A stretch of 64,000 bases of DNA from Candidatus Aenigmatarchaeota archaeon (GTDB lineage: Archaea; Aenigmatarchaeota; Aenigmatarchaeia; QMZP01): assembly GCA_016783545.1 (NCBI GenBank), contig JADHWJ010000006.1:888-64887 (forward strand), written 5' to 3'. The translations under genes were made by a program, and so were the position numbers. How positions within the stretch are numbered: the first letter of the stretch is position 1; each line of letters starts with the position of its first letter. Shown one piece after another: positions 1 through 64,000 of the stretch. The notes beneath the pieces are model-generated. The model had not been told where the DNA came from. It did not search any database and saw only the letters and a list, made by a program, of their open reading frames with translations.

Positions 1-1
1 T

Positions 2-406
2 GACTTTGAAATAGCTATTTTGACTGTTCCAAAGAGATTTTATTACAAATTAAAAGGTGACAGCAAACTAGCAATATTCACTGAATTGTTTTTTGTTGTT
101 GAATTCATAGAAATTGTTCCGAAAACGTCTTTTCAGCCAATTCCAAAGACAAATTCTTTTATAATAAAAATTGTTCCGAAAAAACTAACATCAGAAAAAG
201 AGAAAATCCTCAAAGAATTGTTTTTGCAAAGAGATAAAAAGCTGAAAAATGCTCTGTTGGAAGCGCTTTGTAGGGTTAAAAAATTGACAAAAAATCAGGC
301 TAGAGAAGACTTAAAAGCATTGAAAACAAATATTATATTAGGCAAGAAATTGTCAAATTTGAATGCCAGGGAGCTTAAATTTCTGGTGAAAAGTATAAAA
401 TTTTAG
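2..406 (+). CDS. rsmA: 16S/18S rRNA dimethyladenosine transferase (KsgA/RsmA/Dim1 family), C-terminal part; 5' end lies outside the window
   Basis: The frame is open from nt 2 with no upstream stop. The segment FQPIPKTNSFIIKIVPKK resembles the F-x-P-x-PKV-x-S motif of KsgA/Dim1, followed by a helical C-terminal domain. Confidence 0.5.
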   Translation, partial: DFEIAILTVPKRFYYKLKGDSKLAIFTELFFVVEFIEIVPKTSFQPIPKTNSFIIKIVPKKLTSEKEKILKELFLQRDKKLKNALLEALCRVKKLTKNQAREDLKALKTNIILGKKLSNLNARELKFLVKSIKF

Positions 407-466
407 GATTATCTTTTTAAAGGATAAAAGATATTGTAAACAATTATCGTAATTAGGTGATATTAG

Positions 467-3400
467 ATGGCAGGTAAAACAGCTAAAGAAATGGCAAAAG
501 AACATAGAGAGGTTTCCATATCAGAATTTTTTGAAAAGAACAGACATCTTCTGGGATATGATAATAAAACAAAGGCCATGCTCATTATAGTAAAAGAGGG
601 CGTGGATAATGCTCTGGATGCATGTGAAGAGGCAAAGATACTTCCAGATATCTATGTTAAAATAGAAGAAATCGTACCAAAAGAGAAATATAAGATAGTT
701 ATAAGGGATAATGGTCCTGGTATTCTAGAAAAGCATATACCTAAGGTTTTTGGTGTTTTGCTTTTTGGTGGTAAATTTCATAGGCTTCGTCAGTCGCTAA
801 CAGCAGATGAGCCAATTTTAATGACAAATAACGGAAAAACCGAGCTTGTAAAAATAGGTGATTTTGTGGATAAATTTATCAAAGGGGAAGAAGGTGACCT
901 TAATGTTCTAGGAAAAGATATACATGTCCCTGCTTTTGATAAGAATGGGAAATATGCTATGAAAAAGGTTAGCCATCTAATTAAACATAAAAGAGAAAAC
1001 GAGATTCTGGAATTTACTCTTAACACCAATAGAAAAATCAAAGTCACAGGGTGCCATAGCTTGTTTACATTGAATCCAGAAACAATGAAAGCTAAGGAAA
1101 TTGAAGCAAGGAATATAAAAAAGGGTGATTTCATTATATCACCAAGAAAGCTCCCTGAAATAGATAAGCTCAAAGAAATAAATATACTCAATTATCTCAG
1201 TGTTGTAGATATTACTAGAAACCGGTTTTATGTTCATGGTATTGATAAGTATTTCCTAAAGAAATTGTTTGATGATGCTGAAATAGTACATAAAAAAGTT
1301 GATAAAAGCAGAAAATTCTTTAGATTGAGAACAAAAAATGGATACAAAGACATTGTTGCAGAAAAAGTGAAATATTACATAGAGAAAGGCTTTTTGCCGT
1401 TGAGTCTTGTTTTGAAGCTTGGGTTGAAAAATGAACTAAGAGACTGTTGGATACAATCATATTTTCATGGGAAAAGGACAAAATTCCCAATTACACTTGA
1501 ACTAGACAAAACTTTCATGAGATTTTTAGGGCTTTTTATTTCAGAAGGTCACACTAATAAGAGAAAAGTTGAATTCACTTTTGGGAAACATGAAGATTAT
1601 CTGATTAATGAAATAATAAATTATGCAAGAATTCTTGGTTTAAATACAACAATTACACACAGAGAAAGATCAATAAGAGTCAGTGTTTATGGTAATATAA
1701 TAGATACTTTAATGAAAAAATGGTGCGGTAGAGGAGCAAAGAATAAGCATATGCCTGAATTTGTTTTTAGAACAACATATGAAAATAGAAAAGAGTTTTT
1801 GAAATACCTGTATCTTGGGGATGGTCATGAAAACAAAAGATTTAAAGTTCTGCATAGTACTAGCAAGCGATTAATAAATGAAGTCTCATATCTTTGGCTT
1901 ATGCAAGGTGTTGTGGCTACCATGAGCAAAAGAACCTGCAAAGGTCTTGGTAAAAAACCAACAACCTGCTATATGGCATATGTTTTTCCAAACAAAAGGA
2001 AAGGTAGATATGATATGATTCCTTCTGAAATGATAAAGGAATTCGAACCAAAAAAAGATTGTCTTTTTTCTCCAGAGAGAATGTTTGAAGTCCTTGGTTT
2101 GGGATATAGAGAAGAGATAAGAGAAAAATACCAGCAAATTATGTCTTTGAATTTGAATGAATCATATTCTTTTTATGATATGCAGGAACTAGTTTCAGGA
2201 AGGATAACAAAAACACATACAAAGTATCTGTGTAAATTGGGATATCTGAAGGAATCGAATGGCATGTTTTTTGTTACAAAAAAAGCAAAAGCTCTTTTAA
2301 AAACATTTGAAAAAATAAAATACTTTTACAATTCTGACATCTGTCTCCTTAGAGTCAAAGATAAAAAAATAATTAATTCAGGATATAATTCTGTTTATGA
2401 CATATCTGTTCCTGACTGTGAAAACTTTGTCGGAGGTTATGGTGGCATCTCATGTCATAACAGCAGGGGAGCACAGGGTTTGGGTATATCTTGTGCTGTA
2501 CTTTATTCACAATTAACAACAGGAGAATCAACAGAAGTTCTCTCATCTACTGGGAATGGAAAGACTCATAGATATAGGCTAAAAATAGATATTAAAAAGA
2601 ATCGGCCTGTTATATTGGAAAAGGACATACTCAAAGGAAAAGAGTGGCATGGCGTCCAGATAAGTTTTATTGCAGAAGGATTGTATAAAGAACATAAACA
2701 GAGTGTCCTTGAGTACTTGAAGGAAACAGCTATTTCAAATCCGTTTTCAAATATTGTATTTGAATCGCCAATAGGAAAAATTGAATTTAAGAGGGGTATA
2801 GAAGAGCTTCCTATGGAACCAAAGCAAATAAGACCTCATTTACATGGTGTTGAGGTGGGCATACTTACAAGGATGATACGTGATACAAAAACAAGAACTA
2901 TTTCCAGTTTTTTAACATCTGAGTTCACAAGAGTTGGAAAAACAAGTGCAACAGAAATATGTAAAAGAGCAGAACTTGATACTAAAACCTCTCCAAGGAG
3001 ATTAAAAGATGAGGACATAAGAAAACTTTATGAAGGTGTAAAGGAAGTGAAACTCCTAAACCCGCCAACAGATGTGCTTTCTCCATTAAAAGATGAACTT
3101 ATTGAGAATGGCCTGAAAAAGGAACTAAATCCAGAATTTGTGGCTTCTATCTCAAGGCCTCCGACAGTTTACAGGGGCTGGCCCTTTCAAATTGAATGTG
3201 TTACTGGAGATACGAAAATAATCCTTGAGAATGGTAGAATTATACCTATCAAAAAATATGTGGAGAATGAAATGACAAACACAAAAGTTTATTCAATGGA
3301 TAAAAATTTGAAAATTGCTCCGAAAAAGGTTTTAGCTGTACAGAAAATATTAAAAAATCATAAAATTTACAAAATTAGAACAAGAAGTGGCCGTGAAATA

Positions 3401-5305
3401 CAAATAACAGGCAATAATGAAATTCCTGTAATAGAAAATGGGAATATCGAATGGAAAAGAGTAGATGAGACAAATAAAAATAATTTCATTGCTGTGCCAA
3501 GAAAAATAAATATTGATGGAGTAGAACCATTTATAATTGATTTGTTAGAAGAAAATTCAGTGCGCATTCATAATCAGGATCTTATTATTAGCATTGGTAA
3601 AAAATTAAAGGAAAGATTTGGGACACAAAAAAATTCTGCAAAACATCTAGATATAAATTACAATAAATATAAAGGCTTATTTAAGAGAAGCGTTAGAAGA
3701 CCAACCCTAGCAGAATTTAAAAAAATGGTAAAGTATTCATATTCGGATTGGAATAAAATAAAGAAAAAAGTAACAAGAATAACAATTGTTGACAATAAAT
3801 TCAGAAATCCTATACCCATAAATATACCATTAAAATGCAATGAAGATTTATTATATTTGCTAGGTTTGATAAATTCTGATGGTCACATGGCAAAAAAAAA
3901 TTGGGGAATATTTTTTACCAATAATGATGGAAAACTACATGATTCATTTAAAAATAAAATTAAGAGTACCTTTGGCCTTGATGTAAGAAGAGTAAAAAAT
4001 AATTCAATATTTTATAACAAGACTACTTTCTTGCTTCTTAAAAAAATAAGAGAGGCATTACCAAGCTTAACAGACAAGCTTATAATTTCTTGGTTAAAGG
4101 GTTATGCTGATGGAGACGGTATGATTAATGCTAGAAATACAAAACTGAAATCATTGGGGTTTGCAACTGCGAAGATAGAAAAGGCAGAATTTGTTCAATT
4201 TTTGTTATTAAGATTGGGTATTATTTCAAAAATAGAGAAACAAAAACCTTCTAAGTCATTCGGATTTATAGATGGGAGAAAAATTCAGACAAAAAAAGTA
4301 AAATATAATATAATTATACAAGATGCAGAGAATATGAGAAAATTTAATGATTATATATCATTCAGACAAAATGAACGTTCATTAAAGCTATTAAATTGTA
4401 TCAATGATGATTTTAACAATATATCATATTTATCAAAATCAGATATTGTACCATTAGGCAATATGCTTAATTCAGCAAGAATGGAAAATGGTTTAACCCA
4501 ATTCGATTTCCCATTTTCAGATCAGACAATAAGAAGTATAGAAAAAAAGCGCCAAAATATCACAAGATATAATCTTAACATAATAGCACCTAAATTTATA
4601 AAAGGAAAGAGCAGTGATAAATTGAAAAAATTAGCAAATTCTGAGATATTATGTGATAAAATATGTTCCATCGAAGAAATAAGGAACAAAGATAAATATG
4701 TTTATGATTTAACAGTTGAATCAGGGAATTTTGTTGCAAATAACATAATCATACACAATTGTGGAATTGCGTACGGGGGTTCTATAAAAGATGCAAATGT
4801 AATGAGATTCGCAAACAGGGTGCCTTTACTTTACAAGGCAGGTGACTGTGCAATCACAAAAGCAATAGTTGCCACAAAATGGAAGAGATATGGAATCGAA
4901 ATGGAAGGTAAAAACATCACAGAACCAATAATTATTTTTGTACACATGTGTTCTGTGTGGGTACCTTATACATCTGAATCTAAAGAGGCGATAGCAAATT
5001 ATCCAGTCATATTAAAAGAACTAAAACTCGCACTTCAGGATGCTGCTAGAAAGCTCTCTAGGTATCTTTCAGGTGTTAGAAAAGCTGAGAGGGCTGCTGA
5101 AAGGAAGAGAATATTTGAAAAATATGCTGAAGAAACAGCTATTGGTTTAGAGGAACTAACCGGAAAATCAAAAGATAAAGTAAAGAATAAATTATTGGAA
5201 ATAGTAAATAAAAGAATTGGAGAGATTGAATTAATAGAGAAACAAGCAGAAGCTGCTGATATTTCAAAGGGGGTAGAGAATGGTAAAGAAGATAAAGAAA
5301 ATTGA
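467..5305 (+). CDS. top6B: DNA topoisomerase VI subunit B, interrupted by two inteins (1612-aa precursor, predicted 535-aa mature protein)
   Basis: GHKL motifs are present: EGVDNALDA, DNGPGI, and SRGAQGLGIS, which is restored only after excision of insert 1. PFQIE/CGIAYGG is restored after excision of insert 2. A GGTGA Shine-Dalgarno-like sequence lies upstream, and top6A follows with a short overlap. Confidence 0.9.
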   Translation: MAGKTAKEMAKEHREVSISEFFEKNRHLLGYDNKTKAMLIIVKEGVDNALDACEEAKILPDIYVKIEEIVPKEKYKIVIRDNGPGILEKHIPKVFGVLLFGGKFHRLRQSLTADEPILMTNNGKTELVKIGDFVDKFIKGEEGDLNVLGKDIHVPAFDKNGKYAMKKVSHLIKHKRENEILEFTLNTNRKIKVTGCHSLFTLNPETMKAKEIEARNIKKGDFIISPRKLPEIDKLKEINILNYLSVVDITRNRFYVHGIDKYFLKKLFDDAEIVHKKVDKSRKFFRLRTKNGYKDIVAEKVKYYIEKGFLPLSLVLKLGLKNELRDCWIQSYFHGKRTKFPITLELDKTFMRFLGLFISEGHTNKRKVEFTFGKHEDYLINEIINYARILGLNTTITHRERSIRVSVYGNIIDTLMKKWCGRGAKNKHMPEFVFRTTYENRKEFLKYLYLGDGHENKRFKVLHSTSKRLINEVSYLWLMQGVVATMSKRTCKGLGKKPTTCYMAYVFPNKRKGRYDMIPSEMIKEFEPKKDCLFSPERMFEVLGLGYREEIREKYQQIMSLNLNESYSFYDMQELVSGRITKTHTKYLCKLGYLKESNGMFFVTKKAKALLKTFEKIKYFYNSDICLLRVKDKKIINSGYNSVYDISVPDCENFVGGYGGISCHNSRGAQGLGISCAVLYSQLTTGESTEVLSSTGNGKTHRYRLKIDIKKNRPVILEKDILKGKEWHGVQISFIAEGLYKEHKQSVLEYLKETAISNPFSNIVFESPIGKIEFKRGIEELPMEPKQIRPHLHGVEVGILTRMIRDTKTRTISSFLTSEFTRVGKTSATEICKRAELDTKTSPRRLKDEDIRKLYEGVKEVKLLNPPTDVLSPLKDELIENGLKKELNPEFVASISRPPTVYRGWPFQIECVTGDTKIILENGRIIPIKKYVENEMTNTKVYSMDKNLKIAPKKVLAVQKILKNHKIYKIRTRSGREIQITGNNEIPVIENGNIEWKRVDETNKNNFIAVPRKINIDGVEPFIIDLLEENSVRIHNQDLIISIGKKLKERFGTQKNSAKHLDINYNKYKGLFKRSVRRPTLAEFKKMVKYSYSDWNKIKKKVTRITIVDNKFRNPIPINIPLKCNEDLLYLLGLINSDGHMAKKNWGIFFTNNDGKLHDSFKNKIKSTFGLDVRRVKNNSIFYNKTTFLLLKKIREALPSLTDKLIISWLKGYADGDGMINARNTKLKSLGFATAKIEKAEFVQFLLLRLGIISKIEKQKPSKSFGFIDGRKIQTKKVKYNIIIQDAENMRKFNDYISFRQNERSLKLLNCINDDFNNISYLSKSDIVPLGNMLNSARMENGLTQFDFPFSDQTIRSIEKKRQNITRYNLNIIAPKFIKGKSSDKLKKLANSEILCDKICSIEEIRNKDKYVYDLTVESGNFVANNIIIHNCGIAYGGSIKDANVMRFANRVPLLYKAGDCAITKAIVATKWKRYGIEMEGKNITEPIIIFVHMCSVWVPYTSESKEAIANYPVILKELKLALQDAARKLSRYLSGVRKAERAAERKRIFEKYAEETAIGLEELTGKSKDKVKNKLLEIVNKRIGEIELIEKQAEAADISKGVENGKEDKEN
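794..2461 (+). mobile_element. Intein 1 in Top6B (556 aa) with LAGLIDADG homing-endonuclease domain
   Basis: Starts SLTADEPIL (Ser1, block A-like). Block B is VTGCH. LAGLIDADG motifs are FLGLFISEGH and LKYLYLGDGH. Ends SCHN, followed by +1 Ser. It splits KFHRLRQ|SRGAQGLG at the ATP-lid G2 box. Confidence 0.85.
3197..4759 (+). mobile_element. Intein 2 in Top6B (521 aa) with LAGLIDADG homing-endonuclease domain
   Basis: Starts CVTGDTKI. LAGLIDADG motifs are LLYLLGLINSDGH and WLKGYADGDGM. Ends IIIHN, followed by +1 Cys. It splits PFQIE|CGIAYGG. The block B position reads ITGNNE, with no His. Confidence 0.85.
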
Positions 5306-6380
5306 TGCAAGAAAAGAACTTTCGATGTTTGGGAATGGAATAGTTGGACAGATAGACAAAGGTTCAAATCCTGACATAACTTTACCTATAAGAGCATTAT
5401 CAAACATATTTTTTGATAAAAAATCAGGTCTTGTCAAACTTGGTATAAAAGTAAGTCATAGATCATATCTTAACACATCACATACAAGGAAATTCATGCA
5501 GACTGTTATGGTTGCTGCAGAATGCAATAAAATAATAAATCAAGGAGTAACAACATCAATCAGGGATTTGTATTATGCTTTGAAAAGGACTATACCAGAC
5601 ACAAATGAAAACACATTCGAAGAGCAGGCTGAGAGCGATCCGATTTTAGAAGACCTGGAAGCAACTCTGAACACTTTAAGAGAAGCTCTACATCTGAAAG
5701 CAGATAGAAAGGGATATCTTGCAGGTCCATTAACTATCGTAGACTCAGATGATACTATAGACTGTTCAAAAATGGGCAGCTCTGGTTGGGCAATACCTTC
5801 AAATGTTGAGGGAGAGATTATAACATTCAGCAAATGCACTGCTGATTATATATTGTTTATAGAGAAAGATGCTGTCTGGCAAAGGCTTAATGAGGACAAG
5901 TTCTGGAAAATTCATAACTGTATAATTATGACAGGTAAAGGACAACCAGCAAGAGGTGCAAGAAGGCTTGTTAACAGGCTACATAACGAGCTTAAATTAC
6001 CTGTATATGTGCTTGCAGATGCTGATCCTTGGGGATATTACATATATTCTGTAATAAAACAGGGCTCTATCAACCTTAGTTTCCTTTCTGACAGACTGGG
6101 AACACCAGATGCAAAATTCATTGGATTAACAACAGAAGATGTAAAAACATTTAAAATACCAAATAATGTTACAATCAAACTCAACAAAGGAGATGAAAAG
6201 AGAGCAAAGGAGATGATGAAATATGTATGGTTTAAGCCAAAAGAATGGCAAGCAGAATTAAGAAATATGCTAAGAGTGGGTTACAAACTGGAACTGGAGG
6301 CTCTTTCAGCAAAAGGTATCAGATTTATTTCCGAGAAGTATCTGCCAAAGAAAATAAAGGAAAAAGATTTCTTGCCTTAA
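5280..6380 (+). CDS. top6A: DNA topoisomerase VI subunit A (Spo11-like)
   Basis: Contains DLYYALKR, FIEKDAVWQRL, GKGQPARGARRLV and the Toprim motif ADADPWGYYIY. Overlaps the top6B 3' end by 26 nt. Confidence 0.9.
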   Translation: MVKKIKKIDARKELSMFGNGIVGQIDKGSNPDITLPIRALSNIFFDKKSGLVKLGIKVSHRSYLNTSHTRKFMQTVMVAAECNKIINQGVTTSIRDLYYALKRTIPDTNENTFEEQAESDPILEDLEATLNTLREALHLKADRKGYLAGPLTIVDSDDTIDCSKMGSSGWAIPSNVEGEIITFSKCTADYILFIEKDAVWQRLNEDKFWKIHNCIIMTGKGQPARGARRLVNRLHNELKLPVYVLADADPWGYYIYSVIKQGSINLSFLSDRLGTPDAKFIGLTTEDVKTFKIPNNVTIKLNKGDEKRAKEMMKYVWFKPKEWQAELRNMLRVGYKLELEALSAKGIRFISEKYLPKKIKEKDFLP

Positions 6381-7844
6381 TTATTCCACTATTTGTATTC
6401 CATGCGGCTTTGCCACTTCCCTTGCATTTTCAGAAAGCCTTTCCAGAACAGCAAGTTTTCTATATTCTCCAAGATTTGCACAACCTGCATGATATAAAGC
6501 CTCTCTCAATGTTTTCATATAGACTTCCATACCAGGTTTAAACCTTCCTTTATAGGGTATTAAGCCGCTTACTCCTTGGAATGTTGTTAGAGAGTCTCCA
6601 TCAAGAGGTGTAGTGTATCTGTCCATATCGCCAGATGTACGAAAAGACTCTTTTGAAGCTTCACCATATATTCTAACCGCAACAACTCTCCCATCCTTCA
6701 TTACTTTTTGACCAGCAGATTCCTCAAAACAACCAAACATAGAACCACCCATAACACCATCAGCATGTGTAAGTGCAACATTTATGTTAGCTGTTGTTTT
6801 TATGCCGCCGTCTGCTATAACAGGAACATATCTTTCCTTTTCTGCATAGCTGTCCCTCTTTTCACACACTCTCACAATAGCTGAGAACGGAGGCGCGCCA
6901 ACACCCAAAACTTCATTGGTGCTGCATATTGAACCCGGCCCCATGCCAACCTTAACAGCATCAACGCCTGCTAAAGCAAGATACTCAAATGCTTCTGGTG
7001 TGACTATATTACCGGCGCAGATTGGAATTTCTGTAAATCGTTTCTTAAATTCCTGGACAACATCTCTTGAAAAACTTGTATAAGCATCTGATGTATCGAT
7101 AAAAATCATATCAGCGCCTGCTTCAACTAGCATATCAGCTCTTCTTTCCCAGTCTTTGGTACTGATAGCAGCGCCAATTTTGTATGCTTCATTTCTCTGC
7201 ATAAAAACCAATCTTGAAAGCCTTCCCTGACTATCAAGCACAGGTGTAAACCTATATTCTCTTTCTCTAAGAAAATCATCTATCTCTTGGTCACTCATAT
7301 TTTCATGACAGACCTCCATAACACTGCTTCCAGCTGCATTTTTGAATGGCATCATAACTTCTGTTATTAGTGTTCTTGGATCCATCAGGTCATGTTTAGA
7401 TGGTTTATAAGCAAACATTCCCACAAATTCTGCTGTCTGTTTTCTTTTAACAGGTATATTGGAATGCCCGAATTCCCTTGTCTTCATTAAAACAGTGCCA
7501 AGTGTATCATTCTCATATACTATTTCAGGGTCTGTTTCAGACTCTATTTCACCAGGCTTTATCTCTCTATCCCTTACAAATCTGACTATTTCTACCTGTC
7601 TTTCTGGTGTCAATCCTCTTGGAGCAACAGCCATCATCTTGCCCTTACCTGCTGCATAAGCAAGTTCATTTCCTGTAATAGATCTCATGGCAGCTGTAAA
7701 GAATGGAGCACCTAGTCTTATCCCACATATATCTGAACTTAAATTCACAGAATCAGGTATCAAATCATCTTCTTCAGGCCTACCAGGATGTATAAGAAAA
7801 TCATCGAATGTTGTACCAAAATATTCCCCAAAAATAGTTGCCAT
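6381..7844 (-). CDS. guaB: IMP dehydrogenase family protein (GuaB-like, with CBS-type insert)
   Basis: Contains the catalytic-loop-like GMGPGSICSTNEVLGVGAP and VIADGGIKTTANINVALTHADGVMGGSMFG. Length is 487 aa. Confidence 0.75.
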   Translation of the reverse strand: MATIFGEYFGTTFDDFLIHPGRPEEDDLIPDSVNLSSDICGIRLGAPFFTAAMRSITGNELAYAAGKGKMMAVAPRGLTPERQVEIVRFVRDREIKPGEIESETDPEIVYENDTLGTVLMKTREFGHSNIPVKRKQTAEFVGMFAYKPSKHDLMDPRTLITEVMMPFKNAAGSSVMEVCHENMSDQEIDDFLREREYRFTPVLDSQGRLSRLVFMQRNEAYKIGAAISTKDWERRADMLVEAGADMIFIDTSDAYTSFSRDVVQEFKKRFTEIPICAGNIVTPEAFEYLALAGVDAVKVGMGPGSICSTNEVLGVGAPPFSAIVRVCEKRDSYAEKERYVPVIADGGIKTTANINVALTHADGVMGGSMFGCFEESAGQKVMKDGRVVAVRIYGEASKESFRTSGDMDRYTTPLDGDSLTTFQGVSGLIPYKGRFKPGMEVYMKTLREALYHAGCANLGEYRKLAVLERLSENAREVAKPHGIQIVE

Positions 7845-7885
7845 GTGATTATTTAATAGAAACTTTTATAAAGGTAATTGTATAA

Positions 7886-8167
7886 TTACCCTAAGCTTTT
7901 GTCTAATTCTTCCAATGTGCTGGCAATTTCCTGTACATCAGAACCTACGTCCACAACAGCTTCTGAAGCCTCTTCACCACTTTTTATACTGCTTCCACCA
8001 AAGAACATACCAATTGGACTTCCCATTAAAAGAAAGCCTACGGCCCCTAGAAGAACAACGATAATAACTATTGCAATTAAAAGGCCTTTGCTGAGTTTAA
8101 TTGTCACATCTCCTTTGGCCTTAGTGTTCCGTATATTGTTAAGTATATTAGCTTTTTTCTTTGCCAT
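7886..8167 (-). CDS. small membrane protein, unknown function
   Basis: 93-aa ORF with one clear hydrophobic helix (LLIAIVIIVVLLGAVGFLLMG). It fits the intergenic space; the overlapping plus-strand ORF 7878..8303 is low-complexity. Confidence 0.45.
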   Translation of the reverse strand: MAKKKANILNNIRNTKAKGDVTIKLSKGLLIAIVIIVVLLGAVGFLLMGSPIGMFFGGSSIKSGEEASEAVVDVGSDVQEIASTLEELDKSLG

Positions 8168-8196
8168 ATCTATCCTTTGTTTTTATTCCTTAAATT

Positions 8197-10677
8197 TTAT
8201 AGACAATCTCTACAATCAGAACATTCACCTGGATCGCAGACATCATTGTCTAAACAACCTGAACATGGTTCTTTCGTACCTGAGTCTTCATATTTACAAT
8301 TAACATAAGGACATCCCTTGCTATCGTGTTCTTCTATGGGATTTCCACCATCCTGCATGCAACCATCTTTCTTTCTTTTCACATCTTCTATTGTTAATTC
8401 GCAGCCACTGTCAAAATCTCTCTCAAATTCCCTTTCAAATGGCTCCATTCTTGGAGGCTCTCTATAATCATCATAAGAAGGCTCATTCTCCGTACGTTTC
8501 ATTGCTTCTGCAAGCAAAGGACCCTGACAATGAGGGAACATTTCCTCAGGGTTTCTCATACCGAATGAATAATCAGGCATTCTGCATGTCATATCCATTT
8601 TTCCGAAAGGTGTCTCAACAAATACATATAATTTGCATTTTCCATCTTCAACACCGTCTATTCTTAATGTTGGACTTGGTTCTTGGCCTGGTCTAGGCTT
8701 ACCTTCTGGATAAAATAACACTCCTGGTGTACATGTTCTAAATGCGTTGTCAAAGCACATACCATCCCTACCACAATCATTCTCATCCCTTTCATCCTCT
8801 ACAACAAACTCTCTTACATCTTTCTCACTTCCAAGCATGAAATAAACTATATCCTTAAGCAAAACATCTTTTATGTATCTCAAATCTTGTCTTATTTCCA
8901 TCATATCATCTATGTTTAGGTCCTGCAACCTGTTTTTTAATTTCTCTTTTATTTCATCAACTTTGCCCTTTGCGGATTCGAACATGCCAGACACACTTCT
9001 GAATCTATCAGCTTCCCATGAACCACTCTGTGCATAATAATTTGCAATGTCTGCTGTTTTTTTGGATAGTCTATCAAAAGTCATTTTCAATTCTTCAAGC
9101 TTAAATGCCATATCAAGGAGTTCGTGTGATTCAGGTATTCTATCCATCTCATCAACATATACTTCGTTCCTATCACCTCTCATTATACATTCAGCAAAAT
9201 CAACATATCCGTTTTCATCCCTTCTGACAACCATTTTTCCACCTGTTCTTTCACATTTTTCATATGTTATCATTGGAGGGTCTCTTGTTTTTTCTTGTTC
9301 AGATGATGCACAATCTATATATTGGCAACCATCATTGTCAAAATACATAATAGCTATCTTTCCCATCTCTCCGCAATACATTTCTTTTTCTTCTACAACA
9401 TGTCTTGGTGGTGCACGTACACAATCCTCACCAAAACCGCGCTCTGAACGTTCTTCGTGCCAGTTCTCATCCACACATTTGACAAATTTACAGCCATGCT
9501 CAAAAATTATCATATCTTTTTGTTTCATGCTCCAGCATTTTTCCTTTACTTCTTGCATTTCTTCATCATCTGGACAATCTTCATTTTCAAAGAATTTATC
9601 TTTTTTATTCCTGAATTCACAATCAATGTACAAACATTTCATCGGCCTTGTATATCTTTCTACAGGCTCACCACCTTTCTCAAAGCACTCCTTTCTTATC
9701 CCTTCTTCGTCTATTGGCTTACAATCGTCATCAGGATGGTCTTTTCTTTCACATTCAACACGCTCCATACCATACTCATCAGTCTCTCTCCTGCAATTTT
9801 CAGGCAATGGACATGATTCGCACTCACATCTTTGGCCATCATCCTTATGTTCCACCCAACAGCTAACATCAGCCCCATCAGGACATGTTTTATAATTTGG
9901 GCACTGAATGCTTTTTTCACAGCCTTCTATCCATTCGCATCTGCAGTCTGGTGTGACAAGTTTTTCACATTCTCCACATTGAACATTACTACAATCCCAT
10001 CCGGTTCCACCGGTTCCGCTACCTCTTTCACAACCATCTATCCATTTACAATAACAACCATCAGAAGCTAGGGTCTCGCATTCTCCACATTCAAGATGAC
10101 AAACAGGTCCGGATCCCGGCACACCAGGCTCTGTAGGACATGATGGTGAACATGATGAACATGAACCTGTTGAAGAATCACAAGAATTGCCACAAGAAAC
10201 TTCAGAACCATCTGAACATGTTGTTTTAGTTGGTGAACATTCTACACCCGCACATTTATCTTCACCAGTGTCATCACCTGTGTCTCCTGAACCTGTATCG
10301 TCTGTACCTGTATCACCACCAGTGTCATCACCTGTGTCTCCTGAACCTGTATCGTCTGTACCTGTATCACCACCAGTGTCATCACCTGTGTCTCCTGAAC
10401 CTGTATCACCACCAGTGTCATCACCTGTGTCTCCTGTACCTGTATCACCACCTGTATCTCCTGAACCAGTATCACCGCTAGTGTCTCCACCTGTATCTCC
10501 TGAACCAGTATCACCGCTAGTGTCTCCTCCAGTGTCTCCTGAACCAGTATCACCGCTAGTGTCTCCTCCAGTGTCTCCTCCTGTATCTTCCTCTGCAGAT
10601 ACTGCTATAAGAGGATAACCAACTAAAAATAGAACTACAAATATCAGAACAAAAAAGGATTTGAAGTTTTTATTCAT
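8197..10677 (-). CDS. secreted Cys-rich protein with N-terminal acidic G-D-T repeat region, unknown function
   Basis: Signal peptide MNKNFKSFFVLIFVVLFLVGYPLIAVSA, then (GDTGGDTSGDTGS)n. Duplicated CGECE..C.C.WI.GCE modules and many paired Cys residues follow. Confidence 0.7.
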   Translation of the reverse strand: MNKNFKSFFVLIFVVLFLVGYPLIAVSAEEDTGGDTGGDTSGDTGSGDTGGDTSGDTGSGDTGGDTSGDTGSGDTGGDTGTGDTGDDTGGDTGSGDTGDDTGGDTGTDDTGSGDTGDDTGGDTGTDDTGSGDTGDDTGEDKCAGVECSPTKTTCSDGSEVSCGNSCDSSTGSCSSCSPSCPTEPGVPGSGPVCHLECGECETLASDGCYCKWIDGCERGSGTGGTGWDCSNVQCGECEKLVTPDCRCEWIEGCEKSIQCPNYKTCPDGADVSCWVEHKDDGQRCECESCPLPENCRRETDEYGMERVECERKDHPDDDCKPIDEEGIRKECFEKGGEPVERYTRPMKCLYIDCEFRNKKDKFFENEDCPDDEEMQEVKEKCWSMKQKDMIIFEHGCKFVKCVDENWHEERSERGFGEDCVRAPPRHVVEEKEMYCGEMGKIAIMYFDNDGCQYIDCASSEQEKTRDPPMITYEKCERTGGKMVVRRDENGYVDFAECIMRGDRNEVYVDEMDRIPESHELLDMAFKLEELKMTFDRLSKKTADIANYYAQSGSWEADRFRSVSGMFESAKGKVDEIKEKLKNRLQDLNIDDMMEIRQDLRYIKDVLLKDIVYFMLGSEKDVREFVVEDERDENDCGRDGMCFDNAFRTCTPGVLFYPEGKPRPGQEPSPTLRIDGVEDGKCKLYVFVETPFGKMDMTCRMPDYSFGMRNPEEMFPHCQGPLLAEAMKRTENEPSYDDYREPPRMEPFEREFERDFDSGCELTIEDVKRKKDGCMQDGGNPIEEHDSKGCPYVNCKYEDSGTKEPCSGCLDNDVCDPGECSDCRDCL
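10262..10595. repeat. in-frame tandem repeats (57-nt and 39-nt units) encoding the G-D-T tract
   Basis: ccagtgtcatcacctgtgtctcctgaacctgtatcgtctgtacctgtatcaccac is repeated at 10266 and 10323. Units of cctgtatctcctgaaccagtatcaccgctagtgtctcc follow from about 10451. Confidence 0.85.
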
Positions 10678-10713
10678 TATTAATATATTATCTGTCTCAC
10701 TATTTATAAATTA

Positions 10714-11073
10714 TCATAATTCGCACATTTCACAGTCATTTTTTTCACAATCAGTGTTCTTTGTTTTCCATTTCAATGTCCATTCTTTGATACTCTTTAT
10801 TATTTTTATAAAATCCTTTCCTGTCTTTGTCAAACAATATTCAGATCTTATAGGAAATGTATTCACATCAACTCTTTTTTTTATCATTCCCTCTCCTTTT
10901 AGTTCCTTTAACCTTGCGGAAAGCATTTTGGGTGTTATTCCATTCAATTTAGTCTTTATATGGGAATACCTTTTCCATTCACCTTTGCCTCTGTATAGCT
11001 CTAATAGTATTAACATTGTCCATTTTTTGCATATGAAACTAGCTGTTTTATAAACCGAGCAATTCTTATTCAT
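10714..11073 (-). CDS. HxlR-family winged-helix transcriptional regulator
   Basis: ICKKWTMLILLELYRGKGEWKRYSHIKTKLNGITPKMLSARLKELKGEGMIKKRV is a typical HxlR pattern. Confidence 0.75.
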   Translation of the reverse strand: MNKNCSVYKTASFICKKWTMLILLELYRGKGEWKRYSHIKTKLNGITPKMLSARLKELKGEGMIKKRVDVNTFPIRSEYCLTKTGKDFIKIIKSIKEWTLKWKTKNTDCEKNDCEMCEL

Positions 11074-11125
11074 TTTTTCACCTATCTATAGTATACTTTT
11101 AGAAACCACACACTTAAATATCTTT

Positions 11126-11341
11126 ATGATACTAAGTATATTAAAGATACTAAGGGATGGGAGCATGAAAGAAAAATATACATGCATAATCTGCAGTGAA
11201 CCTGTGGGAAGAAGTGGATATATTGGAGAAATAAAGAACATTAAAGTAAGTTTCTGTGTAAAACATGCAAACGATTGTGAAAAAAGCTGTGAGACCTGTA
11301 TGCAGACAAATAAATGTCCTGTCTTTAGAATGGGTGGATAG
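11126..11341 (+). CDS. small Cys-rich protein, unknown function (likelier start at ATG 11165)
   Basis: Contains CIIC...C...C..C..C...C spacing. A GGGATGGGAG SD-like sequence precedes the ATG at 11165. It abuts the cupin gene. Confidence 0.5.
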   Translation: MILSILKILRDGSMKEKYTCIICSEPVGRSGYIGEIKNIKVSFCVKHANDCEKSCETCMQTNKCPVFRMGG

Positions 11342-11653
11342 ATGAAAACAGGATTTTCCCTGGATTTAAATAAAGTAATGAAATTTCCAGAAAAAGGTAT
11401 ATTCAGCAGAGTCTTATCCAAGTCTGATAATCATAATTATACATTAATGTGCCTTTCAAAGGGAACTGAGATTGATACACATACTTCAACAAAAACTGGA
11501 TATGTTCAGGTATTGAAAGGTATGGGAAAATTTAAATTATTCGACAAAGATATTGAAATGAAGCCAGGAGTTTTCATTTTCATGCCAGCAAATGCCCCTC
11601 ATTCATTAAAAGCTGATGAGGATTTATCAATATTATTATGTTTATCAAAATAA
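11342..11653 (+). CDS. cupin-domain protein
   Basis: GTEIDTHTS...GVFIFMPANAPHSLKA matches the cupin motif pattern. Length is 103 aa. Confidence 0.65.
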   Translation: MKTGFSLDLNKVMKFPEKGIFSRVLSKSDNHNYTLMCLSKGTEIDTHTSTKTGYVQVLKGMGKFKLFDKDIEMKPGVFIFMPANAPHSLKADEDLSILLCLSK

Positions 11654-11665
11654 GGAGTGGTTAAT

Positions 11666-11743
11666 GTGAATGATTGTGGATGTTTTTTAGTAGTGAAAAT
11701 ATGTGATGGTTGTGGTAAAACATATGACGTTTGTAAATGTTAA
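11666..11743 (+). CDS. candidate 25-aa Cys-rich micropeptide (MNDCGCFLVVKICDGCGKTYDVCKC), GTG start
   Basis: Not in the ORF track because it is under 60 aa. TAAGGAGTGG lies 6 nt upstream, and the same motif precedes the next micro-ORF. Seven of 25 residues are Cys, and the stop codon overlaps the next SD. Confidence 0.4.
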   Translation: MNDCGCFLVVKICDGCGKTYDVCKC

Positions 11744-11755
11744 GGAGTGATTATT

Positions 11756-11797
11756 ATGTGCGGAACTTGTGGATGTACAACAAAGAAGAAGAAATAA
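11756..11797 (+). CDS. candidate 13-aa Cys-rich micropeptide (MCGTCGCTTKKKK)
   Basis: TAAGGAGTGA lies 5 nt upstream of the ATG. Contains a CxxCxC motif and a Lys tail. Lies immediately upstream of rubrerythrin. Confidence 0.35.
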   Translation: MCGTCGCTTKKKK

Positions 11798-11821
11798 GAA
11801 TAATAGATCTAAGTGATAACT

Positions 11822-12325
11822 ATGACAAACACAGAAGAAAATTTAAAGGCTGCTTTTGCAGGTGAATCTCAGGCAAACAGAAAATACCTGGCGTTTGCAA
11901 AAAAAGCTGAAGAAGAAGGATTGAAACAAATAGCAAAACTTTTTAGAGCCGCTGCTGATGCAGAGACTGTCCATGCACACAACCATTTAAGAGTCATGGG
12001 TGGTATAAAAAGCACTGTAGAGAATCTTAAGGGAGCAATTTCTGGAGAAACATATGAATTCACAGACATGTATCCAAAAATGATCGAAGATGCTGAGAAG
12101 GATAACAACAAAGAAGTAAAAGCAACTTTCAACAAGGCAAATCCTGTTGAGAAGATACATGCAGGTTTATACACAAATGCATTAGAGTTGGCAGAGTCTG
12201 GAAAGGATCTTGAAGAGAAACAAATACTAGTCTGCCAGATATGTGGAAACACTGTTGAAAATAAAGCGCCTGACACCTGTCAAATCTGTGGAGCGAATAA
12301 AGATCAATTCAAGCTTATAGAATAA
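11822..12325 (+). CDS. rbr: rubrerythrin
   Basis: Diiron ferritin-like motifs (GESQANRKYLAFA, AETVHAHNH) plus a C-terminal rubredoxin-like CQICGN...CQICGA. An alternative GTG start lies at 11813. Confidence 0.85.
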   Translation: MTNTEENLKAAFAGESQANRKYLAFAKKAEEEGLKQIAKLFRAAADAETVHAHNHLRVMGGIKSTVENLKGAISGETYEFTDMYPKMIEDAEKDNNKEVKATFNKANPVEKIHAGLYTNALELAESGKDLEEKQILVCQICGNTVENKAPDTCQICGANKDQFKLIE

Positions 12326-12349
12326 GGAGATGTGAACTTCTCCTTTTTT
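12326..12349 (+). terminator. hairpin plus T-run after rubrerythrin
   Basis: GGAGA-tgtgaact-TCTCC followed by TTTTTT, directly after the stop codon. Confidence 0.45.
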
Positions 12350-12376
12350 ATACTCTATCCAAAAGGAGGTGGTATT

Positions 12377-12493
12377 ATGACAGAAGAAAATCAGACATAT
12401 AAATGTAATATTTGTGGGAATATTGTAAAGGTTCTGGAATCCGGAGAAGGTCAACTAGTTTGTTGTGAACAGCCAATGGAACTTCAAAAATAA
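12377..12493 (+). CDS. desulforedoxin-like small iron protein (38 aa)
   Basis: Not in the ORF track. AAAGGAGGTGG SD lies 6 nt upstream. [38 protein letters not shown] matches the Y-K-C-x2-CG-N-I-V-E/K-V...LVCC-G/E-x-x-M signature of desulforedoxin and the Dfx N-terminal domain. Confidence 0.7.
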
Positions 12494-12501
12494 AGAATAA
12501 T

Positions 12502-15500
12502 CTATTTCCTCTTTTTGAAATTAACAAAACCACATTTTATACAAAGTTTCCAAGGCCTTTTGCCCATATTCTTTACAGAAACAATATGAAGCCCGCAGGT
12601 TTTACATTTTGTTTCTAAAACATCTAATTTTCCTTTATGTGGCAAAGAGAATGTTTCAGTGCATTTTGGATAGGTGTCACAAGCCACAAATCTTTTTCCA
12701 GCTTTTGAATATTTTATAACAAGATTTCCACCACACTTGCATTTTCCCATTGTCGACTGCCTTTTAAGGACTTCTTTCAACCCTACCATGAGCTCTTCGC
12801 CTATGTTCTTTTCTTTTTGTTTGAATTCTGAAAGTATTTTTTCCAGGGCACCTTTTGCTTCTTCCAAAACCTCTTCTTTTTTCCTTTTGCCATTTCTAAT
12901 ATCTTCCATCTCTTTTTCAAATTTCTCTGTCATTTCAACAGAGATTATTTCAGGCGAGTTCTTCTCAAGTGCTGATATAACAGACTTTCCAAGGTCAGTG
13001 ACAGTAATAGCAGTGTCTTTTATATAGCCTCTTTCATAGAGTGTCTGCAATATCTGCGCACGTGTTGAATTATGAACAAGAATTCCTCCATTAGTTATAA
13101 AATTTGGAGAGTTTTTTGATACAGAGATATCATAAACAAACTGATTTATAGATTTGATATCTTCTATTTTCTTTATATTAGAAAAATGTAATTCACTGTC
13201 AATATGAACACAAGATGCCTTCAATGCGTGAATGAAATAGTCTTTATCTATAAGACTATAAACTGCTCTATTTGGAGTATTACTATGTGGAGAAAATCTT
13301 TTTCTTCTAAGAACACTTATTTTTACCAAATATTTTAGTGCTTTTTTGATATCATGATTTGTATATTTTTCAAAATTATTTTTTATCTGATATATATCCA
13401 ATGTTTTTCCTTTCAAGAATAGAACAATATCGTAGCAGACCTTTAATGTTCTATATTGCAGAGAATCTGATAATAAACCCTTATAGAGTGTTTCTTTTTT
13501 ATGTTTCATGTCAAATCCTACTTTGTACGCAAATTTATCCACTTTATCTCTTCCACCTATTAGTATTGTAAAACACTCGAAATACTTATCATTCAATTTT
13601 GCCTTTCCTTTGCTTATATTTGTTTTTATCCCGATTTGAAGAAATAAATCCTTAATCCATTTTATATGATCTTTTTTTGATAGTGTCATCTTAATTCTTG
13701 GGACACCATGCCCTATAGCCTCATTACCAAGTATTTTTACTTTTCCTATACTTCTAAGATGAACATTTCCATCGGCATCGAAAAAACCTCTTAAAAAATC
13801 TCCAATGAATCTTTTTGGTATAAACAATCTTTTTTTACCATTTATTAATGGGAAAATTTTTATAATAACAGTAGCCATAGCTGAATTGCATTGAACCTTA
13901 TATTTATTTTTATCTTTCCCCACCAAGTATGCTTTTGGTTCCACACCAAATATTCTCTTTATGCGCATTTTAAGGATTTTGACTGACTTCTCTGCTGCTG
14001 TGAAATAAAGCTGATGTGATCCATTATATTGCGGGTCATTATAACTACCATCACCATAAAAATAACCCAATACCCATGCCAAATCACTTGACCATCTTAT
14101 AGGTATCTTACCATTTAATATTCCAAGAGTATTTTTCTGAGAAAATCTGCTCATATACATGTTTTTATATATTCTGAATTTGTTTCTTTCAAAAAAATCT
14201 TTATTTAATAATATTTTACCTTTTTTATTTTTTGTTATTATGTTAATTACTTTATCATTCTCCAAAATTTCATTTGCTCTTTTTAGGGTTATCTTCTTTA
14301 TTTTTTCATTATATGTATATATGAAATGGTCATCTGTTACTTTAATCTCTCCTCCACAGGTAGTTATTTTTAATATTTTTTCTTTTTTCTTTAATTTTCT
14401 TCTGGATATTAACTTTGGTTCTGTGAATTCTATATTATCTGAATATTGATTAAAAGATATAATTGGTTGTGCATTTATTTTTCTTATTTCAGCATCACCA
14501 TCATGACAGATATATTCAGATTTTTTCCAAATACTATTAATATTTGTTTCTTTCCAATCAGGACTTATTAACTTACAATCTCCGGTCAAACACTTAGTTC
14601 CTAAATTTAATTTCTCCATTTCTTTTAGTACAGAAGCCTGTGAATATCTTCCTGGTGGTTGTGTTTCCTTATCCACCATATCTAATTTCTCAACCAAAAC
14701 CATATCACCTTCGTTGATTTCTGGAAGTATTTTTTCTTTGAAAAATGTATATGGCTGATAGAACTCCATCCAATTAGCCTGGATTGTGCGAACACCATTT
14801 GCAACAAATATCTCACTATTAACATCGATTTTTACAGTGTTTGTCTCTCTTAAAGCAGGATCTGCAAAAACAGAAAGGAATCTCTTAACTATAAGGTCAT
14901 ATAGTTTCTTCTGGTAAGGATTAAGGGTTTTTGGAATATTCCCTGTTGGGAATACAGATGGATGCGCAGGATCAGTTCGCTTGCCTTCATTTGGCCAGAG
15001 CTTAGGCTTTGAAAGCAGCTTTTCAGAAAGCTCTTTATAGTCTTTCTGCTTTCCTAAATTTTGAAGGATTTTTTTTAAGCCAATACTTGCCGGAAGTTTT
15101 TGGCTAGAAGTCCTTGGATAAGAAATTAAAGCTAATAGATAAAGGCCTTGCGCTATATCCAATGTCTGTTTCGGTGAGAATTTGAAATTATTATATGCAT
15201 CTCTCTGTAATGTTGTAAGATCAAATGGTACTGGCGGATTTTGTTTATATTCTTTCTTTTCAACTTTCACAACCTTTCCATTTTTTCCTTTACATTTTTC
15301 AAAGATGTTATGAGCTTCATCTTTGTCCCAGAGTTTTTTCTTCTCATAAAGTGCTTCTATTTTCTTAGCATTGACTAATCCATGTAATAATATCTCCCAA
15401 TAAGGAACTGGTACAAATTTTTCAATTTCTTTCTGCCTATCAACAAGTATTTTCAATGTAGGGCTTTGTACTCTTCCTGAAGATACTATGTGAAAACCAC

Positions 15501-16062
15501 CTGCATCTTTTAGTGCATTTGTCATTGCTCTTGTTAGATTTATTCCCCAATAAAAATCCAGATAATGTCTTGTAAGACCTGCTTCTGTCTGACCAAAATC
15601 CAAGTGATCTGATGCATTTTCAAATGCTTTTACAAGGTCAGGTTTTGTTAAAGTAGAAAATTTCATTCTTTTCCCATCTTTAACACCACAAATGAATCTT
15701 AATACGTTAAATGCTATAACACTACCTTCTGTATCATAATCTGTTGCCGATATGAAACTATCTGCATCTTTTGCAAGTTTTTGTATATTAGTAAAGTATT
15801 TCTTTGCCCAGAAACTTCCTTTCTGATTATATGTTGTTTTCCATTCAATATCAAATACAGGATATGTCCATTTTCCTTTTTCCTTTGTATCTAGAATAAA
15901 AAGATGACCAACAGCAGGGGCAACAACCATTTCCTTTCCACCTCTTTGTATTTTAAATGATGGTACTGATTTTCCTATCTTCTTTGGTTCTGTTTCTGAA
16001 AGAGCATATGCTATCTTCTGGGCAGCGCTTGGTTTCTCTGCAAGTATCAGAGTATAAGACAT
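12502..16062 (-). CDS. topA: type IA DNA topoisomerase (TopA / archaeal topo III-like) interrupted by one intein (1186-aa precursor, predicted 678-aa mature protein)
   Basis: Toprim motifs LILAEKPSAAQKIA and ATDYDTEGS. Also SSGRVQSPTL, the active-site region ISYPRTSSQKL, and C-terminal Cys4 zinc ribbons. Confidence 0.9.
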   Translation of the reverse strand: MSYTLILAEKPSAAQKIAYALSETEPKKIGKSVPSFKIQRGGKEMVVAPAVGHLFILDTKEKGKWTYPVFDIEWKTTYNQKGSFWAKKYFTNIQKLAKDADSFISATDYDTEGSVIAFNVLRFICGVKDGKRMKFSTLTKPDLVKAFENASDHLDFGQTEAGLTRHYLDFYWGINLTRAMTNALKDAGGFHIVSSGRVQSPTLKILVDRQKEIEKFVPVPYWEILLHGLVNAKKIEALYEKKKLWDKDEAHNIFEKCKGKNGKVVKVEKKEYKQNPPVPFDLTTLQRDAYNNFKFSPKQTLDIAQGLYLLALISYPRTSSQKLPASIGLKKILQNLGKQKDYKELSEKLLSKPKLWPNEGKRTDPAHPSVFPTGNIPKTLNPYQKKLYDLIVKRFLSVFADPALRETNTVKIDVNSEIFVANGVRTIQANWMEFYQPYTFFKEKILPEINEGDMVLVEKLDMVDKETQPPGRYSQASVLKEMEKLNLGTKCLTGDCKLISPDWKETNINSIWKKSEYICHDGDAEIRKINAQPIISFNQYSDNIEFTEPKLISRRKLKKKEKILKITTCGGEIKVTDDHFIYTYNEKIKKITLKRANEILENDKVINIITKNKKGKILLNKDFFERNKFRIYKNMYMSRFSQKNTLGILNGKIPIRWSSDLAWVLGYFYGDGSYNDPQYNGSHQLYFTAAEKSVKILKMRIKRIFGVEPKAYLVGKDKNKYKVQCNSAMATVIIKIFPLINGKKRLFIPKRFIGDFLRGFFDADGNVHLRSIGKVKILGNEAIGHGVPRIKMTLSKKDHIKWIKDLFLQIGIKTNISKGKAKLNDKYFECFTILIGGRDKVDKFAYKVGFDMKHKKETLYKGLLSDSLQYRTLKVCYDIVLFLKGKTLDIYQIKNNFEKYTNHDIKKALKYLVKISVLRRKRFSPHSNTPNRAVYSLIDKDYFIHALKASCVHIDSELHFSNIKKIEDIKSINQFVYDISVSKNSPNFITNGGILVHNSTRAQILQTLYERGYIKDTAITVTDLGKSVISALEKNSPEIISVEMTEKFEKEMEDIRNGKRKKEEVLEEAKGALEKILSEFKQKEKNIGEELMVGLKEVLKRQSTMGKCKCGGNLVIKYSKAGKRFVACDTYPKCTETFSLPHKGKLDVLETKCKTCGLHIVSVKNMGKRPWKLCIKCGFVNFKKRK
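13069..14592 (-). mobile_element. Intein in TopA (508 aa) with LAGLIDADG homing-endonuclease domain
   Basis: Starts CLTGDCKL. Block B is VTDDH. LAGLIDADG motifs are LAWVLGYFYGDGS and FLRGFFDADGN. Ends ILVHN, followed by +1 Ser. It splits NLGTK|STRAQIL. Confidence 0.85.
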
Positions 16063-16292
16063 AGATAAGATTTGAGCTTAAACTTATTAAACGTTTTGCG
16101 TAATAAAAATAATGGGAACTGTTACCAGATCCCATATTAAAGTTTTAAAGATGAATTCTTACTTTTATAATTTATTTCTTTTTTTTCTTTGCCATTTATT
16201 TCACTATTCCCTATCATTTATCACTAGTTTAGTGATTCCAAGCTTGGTTTATTACTAGGATAATAACTATTAATGCTGACTTTATAATAAAG

Positions 16293-17180
16293 CTATCTTT
16301 TTTTCAATAATACTTCTGTGTGTGGGTACGCAAAATTAACATTTTTCATACTATTTATTTTCTTAAATATTGCCTGTGTTATATCTGATGATATTTTCTG
16401 CCTCTCATTAGCAGCAGTGTAATATCTTACTTTTATATCAACACCAGATGGCTGGAAATATGTTCTTACAAAAGGCTTTGATGGAACATTTTTTAAAGAG
16501 TCTTTTGTTATTTTCTCTGCAGCATCTTTACAGACTTTTATAGCAACATCTATATCACTTTCATATGTAATAGGAGTAACAACCTGATCAAGTATATATT
16601 CATTGTTGTATGTATAATTTATAATATTCTTCTCAAATAGTATAGCATTTGGAATCATTATTGTTCTTCCTGAACTTTCCTCGCTTGCTATAGTCCCCCC
16701 AAGTTCATTTAGATATATATGAGTAAGCGTTATATCAATCACGTCACCTTTTACATCACCTATTATAATTCTATCCCCTATATGGAACGGTTTTTTTGTT
16801 ACTATTATTAACCATGCAGCTACTCCACTTATTGGCTTCTGGAGAGCCCAACCAAGAGCAGCTGTTAATAGCGCTGCTGATAAACCAAGACCTGTTAATG
16901 AACCTGTCCATGTAAAAATAAGCACCAATAATGTTATGAATACAAAAATATATTTCCACAAATGTATGAAAACTACAACATTGTTTTTTTGTTTTTTTGT
17001 TTTTGCTTTATACATCAATGATTTTATTATGATTCTTTTGATTATTTCATATATTATAAAAAATAACAGTAAGATAAAAACAATATAAATTATTTTTGGA
17101 ATTATAAAAACCACTGAATTGGCAACAGTTGACATATTCAGAAAATTTCCTATAAAATTTGCTGTTATTTCATTGATCAT
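16293..17180 (-). CDS. small-conductance mechanosensitive channel (MscS family)
   Basis: N-terminal TM helices, then KKPFHIGDRIIIGDVKGDVIDITLTHIYLNELGG...TIMIPNAILF. Confidence 0.75.
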   Translation of the reverse strand: MINEITANFIGNFLNMSTVANSVVFIIPKIIYIVFILLLFFIIYEIIKRIIIKSLMYKAKTKKQKNNVVVFIHLWKYIFVFITLLVLIFTWTGSLTGLGLSAALLTAALGWALQKPISGVAAWLIIVTKKPFHIGDRIIIGDVKGDVIDITLTHIYLNELGGTIASEESSGRTIMIPNAILFEKNIINYTYNNEYILDQVVTPITYESDIDVAIKVCKDAAEKITKDSLKNVPSKPFVRTYFQPSGVDIKVRYYTAANERQKISSDITQAIFKKINSMKNVNFAYPHTEVLLKKR

Positions 17181-17280
17181 AAATATATATATATATGGTA
17201 GAATAAATAGAACAAATGTTTCTGTTGATTACTAAAAATTTGGAATCACTGTAAAAGAATAGTACATCATTATAATGAAA

Positions 17281-17871
17281 TTAAGTTATAAGACTACTTT
17301 TTATATCAGGATCTTTAAAACCTAGAATTCTTCCAAAAGATATCAATTCTGAAGAGCTTCTCATTCCATTCTTCTCAACAGCGCCTGAAACCAACCTAAA
17401 GGGTGTCTTATATTTTATTAAAATTCTGGAAAGTTCTAGCATACTCTTCATTAGATTGCTCCTTGTAAGCTTGTCATTGAAAATTAAATTACTAAAACTG
17501 AAACCTACTGATATTTTGTTCATCTTGCAAAGTCTTGCCATTACCTGATCAAATTGGCACATGGAAGTATCAAAAGGATCCAAAAGCATATCTATTTCAG
17601 GTGTTTCAGAAACCTTTCTGTTAAAGTCCATGTCAACTGATCTTGCAAAAACCAGGTCATGGCTTTCTTTTAGCTTAGTTGCATCTTCTATTTTTTTTGC
17701 TTCAGCTATTGATAATATTTTTACATTGGGAAACTTTTCTCTTAGATTTTCTATATTTTTTAAATCTGTTTCAATGCACAAACCACTGAATCCGAGCTTC
17801 TGGGAAAAGTCCAACATGTTCTCTGCTTCTTTGGGTGTTTCTGATTTTATAAGGAAATCAATAAAGTCCAT
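17281..17871 (-). CDS. rnp3: RNase P protein component 3 (Rpp30)
   Basis: The pattern D...D.V.A.L....N...GFS...L......R.NL...M.....L..KYK.......SGA.EK...R....LIS.G..LG matches archaeal Rpp30 as I recall it from Pyrococcus PH1877. Confidence 0.7.
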   Translation of the reverse strand: MDFIDFLIKSETPKEAENMLDFSQKLGFSGLCIETDLKNIENLREKFPNVKILSIAEAKKIEDATKLKESHDLVFARSVDMDFNRKVSETPEIDMLLDPFDTSMCQFDQVMARLCKMNKISVGFSFSNLIFNDKLTRSNLMKSMLELSRILIKYKTPFRLVSGAVEKNGMRSSSELISFGRILGFKDPDIKSSLIT

Positions 17872-17986
17872 ATAAATATTTAGTTATTTGGTTAATATTG
17901 GTTAACTATTTATATCATAAAATTAAAGGCAAAATTAAGAGCCCTTTGATTCGAATGAATTTATATCTTTTTGTTTAATTAATACT

Positions 17987-19219
17987 ATGCAAAATCCATT
18001 TGATTCTGTTATTGAGCAATTAGAGAACGTAAGCAAGTTGATAGAAGTAGATACAAAAATATTGGAGAAACTAAAAAAACCAAATAAAATACTTGAGGGA
18101 GAGGTCTCTGCTGGAGGGAAAAAATATCATGCTTATAGAGTTCAGTATAATAATGCAAGAGGTCCTTACAAAGGCGGTATAAGATATCATCCGCAGGTGA
18201 ATATGGATGAAGTAAAAGCACTGGCCGCCTGGATGACTTTCAAATGTGCTGCAGTAAATATTCCATACGGCGGTGGTAAAGGCGGAATAGCTGTAGACCC
18301 AAAAGGTCTTACAAGAGATGAATTAGAAGAGCTTTCAAGGGGATGGGTACGTTTATTCTTCAAAGATATTGGACCTGAAAAGGATATTCCTGCTCCAGAT
18401 GTATATACAAATCCCCAGATAATGGAATGGATGGTAGATGAATACAGCAAACTTGCAGGAAAGCCAACACCAGCAGCTTTCACTGGAAAACCTATTGAAA
18501 GGGGCGGTTCTATTGGAAGAGAAAGTTCTACCTCAGAAGGTGGTATTATTATATTATTAGAACTTTTGAAAAAACTTGGTAAAGATCCCAAAGGGCTAAC
18601 AGTCGCTATTCAAGGATATGGTAATGTTGGGCATTTTGCTGCTTTCTATCTTCATGAGAAAGGTTTCAAAGTGGTTGCGCTTTCAGACTCCAAGGGTGGT
18701 ATATATAACCCAGACGGTTTTGAGCCGCAAAAGATCTTCAAATGTAAATTAGAAAAAGGGGCCCTTAACCAGTGCCATATAGAAGGTTCTGTAACAGACG
18801 CAGAAGGAAAAAAGATAACAAATGAAGAGCTTTTGGAACTGGATGTTGATATTCTGATACCAGCTGCCCTTGAAAACCAGATAACAGAGGAAAATGCAAA
18901 TAATATAAAGGCTGATATAATATTAGAACTTGCAAACGGTCCTACCACACCAAAAGCTGATACTATTTTGAACAAAAAAAGAAAAATCATTGTACCAGAC
19001 ATACTGGCAAATGCTGGCGGAGTTGTTGGTAGTTATTTTGAATGGTTGCAAAACATGAAAAACGATAAATGGGATGAAAAGAAATTCTCTGAAGAGCTGA
19101 ATAAAAACTTAGTTCTTGCATTTGAAGATATCTGGAAAAAGAGTAAAGAGTTAGACATTGAACTTAGAACAGCTGCATACGTAGTGGCTGTGGAAAGAGT
19201 TGCTAAGGCAATGGGTTAA
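17987..19219 (+). CDS. gdhA: glutamate dehydrogenase
   Basis: Contains YKGGIRYHP, NIPYGGGKGGI and GYGNVG (Rossmann fold). Length is 410 aa. Confidence 0.92.
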   Translation: MQNPFDSVIEQLENVSKLIEVDTKILEKLKKPNKILEGEVSAGGKKYHAYRVQYNNARGPYKGGIRYHPQVNMDEVKALAAWMTFKCAAVNIPYGGGKGGIAVDPKGLTRDELEELSRGWVRLFFKDIGPEKDIPAPDVYTNPQIMEWMVDEYSKLAGKPTPAAFTGKPIERGGSIGRESSTSEGGIIILLELLKKLGKDPKGLTVAIQGYGNVGHFAAFYLHEKGFKVVALSDSKGGIYNPDGFEPQKIFKCKLEKGALNQCHIEGSVTDAEGKKITNEELLELDVDILIPAALENQITEENANNIKADIILELANGPTTPKADTILNKKRKIIVPDILANAGGVVGSYFEWLQNMKNDKWDEKKFSEELNKNLVLAFEDIWKKSKELDIELRTAAYVVAVERVAKAMG

Positions 19220-19376
19220 CATTTCTTTTTTAAATACCCTGTTCCGAGATTTTCCATATATCTACTGCATTCAAAACAAGGACCATACTGTGGGCTACTT
19301 AAATTGTCCAGATATTCAGGTGACCTATGCCTTTTTAGGTAGTCCATAAGATTAGTTTGTTTCTTGGTTTAAATAG

Positions 19377-20072
19377 TCAAATCAGGACAATCCCAGACAG
19401 ATATAGAATAGATAATATCACAGGCTGATGTAGTAAATATATGAATAAAGAATGCCTTCCAAGATAGCAAAGCAATTTTGGATTTCTTTCCCCTAAATTG
19501 AATATTCTTTTATAGTTTGGATAAGCCCAATTACCAATGAAAATCCCAATAAGAAATACCCCAAACCAGGGAAGCAGCGGAAAATAATCTACACTATAAA
19601 ACCAGCTAGGAACAAACCCGAGCCATAGAAGATATGGAAAAGTAAATCTTAGTCCAATTGTATATATACCTATTAATATTATCCCAATACCTACGGCAAG
19701 ATTGGCTAGCTTATATTTGATTAGTGGATATACCAATATGATTGATATTCCTATGAAATGTAGAATACCAAAGATAACAAAATCCTTTATGAAAAACCAG
19801 GTGAAAACAGTAATCAGTAGTCCCCATGAAAATATTTTCAGCCCTCTTTTCAGATATTTTTTGAAACTCTTCTCACTTGCTCTCGAATAGCTTAGCGTAA
19901 GGGAAATCCCAGCAAGGAGTATAAACACACTGGCAACCGAATATGCAAAATATTTCCAGAAAATACCACCACCATAGATATTGAAATAAATAAGGTCTGT
20001 CATAAGATTCGATATAATCATCAGTATTATTGCAATGCCTCTTAGGGAATCTATCTCCCAGAATCTTTCCAT
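19377..20072 (-). CDS. polytopic membrane protein, DUF1624-like (heparan-alpha-glucosaminide N-acetyltransferase-like)
   Basis: The N-terminus RFWEIDSLRGIAIILMI is followed by multiple TM helices. Confidence 0.5.
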   Translation of the reverse strand: MERFWEIDSLRGIAIILMIISNLMTDLIYFNIYGGGIFWKYFAYSVASVFILLAGISLTLSYSRASEKSFKKYLKRGLKIFSWGLLITVFTWFFIKDFVIFGILHFIGISIILVYPLIKYKLANLAVGIGIILIGIYTIGLRFTFPYLLWLGFVPSWFYSVDYFPLLPWFGVFLIGIFIGNWAYPNYKRIFNLGERNPKLLCYLGRHSLFIYLLHQPVILSILYLSGIVLI

Positions 20073-20096
20073 TTAATAGAATTGTTTTTTAATGAG

Positions 20097-20564
20097 TTAA
20101 ATCTTTGCTAGAATAACAACATAGTTCTTTCCATACTCTTTTGAACATTTAGGGCAGGTTGTATAGAATGTATAGAACTGTTTTACTTCTTTTTTCTTGG
20201 ATTTAACATATTCTTTCATTTCTGTCATCCATTTACCAACGTTTTTATAATGACCTTCAAAGACTTTTGTTAAGAATGTTCCTGAAATATTAGCCATCTC
20301 TGACTCTGGTATTTTCTTTGTGACTGAAATATATACATCAGATCCCCAGAGACTTTTGTCATCAGAAAGTACTATTGGTGCATTTGAACATGCTTTTGCA
20401 TCTTCAATTTTCTTCATATTCCTTTTCATCACACCACCAAAATTCAGTGGTATGTGAAGAAAGCATATAACATGATCTTTTACAAATAGCTTATCTTTCC
20501 ATTTGATTGTTTTATTTTCCCAAGGCTTTGGATCAAATATTTTACAGCAACCGGTTTCTTTCAT
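20097..20564 (-). CDS. conserved-looking hypothetical protein with C-terminal CPKC motif
   Basis: 155-aa ORF with good coding appearance (GCCKIFDPKPWENKTIKW...TTCPKCSKEYG). I do not recognise a family. Confidence 0.5.
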   Translation of the reverse strand: MKETGCCKIFDPKPWENKTIKWKDKLFVKDHVICFLHIPLNFGGVMKRNMKKIEDAKACSNAPIVLSDDKSLWGSDVYISVTKKIPESEMANISGTFLTKVFEGHYKNVGKWMTEMKEYVKSKKKEVKQFYTFYTTCPKCSKEYGKNYVVILAKI

Positions 20565-20592
20565 GTATGTTATTTGAATAAATAGTTTAAAT

Positions 20593-21195
20593 TTATTTAT
20601 CAGTTATTGTGACTTTTTCTATAATTACTGCTCTAAAGGGTTTGTCAGAAGAATCTGTATCTACTTCTGATATCTTCTCAATAATATCCATACCTGAGAC
20701 AACCTTGCCAAAAACAGCGTGCTTTCCGTCAAGCCATGGCGTGCCGTCTTTTTTGTCAATTATAAAGAACTGGCTTCCACCTGTATTCGGACCCTTATTT
20801 GCCATTGAAATCGCACCGTATTCATTTTTTAAATCATCATGGAACTCGTCTGGAATCAGCCATGTCTCTGGAATATCAGGGTTTCCAAACCCTTCATGGT
20901 ACCTGGCAGCATGACCACCTGTTCCATCACCCTTTGTGAAATCGCCCCCCTGAATCATAAAATCGTTTATTATTCTGTGGAATTGTGTTCCATCAAATTT
21001 TCCTGCTTCTGCTAACATAACGAAATTTTCTACTGTGATCGGCGCTTTGTCAGAAAACTCTATCTTTATCTCACCAAAACTTTTCATCTGAATAACAGCA
21101 AACTTACCGTTGGCTATGTTATTTCCTTCCATAATACATCCTGATATGGATATTATTACAATCAATGATATAATAAATACAAAGTTCCTATTCAT
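20593..21195 (-). CDS. ppiB: cyclophilin-type peptidyl-prolyl cis-trans isomerase, secreted or lipid-anchored
   Basis: FHRIINDFMIQGGDFTKGDGTGG and GAISMANKGPNTGGSQFFI are present. The N-terminal signal has SISGC, a lipobox-like sequence. Confidence 0.9.
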   Translation of the reverse strand: MNRNFVFIISLIVIISISGCIMEGNNIANGKFAVIQMKSFGEIKIEFSDKAPITVENFVMLAEAGKFDGTQFHRIINDFMIQGGDFTKGDGTGGHAARYHEGFGNPDIPETWLIPDEFHDDLKNEYGAISMANKGPNTGGSQFFIIDKKDGTPWLDGKHAVFGKVVSGMDIIEKISEVDTDSSDKPFRAVIIEKVTITDK

Positions 21196-21251
21196 AGTTA
21201 AAATTGTTTATTCTGATTTATATATTTAGGCACTGAGAACAATATAATACT

Positions 21252-21527
21252 ATGAAAGCTCTGCTTATTGTGCTAGTATTGTTATCTCTTGTGTTGCTTG
21301 CAGGCATTGCATCTGCTTATTCTTTTCAAGGAGCGCAAAAAAGATTTCAAAAGAATGTAATGAACCGTATTCACAGAGAAATGTACAAGACCATGCCAAA
21401 TAGAGTAAAATTATTTGGCGAATTTTCACCTAAAGATTTCAGGCAGATATTCAAAAGCTATAGAAAGAAAATGAGCGGACTAAAGTATTCACATGATAGT
21501 TGTATGGCTTTGAAAGCTATATTATAA
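21252..21527 (+). CDS. small secreted basic protein, unknown function
   Basis: Signal-like MKALLIVLVLLSLVLLAGIASA. Length is 91 aa. Confidence 0.4.
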   Translation: MKALLIVLVLLSLVLLAGIASAYSFQGAQKRFQKNVMNRIHREMYKTMPNRVKLFGEFSPKDFRQIFKSYRKKMSGLKYSHDSCMALKAIL

Positions 21528-21532
21528 ACTTC

Positions 21533-22114
21533 TTATTCAACTTCATCAACAAAAATATCATTATCAGACCAGCTGTCCTTTATTTTTCCTTTTTCTATAT
21601 TTGTATAGGGCAGGTAATTGTGATGCACTCTTATTAGCTTGCTTAGTGCTGTTGTTTCTATATCTTCAATACAGTCATCCCCAAGTTTTTCTCTTAGGAA
21701 AGGCACTATCTTTCCATTGAACTCTTCAACTAAATGGGATTCATCCCTTGCATCCAGAATGATCATAAGCGCTAGATGGCCTTCTTTTTCACCAAGATAT
21801 GCAAGGCTCACATATTTAGAATTGAAATGCCTCCATTTTGGCTGGATCTCCATTGTCCTTAGATACTGCTCTCTTGTTATCCCTATCTTGAATTTTATAA
21901 CATAGAGGTTCTTTGCCCTGAATATGTGCATGCCAAACTCGCCCTTGTCAAGGCTCATATAGTATCTTATAATCATTTTTTCTTCAAGCAGCTTTCTTTT
22001 TCTGTTAACAGTCATTACAGGTATGCCTGTTCTTTTAGAAATCTTATTGTCAGAAATCCTTGGATTTCTTATAAGCTCCCTTATGATTTTCCTTTGTTGT
22101 TCATCCAATCCCAT
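21533..22114 (-). CDS. Lrp/AsnC-like HTH transcriptional regulator
   Basis: The N-terminal QRKIIRELIRNPRISDNKISKRTGIPVMTVNRKRKLLEEKMIIRY is an AsnC-type HTH, followed by an effector-like domain. Confidence 0.55.
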   Translation of the reverse strand: MGLDEQQRKIIRELIRNPRISDNKISKRTGIPVMTVNRKRKLLEEKMIIRYYMSLDKGEFGMHIFRAKNLYVIKFKIGITREQYLRTMEIQPKWRHFNSKYVSLAYLGEKEGHLALMIILDARDESHLVEEFNGKIVPFLREKLGDDCIEDIETTALSKLIRVHHNYLPYTNIEKGKIKDSWSDNDIFVDEVE

Positions 22115-22220
22115 AAAATCGCCAAAATGTTATGTTTATAACAAATATTATATGTTAATTATATAAATTACTTATAAGAACTATTTCTTAAGTTGGGAAA
22201 AATTTTACTAATAATTAGGT

Positions 22221-23102
22221 ATGGGAAAGTCATTAGAATATGGATTCGTGCAATTTGAAAAACCATTCAAACCTGATATTGAGCATATTTCGCCCATGGA
22301 AGATGGTGCTTCTATAAGTTTTTATACAGTTCAAATTGGAAGGAATGGGAATGGATATGATTCTGCTATTTTTAATACAAGCCCTGCAAATGCTGTTAGG
22401 GTTGATGAAATACCAAGAGATTATGTCAGAAGATTACTTTTAACAGCAAAAAAAGAGCCGAGATTTATAAGAAAATTATTAAGTCTTTATGCGGGAAGTG
22501 AAATGCTTTTTGGTAAAGATATCCCAGGAGATGATGAATTGTTTTCTTGCAGTGATGGGGAATTAAGGTTTTTGTCTGACACTGAAAGAATTGATATTGC
22601 ATTCGAACCTGTTTTTAATCTAGTTGAATGTGACAAAAAAGAGTATTTCATGGAAGCAGTTGAAAGATTGAAAAGCTTAACGCAGACATTAGAAGATCTT
22701 GATATATCATATGAAAATGAAGTTGTTGTGCATTTAAGATGGTCTGAAGAAAACTGTAGAATAATAAGGCTTGCAAGAATACAAAGAGATCTTCCATTTG
22801 ATGTTCTCAGGGAAAGAATCGAAGGTGTGCATTACTGTCCATTAGGAGATCACTGGTGGGATGAAAAATCAGATAATACAATTAACTTAGAAGGTAATAG
22901 AAAGACATATGTAAGAAGCTTTCACACACCCAGAGAAGAAACATCACCAAAAATACATGAAATGGTAGAAAGATTAAAAAAAGATGAAATGTTAGAATGT
23001 GAACAATGCAAAAAACACAAACCTGTTGTTGTTGCTCGGGGAGTGCCTCCTTTGGAAGGTTCTTATTCCCCAACTATGAATCCCTTTAACATGACAATGT
23101 AA
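22221..23102 (+). CDS. hypothetical protein
   Basis: 293-aa ORF with native AT-rich composition and no recognisable motif. The C-terminus carries CEQCKKHK. Confidence 0.55.
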   Translation: MGKSLEYGFVQFEKPFKPDIEHISPMEDGASISFYTVQIGRNGNGYDSAIFNTSPANAVRVDEIPRDYVRRLLLTAKKEPRFIRKLLSLYAGSEMLFGKDIPGDDELFSCSDGELRFLSDTERIDIAFEPVFNLVECDKKEYFMEAVERLKSLTQTLEDLDISYENEVVVHLRWSEENCRIIRLARIQRDLPFDVLRERIEGVHYCPLGDHWWDEKSDNTINLEGNRKTYVRSFHTPREETSPKIHEMVERLKKDEMLECEQCKKHKPVVVARGVPPLEGSYSPTMNPFNMTM

Positions 23103-23127
23103 GTGGACAGTAATACTACCTGTCCAC
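23103..23127. terminator. perfect 8-bp hairpin between convergent genes
   Basis: GTGGACAG-taatactac-CTGTCCAC begins at the first base after the stop of 22221..23102. It marks the left edge of the G+C-rich island. Confidence 0.4.
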
Positions 23128-23153
23128 CCGGCCAACCTGGGGTGAGGCGAAGA

Positions 23154-23771
23154 TCAGCCGACGATCTCCTCTTGTGGGAGCCGGAGCCGGAGATCATAAA
23201 TGAGCCTCTCCAGGGCTCTAACAGCCTCTTCAGTGCCGACTCCACTACTCAGGGTTTTGTGACCCTGCAAACCTTTCAGTCTCTCAACAATGCCCGGGAT
23301 CGCGTGTTTCGGAATTGTCGTTTCCACTGCTCTGGCGCAGTTAAGCGTGAACTCCTCGAGACCGTTCGCACCAAGTCTCAACCCTTCTTCAAGCCATACC
23401 AGAAGGTTCTTGTGGTATGGCCGCTTGCCCAGCGTCTTCTGCCAATCGATCTCGAGATCTTTGACCTCGGCTGGGTCGAGGTTGTCGCCGGGAGGAAAGA
23501 TCCTCAAAGCCTTGATCGTCGATCTGGGCATGCATGTGACATACACTGTGCCTTCGATATCTTCTGGTGGCTGGATGAGCACAATCCCGGTCAGGACCTG
23601 GCTTGTGCTCTTGACTAGCTCACGATTTTGAGCCAGCCACTCGCACTGAACTGCTAGTATGTCCTCGTGTCGCTCGATCTGCTTGATCGGCCCGCGAACC
23701 GCTCCGTTTCCGATATTAGCGACAACGTCCCGGCCCTTCATTGCATCGCCCAGAATCTCAGTCCATTCCAT
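23154..23771 (-). CDS. hypothetical protein encoded on a G+C-rich island (likely start MEWTEILGD; the ORF extends to 23795)
   Basis: This is the longest ORF in the island. AGGAG lies 8 nt upstream of the ATG at 23771. Composition differs clearly from the neighbouring genes. No recognisable family. Confidence 0.55.
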   Translation of the reverse strand: MEWTEILGDAMKGRDVVANIGNGAVRGPIKQIERHEDILAVQCEWLAQNRELVKSTSQVLTGIVLIQPPEDIEGTVYVTCMPRSTIKALRIFPPGDNLDPAEVKDLEIDWQKTLGKRPYHKNLLVWLEEGLRLGANGLEEFTLNCARAVETTIPKHAIPGIVERLKGLQGHKTLSSGVGTEEAVRALERLIYDLRLRLPQEEIVG

Positions 23772-23860
23772 CGCTCGTCTCCTTTCAAAGACCATCCAAA
23801 GACTAGTACTGAAAAGCCATGGATAATCTTATTCCTAAAAGAACCATTTCTCCTCTGGAA

Positions 23861-23874
23861 TGACCAAATGGTCA
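23861..23874. promoter_or_regulatory. palindromic operator-like site TGACCAAATGGTCA
   Basis: Perfect 6-bp arms with a 2-bp spacer, about 90 nt upstream of the island gene start. Confidence 0.3.
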
Positions 23875-23982
23875 CGTTTCATGTATTAGAATAGCCAAAA
23901 CCGCCTTTTAGCGCGATTACAGTAGGTGCATTGTTACTGTTAGAAAGTGGTATTTATAAAAGAATATAACATTGTTATAATG

Positions 23983-24240
23983 CTATTTTTTCTTTAAAAT
24001 TCCAGATCTTAAACAGGTCTCATATATACCCCAGCTATAGATTATGGCTTCATATGCGTTTACCCAGTCCTCTTTTTCCATAAAATGCCTGCAATCAGAA
24101 ACATAGGCCTTTATGTTTTCCATAGCGTTTTTAGTGCTTTTTTTATCTATCTTTCCTGTTGACTCTATTTTAGGGAGCTCTTTCTCTAGTTTAGCGAGCC
24201 ATTTTTTAGTTTCTTTTTGGAGTTTTTCCTTTTCTTTCAT
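23983..24240 (-). CDS. small helical protein, DUF357-like
   Basis: 85 aa. The pattern IKAYVSDCRHFMEKEDWVNAYEAIIYSWG resembles archaeal DUF357. Confidence 0.4.
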   Translation of the reverse strand: MKEKEKLQKETKKWLAKLEKELPKIESTGKIDKKSTKNAMENIKAYVSDCRHFMEKEDWVNAYEAIIYSWGIYETCLRSGILKKK

Positions 24241-24299
24241 CTAATCCCTTTTAAAATTTTACTTCTAAATATTTATTGTTAGTTTTATATGGGGAGAGT

Positions 24300-26624
24300 A
24301 TGTCTAATATAATTAAATTGGAATCAATTAAAGATAAAGAGAATAGTGGAATCAAAGCACTTAATCTAAAAAAGCTTATAAGCAACGGTTTGCCTGTTCC
24401 TGCAGGGTTTGTTATAACAACAAACGCCTTTAAAAAATTCCTTTCTGCAAATAGGCTGGATAATAAAATAGGCGAGCTTCTTGGAAAATCTGTTGGTAGT
24501 AATCTTTATGATATCTATAAAGAGATAGAAGAGCTTATATTGGATGCGCAGATACCTGATTCCCTTTATAATGAAATAAAGAATGCTTATGAAGAACTTT
24601 CTGTTGGGAAAGAGGTAAAGGAGCTTGGTGGTCTTGCCTTGGATCTTGTAAAGGCAGGAAGAAACCAAGCGTTTGTTGCTGTACGCTCTTCACCAACAAA
24701 CGAAGATTTGAAACAGATGAATGCAATTCTCAGTGCTCAAGGTATGGGACAATTGGGCAAATCAATAAAGAGATGCTGGGCAGGGCTGTTCTCTCCAAGA
24801 GCTATAATAAACAGCAAAAACAAAGGCTATCAAAATTTTCCTCTTATAGCAGTTATTGTACAAAAAATGGTGAATGCTGAGAAATCCGGCATATTATATA
24901 CATCAAACCCTGATAATGGAAATGCAGAACAAATGGTTATAGAAGCCATGTGGGGCATAGGAAGCTCTGTTTCAGCAGGCTTTATAATACCAGATGAATA
25001 CATTTTGAATAAAAACACAGGGAAAGTCATAAACAAGAGAATAAGGAAAAAACTCTGGTCAATAGAGATAGACGGAGGCACTGGCAAACTGATAAAAAGA
25101 AGAATTCCCAATGAAAGAATCAATATACAAGTTATGTCAGATTCTGAGCTAAAAACGATTTTTGAGATAGCTGAAAGTATTGGAAGTGAATCACAGGAAA
25201 TTGAATGGGGTATAGAGAGGAATAGGGTTCATATAATACAGGCAAGAAAGGAGAATATTTTGGAAGAGATTCAGGCTGAAGAAATACCAGGAAAGCTTCT
25301 TTTAGACGGAATTCCTGTATCAAATGGAAAAATTAAAGGAAAGGCAAAGATTGTCCTAAGCTCTGCTGATTTTGACAAAGTTGAGGAAGGGGATATAATT
25401 GTTACTGATTCTGTAAGAATGGAAATGGATGAACTGTTGAGCAGGGCTATTGGTATTGTTACTGACCATGGCGGGAGAAGGTGCAGGGCATCGATAATCG
25501 CAAATGAAAAAAACATACCATGCATAGTTGGAACAGAGAATGCAACCACAACACTAAAAGATGGACAACAGGTTGTTTTAATGAACGGAAAGGTATACAA
25601 GCTCGAGAGCGTCTCTGAATATATGCAACCAGAAACAGAGAGCTTCCATGAACCTCAAGGAATACATGACGGAGTGATTGCAACCAATGTAAAGCTAAGC
25701 CTGACATTTCCTGAAGTGGATGAAGAAATTATAAACAAATGTGATGGCATTGGAATCCTGAAATCAGAAAGCTTTTTAACAAATCATGGAAAACACCCTA
25801 TCCTATTTGCAAGGGAAAGCTCTGAGGATGTTATAGATAAAATAGTTTCAAATGTGGGAAGGGTTGCAAAAATGTTTTATCCAAAAACTGTCTGGTATAA
25901 GCTATTGGACATGAAAACAAACGAACTGAAAGGTCTGGAATTTGGAGAAGAAGAAGACCTGGAAGACAATTCATTGCTTGGCTGGCATGGAATAAGAAGA
26001 TCATTAGATCAGCAAGACCTGTTAAGATGTGAAATGGAGGCAATTGAAAAGCTTAACCAGCAAGGTATTACAAACATAGGAGTACTTGTACCATTTGCTT
26101 CAACAATAGATGAGTTTAGAATGTTCAAGGAAATGTATCCTAGTGTTGGAAGAATAAAAACAGGTCTTGTTGTTGGAACACCAAGCTCTGGCTTAGAAGT
26201 GGAAAGCTTTTGTAAAGAAGGGGTATCATATGTCCTTATTGATATTGATGTGCTAACACAATTGGTTTTGGGTGTTGACAGGAATAATAAAAAAATAACA
26301 AGGCTTTATTCAGAGACCAGCCCTGCTGTATTAAACATTGTCAGGCAAATTGTTCAGAAATGTAAAAAGCATGGCATTGAAACCTGTATTGCAGGTGATA
26401 GTTGTTCAGACCCGCAAACAGCTGAAAAGTTTGTGGAGGTTGGTATTGGCTCCATATCAACAGATGTCGAGTCCATTGACAGGATAAAAGCAGCTATTGC
26501 AAGAACAGAGAAAAAGCTTTTGCTTGATAATGTGAGGGGCAGGCAAGAAGAATATAGGCCAGCTGTTCAATCATCAGATCCGTCATCAAAGGTATCAGGA
26601 TATCCATCTAATGCTGATTTATGA
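24300..26624 (+). CDS. phosphoenolpyruvate synthase / pyruvate,water dikinase homologue lacking the catalytic His (probable pseudoenzyme); the ORF is open from TTG 24276
   Basis: N-terminal ATP-grasp (AVRSSPTNED) and a central swivel motif GGRRCRASIIANEKNIPCIVG, compared with the canonical [21 protein letters not shown]. The C-terminal PEP-utilizer domain is degenerate (IDVLTQ, CIAGDSC). Confidence 0.75.
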   Translation: MSNIIKLESIKDKENSGIKALNLKKLISNGLPVPAGFVITTNAFKKFLSANRLDNKIGELLGKSVGSNLYDIYKEIEELILDAQIPDSLYNEIKNAYEELSVGKEVKELGGLALDLVKAGRNQAFVAVRSSPTNEDLKQMNAILSAQGMGQLGKSIKRCWAGLFSPRAIINSKNKGYQNFPLIAVIVQKMVNAEKSGILYTSNPDNGNAEQMVIEAMWGIGSSVSAGFIIPDEYILNKNTGKVINKRIRKKLWSIEIDGGTGKLIKRRIPNERINIQVMSDSELKTIFEIAESIGSESQEIEWGIERNRVHIIQARKENILEEIQAEEIPGKLLLDGIPVSNGKIKGKAKIVLSSADFDKVEEGDIIVTDSVRMEMDELLSRAIGIVTDHGGRRCRASIIANEKNIPCIVGTENATTTLKDGQQVVLMNGKVYKLESVSEYMQPETESFHEPQGIHDGVIATNVKLSLTFPEVDEEIINKCDGIGILKSESFLTNHGKHPILFARESSEDVIDKIVSNVGRVAKMFYPKTVWYKLLDMKTNELKGLEFGEEEDLEDNSLLGWHGIRRSLDQQDLLRCEMEAIEKLNQQGITNIGVLVPFASTIDEFRMFKEMYPSVGRIKTGLVVGTPSSGLEVESFCKEGVSYVLIDIDVLTQLVLGVDRNNKKITRLYSETSPAVLNIVRQIVQKCKKHGIETCIAGDSCSDPQTAEKFVEVGIGSISTDVESIDRIKAAIARTEKKLLLDNVRGRQEEYRPAVQSSDPSSKVSGYPSNADL

Positions 26625-26830
26625 ACCCTTTTTCTAGTATCTTCTAAACCCATTTTCTTAGTGCATTTTTTACAATACCTATGAGCCCTGTCTGTATACA
26701 TTCCTGTTCCGCATCCAATACACAGCATGGTTCTTTCTTCTCTGTCTTTGGTAAGCGCATTATGTGTATCATTCCCTATTTCTCTGGCAAGTCTTCTCAA
26801 ACCTTCAGACACGTTGTACGCATCATCCAT
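26567..26830 (-). CDS. small zinc-ribbon protein, unknown function
   Basis: 87 aa with CIGCG...CKKC. Its 3' end overlaps the tail of the pps-like gene, and it is divergent from the PIN gene. Confidence 0.4.
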   Translation of the reverse strand: MDDAYNVSEGLRRLAREIGNDTHNALTKDREERTMLCIGCGTGMYTDRAHRYCKKCTKKMGLEDTRKRVHKSALDGYPDTFDDGSDD

Positions 26831-26864
26831 AGAAACAATTGTTTTGGAATATTTTTAAGCTTAT

Positions 26865-26914
26865 AGTTCCTATCAAAATCTACTAGGAACTGAATAGTTA
26901 ACGATGTTAACTAT
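26865..26914. promoter_or_regulatory. two palindromes in the divergent promoter region
   Basis: AGTTCCTA (26865-72) pairs with TAGGAACT (26884-91). The second site is the 21-bp palindrome ATAGTTAAC-gat-GTTAACTAT (26894-26914). Confidence 0.45.
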
Positions 26915-26940
26915 ATTATTACTCAAAACAATTTTTTACT

Positions 26941-27339
26941 ATGTTCCGAATAGTTATAGACACTAATCTGATAATTGCAGGCAGGTATAATGACAGGTCA
27001 GCCTCTGCTAAGATTATAGATCTTTGTTTGCAGAAAAAATTACAGCCTGTTTATTCAGATAGAGTTAAGAATGAAAACCAATGGATATTGGACAAAGTAA
27101 AACCCAGCGCTGAATACATGAAGAAAATTTATGTATTTTTTACCAAATGTATATATGTAATGCCTACTGAAAGGATAGATATCTGTTCTGATAATAGCGA
27201 TAATATCTATTTTGAGACCGCTCTGGCAGGCCAGGCACAATATATAATAACCAATGACAGGCATCTTCTGGAACATGACGGTTACATGGGTGTCAGGGTT
27301 AAAAGACCAAATGAATTCTTAAAAGAGGTTAAAATATAA
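26941..27339 (+). CDS. PIN-domain protein (PIN_3 / putative toxin family)
   Basis: Contains IVIDTNLIIAG...S.SAKIIDL...YIITNDRHLL. Length is 132 aa. Confidence 0.7.
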   Translation: MFRIVIDTNLIIAGRYNDRSASAKIIDLCLQKKLQPVYSDRVKNENQWILDKVKPSAEYMKKIYVFFTKCIYVMPTERIDICSDNSDNIYFETALAGQAQYIITNDRHLLEHDGYMGVRVKRPNEFLKEVKI

Positions 27340-27899
27340 TGTTCAAATCAGGCGCTGTTGTAAGAAAATTTGAAGTCAATGGGGAAAAAGTCATTCTTAG
27401 ATATCCAAAAATGTCTGATGCAAAGAACCTTATGAGGCATATAAACAGCCTCATTGATGAGAGAGCAAGGATTATATTAACAAAAAAGGTTACTCTGGAA
27501 GAGGAAAAGAAATATCTGAAAGGTATTATTGATAAGTCTAAAAAAGGCCTGTCAATAGACCTTATCGCCGAAGTTAATGGTGAATTTGCGGGAAAATTCG
27601 ATGTTTTCAGGGAAAGAAATCCTCCTTCAGCAATTGACCATATAGCAAAGTTCGGTCTTGGGTTGAAAAGAAAATACAGGAATATGGGCATAGGAACAGA
27701 GATTTTAAAAGTTCTGATAGAAATTGCAAAAAAGGAGTTCAAAGCAGAAATTATTGAACTTGGGATTATAGCTGACAATGATAGAGCTGTTCATGTATAC
27801 AAAGATAAGATGGGTTTCAGGGAAGTTGGAAGAATACCAAACGGTTACAAGAGAGATGGAAAATACCTTGACAGAGTAATAATGATAAAAAATATATAA
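27339..27899 (+). CDS. GNAT-family N-acetyltransferase (RimJ/RimL-like)
   Basis: Contains RNMGIGTEILKVLIEIAKKEF...GFREVGRIP. Its start overlaps the PIN stop (TAATG). Confidence 0.75.
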   Translation: MFKSGAVVRKFEVNGEKVILRYPKMSDAKNLMRHINSLIDERARIILTKKVTLEEEKKYLKGIIDKSKKGLSIDLIAEVNGEFAGKFDVFRERNPPSAIDHIAKFGLGLKRKYRNMGIGTEILKVLIEIAKKEFKAEIIELGIIADNDRAVHVYKDKMGFREVGRIPNGYKRDGKYLDRVIMIKNI

Positions 27900-28072
27900 T
27901 GGGAACTGTGGGATTATCTTTGGAAGGTTTTTAAATACATTTTATCAATTATAGTTCGTTACCTATAGATATTGTCTTTCATGTTCACAAGTTTCATTTA
28001 ATTTCAAAGAGAATCTTAGGCTTTCTTATTTGATTCTCTATAGAATTGATTTTTTCTCTTGTCTTTTCTTAA

Positions 28073-28145
28073 TCCCCTATAGCATATTTGGTTAATGCGC
28101 TCGGCTGTTCACCGAGAAAAGCAAGTTCGAATCTTGCAGGGGGGC
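28073..28145 (+). tRNA. tRNA-Asn(GUU)-like gene with atypical features
   Basis: Cloverleaf: D arm GCAT/ATGC, anticodon arm CTCGG-CTGTTCA-CCGAG, T arm GCAAG-TTCGAAT-CTTGC. Atypical points are U1-G72, U6-G67, an A7xA66 mismatch and C at position 37. The 3' end runs into CCA. Confidence 0.5.
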
Positions 28146-28570
28146 CAGGTCTTCTCCTGTAGAGGGAAGACAGTGTATCGACAACCGCTGTAATTTAAGG
28201 CTAGGCAGGATAGGACCATGGCCCATGGTGCGAGAGCTGCCTGCAAGGTTGGGGCATCAGGGAGAGGCTCCCTGATTAGCATCCGAACCAGGCGAAAAAA
28301 GGACTCGATGGTCCTTCTACGATTTCTTTAGCTCCCCCAGCGTCGGGAGCCGGAGAAGGTGGTTCCATTCAGTAGTGGGTTCTAATCCCACCCTTCTCCA
28401 TTAACAGTCTCCTTTCAGCACCGGGAAGTCCATACCCCCAATCCCTGGACCTCCTGAACATCACCGGGTCCCTGACATTGACCCAGTTAAGGCCCGATTA
28501 CATAGAGGGCAGGTCGAGAAAGGCGCGGGGGCCATGGGTGAGATCCTCCCCCTCACTCCCTCTGGCCCCT
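28141..28570 (+). ncRNA. X1: unassigned G+C-rich structured RNA candidate (~430 nt) between the tRNA-Asn-like gene and tRNA-Thr
   Basis: No credible ORF. The closing helix is GGGGCCAG (28141-48) with CTGGCCCC (28562-69). Multiple local hairpins include GTCTTCTCC-TGTAGA-GGGAAGAC, ACCATGG-cc-CCATGGT, TCAGGGA-gaggc-TCCCTGA, AAGGAC-tcgatg-GTCCTT and GCTCCC-ccagcgtc-GGGAGC. Strand is assumed from the flanking tRNAs. Confidence 0.45.
28352..28400 (+). other. tRNA-like minihelix (acceptor stem plus T arm only) inside X1
   Basis: GGAGAAGG-(15 nt)-GTGGG-TTCTAAT-CCCAC-CCTTCTCC-A. This gives an 8-bp acceptor-like stem stacked on a 5-bp T-arm with a 7-nt loop. There is no D or anticodon arm. Confidence 0.5.
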
Positions 28571-28574
28571 AAGA

Positions 28575-28649
28575 GCAGATGTAGCTCAGTGGTAGAGCGC
28601 ACTGTTGGTAACGGTGTGGTTGTGGGTTCGATTCCCACCATCTGCTCCA
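28575..28649 (+). tRNA. tRNA-Thr(GGU), genomically encoded CCA
   Basis: GCAGATG TA GCTC AGTGGTA GAGC G CACTG TTGGTAA CGGTG TGGTT GTGGG TTCGATT CCCAC CATCTGC T CCA. Confidence 0.9.
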
Positions 28650-28654
28650 ATTTA

Positions 28655-28727
28655 GCGCACATAGCTCAGTGGCCAGAGCAGAGCTTTCGTAAAGCTCAGG
28701 GCGTCGGTTCGAGTCCGACTGTGCGCT
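28655..28727 (+). tRNA. tRNA-Thr(CGU)
   Basis: GCGCACA TA GCTC AGTGGCCA GAGC A GAGCT TTCGTAA AGCTC AGGGC GTCGG TTCGAGT CCGAC TGTGCGC T. No CCA is encoded. Confidence 0.9.
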
Positions 28728-28729
28728 TC

Positions 28730-28958
28730 AGTGTGTGGTTACTGTGTGGATATGCGGCAACGTGCAACCCCTTCCACCAACAAGGCTCTATTCACCCATC
28801 CTAAAAACCTGGTGATGGGTAGTGTTTTCGCTCTCCATGGGGATAGGACACGCGAACAATAGTCACAACACAGCTCAGCACAAGCACAATGTGTTGTGAT
28901 TCGATTGATACACCTCTTTAAGGTTTAGAGTGAGACCTTGTTTCCCCAACTACACACA
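28730..28958 (+). ncRNA. X2: unassigned G+C-rich structured spacer (~230 nt) between tRNA-Thr and tRNA-Glu
   Basis: The closing helix is AGTGTGTGGTT (28730-40) with AACTACACACT (28948-58), 11 bp with one G-U pair. Internal hairpins are CCCATC/GATGGG, ACAACAC/GTGTTGT and AAGGT/ACCTT. No ORF. Confidence 0.4.
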
Positions 28959-28962
28959 CTAA

Positions 28963-29040
28963 GGTTCCATCGTCTAGCTAGGCCAAGGACACAGGATTCT
29001 CATTCCTGTAACACGGGTTCAAATCCCGTTGGGACCACCA
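28963..29040 (+). tRNA. tRNA-Glu(CUC), genomically encoded CCA
   Basis: GGTTCCA TC GTCT AGCTAGGCCAA GGAC A CAGGA TTCTCAT TCCTG TAAC ACGGG TTCAAAT CCCGT TGGGACC A CCA. Confidence 0.85.
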
Positions 29041-29610
29041 GTACTGGGGTAGGGGCCAGACACCTTAGCGGTGGGGTTTCCGTTTGAGGAGACCTTCTGC
29101 TCCTGCTTCTTTAATTTCGTCGGTGGCCACCGTCGATAGGGAAGGGATGCGAACACTCTAAGTGTAGGTCCCTTTCCGGCCCCTATTGTGAATGACCTAC
29201 TGAAGGAGGTGATGAAAACTGAGACTCATTGTCTATCTCCTGATATGGCTACTGCCAATTAGCCTTCTCAACTGGCACAGTCTTTTGGAGTGTTCCCGAG
29301 CTGTGGCCAGCTCTCATCCTATTGGCGCTGTTTTTATGGGAAGTTCTTGTTGTGACCGTGCGCATGGCTCCAGGCCATGGTCTCGCTGGCCACACGGGAA
29401 TAAGAAATGGTTCAAAGGACCATTGCCTCCTGGCCGGTGGTGATCACTACTGCTATTCAATGGGGGGACATACAAGACCTCTTGAAGCCAATCCAGACTC
29501 TAATAAGCACAGACCTCTGGGAGGAAAATGCAGCATATTGCCAAACCGAGAGAGGAACATTAAAGGGGAGCTTAGACCAACCAGATGCATTGGCTGGTCT
29601 CTCCCATTAT
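29041..29610 (+). ncRNA. X3: unassigned G+C-rich non-coding segment (~570 nt) between tRNA-Glu and gatB
   Basis: A long-range helix TAGGGGCC (29050-57) with GGCCCCTA (29178-85) encloses about 136 nt, including the palindrome CGGTGGCCACCG (29121-32). A 3' composite hairpin GGGAG..AGACCA.CCA-gatgcat-TGG.TGGTCT.CTCCC spans 29566-29605. The ORFs here look spurious. Confidence 0.4.
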
Positions 29611-29664
29611 ATTGTCATTTAAGAGGGATATATAGTTTTAATATTTTACAAACAATATTTAGTT

Positions 29665-31074
29665 ATGGGAATAAAGATAGGGCTTGAAAGTCATGTACAA
29701 TTGATATCAAAAAGCAAGATATTTTGCAGCTGCAAAAACCCATTTGCTTTAAAGGAAGATCCAGAACCAAATACACTTACCTGCCCCACATGTCTAGGAC
29801 TTCCAGGTGCAAAACCTGTGGCAAATAATTATGTAATTGATTCTGCCCTAAAGGCTGCACTTGCCTTTCAAAGTGATGTTTCAGACGAAATGTTCTTCTC
29901 TAGGAAGGGGTATTTCTACCCAGATCAGAGCAAAAACTTCCAGATAACCCAATATGAGGCTCCACTAGCCCTTAATGGGAAAGTAGAGCTAAAGATGGGC
30001 TCTAAATCAAAGCTGGTTCGCCTTAGAAGGCTACATTTGGAAGAGGACCCAGCCAAGATTATTCATATAGGGGGATTAAGTGGTAAAGGTGTGCTTATTG
30101 ATTATAATAGAGCGGGCTCTCCTCTTATAGAGATTGTAACAGAGCCTGATTTTGAAAGTCCTGAAGAGGCAAGGGTATATATACAGAAATTAGAGAGTGT
30201 ATTGGAATATCTTGGTATTTATGATCCAACAGCAATAGGCATAATCAAAACAGATGCAAATATTTCTATGGGTGGTGGAGAACGTATTGAAGTAAAGAAT
30301 ATCACAGGAAGCAAAGATATTGAAAAGGCATTGAAATATGAAATAATAAGGCAAAAAAACCTTCTTAAAAGAGGCCAGAAGCCAGAAAGGGAAACAAGAG
30401 CTTGGAACCCACAACTTGGTGTTACACAATTATTAAGAACCAAAGAAGATGAAGAAGAATATGGTTATATTACAGAACCTGACCTGACTAAGATATCTTT
30501 CAAAAAGAACCAGTTGGATGCTATCAGAAAGGACCTTCCAGAACTTCCTGATGAGAAATATAATAGGTTTGTAAAGCAGTTCAAGCTACCTGGGAAGGTG
30601 GCTGAAAGCATTGTTTCAGAACCTGATCTTGCTGAGCTCTTTGAAAATGTTTCGAAGAAAACGAACCCAAAGCTTGCAGGTACATGGGTATCTGGTTATC
30701 TGAAGAAAACATTGAACTGGCATAATCTAAGGTTTAAGGATTCTGGTATGAATCCAGAATGGATTGTTTCTCTATTAAAAATGTTCCAAACAGGAAAACT
30801 CACTGACAGGGGAGCTGAGATGACTATTAGAAAGATGGTTGAAGAAAAGAAGCCACCTGAACAGATAGTTAAGAAGCATTCCCTAGGAAAGGCTAAAATT
30901 GACCTTGATAAGGTTGTTAAGGCTATTATTGAGAAGAACCAGCAAGCTGTTGAAGATTATAAGAAGGGTGAAGATAAGGCACTCCATTTCTTGATTGGTT
31001 TAGTAATGAGAGAGACCAAGGGCCAGGCAGATGCTGTAGAAATACAAAAAGTTCTTAAGAAATTAGTAAAATAG
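29665..31074 (+). CDS. gatB: aspartyl/glutamyl-tRNA(Asn/Gln) amidotransferase subunit B
   Basis: Contains IGLESHVQL, FCSC, CPTCLGLPGAKP, LHLEEDPAK and a C-terminal YqeY-like domain. Confidence 0.9.
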   Translation: MGIKIGLESHVQLISKSKIFCSCKNPFALKEDPEPNTLTCPTCLGLPGAKPVANNYVIDSALKAALAFQSDVSDEMFFSRKGYFYPDQSKNFQITQYEAPLALNGKVELKMGSKSKLVRLRRLHLEEDPAKIIHIGGLSGKGVLIDYNRAGSPLIEIVTEPDFESPEEARVYIQKLESVLEYLGIYDPTAIGIIKTDANISMGGGERIEVKNITGSKDIEKALKYEIIRQKNLLKRGQKPERETRAWNPQLGVTQLLRTKEDEEEYGYITEPDLTKISFKKNQLDAIRKDLPELPDEKYNRFVKQFKLPGKVAESIVSEPDLAELFENVSKKTNPKLAGTWVSGYLKKTLNWHNLRFKDSGMNPEWIVSLLKMFQTGKLTDRGAEMTIRKMVEEKKPPEQIVKKHSLGKAKIDLDKVVKAIIEKNQQAVEDYKKGEDKALHFLIGLVMRETKGQADAVEIQKVLKKLVK

Positions 31075-31280
31075 ATTCAATAAAATTTATCTATTTATCC
31101 CTCTAGGGGTATAACCTTCCCACTGCACTACGTTCCATTATAGTCTCATAATCCCTTAAAAGAGCAGGATTAATCCTATCACAGAATTTATATTTTTCAA
31201 GTTTCAGTAAATCCCTTTCTAAATGGGTAATTTCTGTGCTCATAATTTTTATTTAAGAGTAAGTTTTAAATTCTTACATT

Positions 31281-31316
31281 TTCCAGAAAAAAATAAAAAA
31301 AGCGGCCGAAGCCGCT
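31281..31316 (-). terminator. UUCG-tetraloop hairpin plus T-tract after 31316..31960
   Basis: On the minus strand: TAA-GCGGC-TTCG-GCCGC-TTTTTTTATTTTTTT. Confidence 0.55.
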
Positions 31317-31960
31317 TAAACCGAAGTTAACTCAAAGTTGTAAAATCCGTTTATATCTGGTTCTATTGTTAATTGAGTTCCATCAGGTCCTATTAGTATT
31401 GGTAGATCATCTATAGTAGATGTTACATGGAACCTTAATGTTGCTCCTGGTTGGGTCTTTATCTTTATGATCTCTCTTCCGCCTTTTGTCTTTGTTGTGA
31501 AGCCAACTTTGCTGTCTTCTATCAGACTAAAGTCAAGCTTTTCGAATTTCCTTGTTTTCATTTTAATCACATCTTCTGGATCAACAACTTCTACAAAACC
31601 TCTGAAATAATTGTTCTCTCCTTTAATTCCTCTTAGCACAATTTTCCAAACAGTTATTGTTGTGTTTGTTTCATTCTTGGTTACAATTTTCTCCTTTGTG
31701 AAAACGTTTATGCCTGTAACCGGTTTTGTTTTACCTACTTCCAGATTTGCTGTTTCAGCCACTGTGAAATCGTCTGCCATAAGCGCTCTCAGTTCTGAAA
31801 GGTTTTTGATTCCTTGACCAGGGTTCGCGTTCATTGATGAGATCGTTCCAAAATAGTTCTTCTCCATTGAACCTTCTGATGCAAATACAGGAGCTGCTGA
31901 CGCTGTTCCCAATAATGCTAGAGCGAACAAAACACCCAAAAACTTATTTTCCATATTCAT
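31316..31960 (-). CDS. secreted protein, unknown family (paralogue A)
   Basis: Signal peptide MNMENKFLGVLFALALLGTASA. Shares IKGENNYFRGFVEV and RFHVTSTIDDLPILIG...DINGFYNFEL with paralogue B. Confidence 0.65.
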   Translation of the reverse strand: MNMENKFLGVLFALALLGTASAAPVFASEGSMEKNYFGTISSMNANPGQGIKNLSELRALMADDFTVAETANLEVGKTKPVTGINVFTKEKIVTKNETNTTITVWKIVLRGIKGENNYFRGFVEVVDPEDVIKMKTRKFEKLDFSLIEDSKVGFTTKTKGGREIIKIKTQPGATLRFHVTSTIDDLPILIGPDGTQLTIEPDINGFYNFELTSV

Positions 31961-32021
31961 ACCTCCTTATTTCAAATGAACATACTGTTACCTCTTCACC
32001 TGAGGCAACAACTATTGAATA

Positions 32022-32045
32022 TAAAAATGCGGTCTCCCAACCGCA
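32022..32045 (-). terminator. hairpin plus T-run after 32061..32645
   Basis: On the minus strand: TGCGGT-tgggag-ACCGCA-TTTTTA, 16 nt after the stop. Confidence 0.5.
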
Positions 32046-32060
32046 TATTTAAAAAAGTTT

Positions 32061-32645
32061 CTAATTTACGTATAGTTCGAAGTTGTAGAAACCATCTACA
32101 TCAGCTGTTATATCCAAAGGCTCAGTGTGTCTGCCAACAAAAATTGGCATGTCTTCCACTGTAGATGTTACATGGAATTGAATTGTTGAACCCTTTGTGG
32201 TTTTTATTACAAGACCATCCTGTCCGCCAAGAGTTCTTGTTGAAAAACCTACTGTATTTCCTGATAGATCTGCAAAATCTCTTGTTGCTCTATCAAAGTA
32301 TCTTGTTCTCATTTTCAATACAGATCCGTTAACAGCCTTTATCTGGCCTCTGAAGAAATTCTCTTCTCCTTTGATTCCGCTCCATGTTATGTGCCAAATT
32401 TCTTTTTTTCCTTTTTCTTCAACCCACACGTGAAAACCTGTATCAACTCTGGGTTGTCCGGGATCTATTCTTTTATCAGCCGTTTGTCCTGGATCTATAG
32501 ATTTACTTAGAGCTATATTGAAACTTTGCGGTATTCCTAATGCCCAATAATCCATTACATCCATTGCACTTGCATTAGGAACTGCTGATATCAATGTTAG
32601 TGCTACTAACATAACAGCCACTATTCCTATAGCGTTTTTGTTCAT
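32061..32645 (-). CDS. secreted protein, unknown family (paralogue B)
   Basis: Signal peptide MNKNAIGIVAVMLVALTLISAVPNASA. Shares IKGEENFFRGQIKAV and QFHVTSTVEDMPIFVG...DVDGFYNFEL with paralogue A. Confidence 0.65.
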   Translation of the reverse strand: MNKNAIGIVAVMLVALTLISAVPNASAMDVMDYWALGIPQSFNIALSKSIDPGQTADKRIDPGQPRVDTGFHVWVEEKGKKEIWHITWSGIKGEENFFRGQIKAVNGSVLKMRTRYFDRATRDFADLSGNTVGFSTRTLGGQDGLVIKTTKGSTIQFHVTSTVEDMPIFVGRHTEPLDITADVDGFYNFELYVN

Positions 32646-32830
32646 ATTATACCTCCTTGAAAGAAACAGGTATGGAACGGTATATAATACTAAGGCGGAA
32701 CAGATGGAACCAGTAGAACTGAAGACTTTTCAAGAAAGATGCTCATGCCTTTCGCATGGCACACGTACTGAAAGTACGATGGTTCAATCAGAAAGGAGTT
32801 GCCTTCATAAACTCGGGCAGCTTCCGAAAA

Positions 32831-33577
32831 TTATTTCTCTAAAAACCAGTCAGAAAGTCTTATCATTTTAGTTGTACCGTAGTCGTCTATCTCTATAATA
32901 TTTTTCGCTTTCAGCTTCTTCAGTGTTCTGGAAAGCGTGCTTTTTGGAAGGGTTGTTTCCCTTGCAAGTGCTTTCTGGGTTATTTTATTTTTCTTGAAAA
33001 GAACATCAATTATTTCCTTTTCCTTTACTGGAAGAGTTTTTATTAGATCTCTCTGCCTTTCTGTGAATTTTTCTTCTTTCTTGGCTTCTTTCTTTTCCTT
33101 GGGCTTTTTTTTGGTTTCTTTTGGTCTCAAAATAGGCCTTTTCTTTAGATATGCAAGACCGAATAGAATTAAAACTATGGCCACAAAGGACGCTATAAAA
33201 ATAGGATAATTTTCTCCACTATTCACATATTTAACTTCAAGTGTTTTCTTGCCTTTTATATTCCAGTCTACAATAAGTCTTCCAAACTCAGATGATGTTC
33301 TCCCGTTATGGGAAACAGATTTTGTTTCAACATTAAACGGTAAAAGCACTCTTACATCTGTTTTTTCTTCAAAATTAATACTGTAAGAGAAAGTCCAGGT
33401 ATTTCCCCTTTTTTTTGTAAGTTTATTGGTATCATATATATTTTCAATATCATTTATTTTCTCAATAACATGCGCTTCTCCTATATCAGATATGGTTATA
33501 ACTACAGAATCTTCTGCGGCTGCAATAGGTATTGCTAACATTAAAAGAGCCAATACGAATACTATTACTGTTTTCAT
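32831..33577 (-). CDS. membrane-anchored protein with extracytoplasmic N-domain and cytoplasmic winged-helix DNA-binding domain
   Basis: Signal/TM MKTVIVFVLALLMLAIPIAAA, a second TM PIFIASFVAIVLILFGLAYL, a Lys/Glu linker, then the HTH KITQKALARETTLPKSTLSRTLKKLKAKNIIE. Confidence 0.6.
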   Translation of the reverse strand: MKTVIVFVLALLMLAIPIAAAEDSVVITISDIGEAHVIEKINDIENIYDTNKLTKKRGNTWTFSYSINFEEKTDVRVLLPFNVETKSVSHNGRTSSEFGRLIVDWNIKGKKTLEVKYVNSGENYPIFIASFVAIVLILFGLAYLKKRPILRPKETKKKPKEKKEAKKEEKFTERQRDLIKTLPVKEKEIIDVLFKKNKITQKALARETTLPKSTLSRTLKKLKAKNIIEIDDYGTTKMIRLSDWFLEK

Positions 33578-33615
33578 AGTATCAGACTTAATATTTATCT
33601 ATTGACACTTGTAAA

Positions 33616-33780
33616 TGGACCCGGGATGATTTTGGACTAACTACCTTTTCAGGTAGTCGGGTTTTCGAACATCCATCTCTTGGTTTCCTCGATAAAAATC
33701 AAGAATTCCTATCAGCTGAAACTTTTTTTGAGGAAAAACTTCTCCGAAGCCAAGTGCTCTATCCATTGAGCTACGGGTCC
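33616..33780 (-). tRNA. tRNA-Arg(UCG) with two introns (canonical 37/38, ~59 nt; T-loop, ~34 nt)
   Basis: Exon 1 (33780-33744): GGACCCG TA GCTC AATGGATA GAGC A CTTGG CTTCGG. Exon 2 (33684-33663): A CCAAG AGAT GGATG TTCGAAA. Exon 3 (33628-33616): CATCC CGGGTCC A. The intervening blocks contain helices TTCCTC/GAGGAA and CTACC/GGTAG. Confidence 0.7.
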
Positions 33781-33973
33781 TATTTTGGAAGGCTGTAGCC
33801 TCCCTCTTGCTCACCTACTTCTGTTGGGCGGAGGAGAAGCGGGTCCATGTTTAATATTGTACTTTTTGGTATAAAATGCTTTGATTCATTAACTATCAAA
33901 ACCAATAATCAGTTAATTGTCGTATATTGGTTAGTTAATATACATATTTATTATTTTTTATTAACTAATTAGC

Positions 33974-35005
33974 ATGGAAAAGGAAGAGAAAATTCTAGTT
34001 TTGAATGTAGATAGGGATAATGATATTGGCAGGAAGGCAAAGCAGGAAGGGCCTATAATAGGAAGAGAAAATATCCTAAAATGTGCAAATCTGCTTGGTC
34101 TAGCAGATCCAGAGGACTCTGATTTCAATGCATTATTTCAGGCAGCTAAGATATATGATGAAATGAAAAATAAGTACAAAACAGAGGTTGCTGCCATACT
34201 TGGACATCAAAATAGAGGTATAGATGCGGATAAAAGACTAAAGGAACAGCTGGAAGAGGTCCTGGAAAAGTTCAAAGCTGATTATGTTTTATTTGTTACA
34301 GATGGTGCTGATGACGAGCATGTTATGCCTATTGTGCAATCAAAAGTCCCTATATTGTCAGTTAGAAGGCTGCATATAAAACAGGCTGAACAATTGGAAT
34401 CTGGGTATTATAAGATAAAGGATTTTCTTGAAGAATCTCTTGAAAATCCAAAGTTTGCAAGACTTGTTTTTGGTCTACCTGCAATTGCACTGGTTTTGGT
34501 AGCTGTTTTTGGCATTGACGGCTGGAGGATTATAATAGGTTTGATTGGAATTTATCTGTTTGTAAAGGGTTTCAAGCTCGAAAGTTATATTCTAAATACA
34601 ATAGAAGAGCTAAGAGACAGCCTCACTCGTAAGAGATTTGCCTTCTTTATGTATATGATAGGCATAGCATTCTTCTTATTAGCTACATACAGGGGATATA
34701 CAACAATGCTGGAATTCTTAAGCATAGGTATCTTTGAAACAGTTGCAAGCTTTATTTCAGCAAGCATATACTTCTATTTCATTTCAGGTGCTGGTATATG
34801 GATAGCAAGGAATGTAAAGGATATGTCAAGGAGTGGTAGAAGGGTTGTTGCTGTTGTTCTATTTGGCTTTGCTATTGCACTAGTTGTCTATAATGCAACA
34901 GAGTTGATTATAAAGCCTGCACTACCGTTCTGGAATTTTGTAGGCTCTATTATAATAGGATTTGTATTGATGTTCATAGCAGTGCTATTAGAATGGAAAT
35001 GGTAA
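33974..35005 (+). CDS. archaeal DUF373-like membrane protein
   Basis: A soluble N-domain (KILVLNVDRDNDIGRKAKQEGPIIGRENILKCANLLGLADPEDSDFNALF) is followed by several TM helices. Confidence 0.55.
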   Translation: MEKEEKILVLNVDRDNDIGRKAKQEGPIIGRENILKCANLLGLADPEDSDFNALFQAAKIYDEMKNKYKTEVAAILGHQNRGIDADKRLKEQLEEVLEKFKADYVLFVTDGADDEHVMPIVQSKVPILSVRRLHIKQAEQLESGYYKIKDFLEESLENPKFARLVFGLPAIALVLVAVFGIDGWRIIIGLIGIYLFVKGFKLESYILNTIEELRDSLTRKRFAFFMYMIGIAFFLLATYRGYTTMLEFLSIGIFETVASFISASIYFYFISGAGIWIARNVKDMSRSGRRVVAVVLFGFAIALVVYNATELIIKPALPFWNFVGSIIIGFVLMFIAVLLEWKW

Positions 35006-35140
35006 CTAAGCTTAACTAATCGATTTGATGATTTAACCAATTATTCTATTTATTCTATCAATGCTTGGGCTCATTTGAAAATAGTTTTATGGGCACATAT
35101 AATACAAGCATTTAAATACATGTGCACATAAAGATATATT

Positions 35141-36076
35141 ATGTATCATGAAATTCAAATTAAAAATGGTGAAAAATATCACTATCTTACTGAGAATTTC
35201 AGAATAAATGATAAATGGAAAAAAATTAGGATCTATCTTGGGAAAGGAAATATAAAAAGAAAAAAATTTGAGAAATTAATATCTGAAAAGAAGGTTGAAT
35301 TGGAATTAAAATTAGATAAAGAAAAAAAGCTAAACGATCCTTTACTCTCATTTTTAACTGAGCAAGAAATAAAGAAAATTGAAAAGATGAAAAAACACTA
35401 TCAAAAATCAATGAAAAATATCGATAAGCAATTATGGAAAAATTATTATGAGTCGTTTATAACTGAATTTACATATGATACAAACGCAATAGAAGGTTCG
35501 TCTGTTACTTTACAGGAAACGGGTCTTATATTATTCGATAGGGTCGTCCCAGAAGGTAAAACAATAAAAGAGATAAAAGAAGTGGAAAATCATAAAGAAG
35601 CTTTTGATTTCATGATAAAACATGAAGAAGGTATAACAAAAAGATTTGTCTTACAGATTCATAAAAAACTTATGCATAATATTTTATGGGATTATGCGGG
35701 AAAATTTAGAGATGTTCAGGTTATAATAAGAGGTTCTGATTTTTTACCTCCTCCACCAGCGAAAGTTGAATCTGACTTCAAAACTCTTATGAGATGGTAT
35801 GGTTCTAACAAGAAAAAATACCATCCTGTAATTATTGCTGCTTATTTTCATTCTGCTTTTGAGTCAGTACATCCATTCAGGGATGGTAATGGGAGAACTG
35901 GGAGATTGTTATTGAATTTTATTTTAAAGAAAAATGGATATCCAATGATTGACATAAAAAATAAAGATAGGATGAAATATTACAATAGCTTGAAATCTGC
36001 TGAAAAAAATGGAGATTTAAGACCGCTTGTTAATTTGATTGTTAATTATTTATTAGAAAGTAAAATATGGATATAA
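35141..36076 (+). CDS. Fic-domain protein (AMPylase/Fido family)
   Basis: Carries the canonical Fic motif HPFRDGNGRTGR (in VHPFRDGNGRTGRLLLNFIL). Confidence 0.85.
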   Translation: MYHEIQIKNGEKYHYLTENFRINDKWKKIRIYLGKGNIKRKKFEKLISEKKVELELKLDKEKKLNDPLLSFLTEQEIKKIEKMKKHYQKSMKNIDKQLWKNYYESFITEFTYDTNAIEGSSVTLQETGLILFDRVVPEGKTIKEIKEVENHKEAFDFMIKHEEGITKRFVLQIHKKLMHNILWDYAGKFRDVQVIIRGSDFLPPPPAKVESDFKTLMRWYGSNKKKYHPVIIAAYFHSAFESVHPFRDGNGRTGRLLLNFILKKNGYPMIDIKNKDRMKYYNSLKSAEKNGDLRPLVNLIVNYLLESKIWI

Positions 36077-36083
36077 TTTTAAT

Positions 36084-37184
36084 TTAATGTCTGAAATGTC
36101 TCATTCCAGTGAAAAGCATGGCCATACCGTATTCATTTGCCATGTCTATTGCCTTCTGATCGCCGTCAGAGCCACCTGGTTGTATGATTCCATCTACCCC
36201 ACATTCACCAGCAAGCTCTACAACATCAGGAAATGGTATGAATGCATCAGAACCCACAACTTGTGGCTGAAGATTATTACTATTCATCTCTAGAGCCAGT
36301 CTTGCTGAGTTTATTCTTTTCATCTGACCAGCACCATTACCAGTAATCTGCATAATACCACCCGACATCCTAGCAGCAGTAATTGCATTGGATTTTGTAT
36401 GTTTTGCAACTTTCCAGGCAAAATCATAAAGGCTCGCTTGGTCAGGGTTTGGTATTTTTTCAGTAACAAAACCAACAGTTCTTTCTTTTCCGCCATACTC
36501 CACTTCAAATGGTGGACCCCAAATATCCATAATATTATTAATGCCTTCTGGGTATGTTAATCTATCTGTTTCTTGTGTAAGCATGCCACCTTCTATAGCT
36601 CTCGTTTCGTAAAGCTCTCTTCCTGGAAGATGGAGATTTGGAACTCTCAAAACAACTGTTTTTCCTCTTCTCTCTTTTAGCCTTGCAATAGCTCTTTCTG
36701 TATAACCAGGAGCTATGATAATATCAAATTTTTTCTTTTTGAGTACATCCTCAACTAAATCATCATCCATTGGAAAACTAAGAGCCATTATTCCACCAAA
36801 AGCAGCTTCAGTATCTCCTTCATAAGCATGTTCAAAAACACTTCTTTGTAAAGTGCTACCTGGATAATATGCTGCACCACACGGATTTGTATGTTTTATT
36901 ATAACAACAGCACTACCATTAGGAAATTCTCTTACAAGACCCATTGCAGCGTCTGCATCCAGAAAATTATTATAACCCATTGGTCCGCCACTCAAATGTT
37001 CTGCGGTTGCTACACTAGGTCCTTCATAGCCATCTTTTACAAAACGAGTTCCTTTTTGATGCCAATTTGCTGCATATCTTCCAAATTCTTCACCATCAAC
37101 AAATAGATCGGTTTCTGTTTCAACATTTCGGGGTCCTTGAAACCTTTTTTGAACATAAACTTCTTTTGGAAATCTTACTGGCAT
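36084..37184 (-). CDS. purH: AICAR transformylase (PurH, formyltransferase domain only)
   Basis: Contains IIKHTNPCGAA and the C-terminal GSDAFIPFPDVVELAGECGVDGIIQPGGSDGD...FTGMRHFRH. Confidence 0.85.
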   Translation of the reverse strand: MPVRFPKEVYVQKRFQGPRNVETETDLFVDGEEFGRYAANWHQKGTRFVKDGYEGPSVATAEHLSGGPMGYNNFLDADAAMGLVREFPNGSAVVIIKHTNPCGAAYYPGSTLQRSVFEHAYEGDTEAAFGGIMALSFPMDDDLVEDVLKKKKFDIIIAPGYTERAIARLKERRGKTVVLRVPNLHLPGRELYETRAIEGGMLTQETDRLTYPEGINNIMDIWGPPFEVEYGGKERTVGFVTEKIPNPDQASLYDFAWKVAKHTKSNAITAARMSGGIMQITGNGAGQMKRINSARLALEMNSNNLQPQVVGSDAFIPFPDVVELAGECGVDGIIQPGGSDGDQKAIDMANEYGMAMLFTGMRHFRH

Positions 37185-37186
37185 AA

Positions 37187-38032
37187 TTAATCAGTTTCCC
37201 ATTTATTTCTAATTGCTATATCAAAACCACCAGGTTTTTCAACAACAGCTACTGCAGAAACAGTTAAATTCTGTTCAAGTTCTTCTGGAGGAGCACCCAT
37301 ACCAACCTCATCTGGTCCGCTATTTGCAAACATGTCTTCATATGCTGCTTGGGCAAGTTCTTCTGCTCCTTTCCCAGGTAAATTTAATTCAAAGAAAGCA
37401 TCTTCAGGTACTACAGGAGTAACCAAATCATCTGTTCCTTCTCTACCAACATAAGTTGATACCATTTGAAATACCCCAGGATTTATTCTTAAATCATCAA
37501 TTTTATGTTCAACAACAAGTATTTCACCTTCCTTTGTAACTATACCCAAAGCAGCATTTCTAGCTAAATCAGCTGCAGATGCTATTCTTGGTGTTTGTGC
37601 TATTTTTTCACCATTTTCAGGATCTGTTCCATCTACCTCTGCACCCCAGCTAGCAAGTGCATATTCCATAGCATCTTTTAAGGAAAATTCATGATCGCCT
37701 ATAATATAAGATGAATATAATAAACTACTATGCCTGCCATTTGAACCTGCAATAAAATCCATATCAGGATCTACCATAAAAGCAGGATATTGTATGTTTG
37801 CCACATTTTTCATTTGTTCTTTTCTTATTTCTTCTGCTTTTTCAGGTGGTACATGTGATGGTATATGCAGCAGCATCTCTACTATAAGTGGAACTTTAGT
37901 ATGCCTTCGTGCCATCCTGTATTGACTAGTAGGACTTCTTCCAGTAACTCTATATACTCCTGCAATATTTTCATTTTCATCTGCTCCAATACCAATCACT
38001 CTTCCAGGGTAGTCCTTAAGCATAATTATCAC
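37187..38032 (-). CDS. purO: archaeal IMP cyclohydrolase (PurO-like)
   Basis: YPGRVIGIGADENENIAGVYRVTGRSPTSQYR and TPRIASAADLARNAALGIVTKEGEILV parallel the Methanocaldococcus PurO pattern as recalled. Adjacent to purH. Confidence 0.65.
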   Translation of the reverse strand: MIIMLKDYPGRVIGIGADENENIAGVYRVTGRSPTSQYRMARRHTKVPLIVEMLLHIPSHVPPEKAEEIRKEQMKNVANIQYPAFMVDPDMDFIAGSNGRHSSLLYSSYIIGDHEFSLKDAMEYALASWGAEVDGTDPENGEKIAQTPRIASAADLARNAALGIVTKEGEILVVEHKIDDLRINPGVFQMVSTYVGREGTDDLVTPVVPEDAFFELNLPGKGAEELAQAAYEDMFANSGPDEVGMGAPPEELEQNLTVSAVAVVEKPGGFDIAIRNKWETD

Positions 38033-38354
38033 TTTATTATTACATGCTAAGTTTTTTATAGCAATGTGTTACAGAGAGGCTACATAACTCACTTAATGGT
38101 TCGATACATGCCGTTTTCTTCTGCACTTCCCCTGCACACACACTCATTAGAGGTGAGTTTAATCCTCACTTTAAAGGGCAAAATTAGTATATTATTAAAA
38201 ATATAGTTTCTAAAATATTTAATTAAAAATATTAATTACAATAGTTTTATTATAATGGTTATATTTAAATATATATAATAAATAATATATTAAGGTTTTT
38301 ATATCATTAAATCAAAAATAATATACTGAAAAAAGTGAGAGTTTGTATTCGTAG

Positions 38355-38389
38355 AACCGGACATATGGGGTCTATGCATATCGGTTTTG
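38355..38389. repeat. repeat L (left copy; inverted relative to R at 40657-40702)
   Basis: The reverse complement caaaaccgatatgcatagaccccatatgtccggtt aligns to caaaaccgatatacttagagccta--tgtccgtttt at about 29 of 35 positions. Confidence 0.6.
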
Positions 38390-38422
38390 CTTGGCAGAAA
38401 ATAACAATAAAAAGGTGATAAT

Positions 38423-38761
38423 TTGACTAAAGAAAATAGAATTTTAGAGGGTTTGTTTTTGAGGGAGAAGCCTGCAAAAATACTTTTAGGTCTAAAGCTT
38501 TCTAAATCTGGCACAGTATATACATCAATACTTTCTAAAGAGGCTGACTGCACGTACTCGCACACAATAAAAATACTTAACATGCTCAATAGTATGGGAT
38601 TGGTTAATTTTGAAAAAACAGGAAGAATCAAAAAAGTAACTCTGAGTGATGAAGGCTGGGACATTGCACACAATCTTGAAGCAATTCTAAAGAAGTTTAT
38701 CCAGGTCGAAAATAAAGCCGGAAAAAAAGTTAAAGAAGAAAAGAAAAAGGCAAAGAAATAA
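38423..38761 (+). CDS. small winged-helix DNA-binding protein (TTG start) with Lys-rich tail
   Basis: GTVYTSILSKEADCTYSHTIKILNMLNSMGLVNFEKTGRIKKVTLSDEG is a MarR/ArsR-like wHTH. An AAAAGGTGA SD lies upstream. Confidence 0.6.
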   Translation: MTKENRILEGLFLREKPAKILLGLKLSKSGTVYTSILSKEADCTYSHTIKILNMLNSMGLVNFEKTGRIKKVTLSDEGWDIAHNLEAILKKFIQVENKAGKKVKEEKKKAKK

Positions 38762-38775
38762 AAAGAAGTAGCTCC

Positions 38776-38811
38776 GGAATCTGAGATTCTCGTTTTCGTA
38801 AAAACGGACAT
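38776..38811. repeat. repeat L2 (second left-oriented partial copy)
   Basis: The reverse complement tgtccgttttta-cgaaaacga-gaatctc matches R (tgtccgttttta-tg-gaatctc). It also contains the internal palindrome GGAATCT-g-AGATTC. Confidence 0.55.
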
Positions 38812-38816
38812 TTTCC

Positions 38817-38849
38817 TATAGTTTACAAAATGATGAAATGTAAACTATA
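38817..38849. promoter_or_regulatory. perfect 11-bp inverted repeat TATAGTTTACA-(11 nt)-TGTAAACTATA upstream of recombinase 1
   Basis: Read directly from the sequence. A third copy of the arm lies at 40737-40747. Confidence 0.6.
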
Positions 38850-38888
38850 TAAGTATAAAACACTTAAATTTTAATTAAAGTGGAAATT

Positions 38889-39512
38889 ATGGGAGAATTT
38901 GCTTCTGTTCCGATGAAAGACCCTAGGGGATATCTTAAACCAGCCCAGGCTAACAAGTTGATTAATGCTACAGGTAATATAAGAGATAGATTAATATTCC
39001 AGCTTATGTATAGATGCGGAAGAAGGGTATCTGAGGTTCTCCTGCTTACTGAAGATGATATATTATGGAACGATAGAAAGATAATATTCACAATTCTTAA
39101 AAGGAAAAGACCGGTTAAAGAATTAAAACCAGTTGATTCTGAGACCATAGAACTTCTAAGGCGTTATCTGAACAAAAAGGGTAGGGTAAAGGGATTAAAA
39201 AGGCATAGAAAAGACAGCAGACTTTTTCCTATAACAAGGCAATATGTTTTCAAGCTTGTAAGAAAACTTGGCAAGGAAACAGGGATAGAAATGGTTGGTT
39301 TAAAGAAGATCCATCCACATCATTTCCGTCATAGTTTTGCTGTCCATGCTGTAAGATCAGGAGTAAATTCTGCTGAGGATCTTAGGAAACTTCAGATGTA
39401 TATGGGTCATGCAAACATATCAACCACTGCACATTATCTACAGTTCTCTCCAGATGAACTAAGAAGCCTTGTAGATGGTATGTGGAAGAAAGGAAAAAGA
39501 AATGAAAAATGA
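38889..39512 (+). CDS. tyrosine recombinase, short Xer-like (catalytic domain only); the ORF is open from GTG 38880
   Basis: Contains RDRLIFQLMYRCGRRVSEVLLL, HPHHFRHSFAVHAV and LQMYMGHANISTTAHYLQ (R..H-x-x-R..H/Y pattern). Confidence 0.8.
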   Translation: MGEFASVPMKDPRGYLKPAQANKLINATGNIRDRLIFQLMYRCGRRVSEVLLLTEDDILWNDRKIIFTILKRKRPVKELKPVDSETIELLRRYLNKKGRVKGLKRHRKDSRLFPITRQYVFKLVRKLGKETGIEMVGLKKIHPHHFRHSFAVHAVRSGVNSAEDLRKLQMYMGHANISTTAHYLQFSPDELRSLVDGMWKKGKRNEK

Positions 39513-40569
39513 AGACTATATTGAATTGATGAAGATATACAAAACGTCAGCAAAAACCATAGACAGAGTGTGTGAAATTTTCTCTGGTGGTGATAAGAGA
39601 TATGTTGATTTGGAATATGAGATTATAGTAGCTGGTTTTTTGGATAATGGTGCAATTTCTATTAGGGAAAAACCAATAGAAACAGAGGCTAAATCAAAGG
39701 AGGATATCAAAGGTCCACAAAAGGATTTGAAAGCATTGGCTTTAAAGCTATTAGAAGATCATGATTTCAAGCTAGTTGCTTTTGAAAGGGGTTTTGCAGG
39801 AGGTATAGCTGATATTATAGCAAAAGGTAATGGGAAAAATATAATAATTGAATGTGGTCCATGCAACCTAATAAAGGCTATAGATTATTTATCAGTAGAG
39901 AATACAATTCTTTGGATACTAAAAGCAGATGTTCTTTACATCATTGAAAGGTATAAAGACTGGGGCTCATTCTATCGGTTTCATGAATCGAATCAAGAGG
40001 AAAAAAATAAAAAAATTATGAGCTCTATAAATTTTTTTGATTCTAATTTTAGAAGAAAAATACCTAGAACTTTAACAGAAGAAGAGATAGGTGAGATGTT
40101 GAGGTATTCTGAAGATAATAAAAGAGATAACATGCTAATGAAATGTATGTATTTTCTTGGATTGAAAAATACCGAAGTACAAAATCTGAGGGGAGAAGAT
40201 TTCGATTTTGAAAAAAGTATAGTAAAGATAAGGGGTCGCAGTATACCGATTCCTGAAGACTTCCTTAAAGAAATTTTAAAATGGAAAAAAGAAGGTCCTT
40301 TGTTTTCAGGAAGATCTAATGGTCTTATAAGTGATAGACATATACGCAGGATAGCGAAAAAATATGCTGAACTAGCAGGTGTCCGGAAATACGAGGAAAT
40401 CCACCCTCACACTCTACGTCATTCTTATGCCACTCACTTACAAAACAATGGTACACCTCTTAATGTAATTCAAGCTCTCTTAGGTCACTCTCGCATTGAA
40501 ACCACTACCATATACACTCACCTTGGTATTGAAAATCTGAAACGAGAAGTAGATAAAGTATTTAAATGA
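39502..40569 (+). CDS. tyrosine recombinase with an N-terminal extra domain (possibly nuclease-like); alternative start at 39475
   Basis: The C-terminus carries RDNMLMKCMYFLGLKNTEVQNL, HPHTLRHSYATHL and LLGHSRIETTTIYTH. The N-terminal ~180 aa contain FERGFAGGIADIIAKGNGKNIIIECG. Confidence 0.75.
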   Translation: MKNEDYIELMKIYKTSAKTIDRVCEIFSGGDKRYVDLEYEIIVAGFLDNGAISIREKPIETEAKSKEDIKGPQKDLKALALKLLEDHDFKLVAFERGFAGGIADIIAKGNGKNIIIECGPCNLIKAIDYLSVENTILWILKADVLYIIERYKDWGSFYRFHESNQEEKNKKIMSSINFFDSNFRRKIPRTLTEEEIGEMLRYSEDNKRDNMLMKCMYFLGLKNTEVQNLRGEDFDFEKSIVKIRGRSIPIPEDFLKEILKWKKEGPLFSGRSNGLISDRHIRRIAKKYAELAGVRKYEEIHPHTLRHSYATHLQNNGTPLNVIQALLGHSRIETTTIYTHLGIENLKREVDKVFK

Positions 40570-40656
40570 ATGTATATTTTATTAGATATTCTTTTTATAA
40601 TATATGTTAAAGTATATACTTAATTTATTTTTCTTCGTCGTGAGACTTAATTTTCA

Positions 40657-40702
40657 CAAAACCGATATACTTAGAGCCTATGTCCGTTTTTATGGAATCT
40701 CG
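40657..40702. repeat. repeat R (right copy, inverted relative to L and L2)
   Basis: See L and L2. Sequence: caaaaccgatatacttagagcctatgtccgtttttatggaatctcg. Confidence 0.6.
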
Positions 40703-40736
40703 GGTGTGATAGTTAAATCTACTATATTTTTTATTA

Positions 40737-40747
40737 TATAGTTTACA
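40737..40747. repeat. third copy of TATAGTTTACA
   Basis: Exact 11-mer shared with 38817-38827, and in reverse complement with 38839-38849. Confidence 0.5.
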
Positions 40748-40959
40748 TTAAATATATTATAATAGATAGTATAAGATATATATTATAAATACTATAAGTT
40801 TTTTATTTTTTTCAAAATTTACTAGTGAGAACCCTCACACAAAGTGAGACTTAAGTAGGAGGCTAAGAAGCGAAAACCTCAAAGGGAGAGTAGTTGTGAA
40901 GGGAGTGTGGAGAATGGGTATAGAGGAGCCTGGTGAGAGAAAAACAGTATAGTAAGAGC

Positions 40960-41334
40960 TTAAAAAGAAGGTAAATCAAAGTAAGAGTACCTAACTGCTT
41001 CTATAAATTCAAGAGCAACTCCTACATTCTCAGCAACACTATCATCAGAAGTGAGATCATCAACCCTTTTCACTCTTCCAGTTGTTGTGATTTTTGCCAA
41101 AGGGGGATCATCAGAAACAGCAGCAGGCAAGCCTATACAAAGATTAACTGTATCACCAGGGTTTAGATTTTTTCTATTAGCACGAAAATAAGCACCACCA
41201 GTGCTTAAGTCAGTAGTAAATGCATTATCTAACAATCTATTCTCTTGACAATCATATATCCCTATAGGAAGTGCTAATTCTAGCCTCCTATACCTTCGTC
41301 TTTCAGGTTCTGTATATCCTTTAAATTTGCTCAT
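40960..41334 (-). CDS. PilZ-domain protein
   Basis: ERRRYRRLE (RRxxxR) and DLSTGG (DxSxxG) lie at the expected spacing in a 124-aa protein. Confidence 0.7.
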   Translation of the reverse strand: MSKFKGYTEPERRRYRRLELALPIGIYDCQENRLLDNAFTTDLSTGGAYFRANRKNLNPGDTVNLCIGLPAAVSDDPPLAKITTTGRVKRVDDLTSDDSVAENVGVALEFIEAVRYSYFDLPSF

Positions 41335-41410
41335 AAGAAAATGTTAATAGTAAGGAATAAAAACCAATAAGATGCTTATATTTAAACTAATATATTCAAT
41401 ATCTTATCAA

Positions 41411-42271
41411 ATGAAAAAGATATCCCTTATTATGGTTTTATTTGTTTTATCATTGATGCCTATATTCAGCGCCGCTTCTCAGATAGAGATACCAATAAAG
41501 GCAAATATAACAAGCAACATGACAGTAAACATGCCAAAACCGAGTTTGGAATTGAACATGACGATTGAGAAAGATAAAGATATTATAGGGAATATTACCA
41601 TAACAAAGACTCCTATATCAGTCAATTTATCGCCTGTGCAGGATTTTAGCAGGGTTGTGATAACACCTACAAAAGTTGAAGTACCAGTTAGTGTAGAAAC
41701 AAACGCTTCAGAAGAACAAAATGACATAGAGTCTGCTTTTACAAGAGCTATTAAAATGCCTGATAATGATATAAATCTCAGTGATTTTGTTATTATGTCA
41801 AAAGACGAAGATATGACAGCTTGTAATAACTGCGGTTCAGAATCTGGTGATTCGAGTTCTGGTGGTAAAACTGCACCATCAGTTGTTTCAGTTACATTAG
41901 AAGATTCTGAAGGCGGAGAAGAGCCTATTGATATCACAATAGACAAAGACCAGGTTGTTATCAGTGGTTCCAATGCATCTGCTGCATATAAAGGAAGTGT
42001 AGAAATAAGGGATAAAAAAATATTTTTAGAAGATGCAGAAGTGGGTATGCTTCCTGCTGAAGCAAAAGATATTGCTCAAGATCTTGTTTCTGTGGAAACA
42101 CTTGAACTTGATATTGATGAAGAAAAGCCTATATATAGGGCAAAAGGAACTGAAGAAAAGAGCTTTTTAGGTATAATACCAGTATCAGTTGATGTTGAAG
42201 TGAAAGTTGACGCTCAGACAGGGGAAACTGAAGTATCAGACAAGCCTTGGTGGGATTTCTTAGCTTGGTAG
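41411..42271 (+). CDS. secreted acidic protein, unknown function (the ORF is open from 41372)
   Basis: Signal peptide MKKISLIMVLFVLSLMPIFSAASQ. Contains sequon-rich stretches (NITSNMT, NMTI, NITI). Confidence 0.6.
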   Translation: MKKISLIMVLFVLSLMPIFSAASQIEIPIKANITSNMTVNMPKPSLELNMTIEKDKDIIGNITITKTPISVNLSPVQDFSRVVITPTKVEVPVSVETNASEEQNDIESAFTRAIKMPDNDINLSDFVIMSKDEDMTACNNCGSESGDSSSGGKTAPSVVSVTLEDSEGGEEPIDITIDKDQVVISGSNASAAYKGSVEIRDKKIFLEDAEVGMLPAEAKDIAQDLVSVETLELDIDEEKPIYRAKGTEEKSFLGIIPVSVDVEVKVDAQTGETEVSDKPWWDFLAW

Positions 42272-42275
42272 CTTA

Positions 42276-42746
42276 TTATAATTCAAACCATTCAGCTATT
42301 ATTTTCCAAAGTTCTTGGAAAATTATATTATTATTTATCCATTCATTTATATTTTTTAAGACATCTTCCTCTGTTACTGGTTCAGTTGCCTCTGTTATCT
42401 CTTCAACAACCTCAAACTCTATAGTAGACATATGGTTTTGGTATCCTTCTTTCATGGCATGTATGTTTGCATTATGAATACCTACCTGGGTTAATGATAG
42501 CTCTGCAAGATCTTCAAGAAATATAAACTCTTCTACTGAACCATCTGGTAGGTTTAGAAATCCTACTAGGAATGCATCTTCTGTATCATATGCTTTTACA
42601 TAGGCTTTTGAGGGCTCAAAAAGTATTTTTGGGTTAGTACAGTCCCTGTCTTCGCATAGTCTGAAATGTATGTTATAAAATCTTTCTAACGTGTTTATTA
42701 TTATAAACTCTGCGGATTTTTGCTCATAATCAATGTCTGAAAACAC
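42276..42746 (-). CDS. acidic hypothetical protein (GTG start as called; the frame stays open upstream to 42935)
   Basis: 156-aa ORF. The 63 upstream in-frame codons have similar composition but no start codon. Confidence 0.45.
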   Translation of the reverse strand: MFSDIDYEQKSAEFIIINTLERFYNIHFRLCEDRDCTNPKILFEPSKAYVKAYDTEDAFLVGFLNLPDGSVEEFIFLEDLAELSLTQVGIHNANIHAMKEGYQNHMSTIEFEVVEEITEATEPVTEEDVLKNINEWINNNIIFQELWKIIAEWFEL

Positions 42747-42985
42747 TGATATGTTATAAGTATAATATCCTTCTATGTCTGTTTCTGAAACAGTGAATTC
42801 ATGTCCCAGATACTCTATTTCATCTGGTTCTAATTCTATTGTTTCAGTTAATATATTTCTACTCTCTCTTTCTAAGTGTAAAAAACCAACAACTGTAAAT
42901 ATTCGGGTTTCTGTATAATTATTTTCTTCATTGTTTTATAATTATTTCATGGATCTATATATATCAAACAATTAATTCTTTAGTT

Positions 42986-43261
42986 ATGGACATAGCAAAA
43001 ATACTTTTGGAAAAGGCAGGCCTGGATTATAATCCATACAATAAGGATTTGTTATTCAGAGCTGCAAAAGAAGTGCTTGGTGAAGATTTGGAAATAAAGA
43101 AAGAACCGCTATGGCTGCAGACAATAAGCAACAGCAAAAAACATCACAAACCAAAAGCGCATATAGACGGCTCCCAGGTCTGGAAAATGCTGGAAGAGAA
43201 ATTAAAAACCGATAACAAAGAATTTGAAGCAAAAATAATTAAACTACTTCTTAGTTACTAA
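42986..43261 (+). CDS. small hypothetical protein
   Basis: 91-aa ORF with plausible coding composition. No motif recognised. Confidence 0.4.
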   Translation: MDIAKILLEKAGLDYNPYNKDLLFRAAKEVLGEDLEIKKEPLWLQTISNSKKHHKPKAHIDGSQVWKMLEEKLKTDNKEFEAKIIKLLLSY

Positions 43262-43320
43262 ACTCATACCATTTTCATTTATATGTCGGCAAAACAATAA
43301 TATTAAGCGGTGAATCCAAA

Positions 43321-43668
43321 ATGACGAATGAAAAAATAGGAGAATACGCCTTTATTCTAGGTGTTATTATAGCAGTAGTAGCAGGACTAGCAGCAGGAGT
43401 TTTAGATCCATCAACAGCAGGATATGTCACATTAGCCTTGGTAATCCTAGGTTTAGTTGTGGGAATATTGAATGTTGGTGATAAAAACCTAACAGAATTC
43501 CTTATAGCATCAATCGCTTTAATAGCAGTTGGAACAGCAAACCTAAGTGCAATACCAGTGATAGGTTCATACCTTGCATCAATGGTATTGAATATTGCAG
43601 CATTCGTTGCACCAGCAGCACTTGTTGTTGGTCTGAAAGTTGTTTATAACTTAGCTGCAAAGCCCTAA
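43321..43668 (+). CDS. small integral membrane protein (3-4 TM helices)
   Basis: Hydrophobic, Ala/Gly/Val-rich helices run throughout the 115 aa. Confidence 0.55.
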   Translation: MTNEKIGEYAFILGVIIAVVAGLAAGVLDPSTAGYVTLALVILGLVVGILNVGDKNLTEFLIASIALIAVGTANLSAIPVIGSYLASMVLNIAAFVAPAALVVGLKVVYNLAAKP

Positions 43669-43798
43669 AAAATAAAGGTAGTCCGTAAAACAATTTAATC
43701 TTTTTTAGATTTTTTTATATTTCTTTTTCTTTTATTTATTTCCCATCTAGCGTAAGCTTTATTTTGGAATAGAACTATATTATTATAAGGCGAGATAT

Positions 43799-44473
43799 AT
43801 GAAAATCTGGGTGCATAGTTATCATGATAAAAAAGAGATAGAGAAGAAAATAAGAGAACTCGGTGCAAAGGTTTCTTGGTGGTATCCTGATTTTATTATA
43901 TGCTATGGTGGAGATGGAACTGTTTTGGAAGCTGAAAGAAGCTGGCCAGGAGTGCCTAAGATACCAATAAAATTCAGCAAGATCTGTGCTGGTTGTAAAA
44001 ACTATAAGCTAAAGGATTTGGATTATATCATTCCTATGTTAGAGAGGGGCGAATATGATATAGGTGAAAAGGACAAGGTAGAGGCTGTTATTGGGAATAG
44101 AAAACTTGTTGGCCTTAATGAGGTGCAGGTGCACAATGCAGAACCGTTTGTGGCTCTTAGATTTTCTGTATCGGTGGGAAAGAAAAAAATTGATTGTATT
44201 GGTGATGGTGTTGTTGTTTCAACTCCTTATGGTTCTGGTGCTTACTATCATTCAATAACAAGAAAGAGTTTTTCTAAAGGAATATATCTTGCTTTTAACA
44301 ATACAACCGTACAGAAAAGACCAATCAATATTACTGGCAAAGTTAAGGTAAAGATACTTAGGGAAAACGCACTTCTTGTTGCAGACAACCGCAAAGCAAT
44401 GATTAGACTGAAACCAGGGGATGAGATTTTGATTAGAAAGGCAAAGGACAGGGCAAAATTCGTGGAGATTTAA
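43799..44473 (+). CDS. nadK: NAD kinase (short form)
   Basis: Contains GGDGTVLEAER, GLNEVQVHN, DGVVVSTPYGSGAYYHS and ADNRKA. Confidence 0.8.
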   Translation: MKIWVHSYHDKKEIEKKIRELGAKVSWWYPDFIICYGGDGTVLEAERSWPGVPKIPIKFSKICAGCKNYKLKDLDYIIPMLERGEYDIGEKDKVEAVIGNRKLVGLNEVQVHNAEPFVALRFSVSVGKKKIDCIGDGVVVSTPYGSGAYYHSITRKSFSKGIYLAFNNTTVQKRPINITGKVKVKILRENALLVADNRKAMIRLKPGDEILIRKAKDRAKFVEI

Positions 44474-45639
44474 TAGTTTAATACAACGCTTAGTTCTTCT
44501 GGTCCAATGTCAAATTCTTCCAGGAATTCCCTCTTCCTTCCTTTTATTATCATTTTCAGGTATGGTATATTCTCTCTAATGTCTTTTGGAGAACTATGCA
44601 TCTTTTTTACCATTTTTTTATAAAAGCTGTCTCTAAGCGCCCTTTTGAAACGCGTTCTTCCTAATTGGGCAATCTTTTCAGGGTATTGGTAGGGAATAAA
44701 CCCTCTTTGTGGATTAGTTCCTACGGATACTCCTACCATAAGGTCAGACATCAACCCTTTGAATCTCCAATTCTGCTGTTTGTGCACCCTTGATCTGAAT
44801 ATGTCTGCTTTTGAAAGAAGTTCATATGCACATGCGATATCTTCAGCTGTTTTGAACACTTTTGGTATGTTTGTTTCTATCCATTGAAAGACTTCATCAG
44901 GATCCTTGTCTGAATCATATATGGATTTTCTTGCAGCCTTTATGTTCTGCGAAAAAAATATGGTTGGAAGTATATCATAGATGTCTTTTAGCCTTTCTCT
45001 GAAACCAAGGCTTTCAAGGTCTTCTCCTAGGTTTGAGGCTGTCTGAAAATCTGTTATTGCAGAACGCATATCCCCATTTGAAAACCCTGCTATACTATCA
45101 ATAATTTCATCCTTTATTTTCAAATTTTCCTTTTCTATTATCTCCCTTAGTTTTTTTGATATTGATGCTGATCTTATCTTTTGAAATTTCACATGTTTGC
45201 AAGATCTTTTCAGACCAGAAAGCTTTGAGCTATATGGATCATTTGCAATCAAAATAATCGGAAAACTGGACCCCTTTATTATTTTGAGTATGGCCGAACC
45301 AGCTCCCCTGTCAGAACGTCCTGATATGCCATCAACTTCATCTATAAGTATTATCTTTCCTTTATGGAATAATGTTGTCTGTCTTGATGCATCTGAAAGC
45401 TGTAATTCTATCTCTTTCTTTGTTCTTTTGTCAGAGGCATTCAGCTGGACAAGCTGTAGATTGTTTTCCGTTGTATATGTCTCTGCAAAAAGGGTTTTTC
45501 CAATGCCGGGTGGACCTGATATAAGAAGGGCTTTTCCTTTTTTCCATTCGTTTAGAAATTGCAGGGCTTCAGATACGCATTTTTCCTGCCCCACTATTCC
45601 TGCTGTTGTTTCTGGCCTATGCCTATCTACCCAGAGCAT
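44470..45639 (-). CDS. rfcL: replication factor C large subunit
   Basis: Contains LWVDRHRP, ALLISGPPGIGKT (Walker A) and ILIDEVDGI (the DEVD box typical of the large subunit). Confidence 0.8.
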   Translation of the reverse strand: MLWVDRHRPETTAGIVGQEKCVSEALQFLNEWKKGKALLISGPPGIGKTLFAETYTTENNLQLVQLNASDKRTKKEIELQLSDASRQTTLFHKGKIILIDEVDGISGRSDRGAGSAILKIIKGSSFPIILIANDPYSSKLSGLKRSCKHVKFQKIRSASISKKLREIIEKENLKIKDEIIDSIAGFSNGDMRSAITDFQTASNLGEDLESLGFRERLKDIYDILPTIFFSQNIKAARKSIYDSDKDPDEVFQWIETNIPKVFKTAEDIACAYELLSKADIFRSRVHKQQNWRFKGLMSDLMVGVSVGTNPQRGFIPYQYPEKIAQLGRTRFKRALRDSFYKKMVKKMHSSPKDIRENIPYLKMIIKGRKREFLEEFDIGPEELSVVLNY

Positions 45640-45660
45640 AAATAGAATTAGAATGAAAAT

Positions 45661-46368
45661 TTATATAGTGTCTTTTATCTTCCAACTGCATTCATCAAAA
45701 AACCCGCATTTTCTGCATTTGTTTGGATTATTGTGATGCACTGGTTCTACTTCTTTGAAATACATGGATTCGAAAAGTTTAAGGTTCTGTAAGAGAAAGT
45801 CCTTTAAGCCTTCATCATACTCTTTTACATACTCATTGATTTTTTTCCCATTCTGATCCCTTTGCACTACTTTGAGAAATATTCTATTATATTTTAACAT
45901 ATGAGAATAGTTTCTTTGGAATCCTTCGCAATAGGCAGCAAGCTGTATTATTTTATCACTGAAAGGCACAAACCTATCTGTTTTGGCAAAGCTCTGTTCA
46001 ATAATGCTTAGAGGTTTAGTGGTAATCTTATCATCTATTATACAGATGTCTCCTGATTTTCTTATCACCTTATCTGTTCTTCCAACATAAAATATCCTTA
46101 AGTCGTTAGAAAACCTAGAAATATTCACTGTTATTCCCTCTCTGGTAAAATCCAGATCAAAAGTTGGGTCTTGAAGCTGGGCTTCTGTGGCCATCTCCCT
46201 TTGAATTAAGCGGTCTTCTTCTTCGAGAATTCGATGTATGAGCTTCCCCTTTTGAGCTGAGGGGCTAATTTGCTTTCTAAGACCTAAATGGAGCTTATTG
46301 AGTAGGCCAAACTGGCAAAACCCCATAAAGCTCGCAAAATCCGATATATTTACTTTGAGGGTTTTCAT
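45661..46368 (-). CDS. Cas4/RecB-like PD-(D/E)xK nuclease with Cys cluster (no CRISPR-Cas context)
   Basis: An N-terminal Cys (FMGFCQFG), GRTDKV...IIDDKIT, QLAAYCEGF (QxxxY) and the C-terminal CRKCGFFDEC (CxxCx5C). Confidence 0.6.
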   Translation of the reverse strand: MKTLKVNISDFASFMGFCQFGLLNKLHLGLRKQISPSAQKGKLIHRILEEEDRLIQREMATEAQLQDPTFDLDFTREGITVNISRFSNDLRIFYVGRTDKVIRKSGDICIIDDKITTKPLSIIEQSFAKTDRFVPFSDKIIQLAAYCEGFQRNYSHMLKYNRIFLKVVQRDQNGKKINEYVKEYDEGLKDFLLQNLKLFESMYFKEVEPVHHNNPNKCRKCGFFDECSWKIKDTI

Positions 46369-46404
46369 AAGAATAATTAAAAATAGGGTTTATATAATTT
46401 GAAA

Positions 46405-47403
46405 TTATATTCTTTGTCTCTTCTTTGCCGCAATGATCAATATTATTACAATAACAAGTACTGAAAAAAGCGCAAGTGTTGTTGTTGTTCCAAGACCAAA
46501 GAACGCTCCTATTGGCGCACCTAGAATCTTTTCAATCTCTTTTTCAAGTGTTGATTTCTCTGATATAGGGGTTGTTTCTTCTAGCTTAGGAAGCTCTGAC
46601 TCTGATTCAGTCTCTTCTTCTGAAGAAAGCGCAGCTCCTGCTCCACCACTTGCTGCTGCTCCGCTTCCTGTACTCCCAGCTGCACTGCTATCGTCTGTGC
46701 TTGGACTTGGGTTTGTAACTGACGCAGAATCGGAAAGAGATATGTCAGAAGGTCCTGTAGCAGCTAAAGAAAGTGAACAATCAGAACTACCCATTGTAAT
46801 TGTCCAAGAACGAGAGAGCTCGCTGTTATGTGCAAGGGATACAGACTTAGAGGCACTTTCACCTGATTTCAACTCACAATTGGAAGGTGTAAGTGTTAAT
46901 GTTGCATCAAAGTCCCCACCAGATAATATATTAGCTGTGACAATGAATTCAGAGCTTGTTGCAACAGAACTTGATGAAGAGGAAAGTGTAAGGGTTTTTA
47001 TAACAATTGCATTTATTTTCGCAGAACTTACCTCTTCTGTATGTGTTGTTCCATCTATATCTATATCAGAAAATTTATGGTTGTTTCCTGGCGTAATTGT
47101 CCTTATACCTTCAAATGTTGCGGTTGTGGTTCCGCCTGCACTGATAGTAGATGAGAAACCTGAACCACTATAGGTATTTGATTCAGCCCAATTACCAGAC
47201 ACATCGAGCACAATTTCATTAGTAGTTACCGAAGAAGATGGATCATTGTTTAGTATAACTGCCTGACAATAGAACTGTTCGTTATTTTCTATTGTCAATG
47301 TGGTCTCTCCTTTACATTTAAAATCTTGCACAACCAGAGCCGCTTCTACACCAGGAACTATCAGAATTGCCATCAAAACTGAAATTAATATTAGTTTTTT
47401 CAT
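46405..47403 (-). CDS. surface protein with signal peptide, Ser/Thr-rich stalk and C-terminal TM anchor (the ORF is open to 47448)
   Basis: MKKLILISVLMAILIVPGVEA...SSAAGSTGSGAAASGG...LALFSVLVIVIILIIAAKKRQRI. The ATG at 47403 lies 2 nt after the stop of the giant gene. Confidence 0.7.
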   Translation of the reverse strand: MKKLILISVLMAILIVPGVEAALVVQDFKCKGETTLTIENNEQFYCQAVILNNDPSSSVTTNEIVLDVSGNWAESNTYSGSGFSSTISAGGTTTATFEGIRTITPGNNHKFSDIDIDGTTHTEEVSSAKINAIVIKTLTLSSSSSSVATSSEFIVTANILSGGDFDATLTLTPSNCELKSGESASKSVSLAHNSELSRSWTITMGSSDCSLSLAATGPSDISLSDSASVTNPSPSTDDSSAAGSTGSGAAASGGAGAALSSEEETESESELPKLEETTPISEKSTLEKEIEKILGAPIGAFFGLGTTTTLALFSVLVIVIILIIAAKKRQRI

Positions 47404-47405
47404 AC

Positions 47406-50400
47406 CTATCCTGTTATATTTATTATTATATTCCTTATACCAGACCATGATGAGTTTGCATCTGAAGTTACAGCCTTAACCTTCCAAAAATATGTTGCAT
47501 CTGAAAGGGCTGATGAAGTATAGTTAAGTGTTGAAAGTGAATGGTTCTGTTGTGTTATGTTTCCTACTTCAAATCCAGTTGAACTGGATATTAATATTGC
47601 ATATGTTATTGTATCATTGTCTGAGTCTGTTGAAGCAGTCCAATTAAAAGATGTTGTATTATCCGATGTTGTGCTTCCATTTGTTGGCTGAGTCAAATTT
47701 GGAGCAGTTGGTGGGCTATTTAGTACTGTTAGCGCACTGGAATTGCTCCAAGAAGAGTTTCCATTATCATTTCCAAATGACACTGAACATGTCCAATTTT
47801 CCCCTTTACTTGTATTACCTGATAGCAATCTATTTATTGTTAATGTATTATTTGGGGCAGTTCTTGAACCAGAATAGTTCAATGCCCCGTTCTTGTACCA
47901 TCTATAGTAGGCTGTTAGTAATGAATTTTCATTATTTACGCCTATTGTATAACACACTAAATTATCTGTTGTGTAGTTATTTGATGAAGTTGCGTTGATT
48001 ATTATATAAGAAACCGATGGTGTGGTAGTAGCGTTAACTATAAACGCGCTTATATCGGTCACATTCCATGTACCAGCTGAATTGTTTGCATACACTCTCC
48101 ACGAAATTATTGTACCGCTTGAATAATTCAATGTTTTGCTCACATTTGACCAATTATTTGTAAATGCTGTCCATGTATCATTGACCCAGCTTCCAGAAGC
48201 ATTCCAAGAGAATATGTAACCAGAAAGGTTTACATTGGTTTCCCATAGAACTGAGAACTCAGCACTTGCATTCTCTAGTGTTGTATTCACACCCGTACTA
48301 ACCCAAGCAACATACGGCTGTGCTGTCCTATTCAAAGTAATTACTGTTTCATTTGTTCCATAATTCCAATCTGAATCATAGCAATAGAATTTTATACCAT
48401 AATCTTGATTTTGTGATGTATTCAATGAAAGATTGTATGTATGCGCTGTTCCACCTGTTGATACCTGACCAGACCAGCCTGAAATCCATGAATATGTGTA
48501 GACACTTCCGTTGTAACTAGTATTGCAAGCTGCTGAAACATTACCTGAACAATACCAGCTATAATATCTATCATAGTTCACAATCATTATATCACACCTT
48601 GCATCCTCTGTCGTAGAGGCATTGAAGAATATATTATTTTCTGTTATTACCTGTGCCAATGTTGGTGTGTTTATTGAGACATTTGGTGCTACCATATCCT
48701 TTATCTTAAAGTAGCCATTTTTTATTATAGAAGAATCTGTGCCGTTTGTTATATATACTTTTACATAATAATCTCCACCTTCCCATAAACCACCAGATGG
48801 AACCAATTTTATATAACCAGCCGTGTCAATCTCATTATTACCTACTGATTCCCCTGTTGAAACATTAACAACGCTCCATGTAGCACTTGAATATGTCCTA
48901 CAGCTGTCATCCCAGCACCCATCTGGGCTTTTTGAAAAAAGAACATTTGTGACATTGACCGCCACATTGCCTCCAGAAAGGTCTTGTAATGAATATAGAT
49001 ATATCGTAATATTGTTTGGAAATGAGGTTGCATACTGATAATTTCCATTACTATCTACAGCATACATATATCCTCTTAATGTTGGTCTCGCATTGAAATA
49101 AACACTGCTCCAGTCATCTATTCTAGTTGAATCATTGTCATCTGTAAATTCAGTGTAAAAATAATTATACCCTTCTTCCCAGCCGTCTAGAGGAGCTTCT
49201 ACAACAACAGCTGAAGTGCCGTTTATCAAACAGCTTGAAGAAGTTCTTGAATTGCAGCCATTCACACTGAAATTATAATAGATATTTGAAGGCCATGACG
49301 ATCTATATACAGATGTAAGATTACCGGTTTCAGGTTGACTGCTTATTGGATGACTTAGTGTTGCATTGAAAGTTAGATTACCTGACAGACCAATAGTATA
49401 TGGTGAAGTTCTTGAGAGACTTATTGTAAACGGAACTGCTCTGAAACTTATCCAACCATCCTTGGTTTCATTTGTATCAATATCTTTAATTGTCACTGTT
49501 ATTGATACCCATCCAGATTCCCATCTACCACTCGGTGGTTCTATTGTTAGATTTATAATACTGCCATTGAATATTGCTGTTCCATTGCCTAGTGTATAAT
49601 TAGTTATATCTGTTCTCAATTCGCCTGCATAATTCCATGTTCTTTTGATTATGCTATCTATACTATAATTCCCTTCCTGGATTGTATATGGCCATGTCCA
49701 TCCAGGCTCGTATATTGTCAATTCCACTGTTAAGTTGTTATCAGTTGCTATGGTATATGGATTTGCAGTGGCCTGAATCCTAAACGGCTCCACATTGAAC
49801 CAAAGCCAGCCTGTCACTTTTTCGCTTTCATTGTTTATCATAATAATTTCGCCATTGTAAGATCCCCCTGGCCAGGTTCCATTGTTATAGGTAACATTCA
49901 ACATTGAACGACCTGTTACATTCAGATCATTAGATCCAACTATACTGATGTTAATATCTTCTGGATAATTATAATCTATCTGTTGCCAGGTATTGGAATT
50001 CCATCTGCGAAGCACCATATCTGAAATAGTTGTATTTACAAAATCCACTGTTGAATAATAAGAATAATAATATTTTCTGTTCTTTGTTGTTGTTACATTG
50101 AAATAAACAGGACCCCTTCCTCTTGTATTATATTCGTAGGTTCCGTTTTCATTCATGGGTTGTGTGTCTATATAGAACGCTAATGCACTAAACCAGCCCC
50201 ATCCTGTCTCTGTTCCATTTAAATCCAAAACAACCTGATAATATCCAGAATCCCATCTACCAGATACTGGTGTTATATTGATTATGTAGTTATCATCACC
50301 TGTGGATGCAGACCAGATATCTCTGTTTGACTGATTTACTGTAATTGTTGTAGCAGTGTAATTTGCTGCTGGTACCTCTTTTGGAGGCCATGTGGTATAA

Positions 50401-53400
50401 AATTCCAGTTTCTTTATACTTATATCAACGTTCCCACCAAGCGAACTTCCATAAGTACCCCAGGCATCACCAGCATTCATTATCTTTACATACAGGCTTA
50501 CATTTTCTCTTGTATTGAACTGGTATTTGTATTGATATGTACCGCTAGAAAGTTCAACTGGGTTTGCGTATGCATACCAATTTCTTATCTCAAACCATAG
50601 CTCCCCATAATCACTTTCTCCAGAAGAGCTATCAGTTCCCTTTATAATAGCAGAATAATAACCTGGTTTCCATGTCCCGTTTGGTGCTCTTGAAGCACTT
50701 AGTGATATTGTACCTGCTCCACTTGATATTGTTGAAGCTGACAGACCTGTTGTATTATAATTATAGGTCACTGGCTGCCACATCCATTCTCCAGGTGTTC
50801 CTCTATATTGGACACTTTCAAGCGTAACTGTTCCGTCTATACCACTTCTGCTACTCCACCAGCCACTGCCAGCAGAATACATGTATATTGTGAAATTGAT
50901 ATCACCTGTTGGTTTATTGCTCCATAAATTACTCCATCCATAAATATAGAAAGCACGTGCTTCAAATGTTCCAAATCCTTCATCACTTGTTACGCCATTG
51001 GGTCCTGTTATTTCAACAACAACCCTGTATTTTCCACCATCCCATAAATTATCATATGGTTTTATGACACACATATACCCACCCGTCTGATCAATTGGAT
51101 AGCATATGGATGCCGTGCTGTTCAGGGTTTCTGTATTCCCATTCCGCATATTTTTGACACCTTTTATTGTAATTGTTGCGTTATTAATCGCTGTTTTCGT
51201 TGTATCTGCCTGGCATGCACCACCATATCCATAATAATAACCAGCAGAACTTGTTGTTAAATTAGCTAGTGATAAACTCGATGCATCCTTGGTCTGGTGA
51301 ACCTTCATCTGAAGATATATTGTATCTGTTGTTTGGAATTGCCAATAATAATCACTTTGAGTTGTATCTGAACTTGCCTTTGCAGCAGTGCAGATTTCAT
51401 ACGGTTTTATTCTGAGTCTTGCCCATGTATTTGCAGATTTATTGTTTACAAACATCTCAACAGTGAATAGGCCGCCTGTACTTGGTGGGTCTAATATTAC
51501 CAGACTACTTGTTGAGTTCCATCCCCATTCCAGATCAGTATCTGTAAAGTTCATTAGACTCCAATTTGACTGATATGTATAATTTTTCTCAGTCCCATCC
51601 TGATATTTTATAGAAACAATGTCAATATCAGTAACATTCACATTGGATGTCTTGTTCTTTGCGGTTACCTTTATGTATGCAAATTCTGACATTGAAAATA
51701 TATCTCTTTTGTTTTCATTGACGTCTGTTGATAGTGCAGAAGCCCTTATTGTTGTAACAGTTAATAGTTTCTCTACTGACTGTGTATCATCGTTATTAGC
51801 AAGCGTAACAGAAAGTGTATAAGAGCTCTGTATACTAGGCATGGTTAAATTAAATGTGTATGTCCCTGTACTAGAATTATAAAATGCTGAACTATTTGTC
51901 ATCTGAGCACCGAAATTATTTTTAAGAGTAATAGTGAAATTGTTATTGAGACCTGATATTGCGCTTCCGTTTCCTCTTTCTATAACACTTGCATCGAAAT
52001 ATACAGTAGAGTTAGCAAATGCTGTATATCCATATTCAAAACCTGAATTAGAACTTGTTTTAGATACTGATAATGTCCAATCCCTTACCTGGAAAATAGC
52101 TGTTGAATTTATTGTCTCTCCTCCAATTTTTCTCACACTCACCTTTGTCTTATATTCACCGACTGTAAGATTATTGTTTATTGTGAATGGGACTTTGTTA
52201 GAGTAACTATTATTCGAATCCAAAGAAAATCCTGTAAGTGTGCTTATCAGCGTTCCGTTTGAATTGTAAATAGAACTGGAAACAGTGTAATTACCAGAAG
52301 CTGTAGTTGAATTATAGCCTACTCTTACTTCAACATAACCTGTATCACCTTTCTTGAAAACGTTTTTTATGCTTGTTCCTGTACTATCCTTCATAAAAAC
52401 ATCAACATCAAAGGCTACCACACTAAATGTTGTGTAACCCACATAATTATTTGCCTCTAGTATGTATCTTCCTGATGTTGAAGGTGCGATTAAATTTGTA
52501 TAAACGCATAAACCATTCGCATCTGTTGTACAGCTAAATGTATTAAGAATTTCAAAATCTGAATCTCTAAGTGTTCCATTAATACTGACATTTGCAACTG
52601 GAAGATCATTATCACCAAGATATTGGATTGCTCTTGCAGTAAGTGTTATGTTAGAGCTTGGATAATAAATAGCTTTGTTTGGCTCCAATCTTATATCATC
52701 AATTGATTGATTGATTACATTAATTGTAATCACTGAATATGTTGTTGCGCTTCCGTTTGTGTAAGTGGCATTCAATGTATAATTACCAGTCGTACTTGGA
52801 GCATTAATCACTGTTGCAGAAGGGTAATAATCACTTCTTGAATAGTACTCACCATTTGAACCTGTTGTAAATGTGTAATTCGAAATAACATCATTAGAGA
52901 TATTCAATAGGCTAAGGTTTATGCTGACACTTGGCACCCCTGTCTCAGATGATGCTGTTATGTTATAAAGATACCCGTAAATTTCTATTCTTTCTCCAAG
53001 ACCAAATATAGTCTTTGAAACCATTAGCTGTAGATCATAGATAATTGCACTGATTGCTGTTGAGGTGGCATTTGTAGTGAAATTATACATACCTGTTGTA
53101 TTGCAATTGAAACTATCACAAGATGTTACATTGTAATAATATGTTGTGTTTGATGAAAGGCTGCTTAGGCTTATATTATGAGATAAAACCTGAGTGGAAT
53201 TTGTAACACTAGATGCTAGACTGGAATTTATTCCATAAGAAACAGTGGAATTTGCAATTTCGTCTGTGTCCCAGACTATATCCGCTGTTATTGTGTCTGT
53301 TGCTGCACTTACATTTTCTATAACCGGAGTTGATGTATCAACAGAAAATGATAATGTTGTATTATCAGATACATATGTGAAACTGTTATTTCCGCTTGCA

Positions 53401-53945
53401 ACAGCTGCTTCTAACAGGGCACTATAATTTCCGCTTGTTAAGTTTGCTTTTGTTAGGTTCCAGGTAATATTATATTCAAATTCAGCTCCATATACGCCTC
53501 CGTAATTGTATCCCGAACCAGCATACCCATACCCATATCCAGTTCCAAAGCTTGTGTTAACTGTATAATAACTAGTTGCATTATACCCATAACCAAATCC
53601 CCATAGAGGTCCGGATGCCCAGCCATATGGTGTTACGCCCAAAGCTGTTATATTAATTATGTTAGAACATGCTGTCATATTACTACCATCTGTTGTAAAC
53701 GTACAGGTATCTACGACTGAATTACTGGAGTTTCTTATTTTCAGTGTTATATTTTGAACAGGTAATCTCTCACCCTGATAGTTTATATCAATGTATGCTG
53801 TAAATGCAACAGTACTATCAGAAATGCCATACGAGGATCTGTCAGAATCCACGCCTAGTATAACAGCCTTTGACGGACTGGCGAAAATAATGACTGTTAT
53901 TATAACTAAAGTAAAAAATAAAGAAACTTTCCCATTCCTATCCAT
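47406..53945 (-). CDS. giant secreted surface protein (2179 aa), Asn/Ser/Thr/Tyr-rich with very many N-x-S/T sequons
   Basis: A single uninterrupted ORF. Signal-like MDRNGKVSLFFTLVIITVIIFASPSKA. Beta-rich repetitive modules and a C-terminal FN3-like segment (SFNWTASTDSDNDTITY...YFWKVKA). No C-terminal anchor. Confidence 0.85.
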   Translation of the reverse strand: MDRNGKVSLFFTLVIITVIIFASPSKAVILGVDSDRSSYGISDSTVAFTAYIDINYQGERLPVQNITLKIRNSSNSVVDTCTFTTDGSNMTACSNIINITALGVTPYGWASGPLWGFGYGYNATSYYTVNTSFGTGYGYGYAGSGYNYGGVYGAEFEYNITWNLTKANLTSGNYSALLEAAVASGNNSFTYVSDNTTLSFSVDTSTPVIENVSAATDTITADIVWDTDEIANSTVSYGINSSLASSVTNSTQVLSHNISLSSLSSNTTYYYNVTSCDSFNCNTTGMYNFTTNATSTAISAIIYDLQLMVSKTIFGLGERIEIYGYLYNITASSETGVPSVSINLSLLNISNDVISNYTFTTGSNGEYYSRSDYYPSATVINAPSTTGNYTLNATYTNGSATTYSVITINVINQSIDDIRLEPNKAIYYPSSNITLTARAIQYLGDNDLPVANVSINGTLRDSDFEILNTFSCTTDANGLCVYTNLIAPSTSGRYILEANNYVGYTTFSVVAFDVDVFMKDSTGTSIKNVFKKGDTGYVEVRVGYNSTTASGNYTVSSSIYNSNGTLISTLTGFSLDSNNSYSNKVPFTINNNLTVGEYKTKVSVRKIGGETINSTAIFQVRDWTLSVSKTSSNSGFEYGYTAFANSTVYFDASVIERGNGSAISGLNNNFTITLKNNFGAQMTNSSAFYNSSTGTYTFNLTMPSIQSSYTLSVTLANNDDTQSVEKLLTVTTIRASALSTDVNENKRDIFSMSEFAYIKVTAKNKTSNVNVTDIDIVSIKYQDGTEKNYTYQSNWSLMNFTDTDLEWGWNSTSSLVILDPPSTGGLFTVEMFVNNKSANTWARLRIKPYEICTAAKASSDTTQSDYYWQFQTTDTIYLQMKVHQTKDASSLSLANLTTSSAGYYYGYGGACQADTTKTAINNATITIKGVKNMRNGNTETLNSTASICYPIDQTGGYMCVIKPYDNLWDGGKYRVVVEITGPNGVTSDEGFGTFEARAFYIYGWSNLWSNKPTGDINFTIYMYSAGSGWWSSRSGIDGTVTLESVQYRGTPGEWMWQPVTYNYNTTGLSASTISSGAGTISLSASRAPNGTWKPGYYSAIIKGTDSSSGESDYGELWFEIRNWYAYANPVELSSGTYQYKYQFNTRENVSLYVKIMNAGDAWGTYGSSLGGNVDISIKKLEFYTTWPPKEVPAANYTATTITVNQSNRDIWSASTGDDNYIINITPVSGRWDSGYYQVVLDLNGTETGWGWFSALAFYIDTQPMNENGTYEYNTRGRGPVYFNVTTTKNRKYYYSYYSTVDFVNTTISDMVLRRWNSNTWQQIDYNYPEDINISIVGSNDLNVTGRSMLNVTYNNGTWPGGSYNGEIIMINNESEKVTGWLWFNVEPFRIQATANPYTIATDNNLTVELTIYEPGWTWPYTIQEGNYSIDSIIKRTWNYAGELRTDITNYTLGNGTAIFNGSIINLTIEPPSGRWESGWVSITVTIKDIDTNETKDGWISFRAVPFTISLSRTSPYTIGLSGNLTFNATLSHPISSQPETGNLTSVYRSSWPSNIYYNFSVNGCNSRTSSSCLINGTSAVVVEAPLDGWEEGYNYFYTEFTDDNDSTRIDDWSSVYFNARPTLRGYMYAVDSNGNYQYATSFPNNITIYLYSLQDLSGGNVAVNVTNVLFSKSPDGCWDDSCRTYSSATWSVVNVSTGESVGNNEIDTAGYIKLVPSGGLWEGGDYYVKVYITNGTDSSIIKNGYFKIKDMVAPNVSINTPTLAQVITENNIFFNASTTEDARCDIMIVNYDRYYSWYCSGNVSAACNTSYNGSVYTYSWISGWSGQVSTGGTAHTYNLSLNTSQNQDYGIKFYCYDSDWNYGTNETVITLNRTAQPYVAWVSTGVNTTLENASAEFSVLWETNVNLSGYIFSWNASGSWVNDTWTAFTNNWSNVSKTLNYSSGTIISWRVYANNSAGTWNVTDISAFIVNATTTPSVSYIIINATSSNNYTTDNLVCYTIGVNNENSLLTAYYRWYKNGALNYSGSRTAPNNTLTINRLLSGNTSKGENWTCSVSFGNDNGNSSWSNSSALTVLNSPPTAPNLTQPTNGSTTSDNTTSFNWTASTDSDNDTITYAILISSSTGFEVGNITQQNHSLSTLNYTSSALSDATYFWKVKAVTSDANSSWSGIRNIIINITG

Positions 53946-53985
53946 ATATAGTTATTCTATCTCTAAATTAATAAACACATGTAAA

Positions 53986-54378
53986 CTATTCTCTACATGT
54001 ACCTTCTCTGCATTTCCACCCTTCGCCATAAGAAGAGCATTCTACCATATCGTTTGTTAATTTTCCTGTAATGCAGTAATATTCGATTAGCGAATCATCT
54101 GATTCGCAGTAATCCACGAATTTTTTTGTTTCTCCTACAAACCCTGATTTGCTTACTTTAACTTCACCAAAAGTAAATGGGTCTCTACCGTAATCTGTTT
54201 CATCGCAATTCAGTATTTCAATATCAACTTCCCCTGTAAACTTACCTGAAGGTTTCTGGAAAGTTGTAAAGAATGAAAGAACTGATACAGAGAGTATTAC
54301 AGCAAGAACTATTATGAGTATTATACCATTATTAATTTTCTTGAAATTGTTTTTAGGAGTTTTGATTTTTAATCCCAT
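53986..54378 (-). CDS. small N-terminally anchored Cys-containing protein (paralogue 1)
   Basis: A TM helix, then PSGKFTGEVDIEILNCDETDYGRDPFTFGEV...VDYC...EYYC...EC..YGEGWKCREGTC. Confidence 0.6.
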   Translation of the reverse strand: MGLKIKTPKNNFKKINNGIILIIVLAVILSVSVLSFFTTFQKPSGKFTGEVDIEILNCDETDYGRDPFTFGEVKVSKSGFVGETKKFVDYCESDDSLIEYYCITGKLTNDMVECSSYGEGWKCREGTCRE

Positions 54379-54409
54379 GTATATATTTTAATTTTTTAGG
54401 CTTATAAAA

Positions 54410-54766
54410 TTATTTTACACAGACACCTTCTCTGCATTTCCACTCACTACCATAGAAAGAACACTCAATACCACTGGTTTTTAATTTATCGTCTTTGCAG
54501 TAATATTCAACAAGAAGGTTATCTGCCCTACAATAATCAACAAATACTCTTGTTTCTTTTATAGCAGCATCTACTGTAGTTGCTGTAACCTCACCAAAGT
54601 TATAAGGATCTCTACCATAGTCTGTTTCCTCACACGTCTCTACTGTTAAATTTAAATCACCTGTAAATTTACCTGATGGTGTCTGTACACCAATAGTTAG
54701 AAAAAGAGTTGGAATAAGTATAGCAAGAATCAATATAATTATCAAAATTCTGTTTGAAATTCTCAT
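54410..54766 (-). CDS. small N-terminally anchored Cys-containing protein (paralogue 2)
   Basis: A TM helix, then PSGKFTGDLNLTVETCEETDYGRDPYNFGEV...VDYC...EYYC...EC.FYGSEWKCREGVC. Confidence 0.6.
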   Translation of the reverse strand: MRISNRILIIILILAILIPTLFLTIGVQTPSGKFTGDLNLTVETCEETDYGRDPYNFGEVTATTVDAAIKETRVFVDYCRADNLLVEYYCKDDKLKTSGIECSFYGSEWKCREGVCVK

Positions 54767-54821
54767 ATATATTTCTTAATTTTTCAAGCTTATAAAATTA
54801 TATTAAAAAAATGTAAAGGGA

Positions 54822-57164
54822 TTATTTCACGAGCAATGCAAACCTGATTATAAGAATCACTATAATTATCAATGTAATAATTACTATTGCAGCGATCTTC
54901 CAGAAAGGCCTTTCTTCTATATCTTCTAATATAAGACCTGTTATGTTATCAAATGTTGCATCTAATGTTATGTTTGTTCCATTATCTTCTGATTCTGTTA
55001 TGTTAGGCTCTGTTACGTTAGGTTCTGGTGTGGTTATATTAGGTTCTGGTGTGGTTATATTAGGTTCTGGTGTGGTTATATTAGGTTCTGGTGTGGTTAT
55101 ATTAGGTTCTGGTGTGGTTATATTAGGTTCTGTTACAATAGGTTGCTGTTGAGCAGTTTCATCACAATCTACCAAACCCCTCTCACCACATACTCTTCCT
55201 GTATCTGAAGTAACTAGAGGACCTGTTATGTTAGATTTTACTGATACCTTGACCTTTGCAGTTGTCTGTGAACGAGCAGTATTTGCACTTAGTGTTACAA
55301 CATAATCACCTTCAAGTGTATAATATATCGGTGAAATGTAGATGTATGTTTTTTCTTCTTCATCTGGTCTCAAATGCAATGTATTTGGTCTCAAAAATAC
55401 CCATTCTGGACCATCAACACCTAAATTATATGTCTGAGCAACATCACCTGTGTTTCTTACTGTTACAGGTATTAGTGTAGCCTTTGATGTCCTTATATCC
55501 ACATTATCCTTGTCAGGTCTGATTGATGCAGAATAACAGGCATTGATTGATTTTATGCTTACTGGAGTTGATGTTGTCATTGATGTATACTGGCTTGTTG
55601 CAAAAACATCCAATCTCTTTAAACCTTCCTCATTAGCTATAGACAGGCTGAAATCAAAATTCTTAGACACGCCTGGTGCAAGTGTTATGTTTGTGAATTC
55701 TGGGTTTGTTTTTCCATCATAAACGAATCCTATGCTAAATGTATCAGATCTTGTACCAGTATTCCTCACATTAGCTGTGAAATTTACACCTGTGAATGGA
55801 CATGCTGATATGGATTCTGGATTAACTACAAGTTCACCATCGTAACAATTTTCTACTGCAAGTACAGCAGATGCTTGTTTTGTTATAGAACCATCTGTAG
55901 CTCTAACTGTTATTGTCTTTGTACCAACAAGACCTTCTGTATCTATGTTCAGATTTATAACTTCTACCTGATCTGGGTCCAAAATAACCTTATCTTTTGA
56001 TAATGTACCTAATGTAGTTGAAACCGTGAATGTATCCTGTAGAGTTCCAGTGTTTTTAACAGTAACTGAGAACTCTCCTTTCTCTTTCTTGCATATGTTA
56101 TTTTGAACAGGTGAAACCATTAATATTGCATCTTTACATTCTTTTGCCTGTATTGAAGATGATACTTTCTTTGCCATATTTGGATTTGTTGTGCTTGTAA
56201 CAGTCAATTCAAGTGTATTTGACCCTGTTTTCTGAGGTCTGGAAGTTAAAGACACGCTTCTAATTGAACCAGCTGGAACAGTTACAGAACCAACAGAACT
56301 TGCCCATGAAGGACCTGAAACAATATATGTATCTTCCTTTGAACCAGTGTTTCTAATAGTCAGTGTATGATTAAATGATCTACCAAGACATGCATCTGAT
56401 ATCTGACTTGGTGTAATCTCTGCATTAAAATTATAACATTGTTTCAAATTTAATGAAACTTTTTTTGTTGCTTCTGCATAAGAATTCCTTGAAACAGCAA
56501 ATATCTCTAAAGTATGAAGTCCTGAAAGCGTTTTTGGTGGGTTAAGCGTCATTGTAACTGTTTTTGTTGAACCTGATGATACTGTAACTGAATTTTGAGA
56601 GAAAGTCAACCCTGAAGTAATATCTGTTGACCCTAATGGACAGCAGAAATCAAATGTTTCAGTATATTTACCCAGGTTTTTGAATAAAAGTGAATATGTT
56701 ACAGGAAGCTCTGTCTCCCTACAAACATCTTTTGATGTCTCACCAGCGATTTCAAGAAGATGACAACCAAGGACCTTTACTGATATGGTCTTTGAAACAC
56801 TATGACCAGTTGACCTTGAAACAGCCCTAATTGTTGCAGTGTATGTACCAGGTTCAATTGTATATGGAACATTTATCCAGAATGTTTCAACCTCTTTTAT
56901 TTCATTTGAAGCCAATACTATCTCTGGATTTATAAAAGCTGAGTCAGAATTTGTTATCCAATCAACAGAAAGTGTAAATGTATCAGATCTTGAAAGAAGA
57001 TTTTTAACTGTTATTTTTATATCATCATCTGTAATTGTTCTATCAGGGCAGACTTCAATTGTCTGGGGTGTTATCTGCAAATCTATGTTTGAAATTGCCA
57101 GTGCAGGATTAGCTCCCACCAATACTGTAAACAGACAGATTAAAAGCAAAAGTCTCTTAAACAT
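54822..57164 (-). CDS. secreted multi-domain surface protein with C-terminal TM anchor
   Basis: Signal peptide MFKRLLLLICLFTVLVGANPALA. Repeated ~100-aa beta modules each carry a conserved Cys and a TF.(V/L)..(T/N) pattern (CARDB/DUF11-like). A NITTPEP repeat stalk precedes the TM helix IAAIVIITLIIIVILII. Confidence 0.75.
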   Translation of the reverse strand: MFKRLLLLICLFTVLVGANPALAISNIDLQITPQTIEVCPDRTITDDDIKITVKNLLSRSDTFTLSVDWITNSDSAFINPEIVLASNEIKEVETFWINVPYTIEPGTYTATIRAVSRSTGHSVSKTISVKVLGCHLLEIAGETSKDVCRETELPVTYSLLFKNLGKYTETFDFCCPLGSTDITSGLTFSQNSVTVSSGSTKTVTMTLNPPKTLSGLHTLEIFAVSRNSYAEATKKVSLNLKQCYNFNAEITPSQISDACLGRSFNHTLTIRNTGSKEDTYIVSGPSWASSVGSVTVPAGSIRSVSLTSRPQKTGSNTLELTVTSTTNPNMAKKVSSSIQAKECKDAILMVSPVQNNICKKEKGEFSVTVKNTGTLQDTFTVSTTLGTLSKDKVILDPDQVEVINLNIDTEGLVGTKTITVRATDGSITKQASAVLAVENCYDGELVVNPESISACPFTGVNFTANVRNTGTRSDTFSIGFVYDGKTNPEFTNITLAPGVSKNFDFSLSIANEEGLKRLDVFATSQYTSMTTSTPVSIKSINACYSASIRPDKDNVDIRTSKATLIPVTVRNTGDVAQTYNLGVDGPEWVFLRPNTLHLRPDEEEKTYIYISPIYYTLEGDYVVTLSANTARSQTTAKVKVSVKSNITGPLVTSDTGRVCGERGLVDCDETAQQQPIVTEPNITTPEPNITTPEPNITTPEPNITTPEPNITTPEPNVTEPNITESEDNGTNITLDATFDNITGLILEDIEERPFWKIAAIVIITLIIIVILIIRFALLVK
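55021..55125. repeat. five perfect 21-nt tandem repeats (encode NITTPEP x5)
   Basis: The unit ggttctggtgtggttatatta is repeated head to tail, with degenerate 15-nt relatives on both sides. Confidence 0.9.
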
Positions 57165-57235
57165 GAGAAATTATTAATAGTAAGTTTTTTAAGGGTTTTC
57201 GTCAAATAACAGAAAAGTATTTAAGCTTTTCGCTT

Positions 57236-57290
57236 AATTGTTTCAAATTGTTTCACTGGAAAAAATAATAAAAATCTCACTGAAACAATT
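57236..57290. promoter_or_regulatory. direct and inverted AATTGTTTCA repeats between the dockerin ORF and the 780-aa gene
   Basis: AATTGTTTCA lies at 57236-45 and 57246-55. The inverted partner cacTGAAACAATT lies at 57278-90. Confidence 0.4.
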
Positions 57291-57313
57291 AAAAAAATAA
57301 AGGAAATGTTTAG

Positions 57314-58009
57314 TTAACATTTCCTTCCATAATTGAGGCCTACTGCAGCAAGGTCAAAAATGTTTATTTTACCATCGCCTTCTGCATCTCCTCTGATTGT
57401 TGGTGGGGTATGTATATCAGCAGGTATGCATCCACCTGTAACTGCTTGACCGAAGCAATAACCTACCTTTGCAAGGTCAAATACATTGATTTTGCAGTCA
57501 TTTTGTATATCCCCTCTCAACCAGACACTAATATTCCATGTTTCTGTGTCTGTTGCCCCATGTTGATCTGTTACCCTAAGGGTAACTGTGTGCTCTCCTA
57601 TGTCATTGACAGAGGCCGCGTATAACCAAGACTGGGCTGTTGATTTCTCAACACCATTGAGTTTCCATACGTATTTTAGGCCACTAGTCTCGCCTATATC
57701 AGGGTCGTGTGACGTGTGGTTAAACCTTATTGAATAACCCTCCCTAAATTTAACAGTTGTAGAACTTGGTATTGTTGTATCTATTATTGGTGCTCTGTTT
57801 ACATTATTTACTGTTATTGTTATTTTCTTGCTTGCTCTAGCACTGCCATCGCTTACATTGAATGTTATATCATAGGAGCCTGCCTGATTGTATGTTGGCT
57901 TCCATGAGAACCTATTGCCCACTAAAGTTGCGCCAGTAGGCATTGGCGTTGCGCTATATGTCAAAGCGTCGTTGTCAATATCGCTGCCAATCACATTGAA
58001 TTCAAGCAA
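57314..58009 (-). CDS. dockerin-containing surface-protein fragment (TTG start as called; the frame is open upstream to 58306 without a start or signal peptide)
   Basis: Ig/cadherin-like DIDNDALTYS, a PKD-like domain, and a C-terminal duplicated Ca-binding dockerin repeat (GDIQNDCKINVFDLAKVG and GDAEGDGKINIFDLAAVG). Confidence 0.6.
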   Translation of the reverse strand: MLEFNVIGSDIDNDALTYSATPMPTGATLVGNRFSWKPTYNQAGSYDITFNVSDGSARASKKITITVNNVNRAPIIDTTIPSSTTVKFREGYSIRFNHTSHDPDIGETSGLKYVWKLNGVEKSTAQSWLYAASVNDIGEHTVTLRVTDQHGATDTETWNISVWLRGDIQNDCKINVFDLAKVGYCFGQAVTGGCIPADIHTPPTIRGDAEGDGKINIFDLAAVGLNYGRKC

Positions 58010-58318
58010 TGTATTTTCATTAACAGTTTTATCACTTACTGATATAACAGGTGCTGTATTTCTTATTGTTTTTACAGATGAATTCTTTGCAATACCATAG
58101 TCTTGTGTGTCGTATGGTTTTATTTGACACTTTATATTGTTTCCTTTTACAAATTTACTTGAAGCTAGTGTTTTTCCTGTTTGTCCGGATATAGCAACAT
58201 TGTTTTTATACCAGACATAATTGTTTGTAACCCTATCATTGTCAGCGTCTGCTGTTGAATGATTGTTGCATGTAAGAGTGTCGTCTGTATATGCAACAGC
58301 CGGATATTATTACACGGG

Positions 58319-59932
58319 TTAATAATCCTTTTCTCTTATTGGTGGAATAGGTGTAAACTCTTTTGCTTCCATTCCAATCATTATTCTTGCTGCCAAAATA
58401 ATTATTATAAAAATTATTATAATGTAAGAGACCAGAAGTTCAAAGCTCATACCAAAAGAGAATCTTGAATGGCAATCTGTGCATTCCCTTTCCTCTGCTT
58501 TTAACACGAAAAGCGGTATATAGCTTTCAAAACTCTTTGCTTCCTTATAGGCTATTACATTAACATGTATTGTATATTTCCCGTATTCCCTTGATTTAAC
58601 ATAAGCATAGACTGTTTTTGTTTCATCAACATTTACCTCAGTAGGGTAATCTATCCATCCATTAGGGACTCCTGACATTCTTATGTAAAACTTTTGCGGA
58701 ATCTTTGATGTTATTTCAATTCTCATAACATCACCATCGTACATATTTGAGTCTATTTCAGATGGATATATCATTACAGCTGTCTCTTTTGCCCAAGGTT
58801 TTGGTTTTGGCTCTGGTTCAGGGTCAGGCATGGTAAAATTAATAACATCCAATATTTCTGTCGGGAATTCAACTGGTTTTCTTGATTTTATGTTCAATGT
58901 TGTGAAGTCACCTTCTGAGCACATACCCCTTGAAGCTATAGCAGAAATTTTAAGGTTATGAAGACCCTCTGCACTCAATGAATAGATAAATGTCAAAACA
59001 GTGCCTGACTTTCCATCTAATGAGAAGGAACGTATGTCTTCTTTCTTACCATCAACATAAAAATATACATCAACATCTTCTCTTTCACTCACCATATTCT
59101 CCAATGTAACAACTATTCTATTATCTTCTCCCTTAGTAACATATGTATCATAATCCACTCTCTTTATATCAATTCCACAACGCTCATCATCTTCGTCGTC
59201 TTCATCATCCGCATCTCTTCCTGACAGGCAAAGTCCTGCCTCACAACCATTCTCGCATTCTTTAATGCTTACCCAGTTAGTTGAACCGCAGCCGTCCTGA
59301 AACTCTCTCTGAAGTATGTTGCCTTCGCACCTGTAATTCATTAAAAAGCCTTTGAATATTTTACAATCTGGGCTTTTCCTGCAATCAACCGGACAGTTAT
59401 CAGGGGTTTCACCGCAATTACGAACACCATCACCACATGCATCACATAAGTAACAATAATCACCATCGCCTTTTGCTATGGATTCCCATCTTCCACCAAG
59501 GCACTGCAAAAATGATTGTGTTGAAGAATCGCATCTTGTTTCACCCTCTCTTCCAAGTGGGTTTTTACAAGAATATCCTTCTAGTATGTAATGTATCATC
59601 ACCTCTGAATCCCATGCACCACAGCTGGATTCTACTGCTATACCAACATCATATCTTTCTCTGCTAAATGGATATTCCATTGAAACTCTTTTAACTTCCC
59701 CAGAATCCAGTGTTATATTACCAGAACCAACTTCAACATCGTCAACATAGATTGTATAATCAATTATCTGACCATCATGTGTGCCTGTATTCTTTATATT
59801 CGCTGATATTTCACTATCCCAGACTGTTAGTCCATAAACATCTATTTCACAGCCTACATGATCAGCAAGAACGCCTGGACTAAGCAAAATCGTCAAAACT
59901 ATTAGAGTAAATACGGCAAATGTCTTTCTCAT
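58319..59932 (-). CDS. secreted Cys-rich protein with C-terminal TM anchor, unknown function
   Basis: Signal peptide MRKTFAVFTLIVLTILLSPGVLA. A Cys-rich core (CDACGDGVRNCGETPDNCPVDC) and an acidic DADDEDDEDDE stretch. TM helix LLVSYIIIIFIIIILAA. Confidence 0.7.
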   Translation of the reverse strand: MRKTFAVFTLIVLTILLSPGVLADHVGCEIDVYGLTVWDSEISANIKNTGTHDGQIIDYTIYVDDVEVGSGNITLDSGEVKRVSMEYPFSRERYDVGIAVESSCGAWDSEVMIHYILEGYSCKNPLGREGETRCDSSTQSFLQCLGGRWESIAKGDGDYCYLCDACGDGVRNCGETPDNCPVDCRKSPDCKIFKGFLMNYRCEGNILQREFQDGCGSTNWVSIKECENGCEAGLCLSGRDADDEDDEDDERCGIDIKRVDYDTYVTKGEDNRIVVTLENMVSEREDVDVYFYVDGKKEDIRSFSLDGKSGTVLTFIYSLSAEGLHNLKISAIASRGMCSEGDFTTLNIKSRKPVEFPTEILDVINFTMPDPEPEPKPKPWAKETAVMIYPSEIDSNMYDGDVMRIEITSKIPQKFYIRMSGVPNGWIDYPTEVNVDETKTVYAYVKSREYGKYTIHVNVIAYKEAKSFESYIPLFVLKAEERECTDCHSRFSFGMSFELLVSYIIIIFIIIILAARIMIGMEAKEFTPIPPIREKDY

Positions 59933-59965
59933 GTTATTGGTTTAGTAATAAGGTTTTTAAGCTTT

Positions 59966-61357
59966 TTAACATACTTTATTCACGTATTCCTTCAGGAAAA
60001 GAGCAAATTCCTTGTCTTTTTTTGCCAAAGAAATGATCTGTTTTTCATTCAGGAACTGATATCTTTTCCTTATGGATTTTGCTATATAGCTTGGAACACC
60101 CCTCTCTCTCAGCTTCTTGAATGAGCCCTTTAGTGTCTCTCTTAGGAGCTGTTCGGGCTTTATAAACTCTCTTTTTATCTCAGAAAAACACTTATTCTCT
60201 TCAATCCAGACCTTTCCTATTTTCTTGTATTTCTTTGTGAACTCATCTGATCTATCCTTTACATCTATTGGTGGACCTTCTATTTTCTTCACTTTAGGAA
60301 GCTCTTCTCCATTTAATTCCAACAAAAGCATAGAATACCCATTTCCATATACATCATTCCCAAATACCTGAAATTCCTCATCTTCTAAGACCTCTTTTAG
60401 TCTTTTGCCAAATTTTCTAAGCTGTGGGAATAGTATATCGGGTATCACTTCTGGGCTTTTGAACTTTATAGCAAGAAGAACTGTTTCCCTTTTCTTGATA
60501 GAATTCTCCAGCTGCTTTAGATTAACACTCTTTTCTTCTGAAAAGAATTTTCCAGACGGTTTCTTTAAAAAAGCTTGGCAGGCTTCCACAAATCTTGCAA
60601 AGTTTTCTGGGGAGAGCGCTGCAGCAACATTCCTGTTTTTGTCAACAGGATCTATAACTATCAGTTGATTATTTTTGAATTTTCTCTTAAGATCTTCTGG
60701 AAGCTCTTTATGGTATTTTTCTATATCGATATAGACGTCTGTTTTCCACTTAGAAGCTGATTTCAACAGGTTTTTCAAACTCCCAAAATTTGCAACAAGT
60801 ATCTCACATAAATAGCCTGAGAAGCCCTGAACCTTTGTATCAGAACCGTATACGCCCATAGACTTTGTGAATTGTTTTAGAAGTCGCACATCACCAGAAA
60901 GTCTGAGAGGGAAATTCTTCTGTATCCATCTATTATGAAATGGTGTCCTATCAACAGCTGATTTTATTTTCTCAGCTGATTTTACACTATAACAGGGCAC
61001 AATATCAACATCATATCCTAGTATAACAGCCCTTGTATATGGATGCTCTGCATAAGCTATAACATAACTACCTTTCATTCTCCTTGTGATTGTTTTTCCT
61101 ATTAAAAGCCCTTGTTTTTCCAGCTCTTCTCTTGGAGCATTTTCAGGGAATAGTATAAACAGATCAAAATCTTTTTTATGAGGAAGCCAGGTATCTCGTA
61201 TTATGCTACCTGAAAGTGTATGTCCTAGACCTTTGGGTCTTATGATCTCTTCTGTTGTTTTCAATATTTTCTTAACATCCTCTTCGAGCTCTTTTCTTTC
61301 CTCTTCAGAAGGTGTTATTTTCTTCAGTGCCTTTTCCAGAATAGAATCCATTGTCAT
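59966..61357 (-). CDS. cca: archaeal class I CCA-adding enzyme (tRNA nucleotidyltransferase)
   Basis: Contains GSIIRDTWLPHKKDFDLFILF and RTPFHNRW. Length is about 460 aa, typical of archaeal CCA enzymes. Confidence 0.85.
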   Translation of the reverse strand: MTMDSILEKALKKITPSEEERKELEEDVKKILKTTEEIIRPKGLGHTLSGSIIRDTWLPHKKDFDLFILFPENAPREELEKQGLLIGKTITRRMKGSYVIAYAEHPYTRAVILGYDVDIVPCYSVKSAEKIKSAVDRTPFHNRWIQKNFPLRLSGDVRLLKQFTKSMGVYGSDTKVQGFSGYLCEILVANFGSLKNLLKSASKWKTDVYIDIEKYHKELPEDLKRKFKNNQLIVIDPVDKNRNVAAALSPENFARFVEACQAFLKKPSGKFFSEEKSVNLKQLENSIKKRETVLLAIKFKSPEVIPDILFPQLRKFGKRLKEVLEDEEFQVFGNDVYGNGYSMLLLELNGEELPKVKKIEGPPIDVKDRSDEFTKKYKKIGKVWIEENKCFSEIKREFIKPEQLLRETLKGSFKKLRERGVPSYIAKSIRKRYQFLNEKQIISLAKKDKEFALFLKEYVNKVC

Positions 61358-61428
61358 AGTTAATATTTGGATTTAGAGAAAATAAATGAATATTTAAAAT
61401 TTACTTTCTAAAAAATAAGATTGATAAC

Positions 61429-62487
61429 ATGAAACGAGTCAGTTTATTTGTTCCAGGAAGAGTATGCCTATTCGGAGAGCACAGCGACTGGGCTGGTGGC
61501 TATCGAAGAGAAGATGATTCAATAGAGCCTGGATATTGTATTGCTGTTGGTACAAACCAGGGAATAAATGCTATCGCACATGATCACCACCCAAGTTTCA
61601 TTATGAGGTCCACGCTTCCAGATGGAACATATTTAGATTCTGAAATCGAGATGAATGAGGATGCTCTAAGAAGGGCTGCAAAAGCTGGTGGGTTTTTTAG
61701 TTATGCTGCGGGCACAGCGTATTACATGATAACCGAACATAAAGTTAGCGGTGGATTAATAATAGATAATGTTACAAACATCCCTGTCAGAAAAGGTGTT
61801 TCCAGTTCTGCTGCCATATGCGTTCTTACTACACGAGCTTTCAATAAGGTTTATGAGTTAGGCCTTAGTGTTAGAGATGAGATGGAAATGGCATACTTAG
61901 GGGAAATACTAACACCGTCCGAGTGTGGAAGAATGGACCAGGCATGTGCATACGGAAGCGGAGTGCCTACATTTCTGACGTTTGACGGTGATAATATGGA
62001 TGTTGTAACTCTTTCACCTGACGGAGAGACTAATCTTGTTATTGTTGATCTGAAAAAAGAAAAGAACACTCCAAAGATTCTGAGGGATTTGAATACATGC
62101 TACCCAACTGGCTGGGGGCAGATAGGAGAAAATGTTAGATGGGCACTGGGACAGGGTAATGAATATATTTTACGCGAAGCAAGAGTAGCTATTGAAGGGG
62201 GCAACGCCGAAAAGGTTGGAAGCTTAATGACAGAAGCCCAGGAACAATTTGACAAATATGTAATCCCTGCATGCTCAAGCGAATTGTCTGCTCCAGAGCT
62301 GCACAGAGTATTGAAATATGAACCAATCCAAGAATTGGTATGGGGCGGTAAGGGTGTTGGCTCTCAGGGAGATGGAACAGCCCAATTTGTCGCAAAGGGA
62401 AAACCTGAACAAGAAGAAGTGATAAAAAAACTGGAAGAACTAGGAAAAGAATGCTTTGTTCTTGATATCAAACCGCAATCAGATTAA
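61429..62487 (+). CDS. GHMP-family kinase (sugar/heptose/fucose-kinase-like)
   Basis: Contains PGRVCLFGEHSDWAGG and NIPVRKGVSSSAAICV (GHMP motif II). Confidence 0.7.
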   Translation: MKRVSLFVPGRVCLFGEHSDWAGGYRREDDSIEPGYCIAVGTNQGINAIAHDHHPSFIMRSTLPDGTYLDSEIEMNEDALRRAAKAGGFFSYAAGTAYYMITEHKVSGGLIIDNVTNIPVRKGVSSSAAICVLTTRAFNKVYELGLSVRDEMEMAYLGEILTPSECGRMDQACAYGSGVPTFLTFDGDNMDVVTLSPDGETNLVIVDLKKEKNTPKILRDLNTCYPTGWGQIGENVRWALGQGNEYILREARVAIEGGNAEKVGSLMTEAQEQFDKYVIPACSSELSAPELHRVLKYEPIQELVWGGKGVGSQGDGTAQFVAKGKPEQEEVIKKLEELGKECFVLDIKPQSD

Positions 62488-62496
62488 GGTGAAAAT

Positions 62497-62778
62497 ATGA
62501 CAAACGAATATCATAGTAGCATAGGAGACGATGAAATAGCACAAAAAGTTGTTAATGTTGTTCATGAACTTGTTGTTCAGGGTTACAGAGACATGCCAAA
62601 AAATAGAATAGAACTTGGCCATAGGCTTGTTGAAGACCTGGGAGCAGATGCAGAAGGCGTTGATGCGGCAGTAGTGGAACTGGAACTCGGAATTTGTTAT
62701 GATATGGAATTTCCAGAAAAATTTGAAAGTCTTAAAACAGTTAGTGATTATGTTGATTACGTAAAAGCAAGTACCTAA
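62497..62778 (+). CDS. acyl-carrier-protein-like protein lacking the phosphopantetheine Ser
   Basis: LVEDLGADAEGVDAAVVELE...FPEKFESLKTVSDYVDYV aligns with the ACP sequence FVEDLGADSLDTVELV...IPDEEAEKITTVQAAIDYI. The position of the DSL Ser is Ala. Confidence 0.55.
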   Translation: MTNEYHSSIGDDEIAQKVVNVVHELVVQGYRDMPKNRIELGHRLVEDLGADAEGVDAAVVELELGICYDMEFPEKFESLKTVSDYVDYVKAST

Positions 62779-62811
62779 ACCTTTATTTAAAACAACAGCA
62801 TAATTAATATT

Positions 62812-63597
62812 ATGGTTAAAAAAATCGCCAATGCTAAGAAAATCATTTCTTGTGATGAAAATCAAAATATCAGAGAACTGTTTAAAATATTCCTAAATAA
62901 TTATAGAAGGGTCCCTGTTACTGGAGATGGTGAGATTAAAGGAATGGTCTGTCTAACAGATCTTTTGGATTATCTTGGTGCAGGGGAAAGGCATCAATTT
63001 TTCTTAGATTCAAAAAGTCCATTAGATGTTTCTATTAAGAAAATAATGATAGGGAATCCCTATATAATAAAAGCGGGTATGAAGCCTAAAGGTATCATAA
63101 AGATTTTCAAGAAGACTGGAAGAGGTGCTTATCCTGTTGTTTCAGGAAAGAAGCTCACTGGAATGATAACTGAATGGGATATTTTAAATATAGTAAAGAA
63201 TGAGGTATCAAATCTTAATGTGGGAGATATAATGTCAACAAAACCTTTCACAGTAAAAAAGAATGATACTATTTTTGATGCTTCAAAGATGATGGTTAAA
63301 GGCGGTTTTAGAAGACTGCCTATTGTAGAAAATGGATTTCTGCTTGGAATAATAACACCCTCTGATATACTCTATCATCTATATAGCAAAAACAAGGTAT
63401 TTTCCTTGAGAAAGGATAAGATACTGATAAAGCAGATAATGAGAAAGAATGTTCTTAGTGCAAGGCCAGACACTGGAATAGGTAAAATTATGAATTTTAT
63501 GATTAGAAGGAAAATAGGTGGCCTGCCTGTTACAGAGGATAGGGAATTGTTGGGTATAATAACCGAAAGGGATATAGTAAATCTAGTAAACATCTAA
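62812..63597 (+). CDS. CBS-domain protein (four CBS repeats)
   Basis: Repeated h-x-x-x-P-V-h-D/E-x-G-x-L-x-G-I-I-T-x-x-D-I patterns (RRVPVTGDGEIKGMVCLTDL, YPVVSGKKLTGMITEWDI, RRLPIVENGFLLGIITPSDI, GGLPVTEDRELLGIITERDI). Confidence 0.8.
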   Translation: MVKKIANAKKIISCDENQNIRELFKIFLNNYRRVPVTGDGEIKGMVCLTDLLDYLGAGERHQFFLDSKSPLDVSIKKIMIGNPYIIKAGMKPKGIIKIFKKTGRGAYPVVSGKKLTGMITEWDILNIVKNEVSNLNVGDIMSTKPFTVKKNDTIFDASKMMVKGGFRRLPIVENGFLLGIITPSDILYHLYSKNKVFSLRKDKILIKQIMRKNVLSARPDTGIGKIMNFMIRRKIGGLPVTEDRELLGIITERDIVNLVNI

Positions 63598-63854
63598 TCT
63601 ATTTTTAAATATGCTATCGTAATGTTGATTTTAGAAGAAAAGCTCCTAAATAAGCTTTATAAATTGAAAAAACAAAAAAAGATTGTCATGATGATAGATT
63701 TTAGTAAATGAGTTTCAAGGTAAGAATCTTCTTCAATGATTATATTAAAGGCGCAAATTTGCGTTTAAGGAAAAAATGCTATGATAATGGGAAAAACACT
63801 GATAGAAAACCAGGGAAACATTACACATAGCTATAAATTAAGAGGTGATTTTTA

Positions 63855-64000
63855 TGTCAAAATTAGCTCCATCTTCAATAAAATACAGCATAAAAGCGAA
63901 AATAGAGGCGAACGGAGTTATAGAAAGGCCCGATGTGATCGGGGCCATATTTGGTCAGACAGAAGGTTTACTGGGGGCTGACTTAGATCTAAGAGAATTA
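63855..64000 (+). CDS. dnaG: archaeal DnaG (Toprim primase-like) N-terminus; continues beyond the window
   Basis: An AGAGGTGA SD precedes the ATG at 63855. [49 protein letters not shown] matches the conserved archaeal DnaG N-terminus. This frame differs from the tracked ORF 63781..63981. Confidence 0.75.

Follow-up and report, generated by a model that had tools for sequence, protein, structure and literature searches.

A bacterial-type, stand-alone PilZ protein in an aenigmatarchaeal genome: a candidate reader of c-di-GMP in archaea

Before 2026, c-di-GMP signalling was held to be confined to bacteria. An earlier review reported that c-di-GMP had not been detected in archaea and that PilZ domains were almost exclusively bacterial (PMC10249747). 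Sidorov et al. (2026) then confirmed that GGDEF genes lie on contigs of archaea, mainly of DPANN, found that short GGDEF-only proteins were frequent among them, and showed in bacterial reporter systems that archaeal GGDEF proteins, DPANN included, have diguanylate cyclase activity (PMC13725321). That study leaves the identity of the archaeal c-di-GMP receptor as an immediate open question and never mentions PilZ (PMC13725321).

The gene at positions 40960-41334 (minus strand) bears on this question. Does it encode a genuine PilZ protein, does it belong to an archaeon, where did it come from, and what might its product read? The window, i.e. the whole 64,000-nucleotide stretch that was analysed, covers positions 888-64887 of a 66-kb contig (C7). 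The assembly consists of 18 contigs and 886 kb, and is 70% complete by marker count and 0.11% contaminated.

A canonical single-domain PilZ protein

The open reading frame starts with ATG, counts 124 codons, and encodes a single-domain protein of 124 residues whose N-terminus is MSKFKGYTEPERRRYRRLELALP. The first-pass annotation had recognized both halves of the PilZ signature at canonical spacing, and this reading holds. The N-terminal RRxxxR arm is RRRYRR at residues 12-17 (R12-R13-R14-Y15-R16-R17), and the (D/N)xSxxG motif is DLSTGG at residues 42-47 (D42-L-S44-T-G-G47); D42 lies 25 residues after R17 and 30 after R12. The Pfam model of the family (PF07238) matches residues 11-110 with 34.1 bits (E 3.5e-8), above its gathering cut-off of 22.5 bits, in agreement with the family assignment made from the letters. 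When all 886 kb of the assembly were scanned in six frames, this model matched at a single place, the same gene (33.3 bits). Among NCBIfam models, TIGR02266 (PilZ-type paralogous domain family) matched only below threshold.

We judged conservation on an alignment of 50 sequences, i.e. the archaeal protein and 49 homologues. The two arginines of the RxxxR motif, R13 and R17, are invariant, while at least 90% of the sequences keep S44 and G47. The remaining positions conserved in the subfamily (P23, P70, V88, R90, G105 and F110) are all kept in the archaeal protein. When a profile was built from the 49 other members, leaving this one out, the archaeal protein scored 104 bits; the 148 members outside the alignment had a median of 107 bits. 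Since it scores like an ordinary member, we read this as the signature of purifying selection, which would have kept the protein from decay.

The predicted structure is consistent with this assignment. An AlphaFold2 model, run with the homologue alignment, has a mean pLDDT of 87.4 and a pTM of 0.76. It is an all-beta barrel in which seven strands were counted, the PilZ fold being a six-stranded antiparallel barrel. The pLDDT is 61 over residues 1-10 and 85 over residues 11-20. Foldseek comparison with the PDB gave 18 matches at E ≤ 1e-3, every one of them a PilZ structure and most of them bound to c-di-GMP. They include Alg44 (4XRN, 4RT0), MotI/DgrA (5VX6), PA0012 (8U0I), BcsA (4P00, 5EJ1, 4HG6), YcgR (5Y6G) and the PilZ domain of CeSA (4I86). 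The best structural matches were Alg44, MotI/DgrA, BcsA (4P00) and YcgR, with query-normalised TM-scores of 0.54-0.64, and in these structures c-di-GMP is bound at the same two motifs. Their PilZ domains are fused or paired with a glycosyltransferase, a membrane-fusion domain or PilZN, whereas the archaeal one stands alone. A sequence-only search of the PDB with the protein gave no match at E ≤ 1, so its kinship to the solved PilZ structures is drawn from the predicted fold.

In its architecture, the protein resembles single-domain adaptors such as PA0012 (8U0I) and MapZ/PA4608 of Pseudomonas aeruginosa, which have about 85-125 residues and a single PilZ barrel. Like them, it combines an N-terminal RRxxxR arm with a DxSxxG motif, and the c-di-GMP-bound PA0012 is among its top fold matches. 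When they carry c-di-GMP, single-domain adaptors of this kind bind a partner protein, for example MapZ with CheR1. The differences are also clear: the archaeal protein is only about 20-26% identical to such adaptors, its host is an archaeon in which c-di-GMP enzymes were not detected, and its subfamily has the conserved P23, P70 and R90 and a C-terminal strand L-[RK]-x-[ST]-[LFY]. These results, from open reading frame, Pfam, alignment, AlphaFold2, Foldseek and BLASTP, confirm that positions 40960-41334 encode a genuine, canonical single-domain PilZ protein.

Archaeal DNA and bacterial relatives

The gene sits 41 kb into the contig. On its left are genes for a DUF373 protein, a Fic protein, AICARFT and an archaeal-type IMP cyclohydrolase, PurO (ending at 38032); on its right are genes for NAD kinase, the large subunit of RFC (44470-45639) and an archaeal class I CCA-adding enzyme. 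Archaeal marker genes are thus found about 3 kb from it on either side. Other contigs of the assembly encode an intein-bearing MCM and a Nop5-like protein. The best named relative of the RFC large subunit is in a metagenome-assembled genome of Aenigmatarchaeota (43% identity), which weakly supports the phylum. The composition of the gene is that of its genome, with a GC content of 36.8% (36.4% on average for the genes of the genome), a codon-usage likelihood at the 29th percentile among 764 open reading frames, and a GC3 of 0.185, below the genome average. Contamination is therefore unlikely, given the archaeal flanks, the host-like GC content and codon usage, and a neighbour typical of the lineage. 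The gene belongs to genuine archaeal DNA, and the possibility raised at the outset that the contig is bacterial or chimeric at this locus is made improbable by the RFC large subunit, PurO, DUF373 and CCA-adding enzyme genes around it.

The immediate surroundings are as the first-pass annotation described them, with two tyrosine recombinases on one side (38880-40569) and a protein with a signal peptide on the other (41372-42271). The latter is divergent to the PilZ gene and carries a weak PepSY-like C-terminal domain (21.1 bits, under the cut-off). Its signal peptide (MKKISLIMVLF...) begins at an ATG at 41411, and the listed start at 41372 is hence probably too early; we place the gene at 41411-42271 on the plus strand. 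The two divergent genes start 37-76 bp apart. The C-terminal domain of this secreted protein is also present in 9 of the 46 other family genomes, which makes the immediate neighbour of PilZ typical of the lineage. In the AT-rich region between the two genes (41335-41410), the minus strand has a TTTTTATT stretch about 21-28 nt 5' of the ATG of PilZ, and the plus strand has TTATATTT about 25 nt 5' of the ATG at 41411. From their sequence and position, these are candidate archaeal TATA boxes, which may drive leaderless or short-leader transcripts. Other secreted and surface-protein genes surround the PilZ gene.

On the other side, at 38423-40569 on the plus strand, a small wHTH-like protein and the two tyrosine recombinases, of 210 and 364 residues, form a module. 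Both recombinases match Phage_integrase (PF00589; 105 and 94.6 bits) and fall in PHROG integrase families. The second one converges with PilZ across a non-coding spacer of 390 nt (40570-40959) lacking open reading frames of at least 50 codons. This spacer has an AT-rich palindromic stretch at about 40720-40800 (repeats I1, I3 and I10) and a purine-rich, G+C-richer stretch at about 40826-40955, which would fall in the 3' region of PilZ; copies of the spacer were not found elsewhere in the genome. An imperfect 25-nt inverted repeat (38365-38389 and 40657-40681) brackets the recombinase module and leaves PilZ outside. Hence, no physical tie between the gene and the module can be demonstrated, and the gene lacks the marks of cargo of a mobile element or cassette. 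The search for att-like direct repeats between 37.8 and 44 kb gave only AT-rich low-complexity repeats, a genome-wide k-mer and BLAST search found no copies of the PilZ flanks elsewhere, and the region contains no 18-mer that occurs five or more times, as a recurrent cassette-end site would. Searches for a phage or plasmid origin gave no tblastn matches, and neither PilZ nor its non-integrase neighbours match a PHROG. When we compared the neighbourhoods of NAD kinase and the RFC large subunit in 11 relatives, no other gene of the window was in common, and for this reason synteny did not show where the acquired segment starts and ends. PilZ thus has recombinases for neighbours in a variable region, and nothing marks it as their cargo.

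A word-indexed search of 5.8 billion clusters returned only the protein itself, from a single contig, while an exhaustive HMMER search of 1.84 billion representatives, with E ≤ 1e-3 as the limit, gave 84 relatives, nearly all of them stand-alone proteins of 110-150 residues. There is no orthologue of more than 46% identity among 15 billion proteins. The nearest relative, P0002, aligns over its full length with 44-46% identity (HMMER E 3.9e-19; BLASTP 44% identity, E 9e-31), and the C-terminal tail RYSYFDLPSF is identical in the two proteins. P0002 is encoded on a contig of 30.7 kb with 63% GC, where its gene has a GHMP kinase on one side and a Bac_transf priming sugar transferase on the other, after which come a HisKA kinase and a sigma54-type response regulator. 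These surroundings are unmistakably bacterial. When the subfamily was searched by profile, 178 members were obtained, and the few named ones are from Candidatus Omnitrophica. Three further contexts are also bacterial: one with Wzy_C, GT2, GAF-SpoIIE and REC-GGDEF-HD_5 proteins, one with a second PilZ gene and a ROK protein, and one with ROK and MerR proteins. Every relative that could be placed by its context or name is bacterial. By its profile score, the archaeal protein is typical of this stand-alone subfamily of uncultured bacteria. The bacterial members examined lie among genes for exopolysaccharide and c-di-GMP (Bac_transf, Wzy_C, GT2, REC-GGDEF-HD_5, ROK), in contrast to the archaeal gene, which lacks such neighbours and is in DNA of 36% GC instead of the 63% of the P0002 contig.

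The distribution of the gene within the phylum points in the same direction. None of the 46 other family genomes has PilZ. Of the 370 other genomes of the phylum, 2 gave a match, both on contigs of about 2 kb in bins with 6% contamination, one adjoining IspH and a Kdo-transferase fragment and the other a HisKA kinase. Given such short contigs, neighbours and bins, we rejected both as bacterial contaminants. The gene studied here is then the only credible PilZ among 371 genomes of the phylum. The placeable homologues and the empty family sample agree with the acquisition from bacteria that had been proposed. Because PilZ is lacking in these 46 genomes, a sample without a second genome of the genus, the simplest history is one transfer from bacteria to the archaeon on this terminal lineage. 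The hope that phylogeny would name the donor was disappointed. A maximum-likelihood tree of 93 members places the archaeal protein in an unresolved polytomy, where even the branch that joins it to P0002 is supported at less than 80% on trimmed columns, and no donor can be named from it. The transfer is not recent, since the composition of the gene is host-like while its nearest relative sits in DNA of 63% GC. This fits an old acquisition from bacteria that has been kept under selection.

c-di-GMP enzymes in the genome and in the lineage

If the protein binds c-di-GMP, one would look for the enzymes that make and degrade it. The window has no GGDEF, EAL or HD-GYP gene, as had been noted at first sight, and none was found on any recovered contig of this genome, which is 70% complete. 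Neither the cyclase nor the phosphodiesterase of a complete c-di-GMP module is thus represented in the recovered 70%: EAL and the HD-GYP-type HD_5 domain were not found in it, and a family-specific GGDEF HMM run on the six-frame translation of all contigs found no diguanylate cyclase. DAC and MshEN domains and the c-di-GMP-II riboswitch were not found in the recovered genome either; the search for the c-di-GMP-I riboswitch was silent here, but it was equally silent in the control genomes. The lone GGDEF match in the genome, on contig C17, is below threshold (21 bits). We rejected it, as the domain is a class III adenylate/guanylate cyclase (PF00211, 77 bits) belonging to a receptor-like membrane protein with FN3 repeats.

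The lineage offers a different picture. The first-pass annotation had taken c-di-GMP signalling to be essentially bacterial, and this does not hold for the relatives of this organism: of the 371 genomes in the phylum, 60 encode GGDEF domains above the Pfam cut-off, within the family 21 of the other 46 do so, and archaeal GGDEF proteins are active (PMC13725321). We fetched 15 of these GGDEF loci to analyse their context. In at least nine genera, a short GGDEF gene (about 165-356 codons as called) adjoins pyrG, the gene of CTP synthase, mostly on its downstream side. The four closest relatives have it immediately downstream of pyrG on the same strand, and in two loci that were checked a gene for an XPF/ERCC4 nuclease follows. 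The succession pyrG-GGDEF-XPF is unmistakably a conserved archaeal gene context. Most of these proteins carry GGDEF, GGEEF or near variants of the motif. As for phosphodiesterase domains, EAL is found in none of the 46 genomes and HD_5 in five.

PilZ and GGDEF never occur in the same genome within this sample, i.e. the genome with PilZ lacks the cyclase and those with the cyclase lack PilZ. As the relatives with GGDEF manage without PilZ, the latter is not the normal receptor of the lineage. In the genome studied here, pyrG is on contig C16 and is 65-69% identical to the pyrG of the closest relatives. It ends 5 bp before a convergent orphan open reading frame of 373 codons, which is followed by MCM, and this frame has no match in Pfam, NCBIfam or the PDB. 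Neither a GGDEF gene nor a remnant of a cyclase was found at this locus. Hence, the cyclase may have been truly lost rather than merely left out of the assembly.

What the protein may read and control

Our best explanation is that this DPANN archaeon encodes a canonical c-di-GMP-binding PilZ adaptor of bacterial origin, acquired long ago and maintained by selection, and we hold this to be moderately probable. By analogy with the solved complexes, it is also fairly likely that the protein binds c-di-GMP by the canonical mechanism. The flexible N-terminal arm (R12, R13 and R17) and the residues D42, S44 and G47 on the surface of the barrel would clamp the ligand, as they do in those complexes. 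The closed, c-di-GMP-loaded form would then expose a surface, possibly made by the conserved C-terminal strand and the tail, and this surface would dock on a partner protein and regulate it, in the manner of the bacterial stand-alone adaptors. The partner is probably related to the envelope or to glycans. Since bacterial members of the subfamily tend to lie near polysaccharide-assembly genes and the archaeal gene lies among genes for secreted and surface proteins, our best guess, by inference, is a role in the control of the envelope or of attachment.

A c-di-GMP ligand is made plausible by the lineage, because 21 of 46 genomes of the family encode GGDEF and archaeal GGDEF proteins are active. 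We favour as its source an endogenous diguanylate cyclase of the family type, encoded in the part of the genome that was not recovered. Failing that, the receptor may have been orphaned by the loss of the cyclase linked to pyrG. Counted on the other side of the adaptor reading are the c-di-GMP components not found in the recovered genome, the missing cyclase at pyrG, the relatives with GGDEF that do without PilZ, the fact that PilZ is a singleton, and the failure to detect c-di-GMP in archaeal cells (PMC10249747). A stronger claim would be that this is the first identifiable archaeal c-di-GMP receptor, a bacterial PilZ recruited to read endogenous or host-cell c-di-GMP and to control the surface or attachment of the symbiont. 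We put it forward only tentatively and hold it to be less likely than not.

The other explanations differ in the ligand, or dispense with it. The earlier suggestion that the protein senses a nucleotide of the host or of bacteria gains from the genome having no turnover enzyme, but it becomes one among several options once GGDEF is seen to be common in the lineage and archaeal GGDEF proteins are known to be active. In its explicit form, the archaeon makes no c-di-GMP of its own and PilZ reads that of its host or neighbours, for example through the cell-cell connections of DPANN. The recovered genome, without cyclase, phosphodiesterase or any other c-di-GMP component, is what one would expect of such an orphan receptor, as are the absence of the pyrG-linked GGDEF from its conserved site, the preservation of both binding motifs in a protein that fits the family profile, and a genome of 886 kb, small as is typical of host-dependent DPANN archaea. 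However, a cyclase could be encoded elsewhere, since the genome is merely 70% complete by marker count, and c-di-GMP does not freely cross membranes. Moreover, the DPANN hosts known so far are archaea, and we know of no precedent in prokaryotes for the sensing of foreign c-di-GMP by an orphan receptor. We regard this explanation as unlikely. A comparably low probability goes to a repurposed PilZ that acts independently of the ligand, as a protein-interaction module only, or that binds another nucleotide, such as the product of class III cyclases. The lack of identified c-di-GMP enzymes would agree with it, and so would the class III cyclase domain (Guanylate_cyc, 77 bits) of the FN3 membrane protein. 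Yet, to our knowledge, no PilZ domain binds cyclic mononucleotides. PilZ proteins that do not bind c-di-GMP have a precedent in bacteria, e.g. the type IV pilus PilZ of Xanthomonas (PMC8389850). The known non-binders have lost RxxxR, DxSxxG or both, whereas the archaeal protein keeps the two motifs, all residues invariant in the subfamily are intact, and its profile score is that of ordinary members.

Two further possibilities would deny the gene a role altogether. It could be a functionless passenger, left over from a horizontally acquired or mobile segment, as might be suspected of a singleton in a variable region, without conserved synteny and adjacent to two tyrosine recombinases. Such a leftover would hardly be an intact open reading frame that has retained its conserved residues while its composition was fully reset (GC3 of 0.185 against a contig of 63% GC). 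The gene is also outside the inverted repeats, it has no att-like repeats or shared repeated site, and phage or plasmid matches are absent. We therefore judge this very improbable. The least credible option, to which we give hardly any weight, is that a bacterial fragment was mis-binned or mis-assembled into an archaeal contig. This is what the other two PilZ matches of the phylum are, but they are on contigs of about 2 kb, whereas this gene lies deep in a contig of 66 kb, with archaeal markers on each side, in a bin with 0.11% contamination, with the GC content and codon usage of its host, and 37-76 bp from a gene typical of the lineage.

These results place the protein as a true member of a known family rather than as a new mechanism. 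Their value is tempered by the fact that they concern one horizontally acquired gene, in one incomplete bin without a cyclase, and the existence of relatives with GGDEF and without PilZ implies that it cannot be the general archaeal receptor. A by-product of the analysis may matter more, namely the conserved pair of pyrG and GGDEF in about half of the family, in genomes without EAL and without PilZ. For the receptor side of the archaeal c-di-GMP question, the 124-residue PilZ is a small and easily expressed candidate. Because its archaeal location is verified and its motifs are intact, one measurement of binding could tell if a functional receptor for c-di-GMP is encoded by an archaeon.

Sequence around the PilZ gene

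The PilZ gene (40960-41334, minus strand) is followed just downstream of its stop codon, within a 390-nt spacer, by a purine-rich stretch (40826-40955) whose G+C content exceeds that of its AT-rich surroundings. This stretch lacks ORFs of at least 50 aa, has no Rfam match at the gathering level and has no second copy in the genome. Possible identities are a small RNA, an element of the 3' UTR or a fragment of a decayed gene. On the other side of the gene, the start listed for the secreted PepSY-like protein gene (41372) is probably wrong: a typical signal peptide (MKKISLIMVLFVLSLMPIFSAAS) is encoded from the ATG at 41411 onwards. With the latter start, the putative divergent promoter region common to the PilZ and PepSY-like genes would grow from 37 to 76 bp.

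The two adjacent tyrosine recombinase genes (38880-40569) have reading frames that overlap by 38 nt, and their products are dissimilar (26% identity). The second recombinase carries a 190-aa N-terminal extension without known domain, and has a paralogue (35% identity) near the end of another contig of the same genome (C11, ~906-1520).

GGDEF genes next to pyrG in the archaeal family

A short gene encoding only a GGDEF domain directly adjoins pyrG, which encodes CTP synthase, in at least nine genera of the archaeal family (loci L056, L058 and L060-L066 from relatives; e.g. L061 9691-12112 and L066 1364-3763). In the four closest relatives, it lies immediately downstream of pyrG on the same strand, and an XPF/ERCC4 gene follows it in the two loci checked. 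Among the 46 other genomes of the family, GGDEF is present in 21 and the HD-GYP-type HD_5 domain in five, while EAL and PilZ are present in none.

At the corresponding locus of the genome that holds the window (contig C16, 25587-28441; locus L067 4588-7442), pyrG is followed by a convergent 373-aa ORF, for which no family was detected, and then by an MCM gene bearing an intein. The sub-threshold GGDEF match in this genome corresponds to the class III adenylate/guanylate cyclase domain (PF00211, 77 bits) at the C-terminus of a protein of ~900 aa, which also contains FN3/Ig-like repeats and one membrane helix. Its gene (contig C17, ~73526-76234; locus L002 1-2061) adjoins a Nop5-like gene.

PilZ genes elsewhere in the phylum and in bacteria

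Elsewhere in the phylum (371 genomes), PilZ matches occur only on two ~2-kb contigs (L014, G057:C14; L015, G098:C71). One encodes IspH and a STAS-PilZ protein along with a Kdo-transferase fragment; on the other, a PilZ-fusion protein accompanies a HisKA kinase. The two contigs carry bacterial genes and are contaminants, in bins each rated as 6% contaminated.

Bacterial members of the stand-alone PilZ subfamily repeatedly adjoin polysaccharide or sugar-related genes (L008 10001-11059, on the contig of the nearest homologue; L072; L073; L074). Among these neighbours are Bac_transf (19 bp downstream), Wzy_C with GT2 and, on two unrelated contigs, ROK. Such neighbourhoods may point to the bacterial output pathway of the subfamily.

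Follow-up and report, generated by a model that had tools for sequence, protein, structure and literature searches.

A conserved gene pair for a giant exported protein and a membrane-anchored partner: a candidate envelope assembly of Aenigmatarchaeota and related archaea

We analysed a stretch of 64,000 nucleotides from Candidatus Aenigmatarchaeota archaeon (contig JADHWJ010000006.1), below called the window, in which seven surface-protein genes occupy positions 46405-59932. The functional unit is best explained not as this 13.5-kb cluster, but as a two-gene operon, encoding a giant protein of 2179 amino acids and a membrane-anchored protein of 332 amino acids. Related species, ~80 in number, share this pair, which is probably the principal assembly of their cell envelope rather than an attachment machine of seven genes. 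A two-component assembly of the S-layer type is the best overall explanation, and we lean towards it with some reserve. The pair belongs to uncultivated lineages, and every copy in the databases is annotated as hypothetical.

The giant gene and the coupled anchor gene

The pair has the following features (positions in the window).

53968..53975, minus strand: TATA-like box TTTATTAA, putative promoter of the pair, centred ~27 nt upstream of the giant ATG
47406..53945, minus strand: giant gene (ISS36_02945), 2179 aa, predicted secreted glycoprotein, an ORF, first gene of the conserved pair
53865..53945, minus strand: signal peptide of the giant, residues ~1-27, with a predicted cleavage site (hydrophobic segment at residues 3-33)
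53046..53864, minus strand: lineage-specific N-terminal extension of the giant, residues ~28-300 (column conservation 0.02-0.07)
48306..53045, minus strand: family-conserved core of the giant, residues ~301-1880, a chain of beta-sandwich (macroglobulin/Ig-like) domains (conservation, tblastn, model)
47409..48305, minus strand: lineage-specific C-terminal extension of the giant, residues ~1881-2179 (conservation 0.12-0.17 over 1901-2179)
47401..47412, minus strand: coupling junction, AGGATAGGT ATG; giant TAG (47408-47406), 2 nt, then the anchor ATG (47403)
46405..47403, minus strand: membrane-anchor gene (ISS36_02940), 332 aa, second gene of the conserved pair
46699..47340, minus strand: anchor ectodomain, residues ~22-235, two beta-sandwiches, proposed giant-binding module (AlphaFold2, alignment)
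46489..46698, minus strand: anchor stalk, residues ~236-305, disordered Ser/Thr/Gly/Glu-rich spacer (model, alignment)
46408..46488, minus strand: C-terminal transmembrane helix and basic tail (KKRQRI) of the anchor (hydrophobic segment 298-330)

The giant was described in the first-pass annotation as exported, anchorless and rich in sequons. Indeed, its N-terminal hydrophobic segment is the sole transmembrane-like segment, and its 126 N-x-S/T sequons compare with 54.6 +/- 5.7 in shuffles that preserve composition (z ~12.5). These features are shared by the family. Of 70 giants, 67 have no transmembrane segment beyond the signal peptide and three have a C-terminal transmembrane-like segment. 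The median number of sequons is 86 (49 per 1000 aa), roughly double what composition predicts (median z 9.2 relative to shuffled sequences), compared with 3.9 per 1000 in other ORFs. The giant is thus predicted to be heavily N-glycosylated. Since the open frame spans 6.5 kb, in DNA of 36% G+C, and intact homologues of at least ~1400 residues were found in 69 other loci, the gene is a product of neither chance nor assembly. About 25 homologues are near full length, at 35-55% identity.

Matches to the giant found by tblastn in 80 genomes cover query residues ~300-1875. The column conservation is ~0.42-0.61 in this core, far above that of the N-terminal extension. In most homologues the signal peptide leads straight into the core, which is preceded by a median of 35 residues. 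The N-terminal extension contains a Gly/Tyr-rich stretch and an FN3-like domain, with a weak Pur_ac_phosph_N/FN3 match at residues 217-291. The terminal modules differ between lineages of the family; PKD, FN3 and PQQ beta-propeller domains are among them. For residues 850-1760 (911 residues), the AlphaFold2 model (mean pLDDT 82.4) is all-beta, with about seven beta-sandwich modules, and its top Foldseek matches are arrays of macroglobulin (MG) domains from alpha-2-macroglobulin and complement proteins. The core is 55% identical to that of the closest relative; the corresponding values are 50% for the neighbouring cytoplasmic nuclease and 48-50% for the anchor. As these identities match that of the nuclease, purifying selection on the core and the anchor is strong, and the core evolves no faster than neighbouring cytoplasmic proteins.

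The anchor has a signal peptide, a C-terminal transmembrane segment, 27.7% Ser+Thr and no sequons; the Ser/Thr stalk, the C-terminal anchor and the start 2 nt past the giant stop had all been seen at first pass. An alignment of 59 sequences contains four invariant cysteines (C30, C46, C176, C209) and two invariant tryptophans in the ectodomain. In the family, 58 of 59 members have a signal peptide and 51 of 59 a C-terminal transmembrane segment, which in a few homologues is replaced by a terminal GWNLISLPL-type motif. Sequons are fewer than expected (median 2). The stalk varies in length and sequence, starting as poly-Gly/Ser and then becoming unalignable. The whole AlphaFold2 model (pLDDT 84) consists of two beta-sandwiches, a disordered stalk and a transmembrane helix. 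Residues ~21-230, in which strands occupy 23-133 and 135-230, have block-mean pLDDT values of 94-98; at 276-305 the pLDDT is below 50. No secondary structure is predicted over 240-305, and the transmembrane segment at 307-331 is the only helix. Among 1.84 billion proteins 78 anchor representatives were found, in nearly all of which the match begins at the N-terminus of the protein itself.

At the junction there is a Shine-Dalgarno-like, purine-rich stretch that overlaps with the giant stop, and the estimated distance from giant stop to anchor start is at most ~60 nt in most of 75 loci. A match to the TATA consensus, one that lies in AT-rich DNA, was observed in most of 25 upstream regions, the first in an alignment of 45, commonly as TTTATATA or TTTATAAA at 30-55 nt upstream of the ATG of the giant family.

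We define the family by a core of ~1580 residues followed by a same-strand gene that starts with a domain of two beta-sandwiches and four invariant cysteines, the pair in the window being the query. Related giant genes were found in 88 loci, 80 of them from different species genomes. Each of these 80 loci belongs to an assembly of its own, and therefore a single copy per genome was detected. By tblastn, 75 of the 88 loci have an anchor homologue immediately behind the giant gene on the same strand; by HMM, a homologue of the anchor N-terminal domain takes this place in 77 of the 78 loci with downstream sequence. With these strict detection methods, the total is ~80 species genomes and 78 anchor clusters. 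The adjacency spans Aenigmatarchaeota, Woesearchaeota, Pacearchaeota and other DPANN genomes. The flanks of the pair, on the other hand, differ in every lineage in the six metagenome contigs of the earliest neighbourhood comparison and consist of housekeeping genes (RNA polymerase, ribosomal proteins, tRNA synthetases, histidine biosynthesis). Finally, pairwise identities of giant cores and anchor domains correlate (r = 0.66, 2414 pairs). The near-constant adjacency and the co-divergence support the initial suggestion that the coupled downstream protein is the likely tether: the giant is probably held by its anchored partner.

The neighbouring surface genes

The other genes of the cluster and its flanks are the following.

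59966-61357, minus strand: CCA-adding enzyme gene, flank of the surface genes
58319..59932, minus strand: g537, anchored Cys-rich protein (21 Cys) with a CARDB domain, outside the conserved pair
57314..58306, minus strand: 5'-truncated PKD/Big_9 surface-protein remnant with a dockerin-like C-terminus (Big_9 E 9e-18, PKD E 4e-9)
54822..57164, minus strand: g780, separate surface protein with a single-chain S-layer-like layout (domains, transmembrane segment, stalk)
54410..54766, minus strand: g118, small N-anchored 6-Cys protein, with g780 in a separate, lineage-restricted module
53986..54378, minus strand: g130, small N-anchored 6-Cys protein, adjoining the conserved pair, not part of it
44470-46368, minus strand: PD-(D/E)XK nuclease and RFC genes, other flank

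The cluster had been presented as eight consecutive exported genes. The same-strand ORFs are present where they had been placed, but there are seven of them, the number that the annotation itself listed. The features described gene by gene are real except for this count and for the intactness of the dockerin gene. Indeed, g537 has 21 cysteines, an N-terminal signal-like segment and a C-terminal transmembrane segment. The stalked, multi-Ig-like g780 has a signal peptide, several Ig-like/CARDB/fn3-like matches, five PNITTPE repeats and a C-terminal transmembrane segment. It has a weak match to the NCBIfam model "putative S-layer protein" (27 bits, cut-off 110); no PGF-CTERM motif is visible in its C-terminus, and no relatives were found in JGI metagenomes. 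The small proteins g118 and g130 are paralogues, as proposed (49-54% identity), each with an N-terminal hydrophobic segment and 6 cysteines. One homologue of g118 (P0058, 52% identity) was detected in 5.8 billion proteins.

The frame at 57314-58306 is open for 330 codons, with no ATG, GTG or TTG before the TTG at 58009, and no signal peptide was found in it. This gene is a 5'-truncated remnant, without a start codon or a signal peptide. Its residues 6-131 are 31% identical to the C-terminal residues 1991-2129 of the giant (E 0.003). By eye, the loops DIQNDCKINVFD and DAEGDGKINIFD fit the pattern of dockerin calcium loops. The C-terminus recalls a cellulosomal type-I dockerin in its two calcium-loop-like repeats of 12 residues, with a helix-like segment behind each; unlike such a dockerin, the remnant is truncated, lacks a signal peptide and falls below the Pfam threshold (Dockerin_1, PF00404, E 0.063, 13.9 bits, cut-off 22.9). 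A cohesin partner had been suggested as a check. The seven cluster proteins gave no match to cohesin at E <= 0.1, and neither did 30 other ORFs of the window, scanned with the stricter limits of 1e-3 or 1e-4.

One dedicated surface or attachment system of all seven (or eight) genes, where the small Cys proteins, g780, g537 and the dockerin protein would cooperate with the giant, had been the original proposal. Seven consecutive exported or anchored proteins are encoded on one strand with short intergenic gaps. An N-terminal hydrophobic segment occurs in only ~8 of the 37 other ORFs of the window, and therefore such a run is not expected by chance. However, the shared orientation delimits no system, because the same-strand run extends into cytoplasmic housekeeping genes at both flanks. 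No homologues of g537, the dockerin remnant, g780, g118 or g130 were found within +/-6 kb of the giant in the 88 loci; the check for conserved gene order, which the proposal had called for, thus leaves only the giant and the anchor together. The closest relative of the giant sits behind a gene for an AMP-binding enzyme. In the locus whose RFC gene is 61% identical (L089), the order is a g780-like gene with a conserved C-terminus, a single small Cys gene, which is the g118 homologue, nitroreductase and RFC, with no giant or anchor between them. The truncated state of the dockerin gene, the lack of a cohesin match and the individual TATA-like boxes preceding the giant and g130 also argue against a single system. 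As conservation is lacking, this proposal is already largely refuted, and we regard it as very improbable. The remaining five surface-protein genes, including one pseudogene, are unrelated and adjoin the pair by happenstance here. Comparative evidence is needed before surface genes that lie side by side are interpreted as a single system.

Candidate role of the pair

The proposed model has six steps, of which the first three draw on sequence and comparative evidence, and the later three we infer. The giant is exported via its signal peptide without being anchored in the membrane. It is a chain of beta-sandwiches, predicted to be heavily N-glycosylated, with the conserved core (~301-1880) and lineage-specific modules at the ends. 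The translationally coupled anchor is a type-I membrane protein, with a signal peptide, two disulfide-stabilised beta-sandwiches, a flexible stalk rich in Ser/Thr/Gly, a single transmembrane helix and a short, basic tail in the cytoplasm. The anchor ectodomain may bind the conserved core of the giant, and the stalk may fix the height of the giant over the membrane. The pair would then be the main glycoprotein coat of the cell, an S-layer-type envelope with the same plan as SlaA (canopy) and SlaB (stalk and anchor) of Sulfolobales, built from unrelated protein families. Outward-facing, lineage-specific surfaces are likely to be provided by the variable modules at both ends of the giant, and any recognition of a host or substrate would sit there. 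Binding of the two proteins to each other, lattice formation, abundance and glycosylation are predicted properties of the pair.

One alternative is that the giant is a long adhesin fibre on the anchor, by which an episymbiont recognises and holds its host, rather than a coat. Like many adhesins, the giant is a chain of Ig-like domains, and its terminal modules vary by lineage as described above. The lineages are DPANN, whose cultivated members are ectosymbionts (PMC11329633; bioRxiv 10.1101/2023.10.27.564410). However, there is one copy per genome, and the 1580-residue core is 35-55% identical across phylum-level lineages with necessarily different hosts, evolving at about the rate of the neighbouring cytoplasmic proteins or more slowly. 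Host-recognition proteins are usually multi-copy and fast-evolving. We therefore consider host attachment as the main role unlikely; the two roles are not exclusive, since a coat protein can carry adhesive tips. It is less likely still that the two genes are co-inherited without forming a complex, the anchor having an independent function (e.g. as a helper of assembly or export) and the giant being released or attached otherwise. The binding of the two proteins is itself a prediction, at one locus (L072) no anchor adjoins the giant, a C-terminal hydrophobic segment is present in three giants themselves, and a few anchor homologues end in the GWNLISLPL-type motif. On the other hand, the near-invariant adjacency, translational coupling and co-divergence all oppose this reading, and no other feature that could retain the giant was recognised.

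The giant could also be taken for an alpha-2-macroglobulin-like protease trap or defence protein. It has a Pfam MG2 match (E 2.6e-6, 28.1 bits), below the cut-off of 32.8, and the top Foldseek matches include A2ML1, complement C5, CD109, TEP1 and Salmonella alpha-2-macroglobulin (E ~1e-16). However, ciliary and nuclear-pore Ig-repeat proteins score equally well, and TM-scores are only ~0.2; therefore the match is to strings of MG/Ig-like domains in general. With alpha-2-macroglobulin and complement proteins the giant shares the tandem macroglobulin-like beta-sandwiches. It differs from them in its context and dedicated membrane anchor, and in lacking the thioester: the CGEQ-type motif was found in none of 70 giants, and the 911 modelled residues are all-beta without the helical thioester domain. 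Such a role is extremely unlikely.

Returning to the envelope assembly, we tentatively suggest a more specific version, somewhat less likely than not: the pair could be the S-layer of Aenigmatarchaeota, Woesearchaeota and Pacearchaeota, a two-component lattice of an origin independent of SlaA/SlaB, with a conserved glycoprotein scaffold of 13 or so domains and swappable terminal modules for host or substrate specificity. The conserved, single-copy and predicted surface-exposed proteins of the pair are targets for antibodies in cell sorting and immuno-EM, templates for fitting cryo-ET maps and markers for expression studies. The variable ends of the giant are a defined place to seek host specificity.

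Comparison with known surface proteins

That none of the proteins resembles a characterised S-layer protein had been noted at first pass. By sequence this is correct. A profile of 26 giants matched no PDB chain at E <= 1, and the anchor profile matched only low-complexity linkers, SlaA/SlaB entries being assumed present in both searches. There is no S-layer family for the giant or the anchor in NCBIfam/Pfam and no S-layer protein among the top 50 Foldseek matches, and none of the seven proteins matched S_layer_N (PF05123), S_layer_C (PF05124) or DUF1608 at E <= 0.1. What had been overlooked is the likeness to SlaA/SlaB in gene and domain layout. The core of the giant is more conserved than is usual for S-layer proteins, which counts against the S-layer reading.

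The single-chain S-layer glycoprotein csg of Haloferax volcanii has a stalk and a C-terminal anchor. It resembles not the giant, but g780, with its signal peptide, about six Ig-like domains, Thr/Pro-rich glycosylatable stalk and C-terminal anchor; csg itself has 827 residues and six Ig-like domains (PMC10903991). Having this classical single-chain archaeal layout, g780 could be the lattice protein instead of the giant.

No S-layer protein has been determined for a DPANN archaeon, and there are only candidates (Nanobdella study, bioRxiv 10.1101/2023.10.27.564410): NEQ300 of Nanoarchaeum equitans, Micr_00292 of Ca. Micrarchaeum harzensis, and MJ1_0160 and MJ1_0707 of Nanobdella aerobiophila. As sequon-rich surface glycoproteins of DPANN archaea that contain Ig-like folds, they resemble the giant. 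Compared by description only, Micr_00292 (101 kDa) and MJ1_0160 (extracellular part >950 aa) are well below its 2179 aa, and Micr_00292, unlike the giant, matches S_layer_N. MJ1_0160, which has no anchor, was proposed to be SlaA-like, and MJ1_0707, with a C-terminal transmembrane segment, SlaB-like (same bioRxiv study). Judging by the locus tags, their genes are not adjacent, unlike those of the giant and the anchor.

The SlaA/SlaB pair of Sulfolobales is similar to the giant and the anchor in gene and domain layout, without detectable homology. The slaA and slaB genes are reportedly adjacent. SlaA has 1424 aa, 31 sequons and no anchor, and its domain D4 resembles an MG domain of complement C5 (PMC10903991). 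The giant shares the traits of such an outer protein, and does so family-wide, being large, exported via a signal peptide, anchorless, mostly beta, and sequon-rich with presumed N-glycosylation. Its length is 1.5 times that of SlaA and its number of sequons fourfold, and its core resembles arrays of MG domains. SlaB has 475 aa, with three N-terminal beta-sandwiches, a 132-residue trimeric coiled coil, 14 sequons and a C-terminal transmembrane segment (PMC10903991). The anchor has two beta-sandwiches and is sequon-poor; in its AlphaFold2 model residues 240-305 are predicted to be disordered, and instead of a long trimeric coiled coil there is a Ser/Thr/Gly stalk. If the pair does form a lattice, it would be a second, independent canopy-plus-stalk S-layer design besides that of Sulfolobales.

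Gene content of the surface-protein cluster

The sample is a Candidatus Aenigmarchaeota metagenome-assembled genome, in which the giant is NCBI protein ISS36_02945. The first-pass annotation proved largely correct, as the surface-protein ORFs are as it described. However, it counted eight genes, while the minus strand of 46405-59932 has seven ORFs, and the dockerin gene among them is start-less:

58319-59932 (-): g537; signal-like N-terminus, C-terminal transmembrane (TM) segment, 21 cysteines, CARDB domain
57314-58306 (-): dockerin remnant; 330 open codons, first start codon TTG at 58009, PKD/Big_9 domains, sub-threshold dockerin match, signal peptide absent
54822-57164 (-): g780; signal peptide, several Ig-like domains, five PNITTPE repeats, C-terminal TM segment
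54410-54766 (-): g118; N-terminal hydrophobic segment, six cysteines
53986-54378 (-): g130; N-terminal hydrophobic segment, six cysteines
47406-53945 (-): the giant; 2179 aa, sole hydrophobic segment N-terminal
46405-47403 (-): the anchor, g332; signal peptide, Ser/Thr-rich, C-terminal TM segment, zero sequons

The small proteins g118 and g130 are paralogues (49-54% identity). The giant has 126 N-x-S/T sequons against 54.6 +/- 5.7 expected from shuffled sequences, and the anchor starts 2 nt past its stop. Orientation alone does not define a unit, because the same-strand run extends on both flanks into cytoplasmic housekeeping genes.

Window genes include topoisomerase VI, RFC and the archaeal CCA-adding enzyme, consistent with archaeal DNA. 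The topoisomerase VI B gene (467-5305 (+), 1612 aa) contains intein-splicing and homing-endonuclease domains as well as LAGLIDADG; the splicing and the LAGLIDADG model each match it in two stretches. A LAGLIDADG domain in the type IA topoisomerase gene (12502-16062 (-), 1186 aa) suggests that it also carries an intein. Four tRNA genes (Asn-GTT, Thr-GGT, Thr-CGT, Glu-CTC) at 28072-29040 (+) account for a local peak of G+C. A Fic-domain gene (35141-36076 (+)) and a tyrosine recombinase gene of the Phage_integrase family (39475-40569 (+)) lie in otherwise housekeeping surroundings. The 826-aa ORF at 8197-10677 (-) combines a signal peptide with a long acidic repeat, (GDTG/GDTS)n; outside the repeat it is acidic and very rich in Cys, lacks sequons and matches no Pfam family. 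It is a further secreted orphan, distant from the surface cluster.

Conservation and structure of the giant and the anchor

About 25 homologues, none of them named, match the giant over nearly its full length with 35-55% identity. In six independent metagenome contigs the giant is always followed by a same-strand gene encoding a 339-528-aa protein without a Pfam domain, at a spacing of -20 to +14 nt by annotated gene ends. These downstream proteins all combine a signal peptide with a C-terminal TM segment and are homologous over the first ~235 residues (31-67% identity). The remaining neighbours vary and are all housekeeping genes. When one genome was scanned for each species, 80 giant loci from 80 different assemblies were recovered, matching query residues ~300-1875 and labelled Aenigmatarchaeota, Woesearchaeota, Pacearchaeota, Nanoarchaeota and, in a few cases, Micrarchaeota or Altiarchaeota.

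The anchor N-terminal domain was found by tblastn in 75 of 88 loci, each time directly downstream and on the same strand, and by HMM in 77 of the 78 loci having downstream sequence. In the exception, L072, a 120-aa ORF (10866-11330) follows the giant, and no anchor-domain match was observed anywhere in the locus. Identities of the giant core and of the anchor are correlated (r = 0.66, 2414 pairs). The earlier idea that the downstream anchored protein tethers the giant thus gains support from near-obligate adjacency, translational coupling and co-divergence. Identity to the nearest relative is 55% for the giant core, 48-50% for the anchor and 50% for a neighbouring cytoplasmic nuclease, so that conservation is comparable. 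This PD-(D/E)XK nuclease with a C-terminal Cys cluster is encoded just 3' of the pair both in the window (45661-46368 (-)) and in the closest relative, L001 (18167-18826), and the 50% refers to these two copies. Its position probably reflects local synteny among Aenigmarchaeota rather than a functional link. Our literature searches found no description of the pair. As far as sequence comparison goes, giant and anchor form an undescribed, widely conserved candidate envelope gene pair of DPANN archaea.

Among 70 giants, residues ~301 to ~1880 are highly conserved, whereas the first 300 and the last ~280 show next to no conservation and are additions peculiar to the window lineage. In the AlphaFold2 model residues 850-1760 are all-beta, with about seven beta-sandwich modules (mean pLDDT 82.4). 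The top structural matches, at low TM-score, are macroglobulin or Ig-like strings from alpha-2-macroglobulin/complement and ciliary Ig-repeat proteins. An alpha-2-macroglobulin-like trap is excluded, since the thioester motif is absent from all 70 giants. The giants have a median of 86 sequons per protein (49 per 1000 residues), roughly double what their composition predicts, against about 4 per 1000 residues in other ORFs; the anchors are depleted. In three of the 70 giants (L021, L082, L057) a hydrophobic segment lies close to the C-terminus of the giant itself. All three loci nevertheless have an anchor-domain match downstream, ~280 nt away in L021.

The modelled anchor (mean pLDDT 84.2) consists of two beta-sandwiches, residues 23-133 and 135-230 (block-mean pLDDT >=94), followed by a disordered stalk and a terminal helix, 307-331. 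Four cysteines and two tryptophans are invariant in 59 aligned sequences of 311-677 aa, with a signal peptide in 58 and a C-terminal TM segment in 51. Exhaustive phmmer search of 1.84 billion representatives retrieved 78 clusters, nearly all matching from their own N-terminus; a word-indexed search returned 3 proteins only, because of low-complexity words. Among homologues lacking the TM segment, P0069, P0073 and P0082 have a conserved C-terminal GWNL(I/L)SLPL motif and 10-15 sequons. This ending may serve as a different means of attachment or sorting. Another such homologue, P0074, has 15 sequons and a C-terminus unlike these three.

A TATA-like box lies ~27 nt upstream of the giant ATG. In other loci TATA-consensus matches, commonly TTTATATA or TTTATAAA, occur 30-55 nt 5' of the giant ATG, the support for these boxes being at the consensus level only. 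The sequence AGGATAGG precedes the anchor ATG and overlaps the giant stop. A Woesearchaeota metatranscriptome paper places 'S-layer protein genes' among the top-expressed, without naming which genes. In a Pacearchaeota metaproteome too few DPANN proteins were detected to inform on the pair.

The other five genes

No homologues of g537, the dockerin remnant, g780, g118 or g130 were found by tblastn within +/-6 kb of the giant in 88 loci, and scans of JGI metagenomes gave no relatives of g780 or the small Cys proteins. Among 5.8 billion proteins g118 has one detectable homologue. Its contig (L089) has the order g780-like C-terminus, one small Cys gene, nitroreductase, RFC gene, the last 61% identical to the window RFC. 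Neither giant nor anchor lies between the g780-like gene and the RFC gene. In the 13.5-kb region, therefore, at least two independent modules and a pseudogene lie side by side. The region had been proposed to be one dedicated system; of the cluster proteins only the anchor accompanies the giant in the 88 loci, and with L089 these comparisons refute a seven-gene system.

NCBIfam has no family for the giant, the anchor, g118, g130 or g537. A weak sub-threshold match (27 bits, cut-off 110) links g780 to NF033506, 'PACE-CTERM-PROT, putative S-layer protein'. The dockerin remnant and residues 1991-2129 of the giant (window ~47559-47975), within its lineage-specific C-terminal extension, have in common a ~130-residue module with a YxWYKNG...C motif (31% identity, E 0.003). 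This similarity suggests domain exchange between surface-protein genes.

Possible role of the pair and comparison with known S-layers

Given an anchorless exported glycoprotein candidate and a type-I membrane protein that are adjacent, coupled and co-divergent, we infer that the anchor ectodomain would bind the conserved core of the giant, that the flexible stalk would set the distance between membrane and giant, and that the two proteins together would be the cell's main glycoprotein coat. Any recognition of host or substrate would plausibly take place at the lineage-specific end modules of the giant. Another possibility is that the pair forms a dedicated host-attachment fibre. However, this fits poorly, because the core is single-copy, slowly evolving and common to lineages that necessarily have different hosts. 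The anchor may also help in assembly instead of tethering the giant. Finally, the layout of g780 resembles that of single-chain archaeal S-layer glycoproteins, and it may be the true lattice protein of the window organism.

According to the Nanobdella study, S-layer proteins have yet to be determined in DPANN archaea, and SlaA-like and SlaB-like candidates are proposed there. By their descriptions these differ from the giant and the anchor, being unlinked and of other sizes. The Micrarchaeum S-layer candidate matches Pfam S_layer_N, whereas the giant does not. Profile searches against solved structures gave no sequence match for the giant and Gly/Ser-linker artefacts only for the anchor; neither protein matches an S-layer family of Pfam or NCBIfam, S-layer proteins are absent from the top structural matches, and the coiled-coil stalk of SlaB has no counterpart in the anchor model. 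Membership in the Sulfolobales S-layer is thus unsupported. On the other hand, the plan of that S-layer is the same: SlaA (1424 aa) is anchorless with 31 sequons, and SlaB (475 aa) has N-terminal beta-sandwiches and a C-terminal TM segment (PMC10903991). Judged from sequences and models, the giant and the anchor would be analogous, and not homologous, to SlaA and SlaB.
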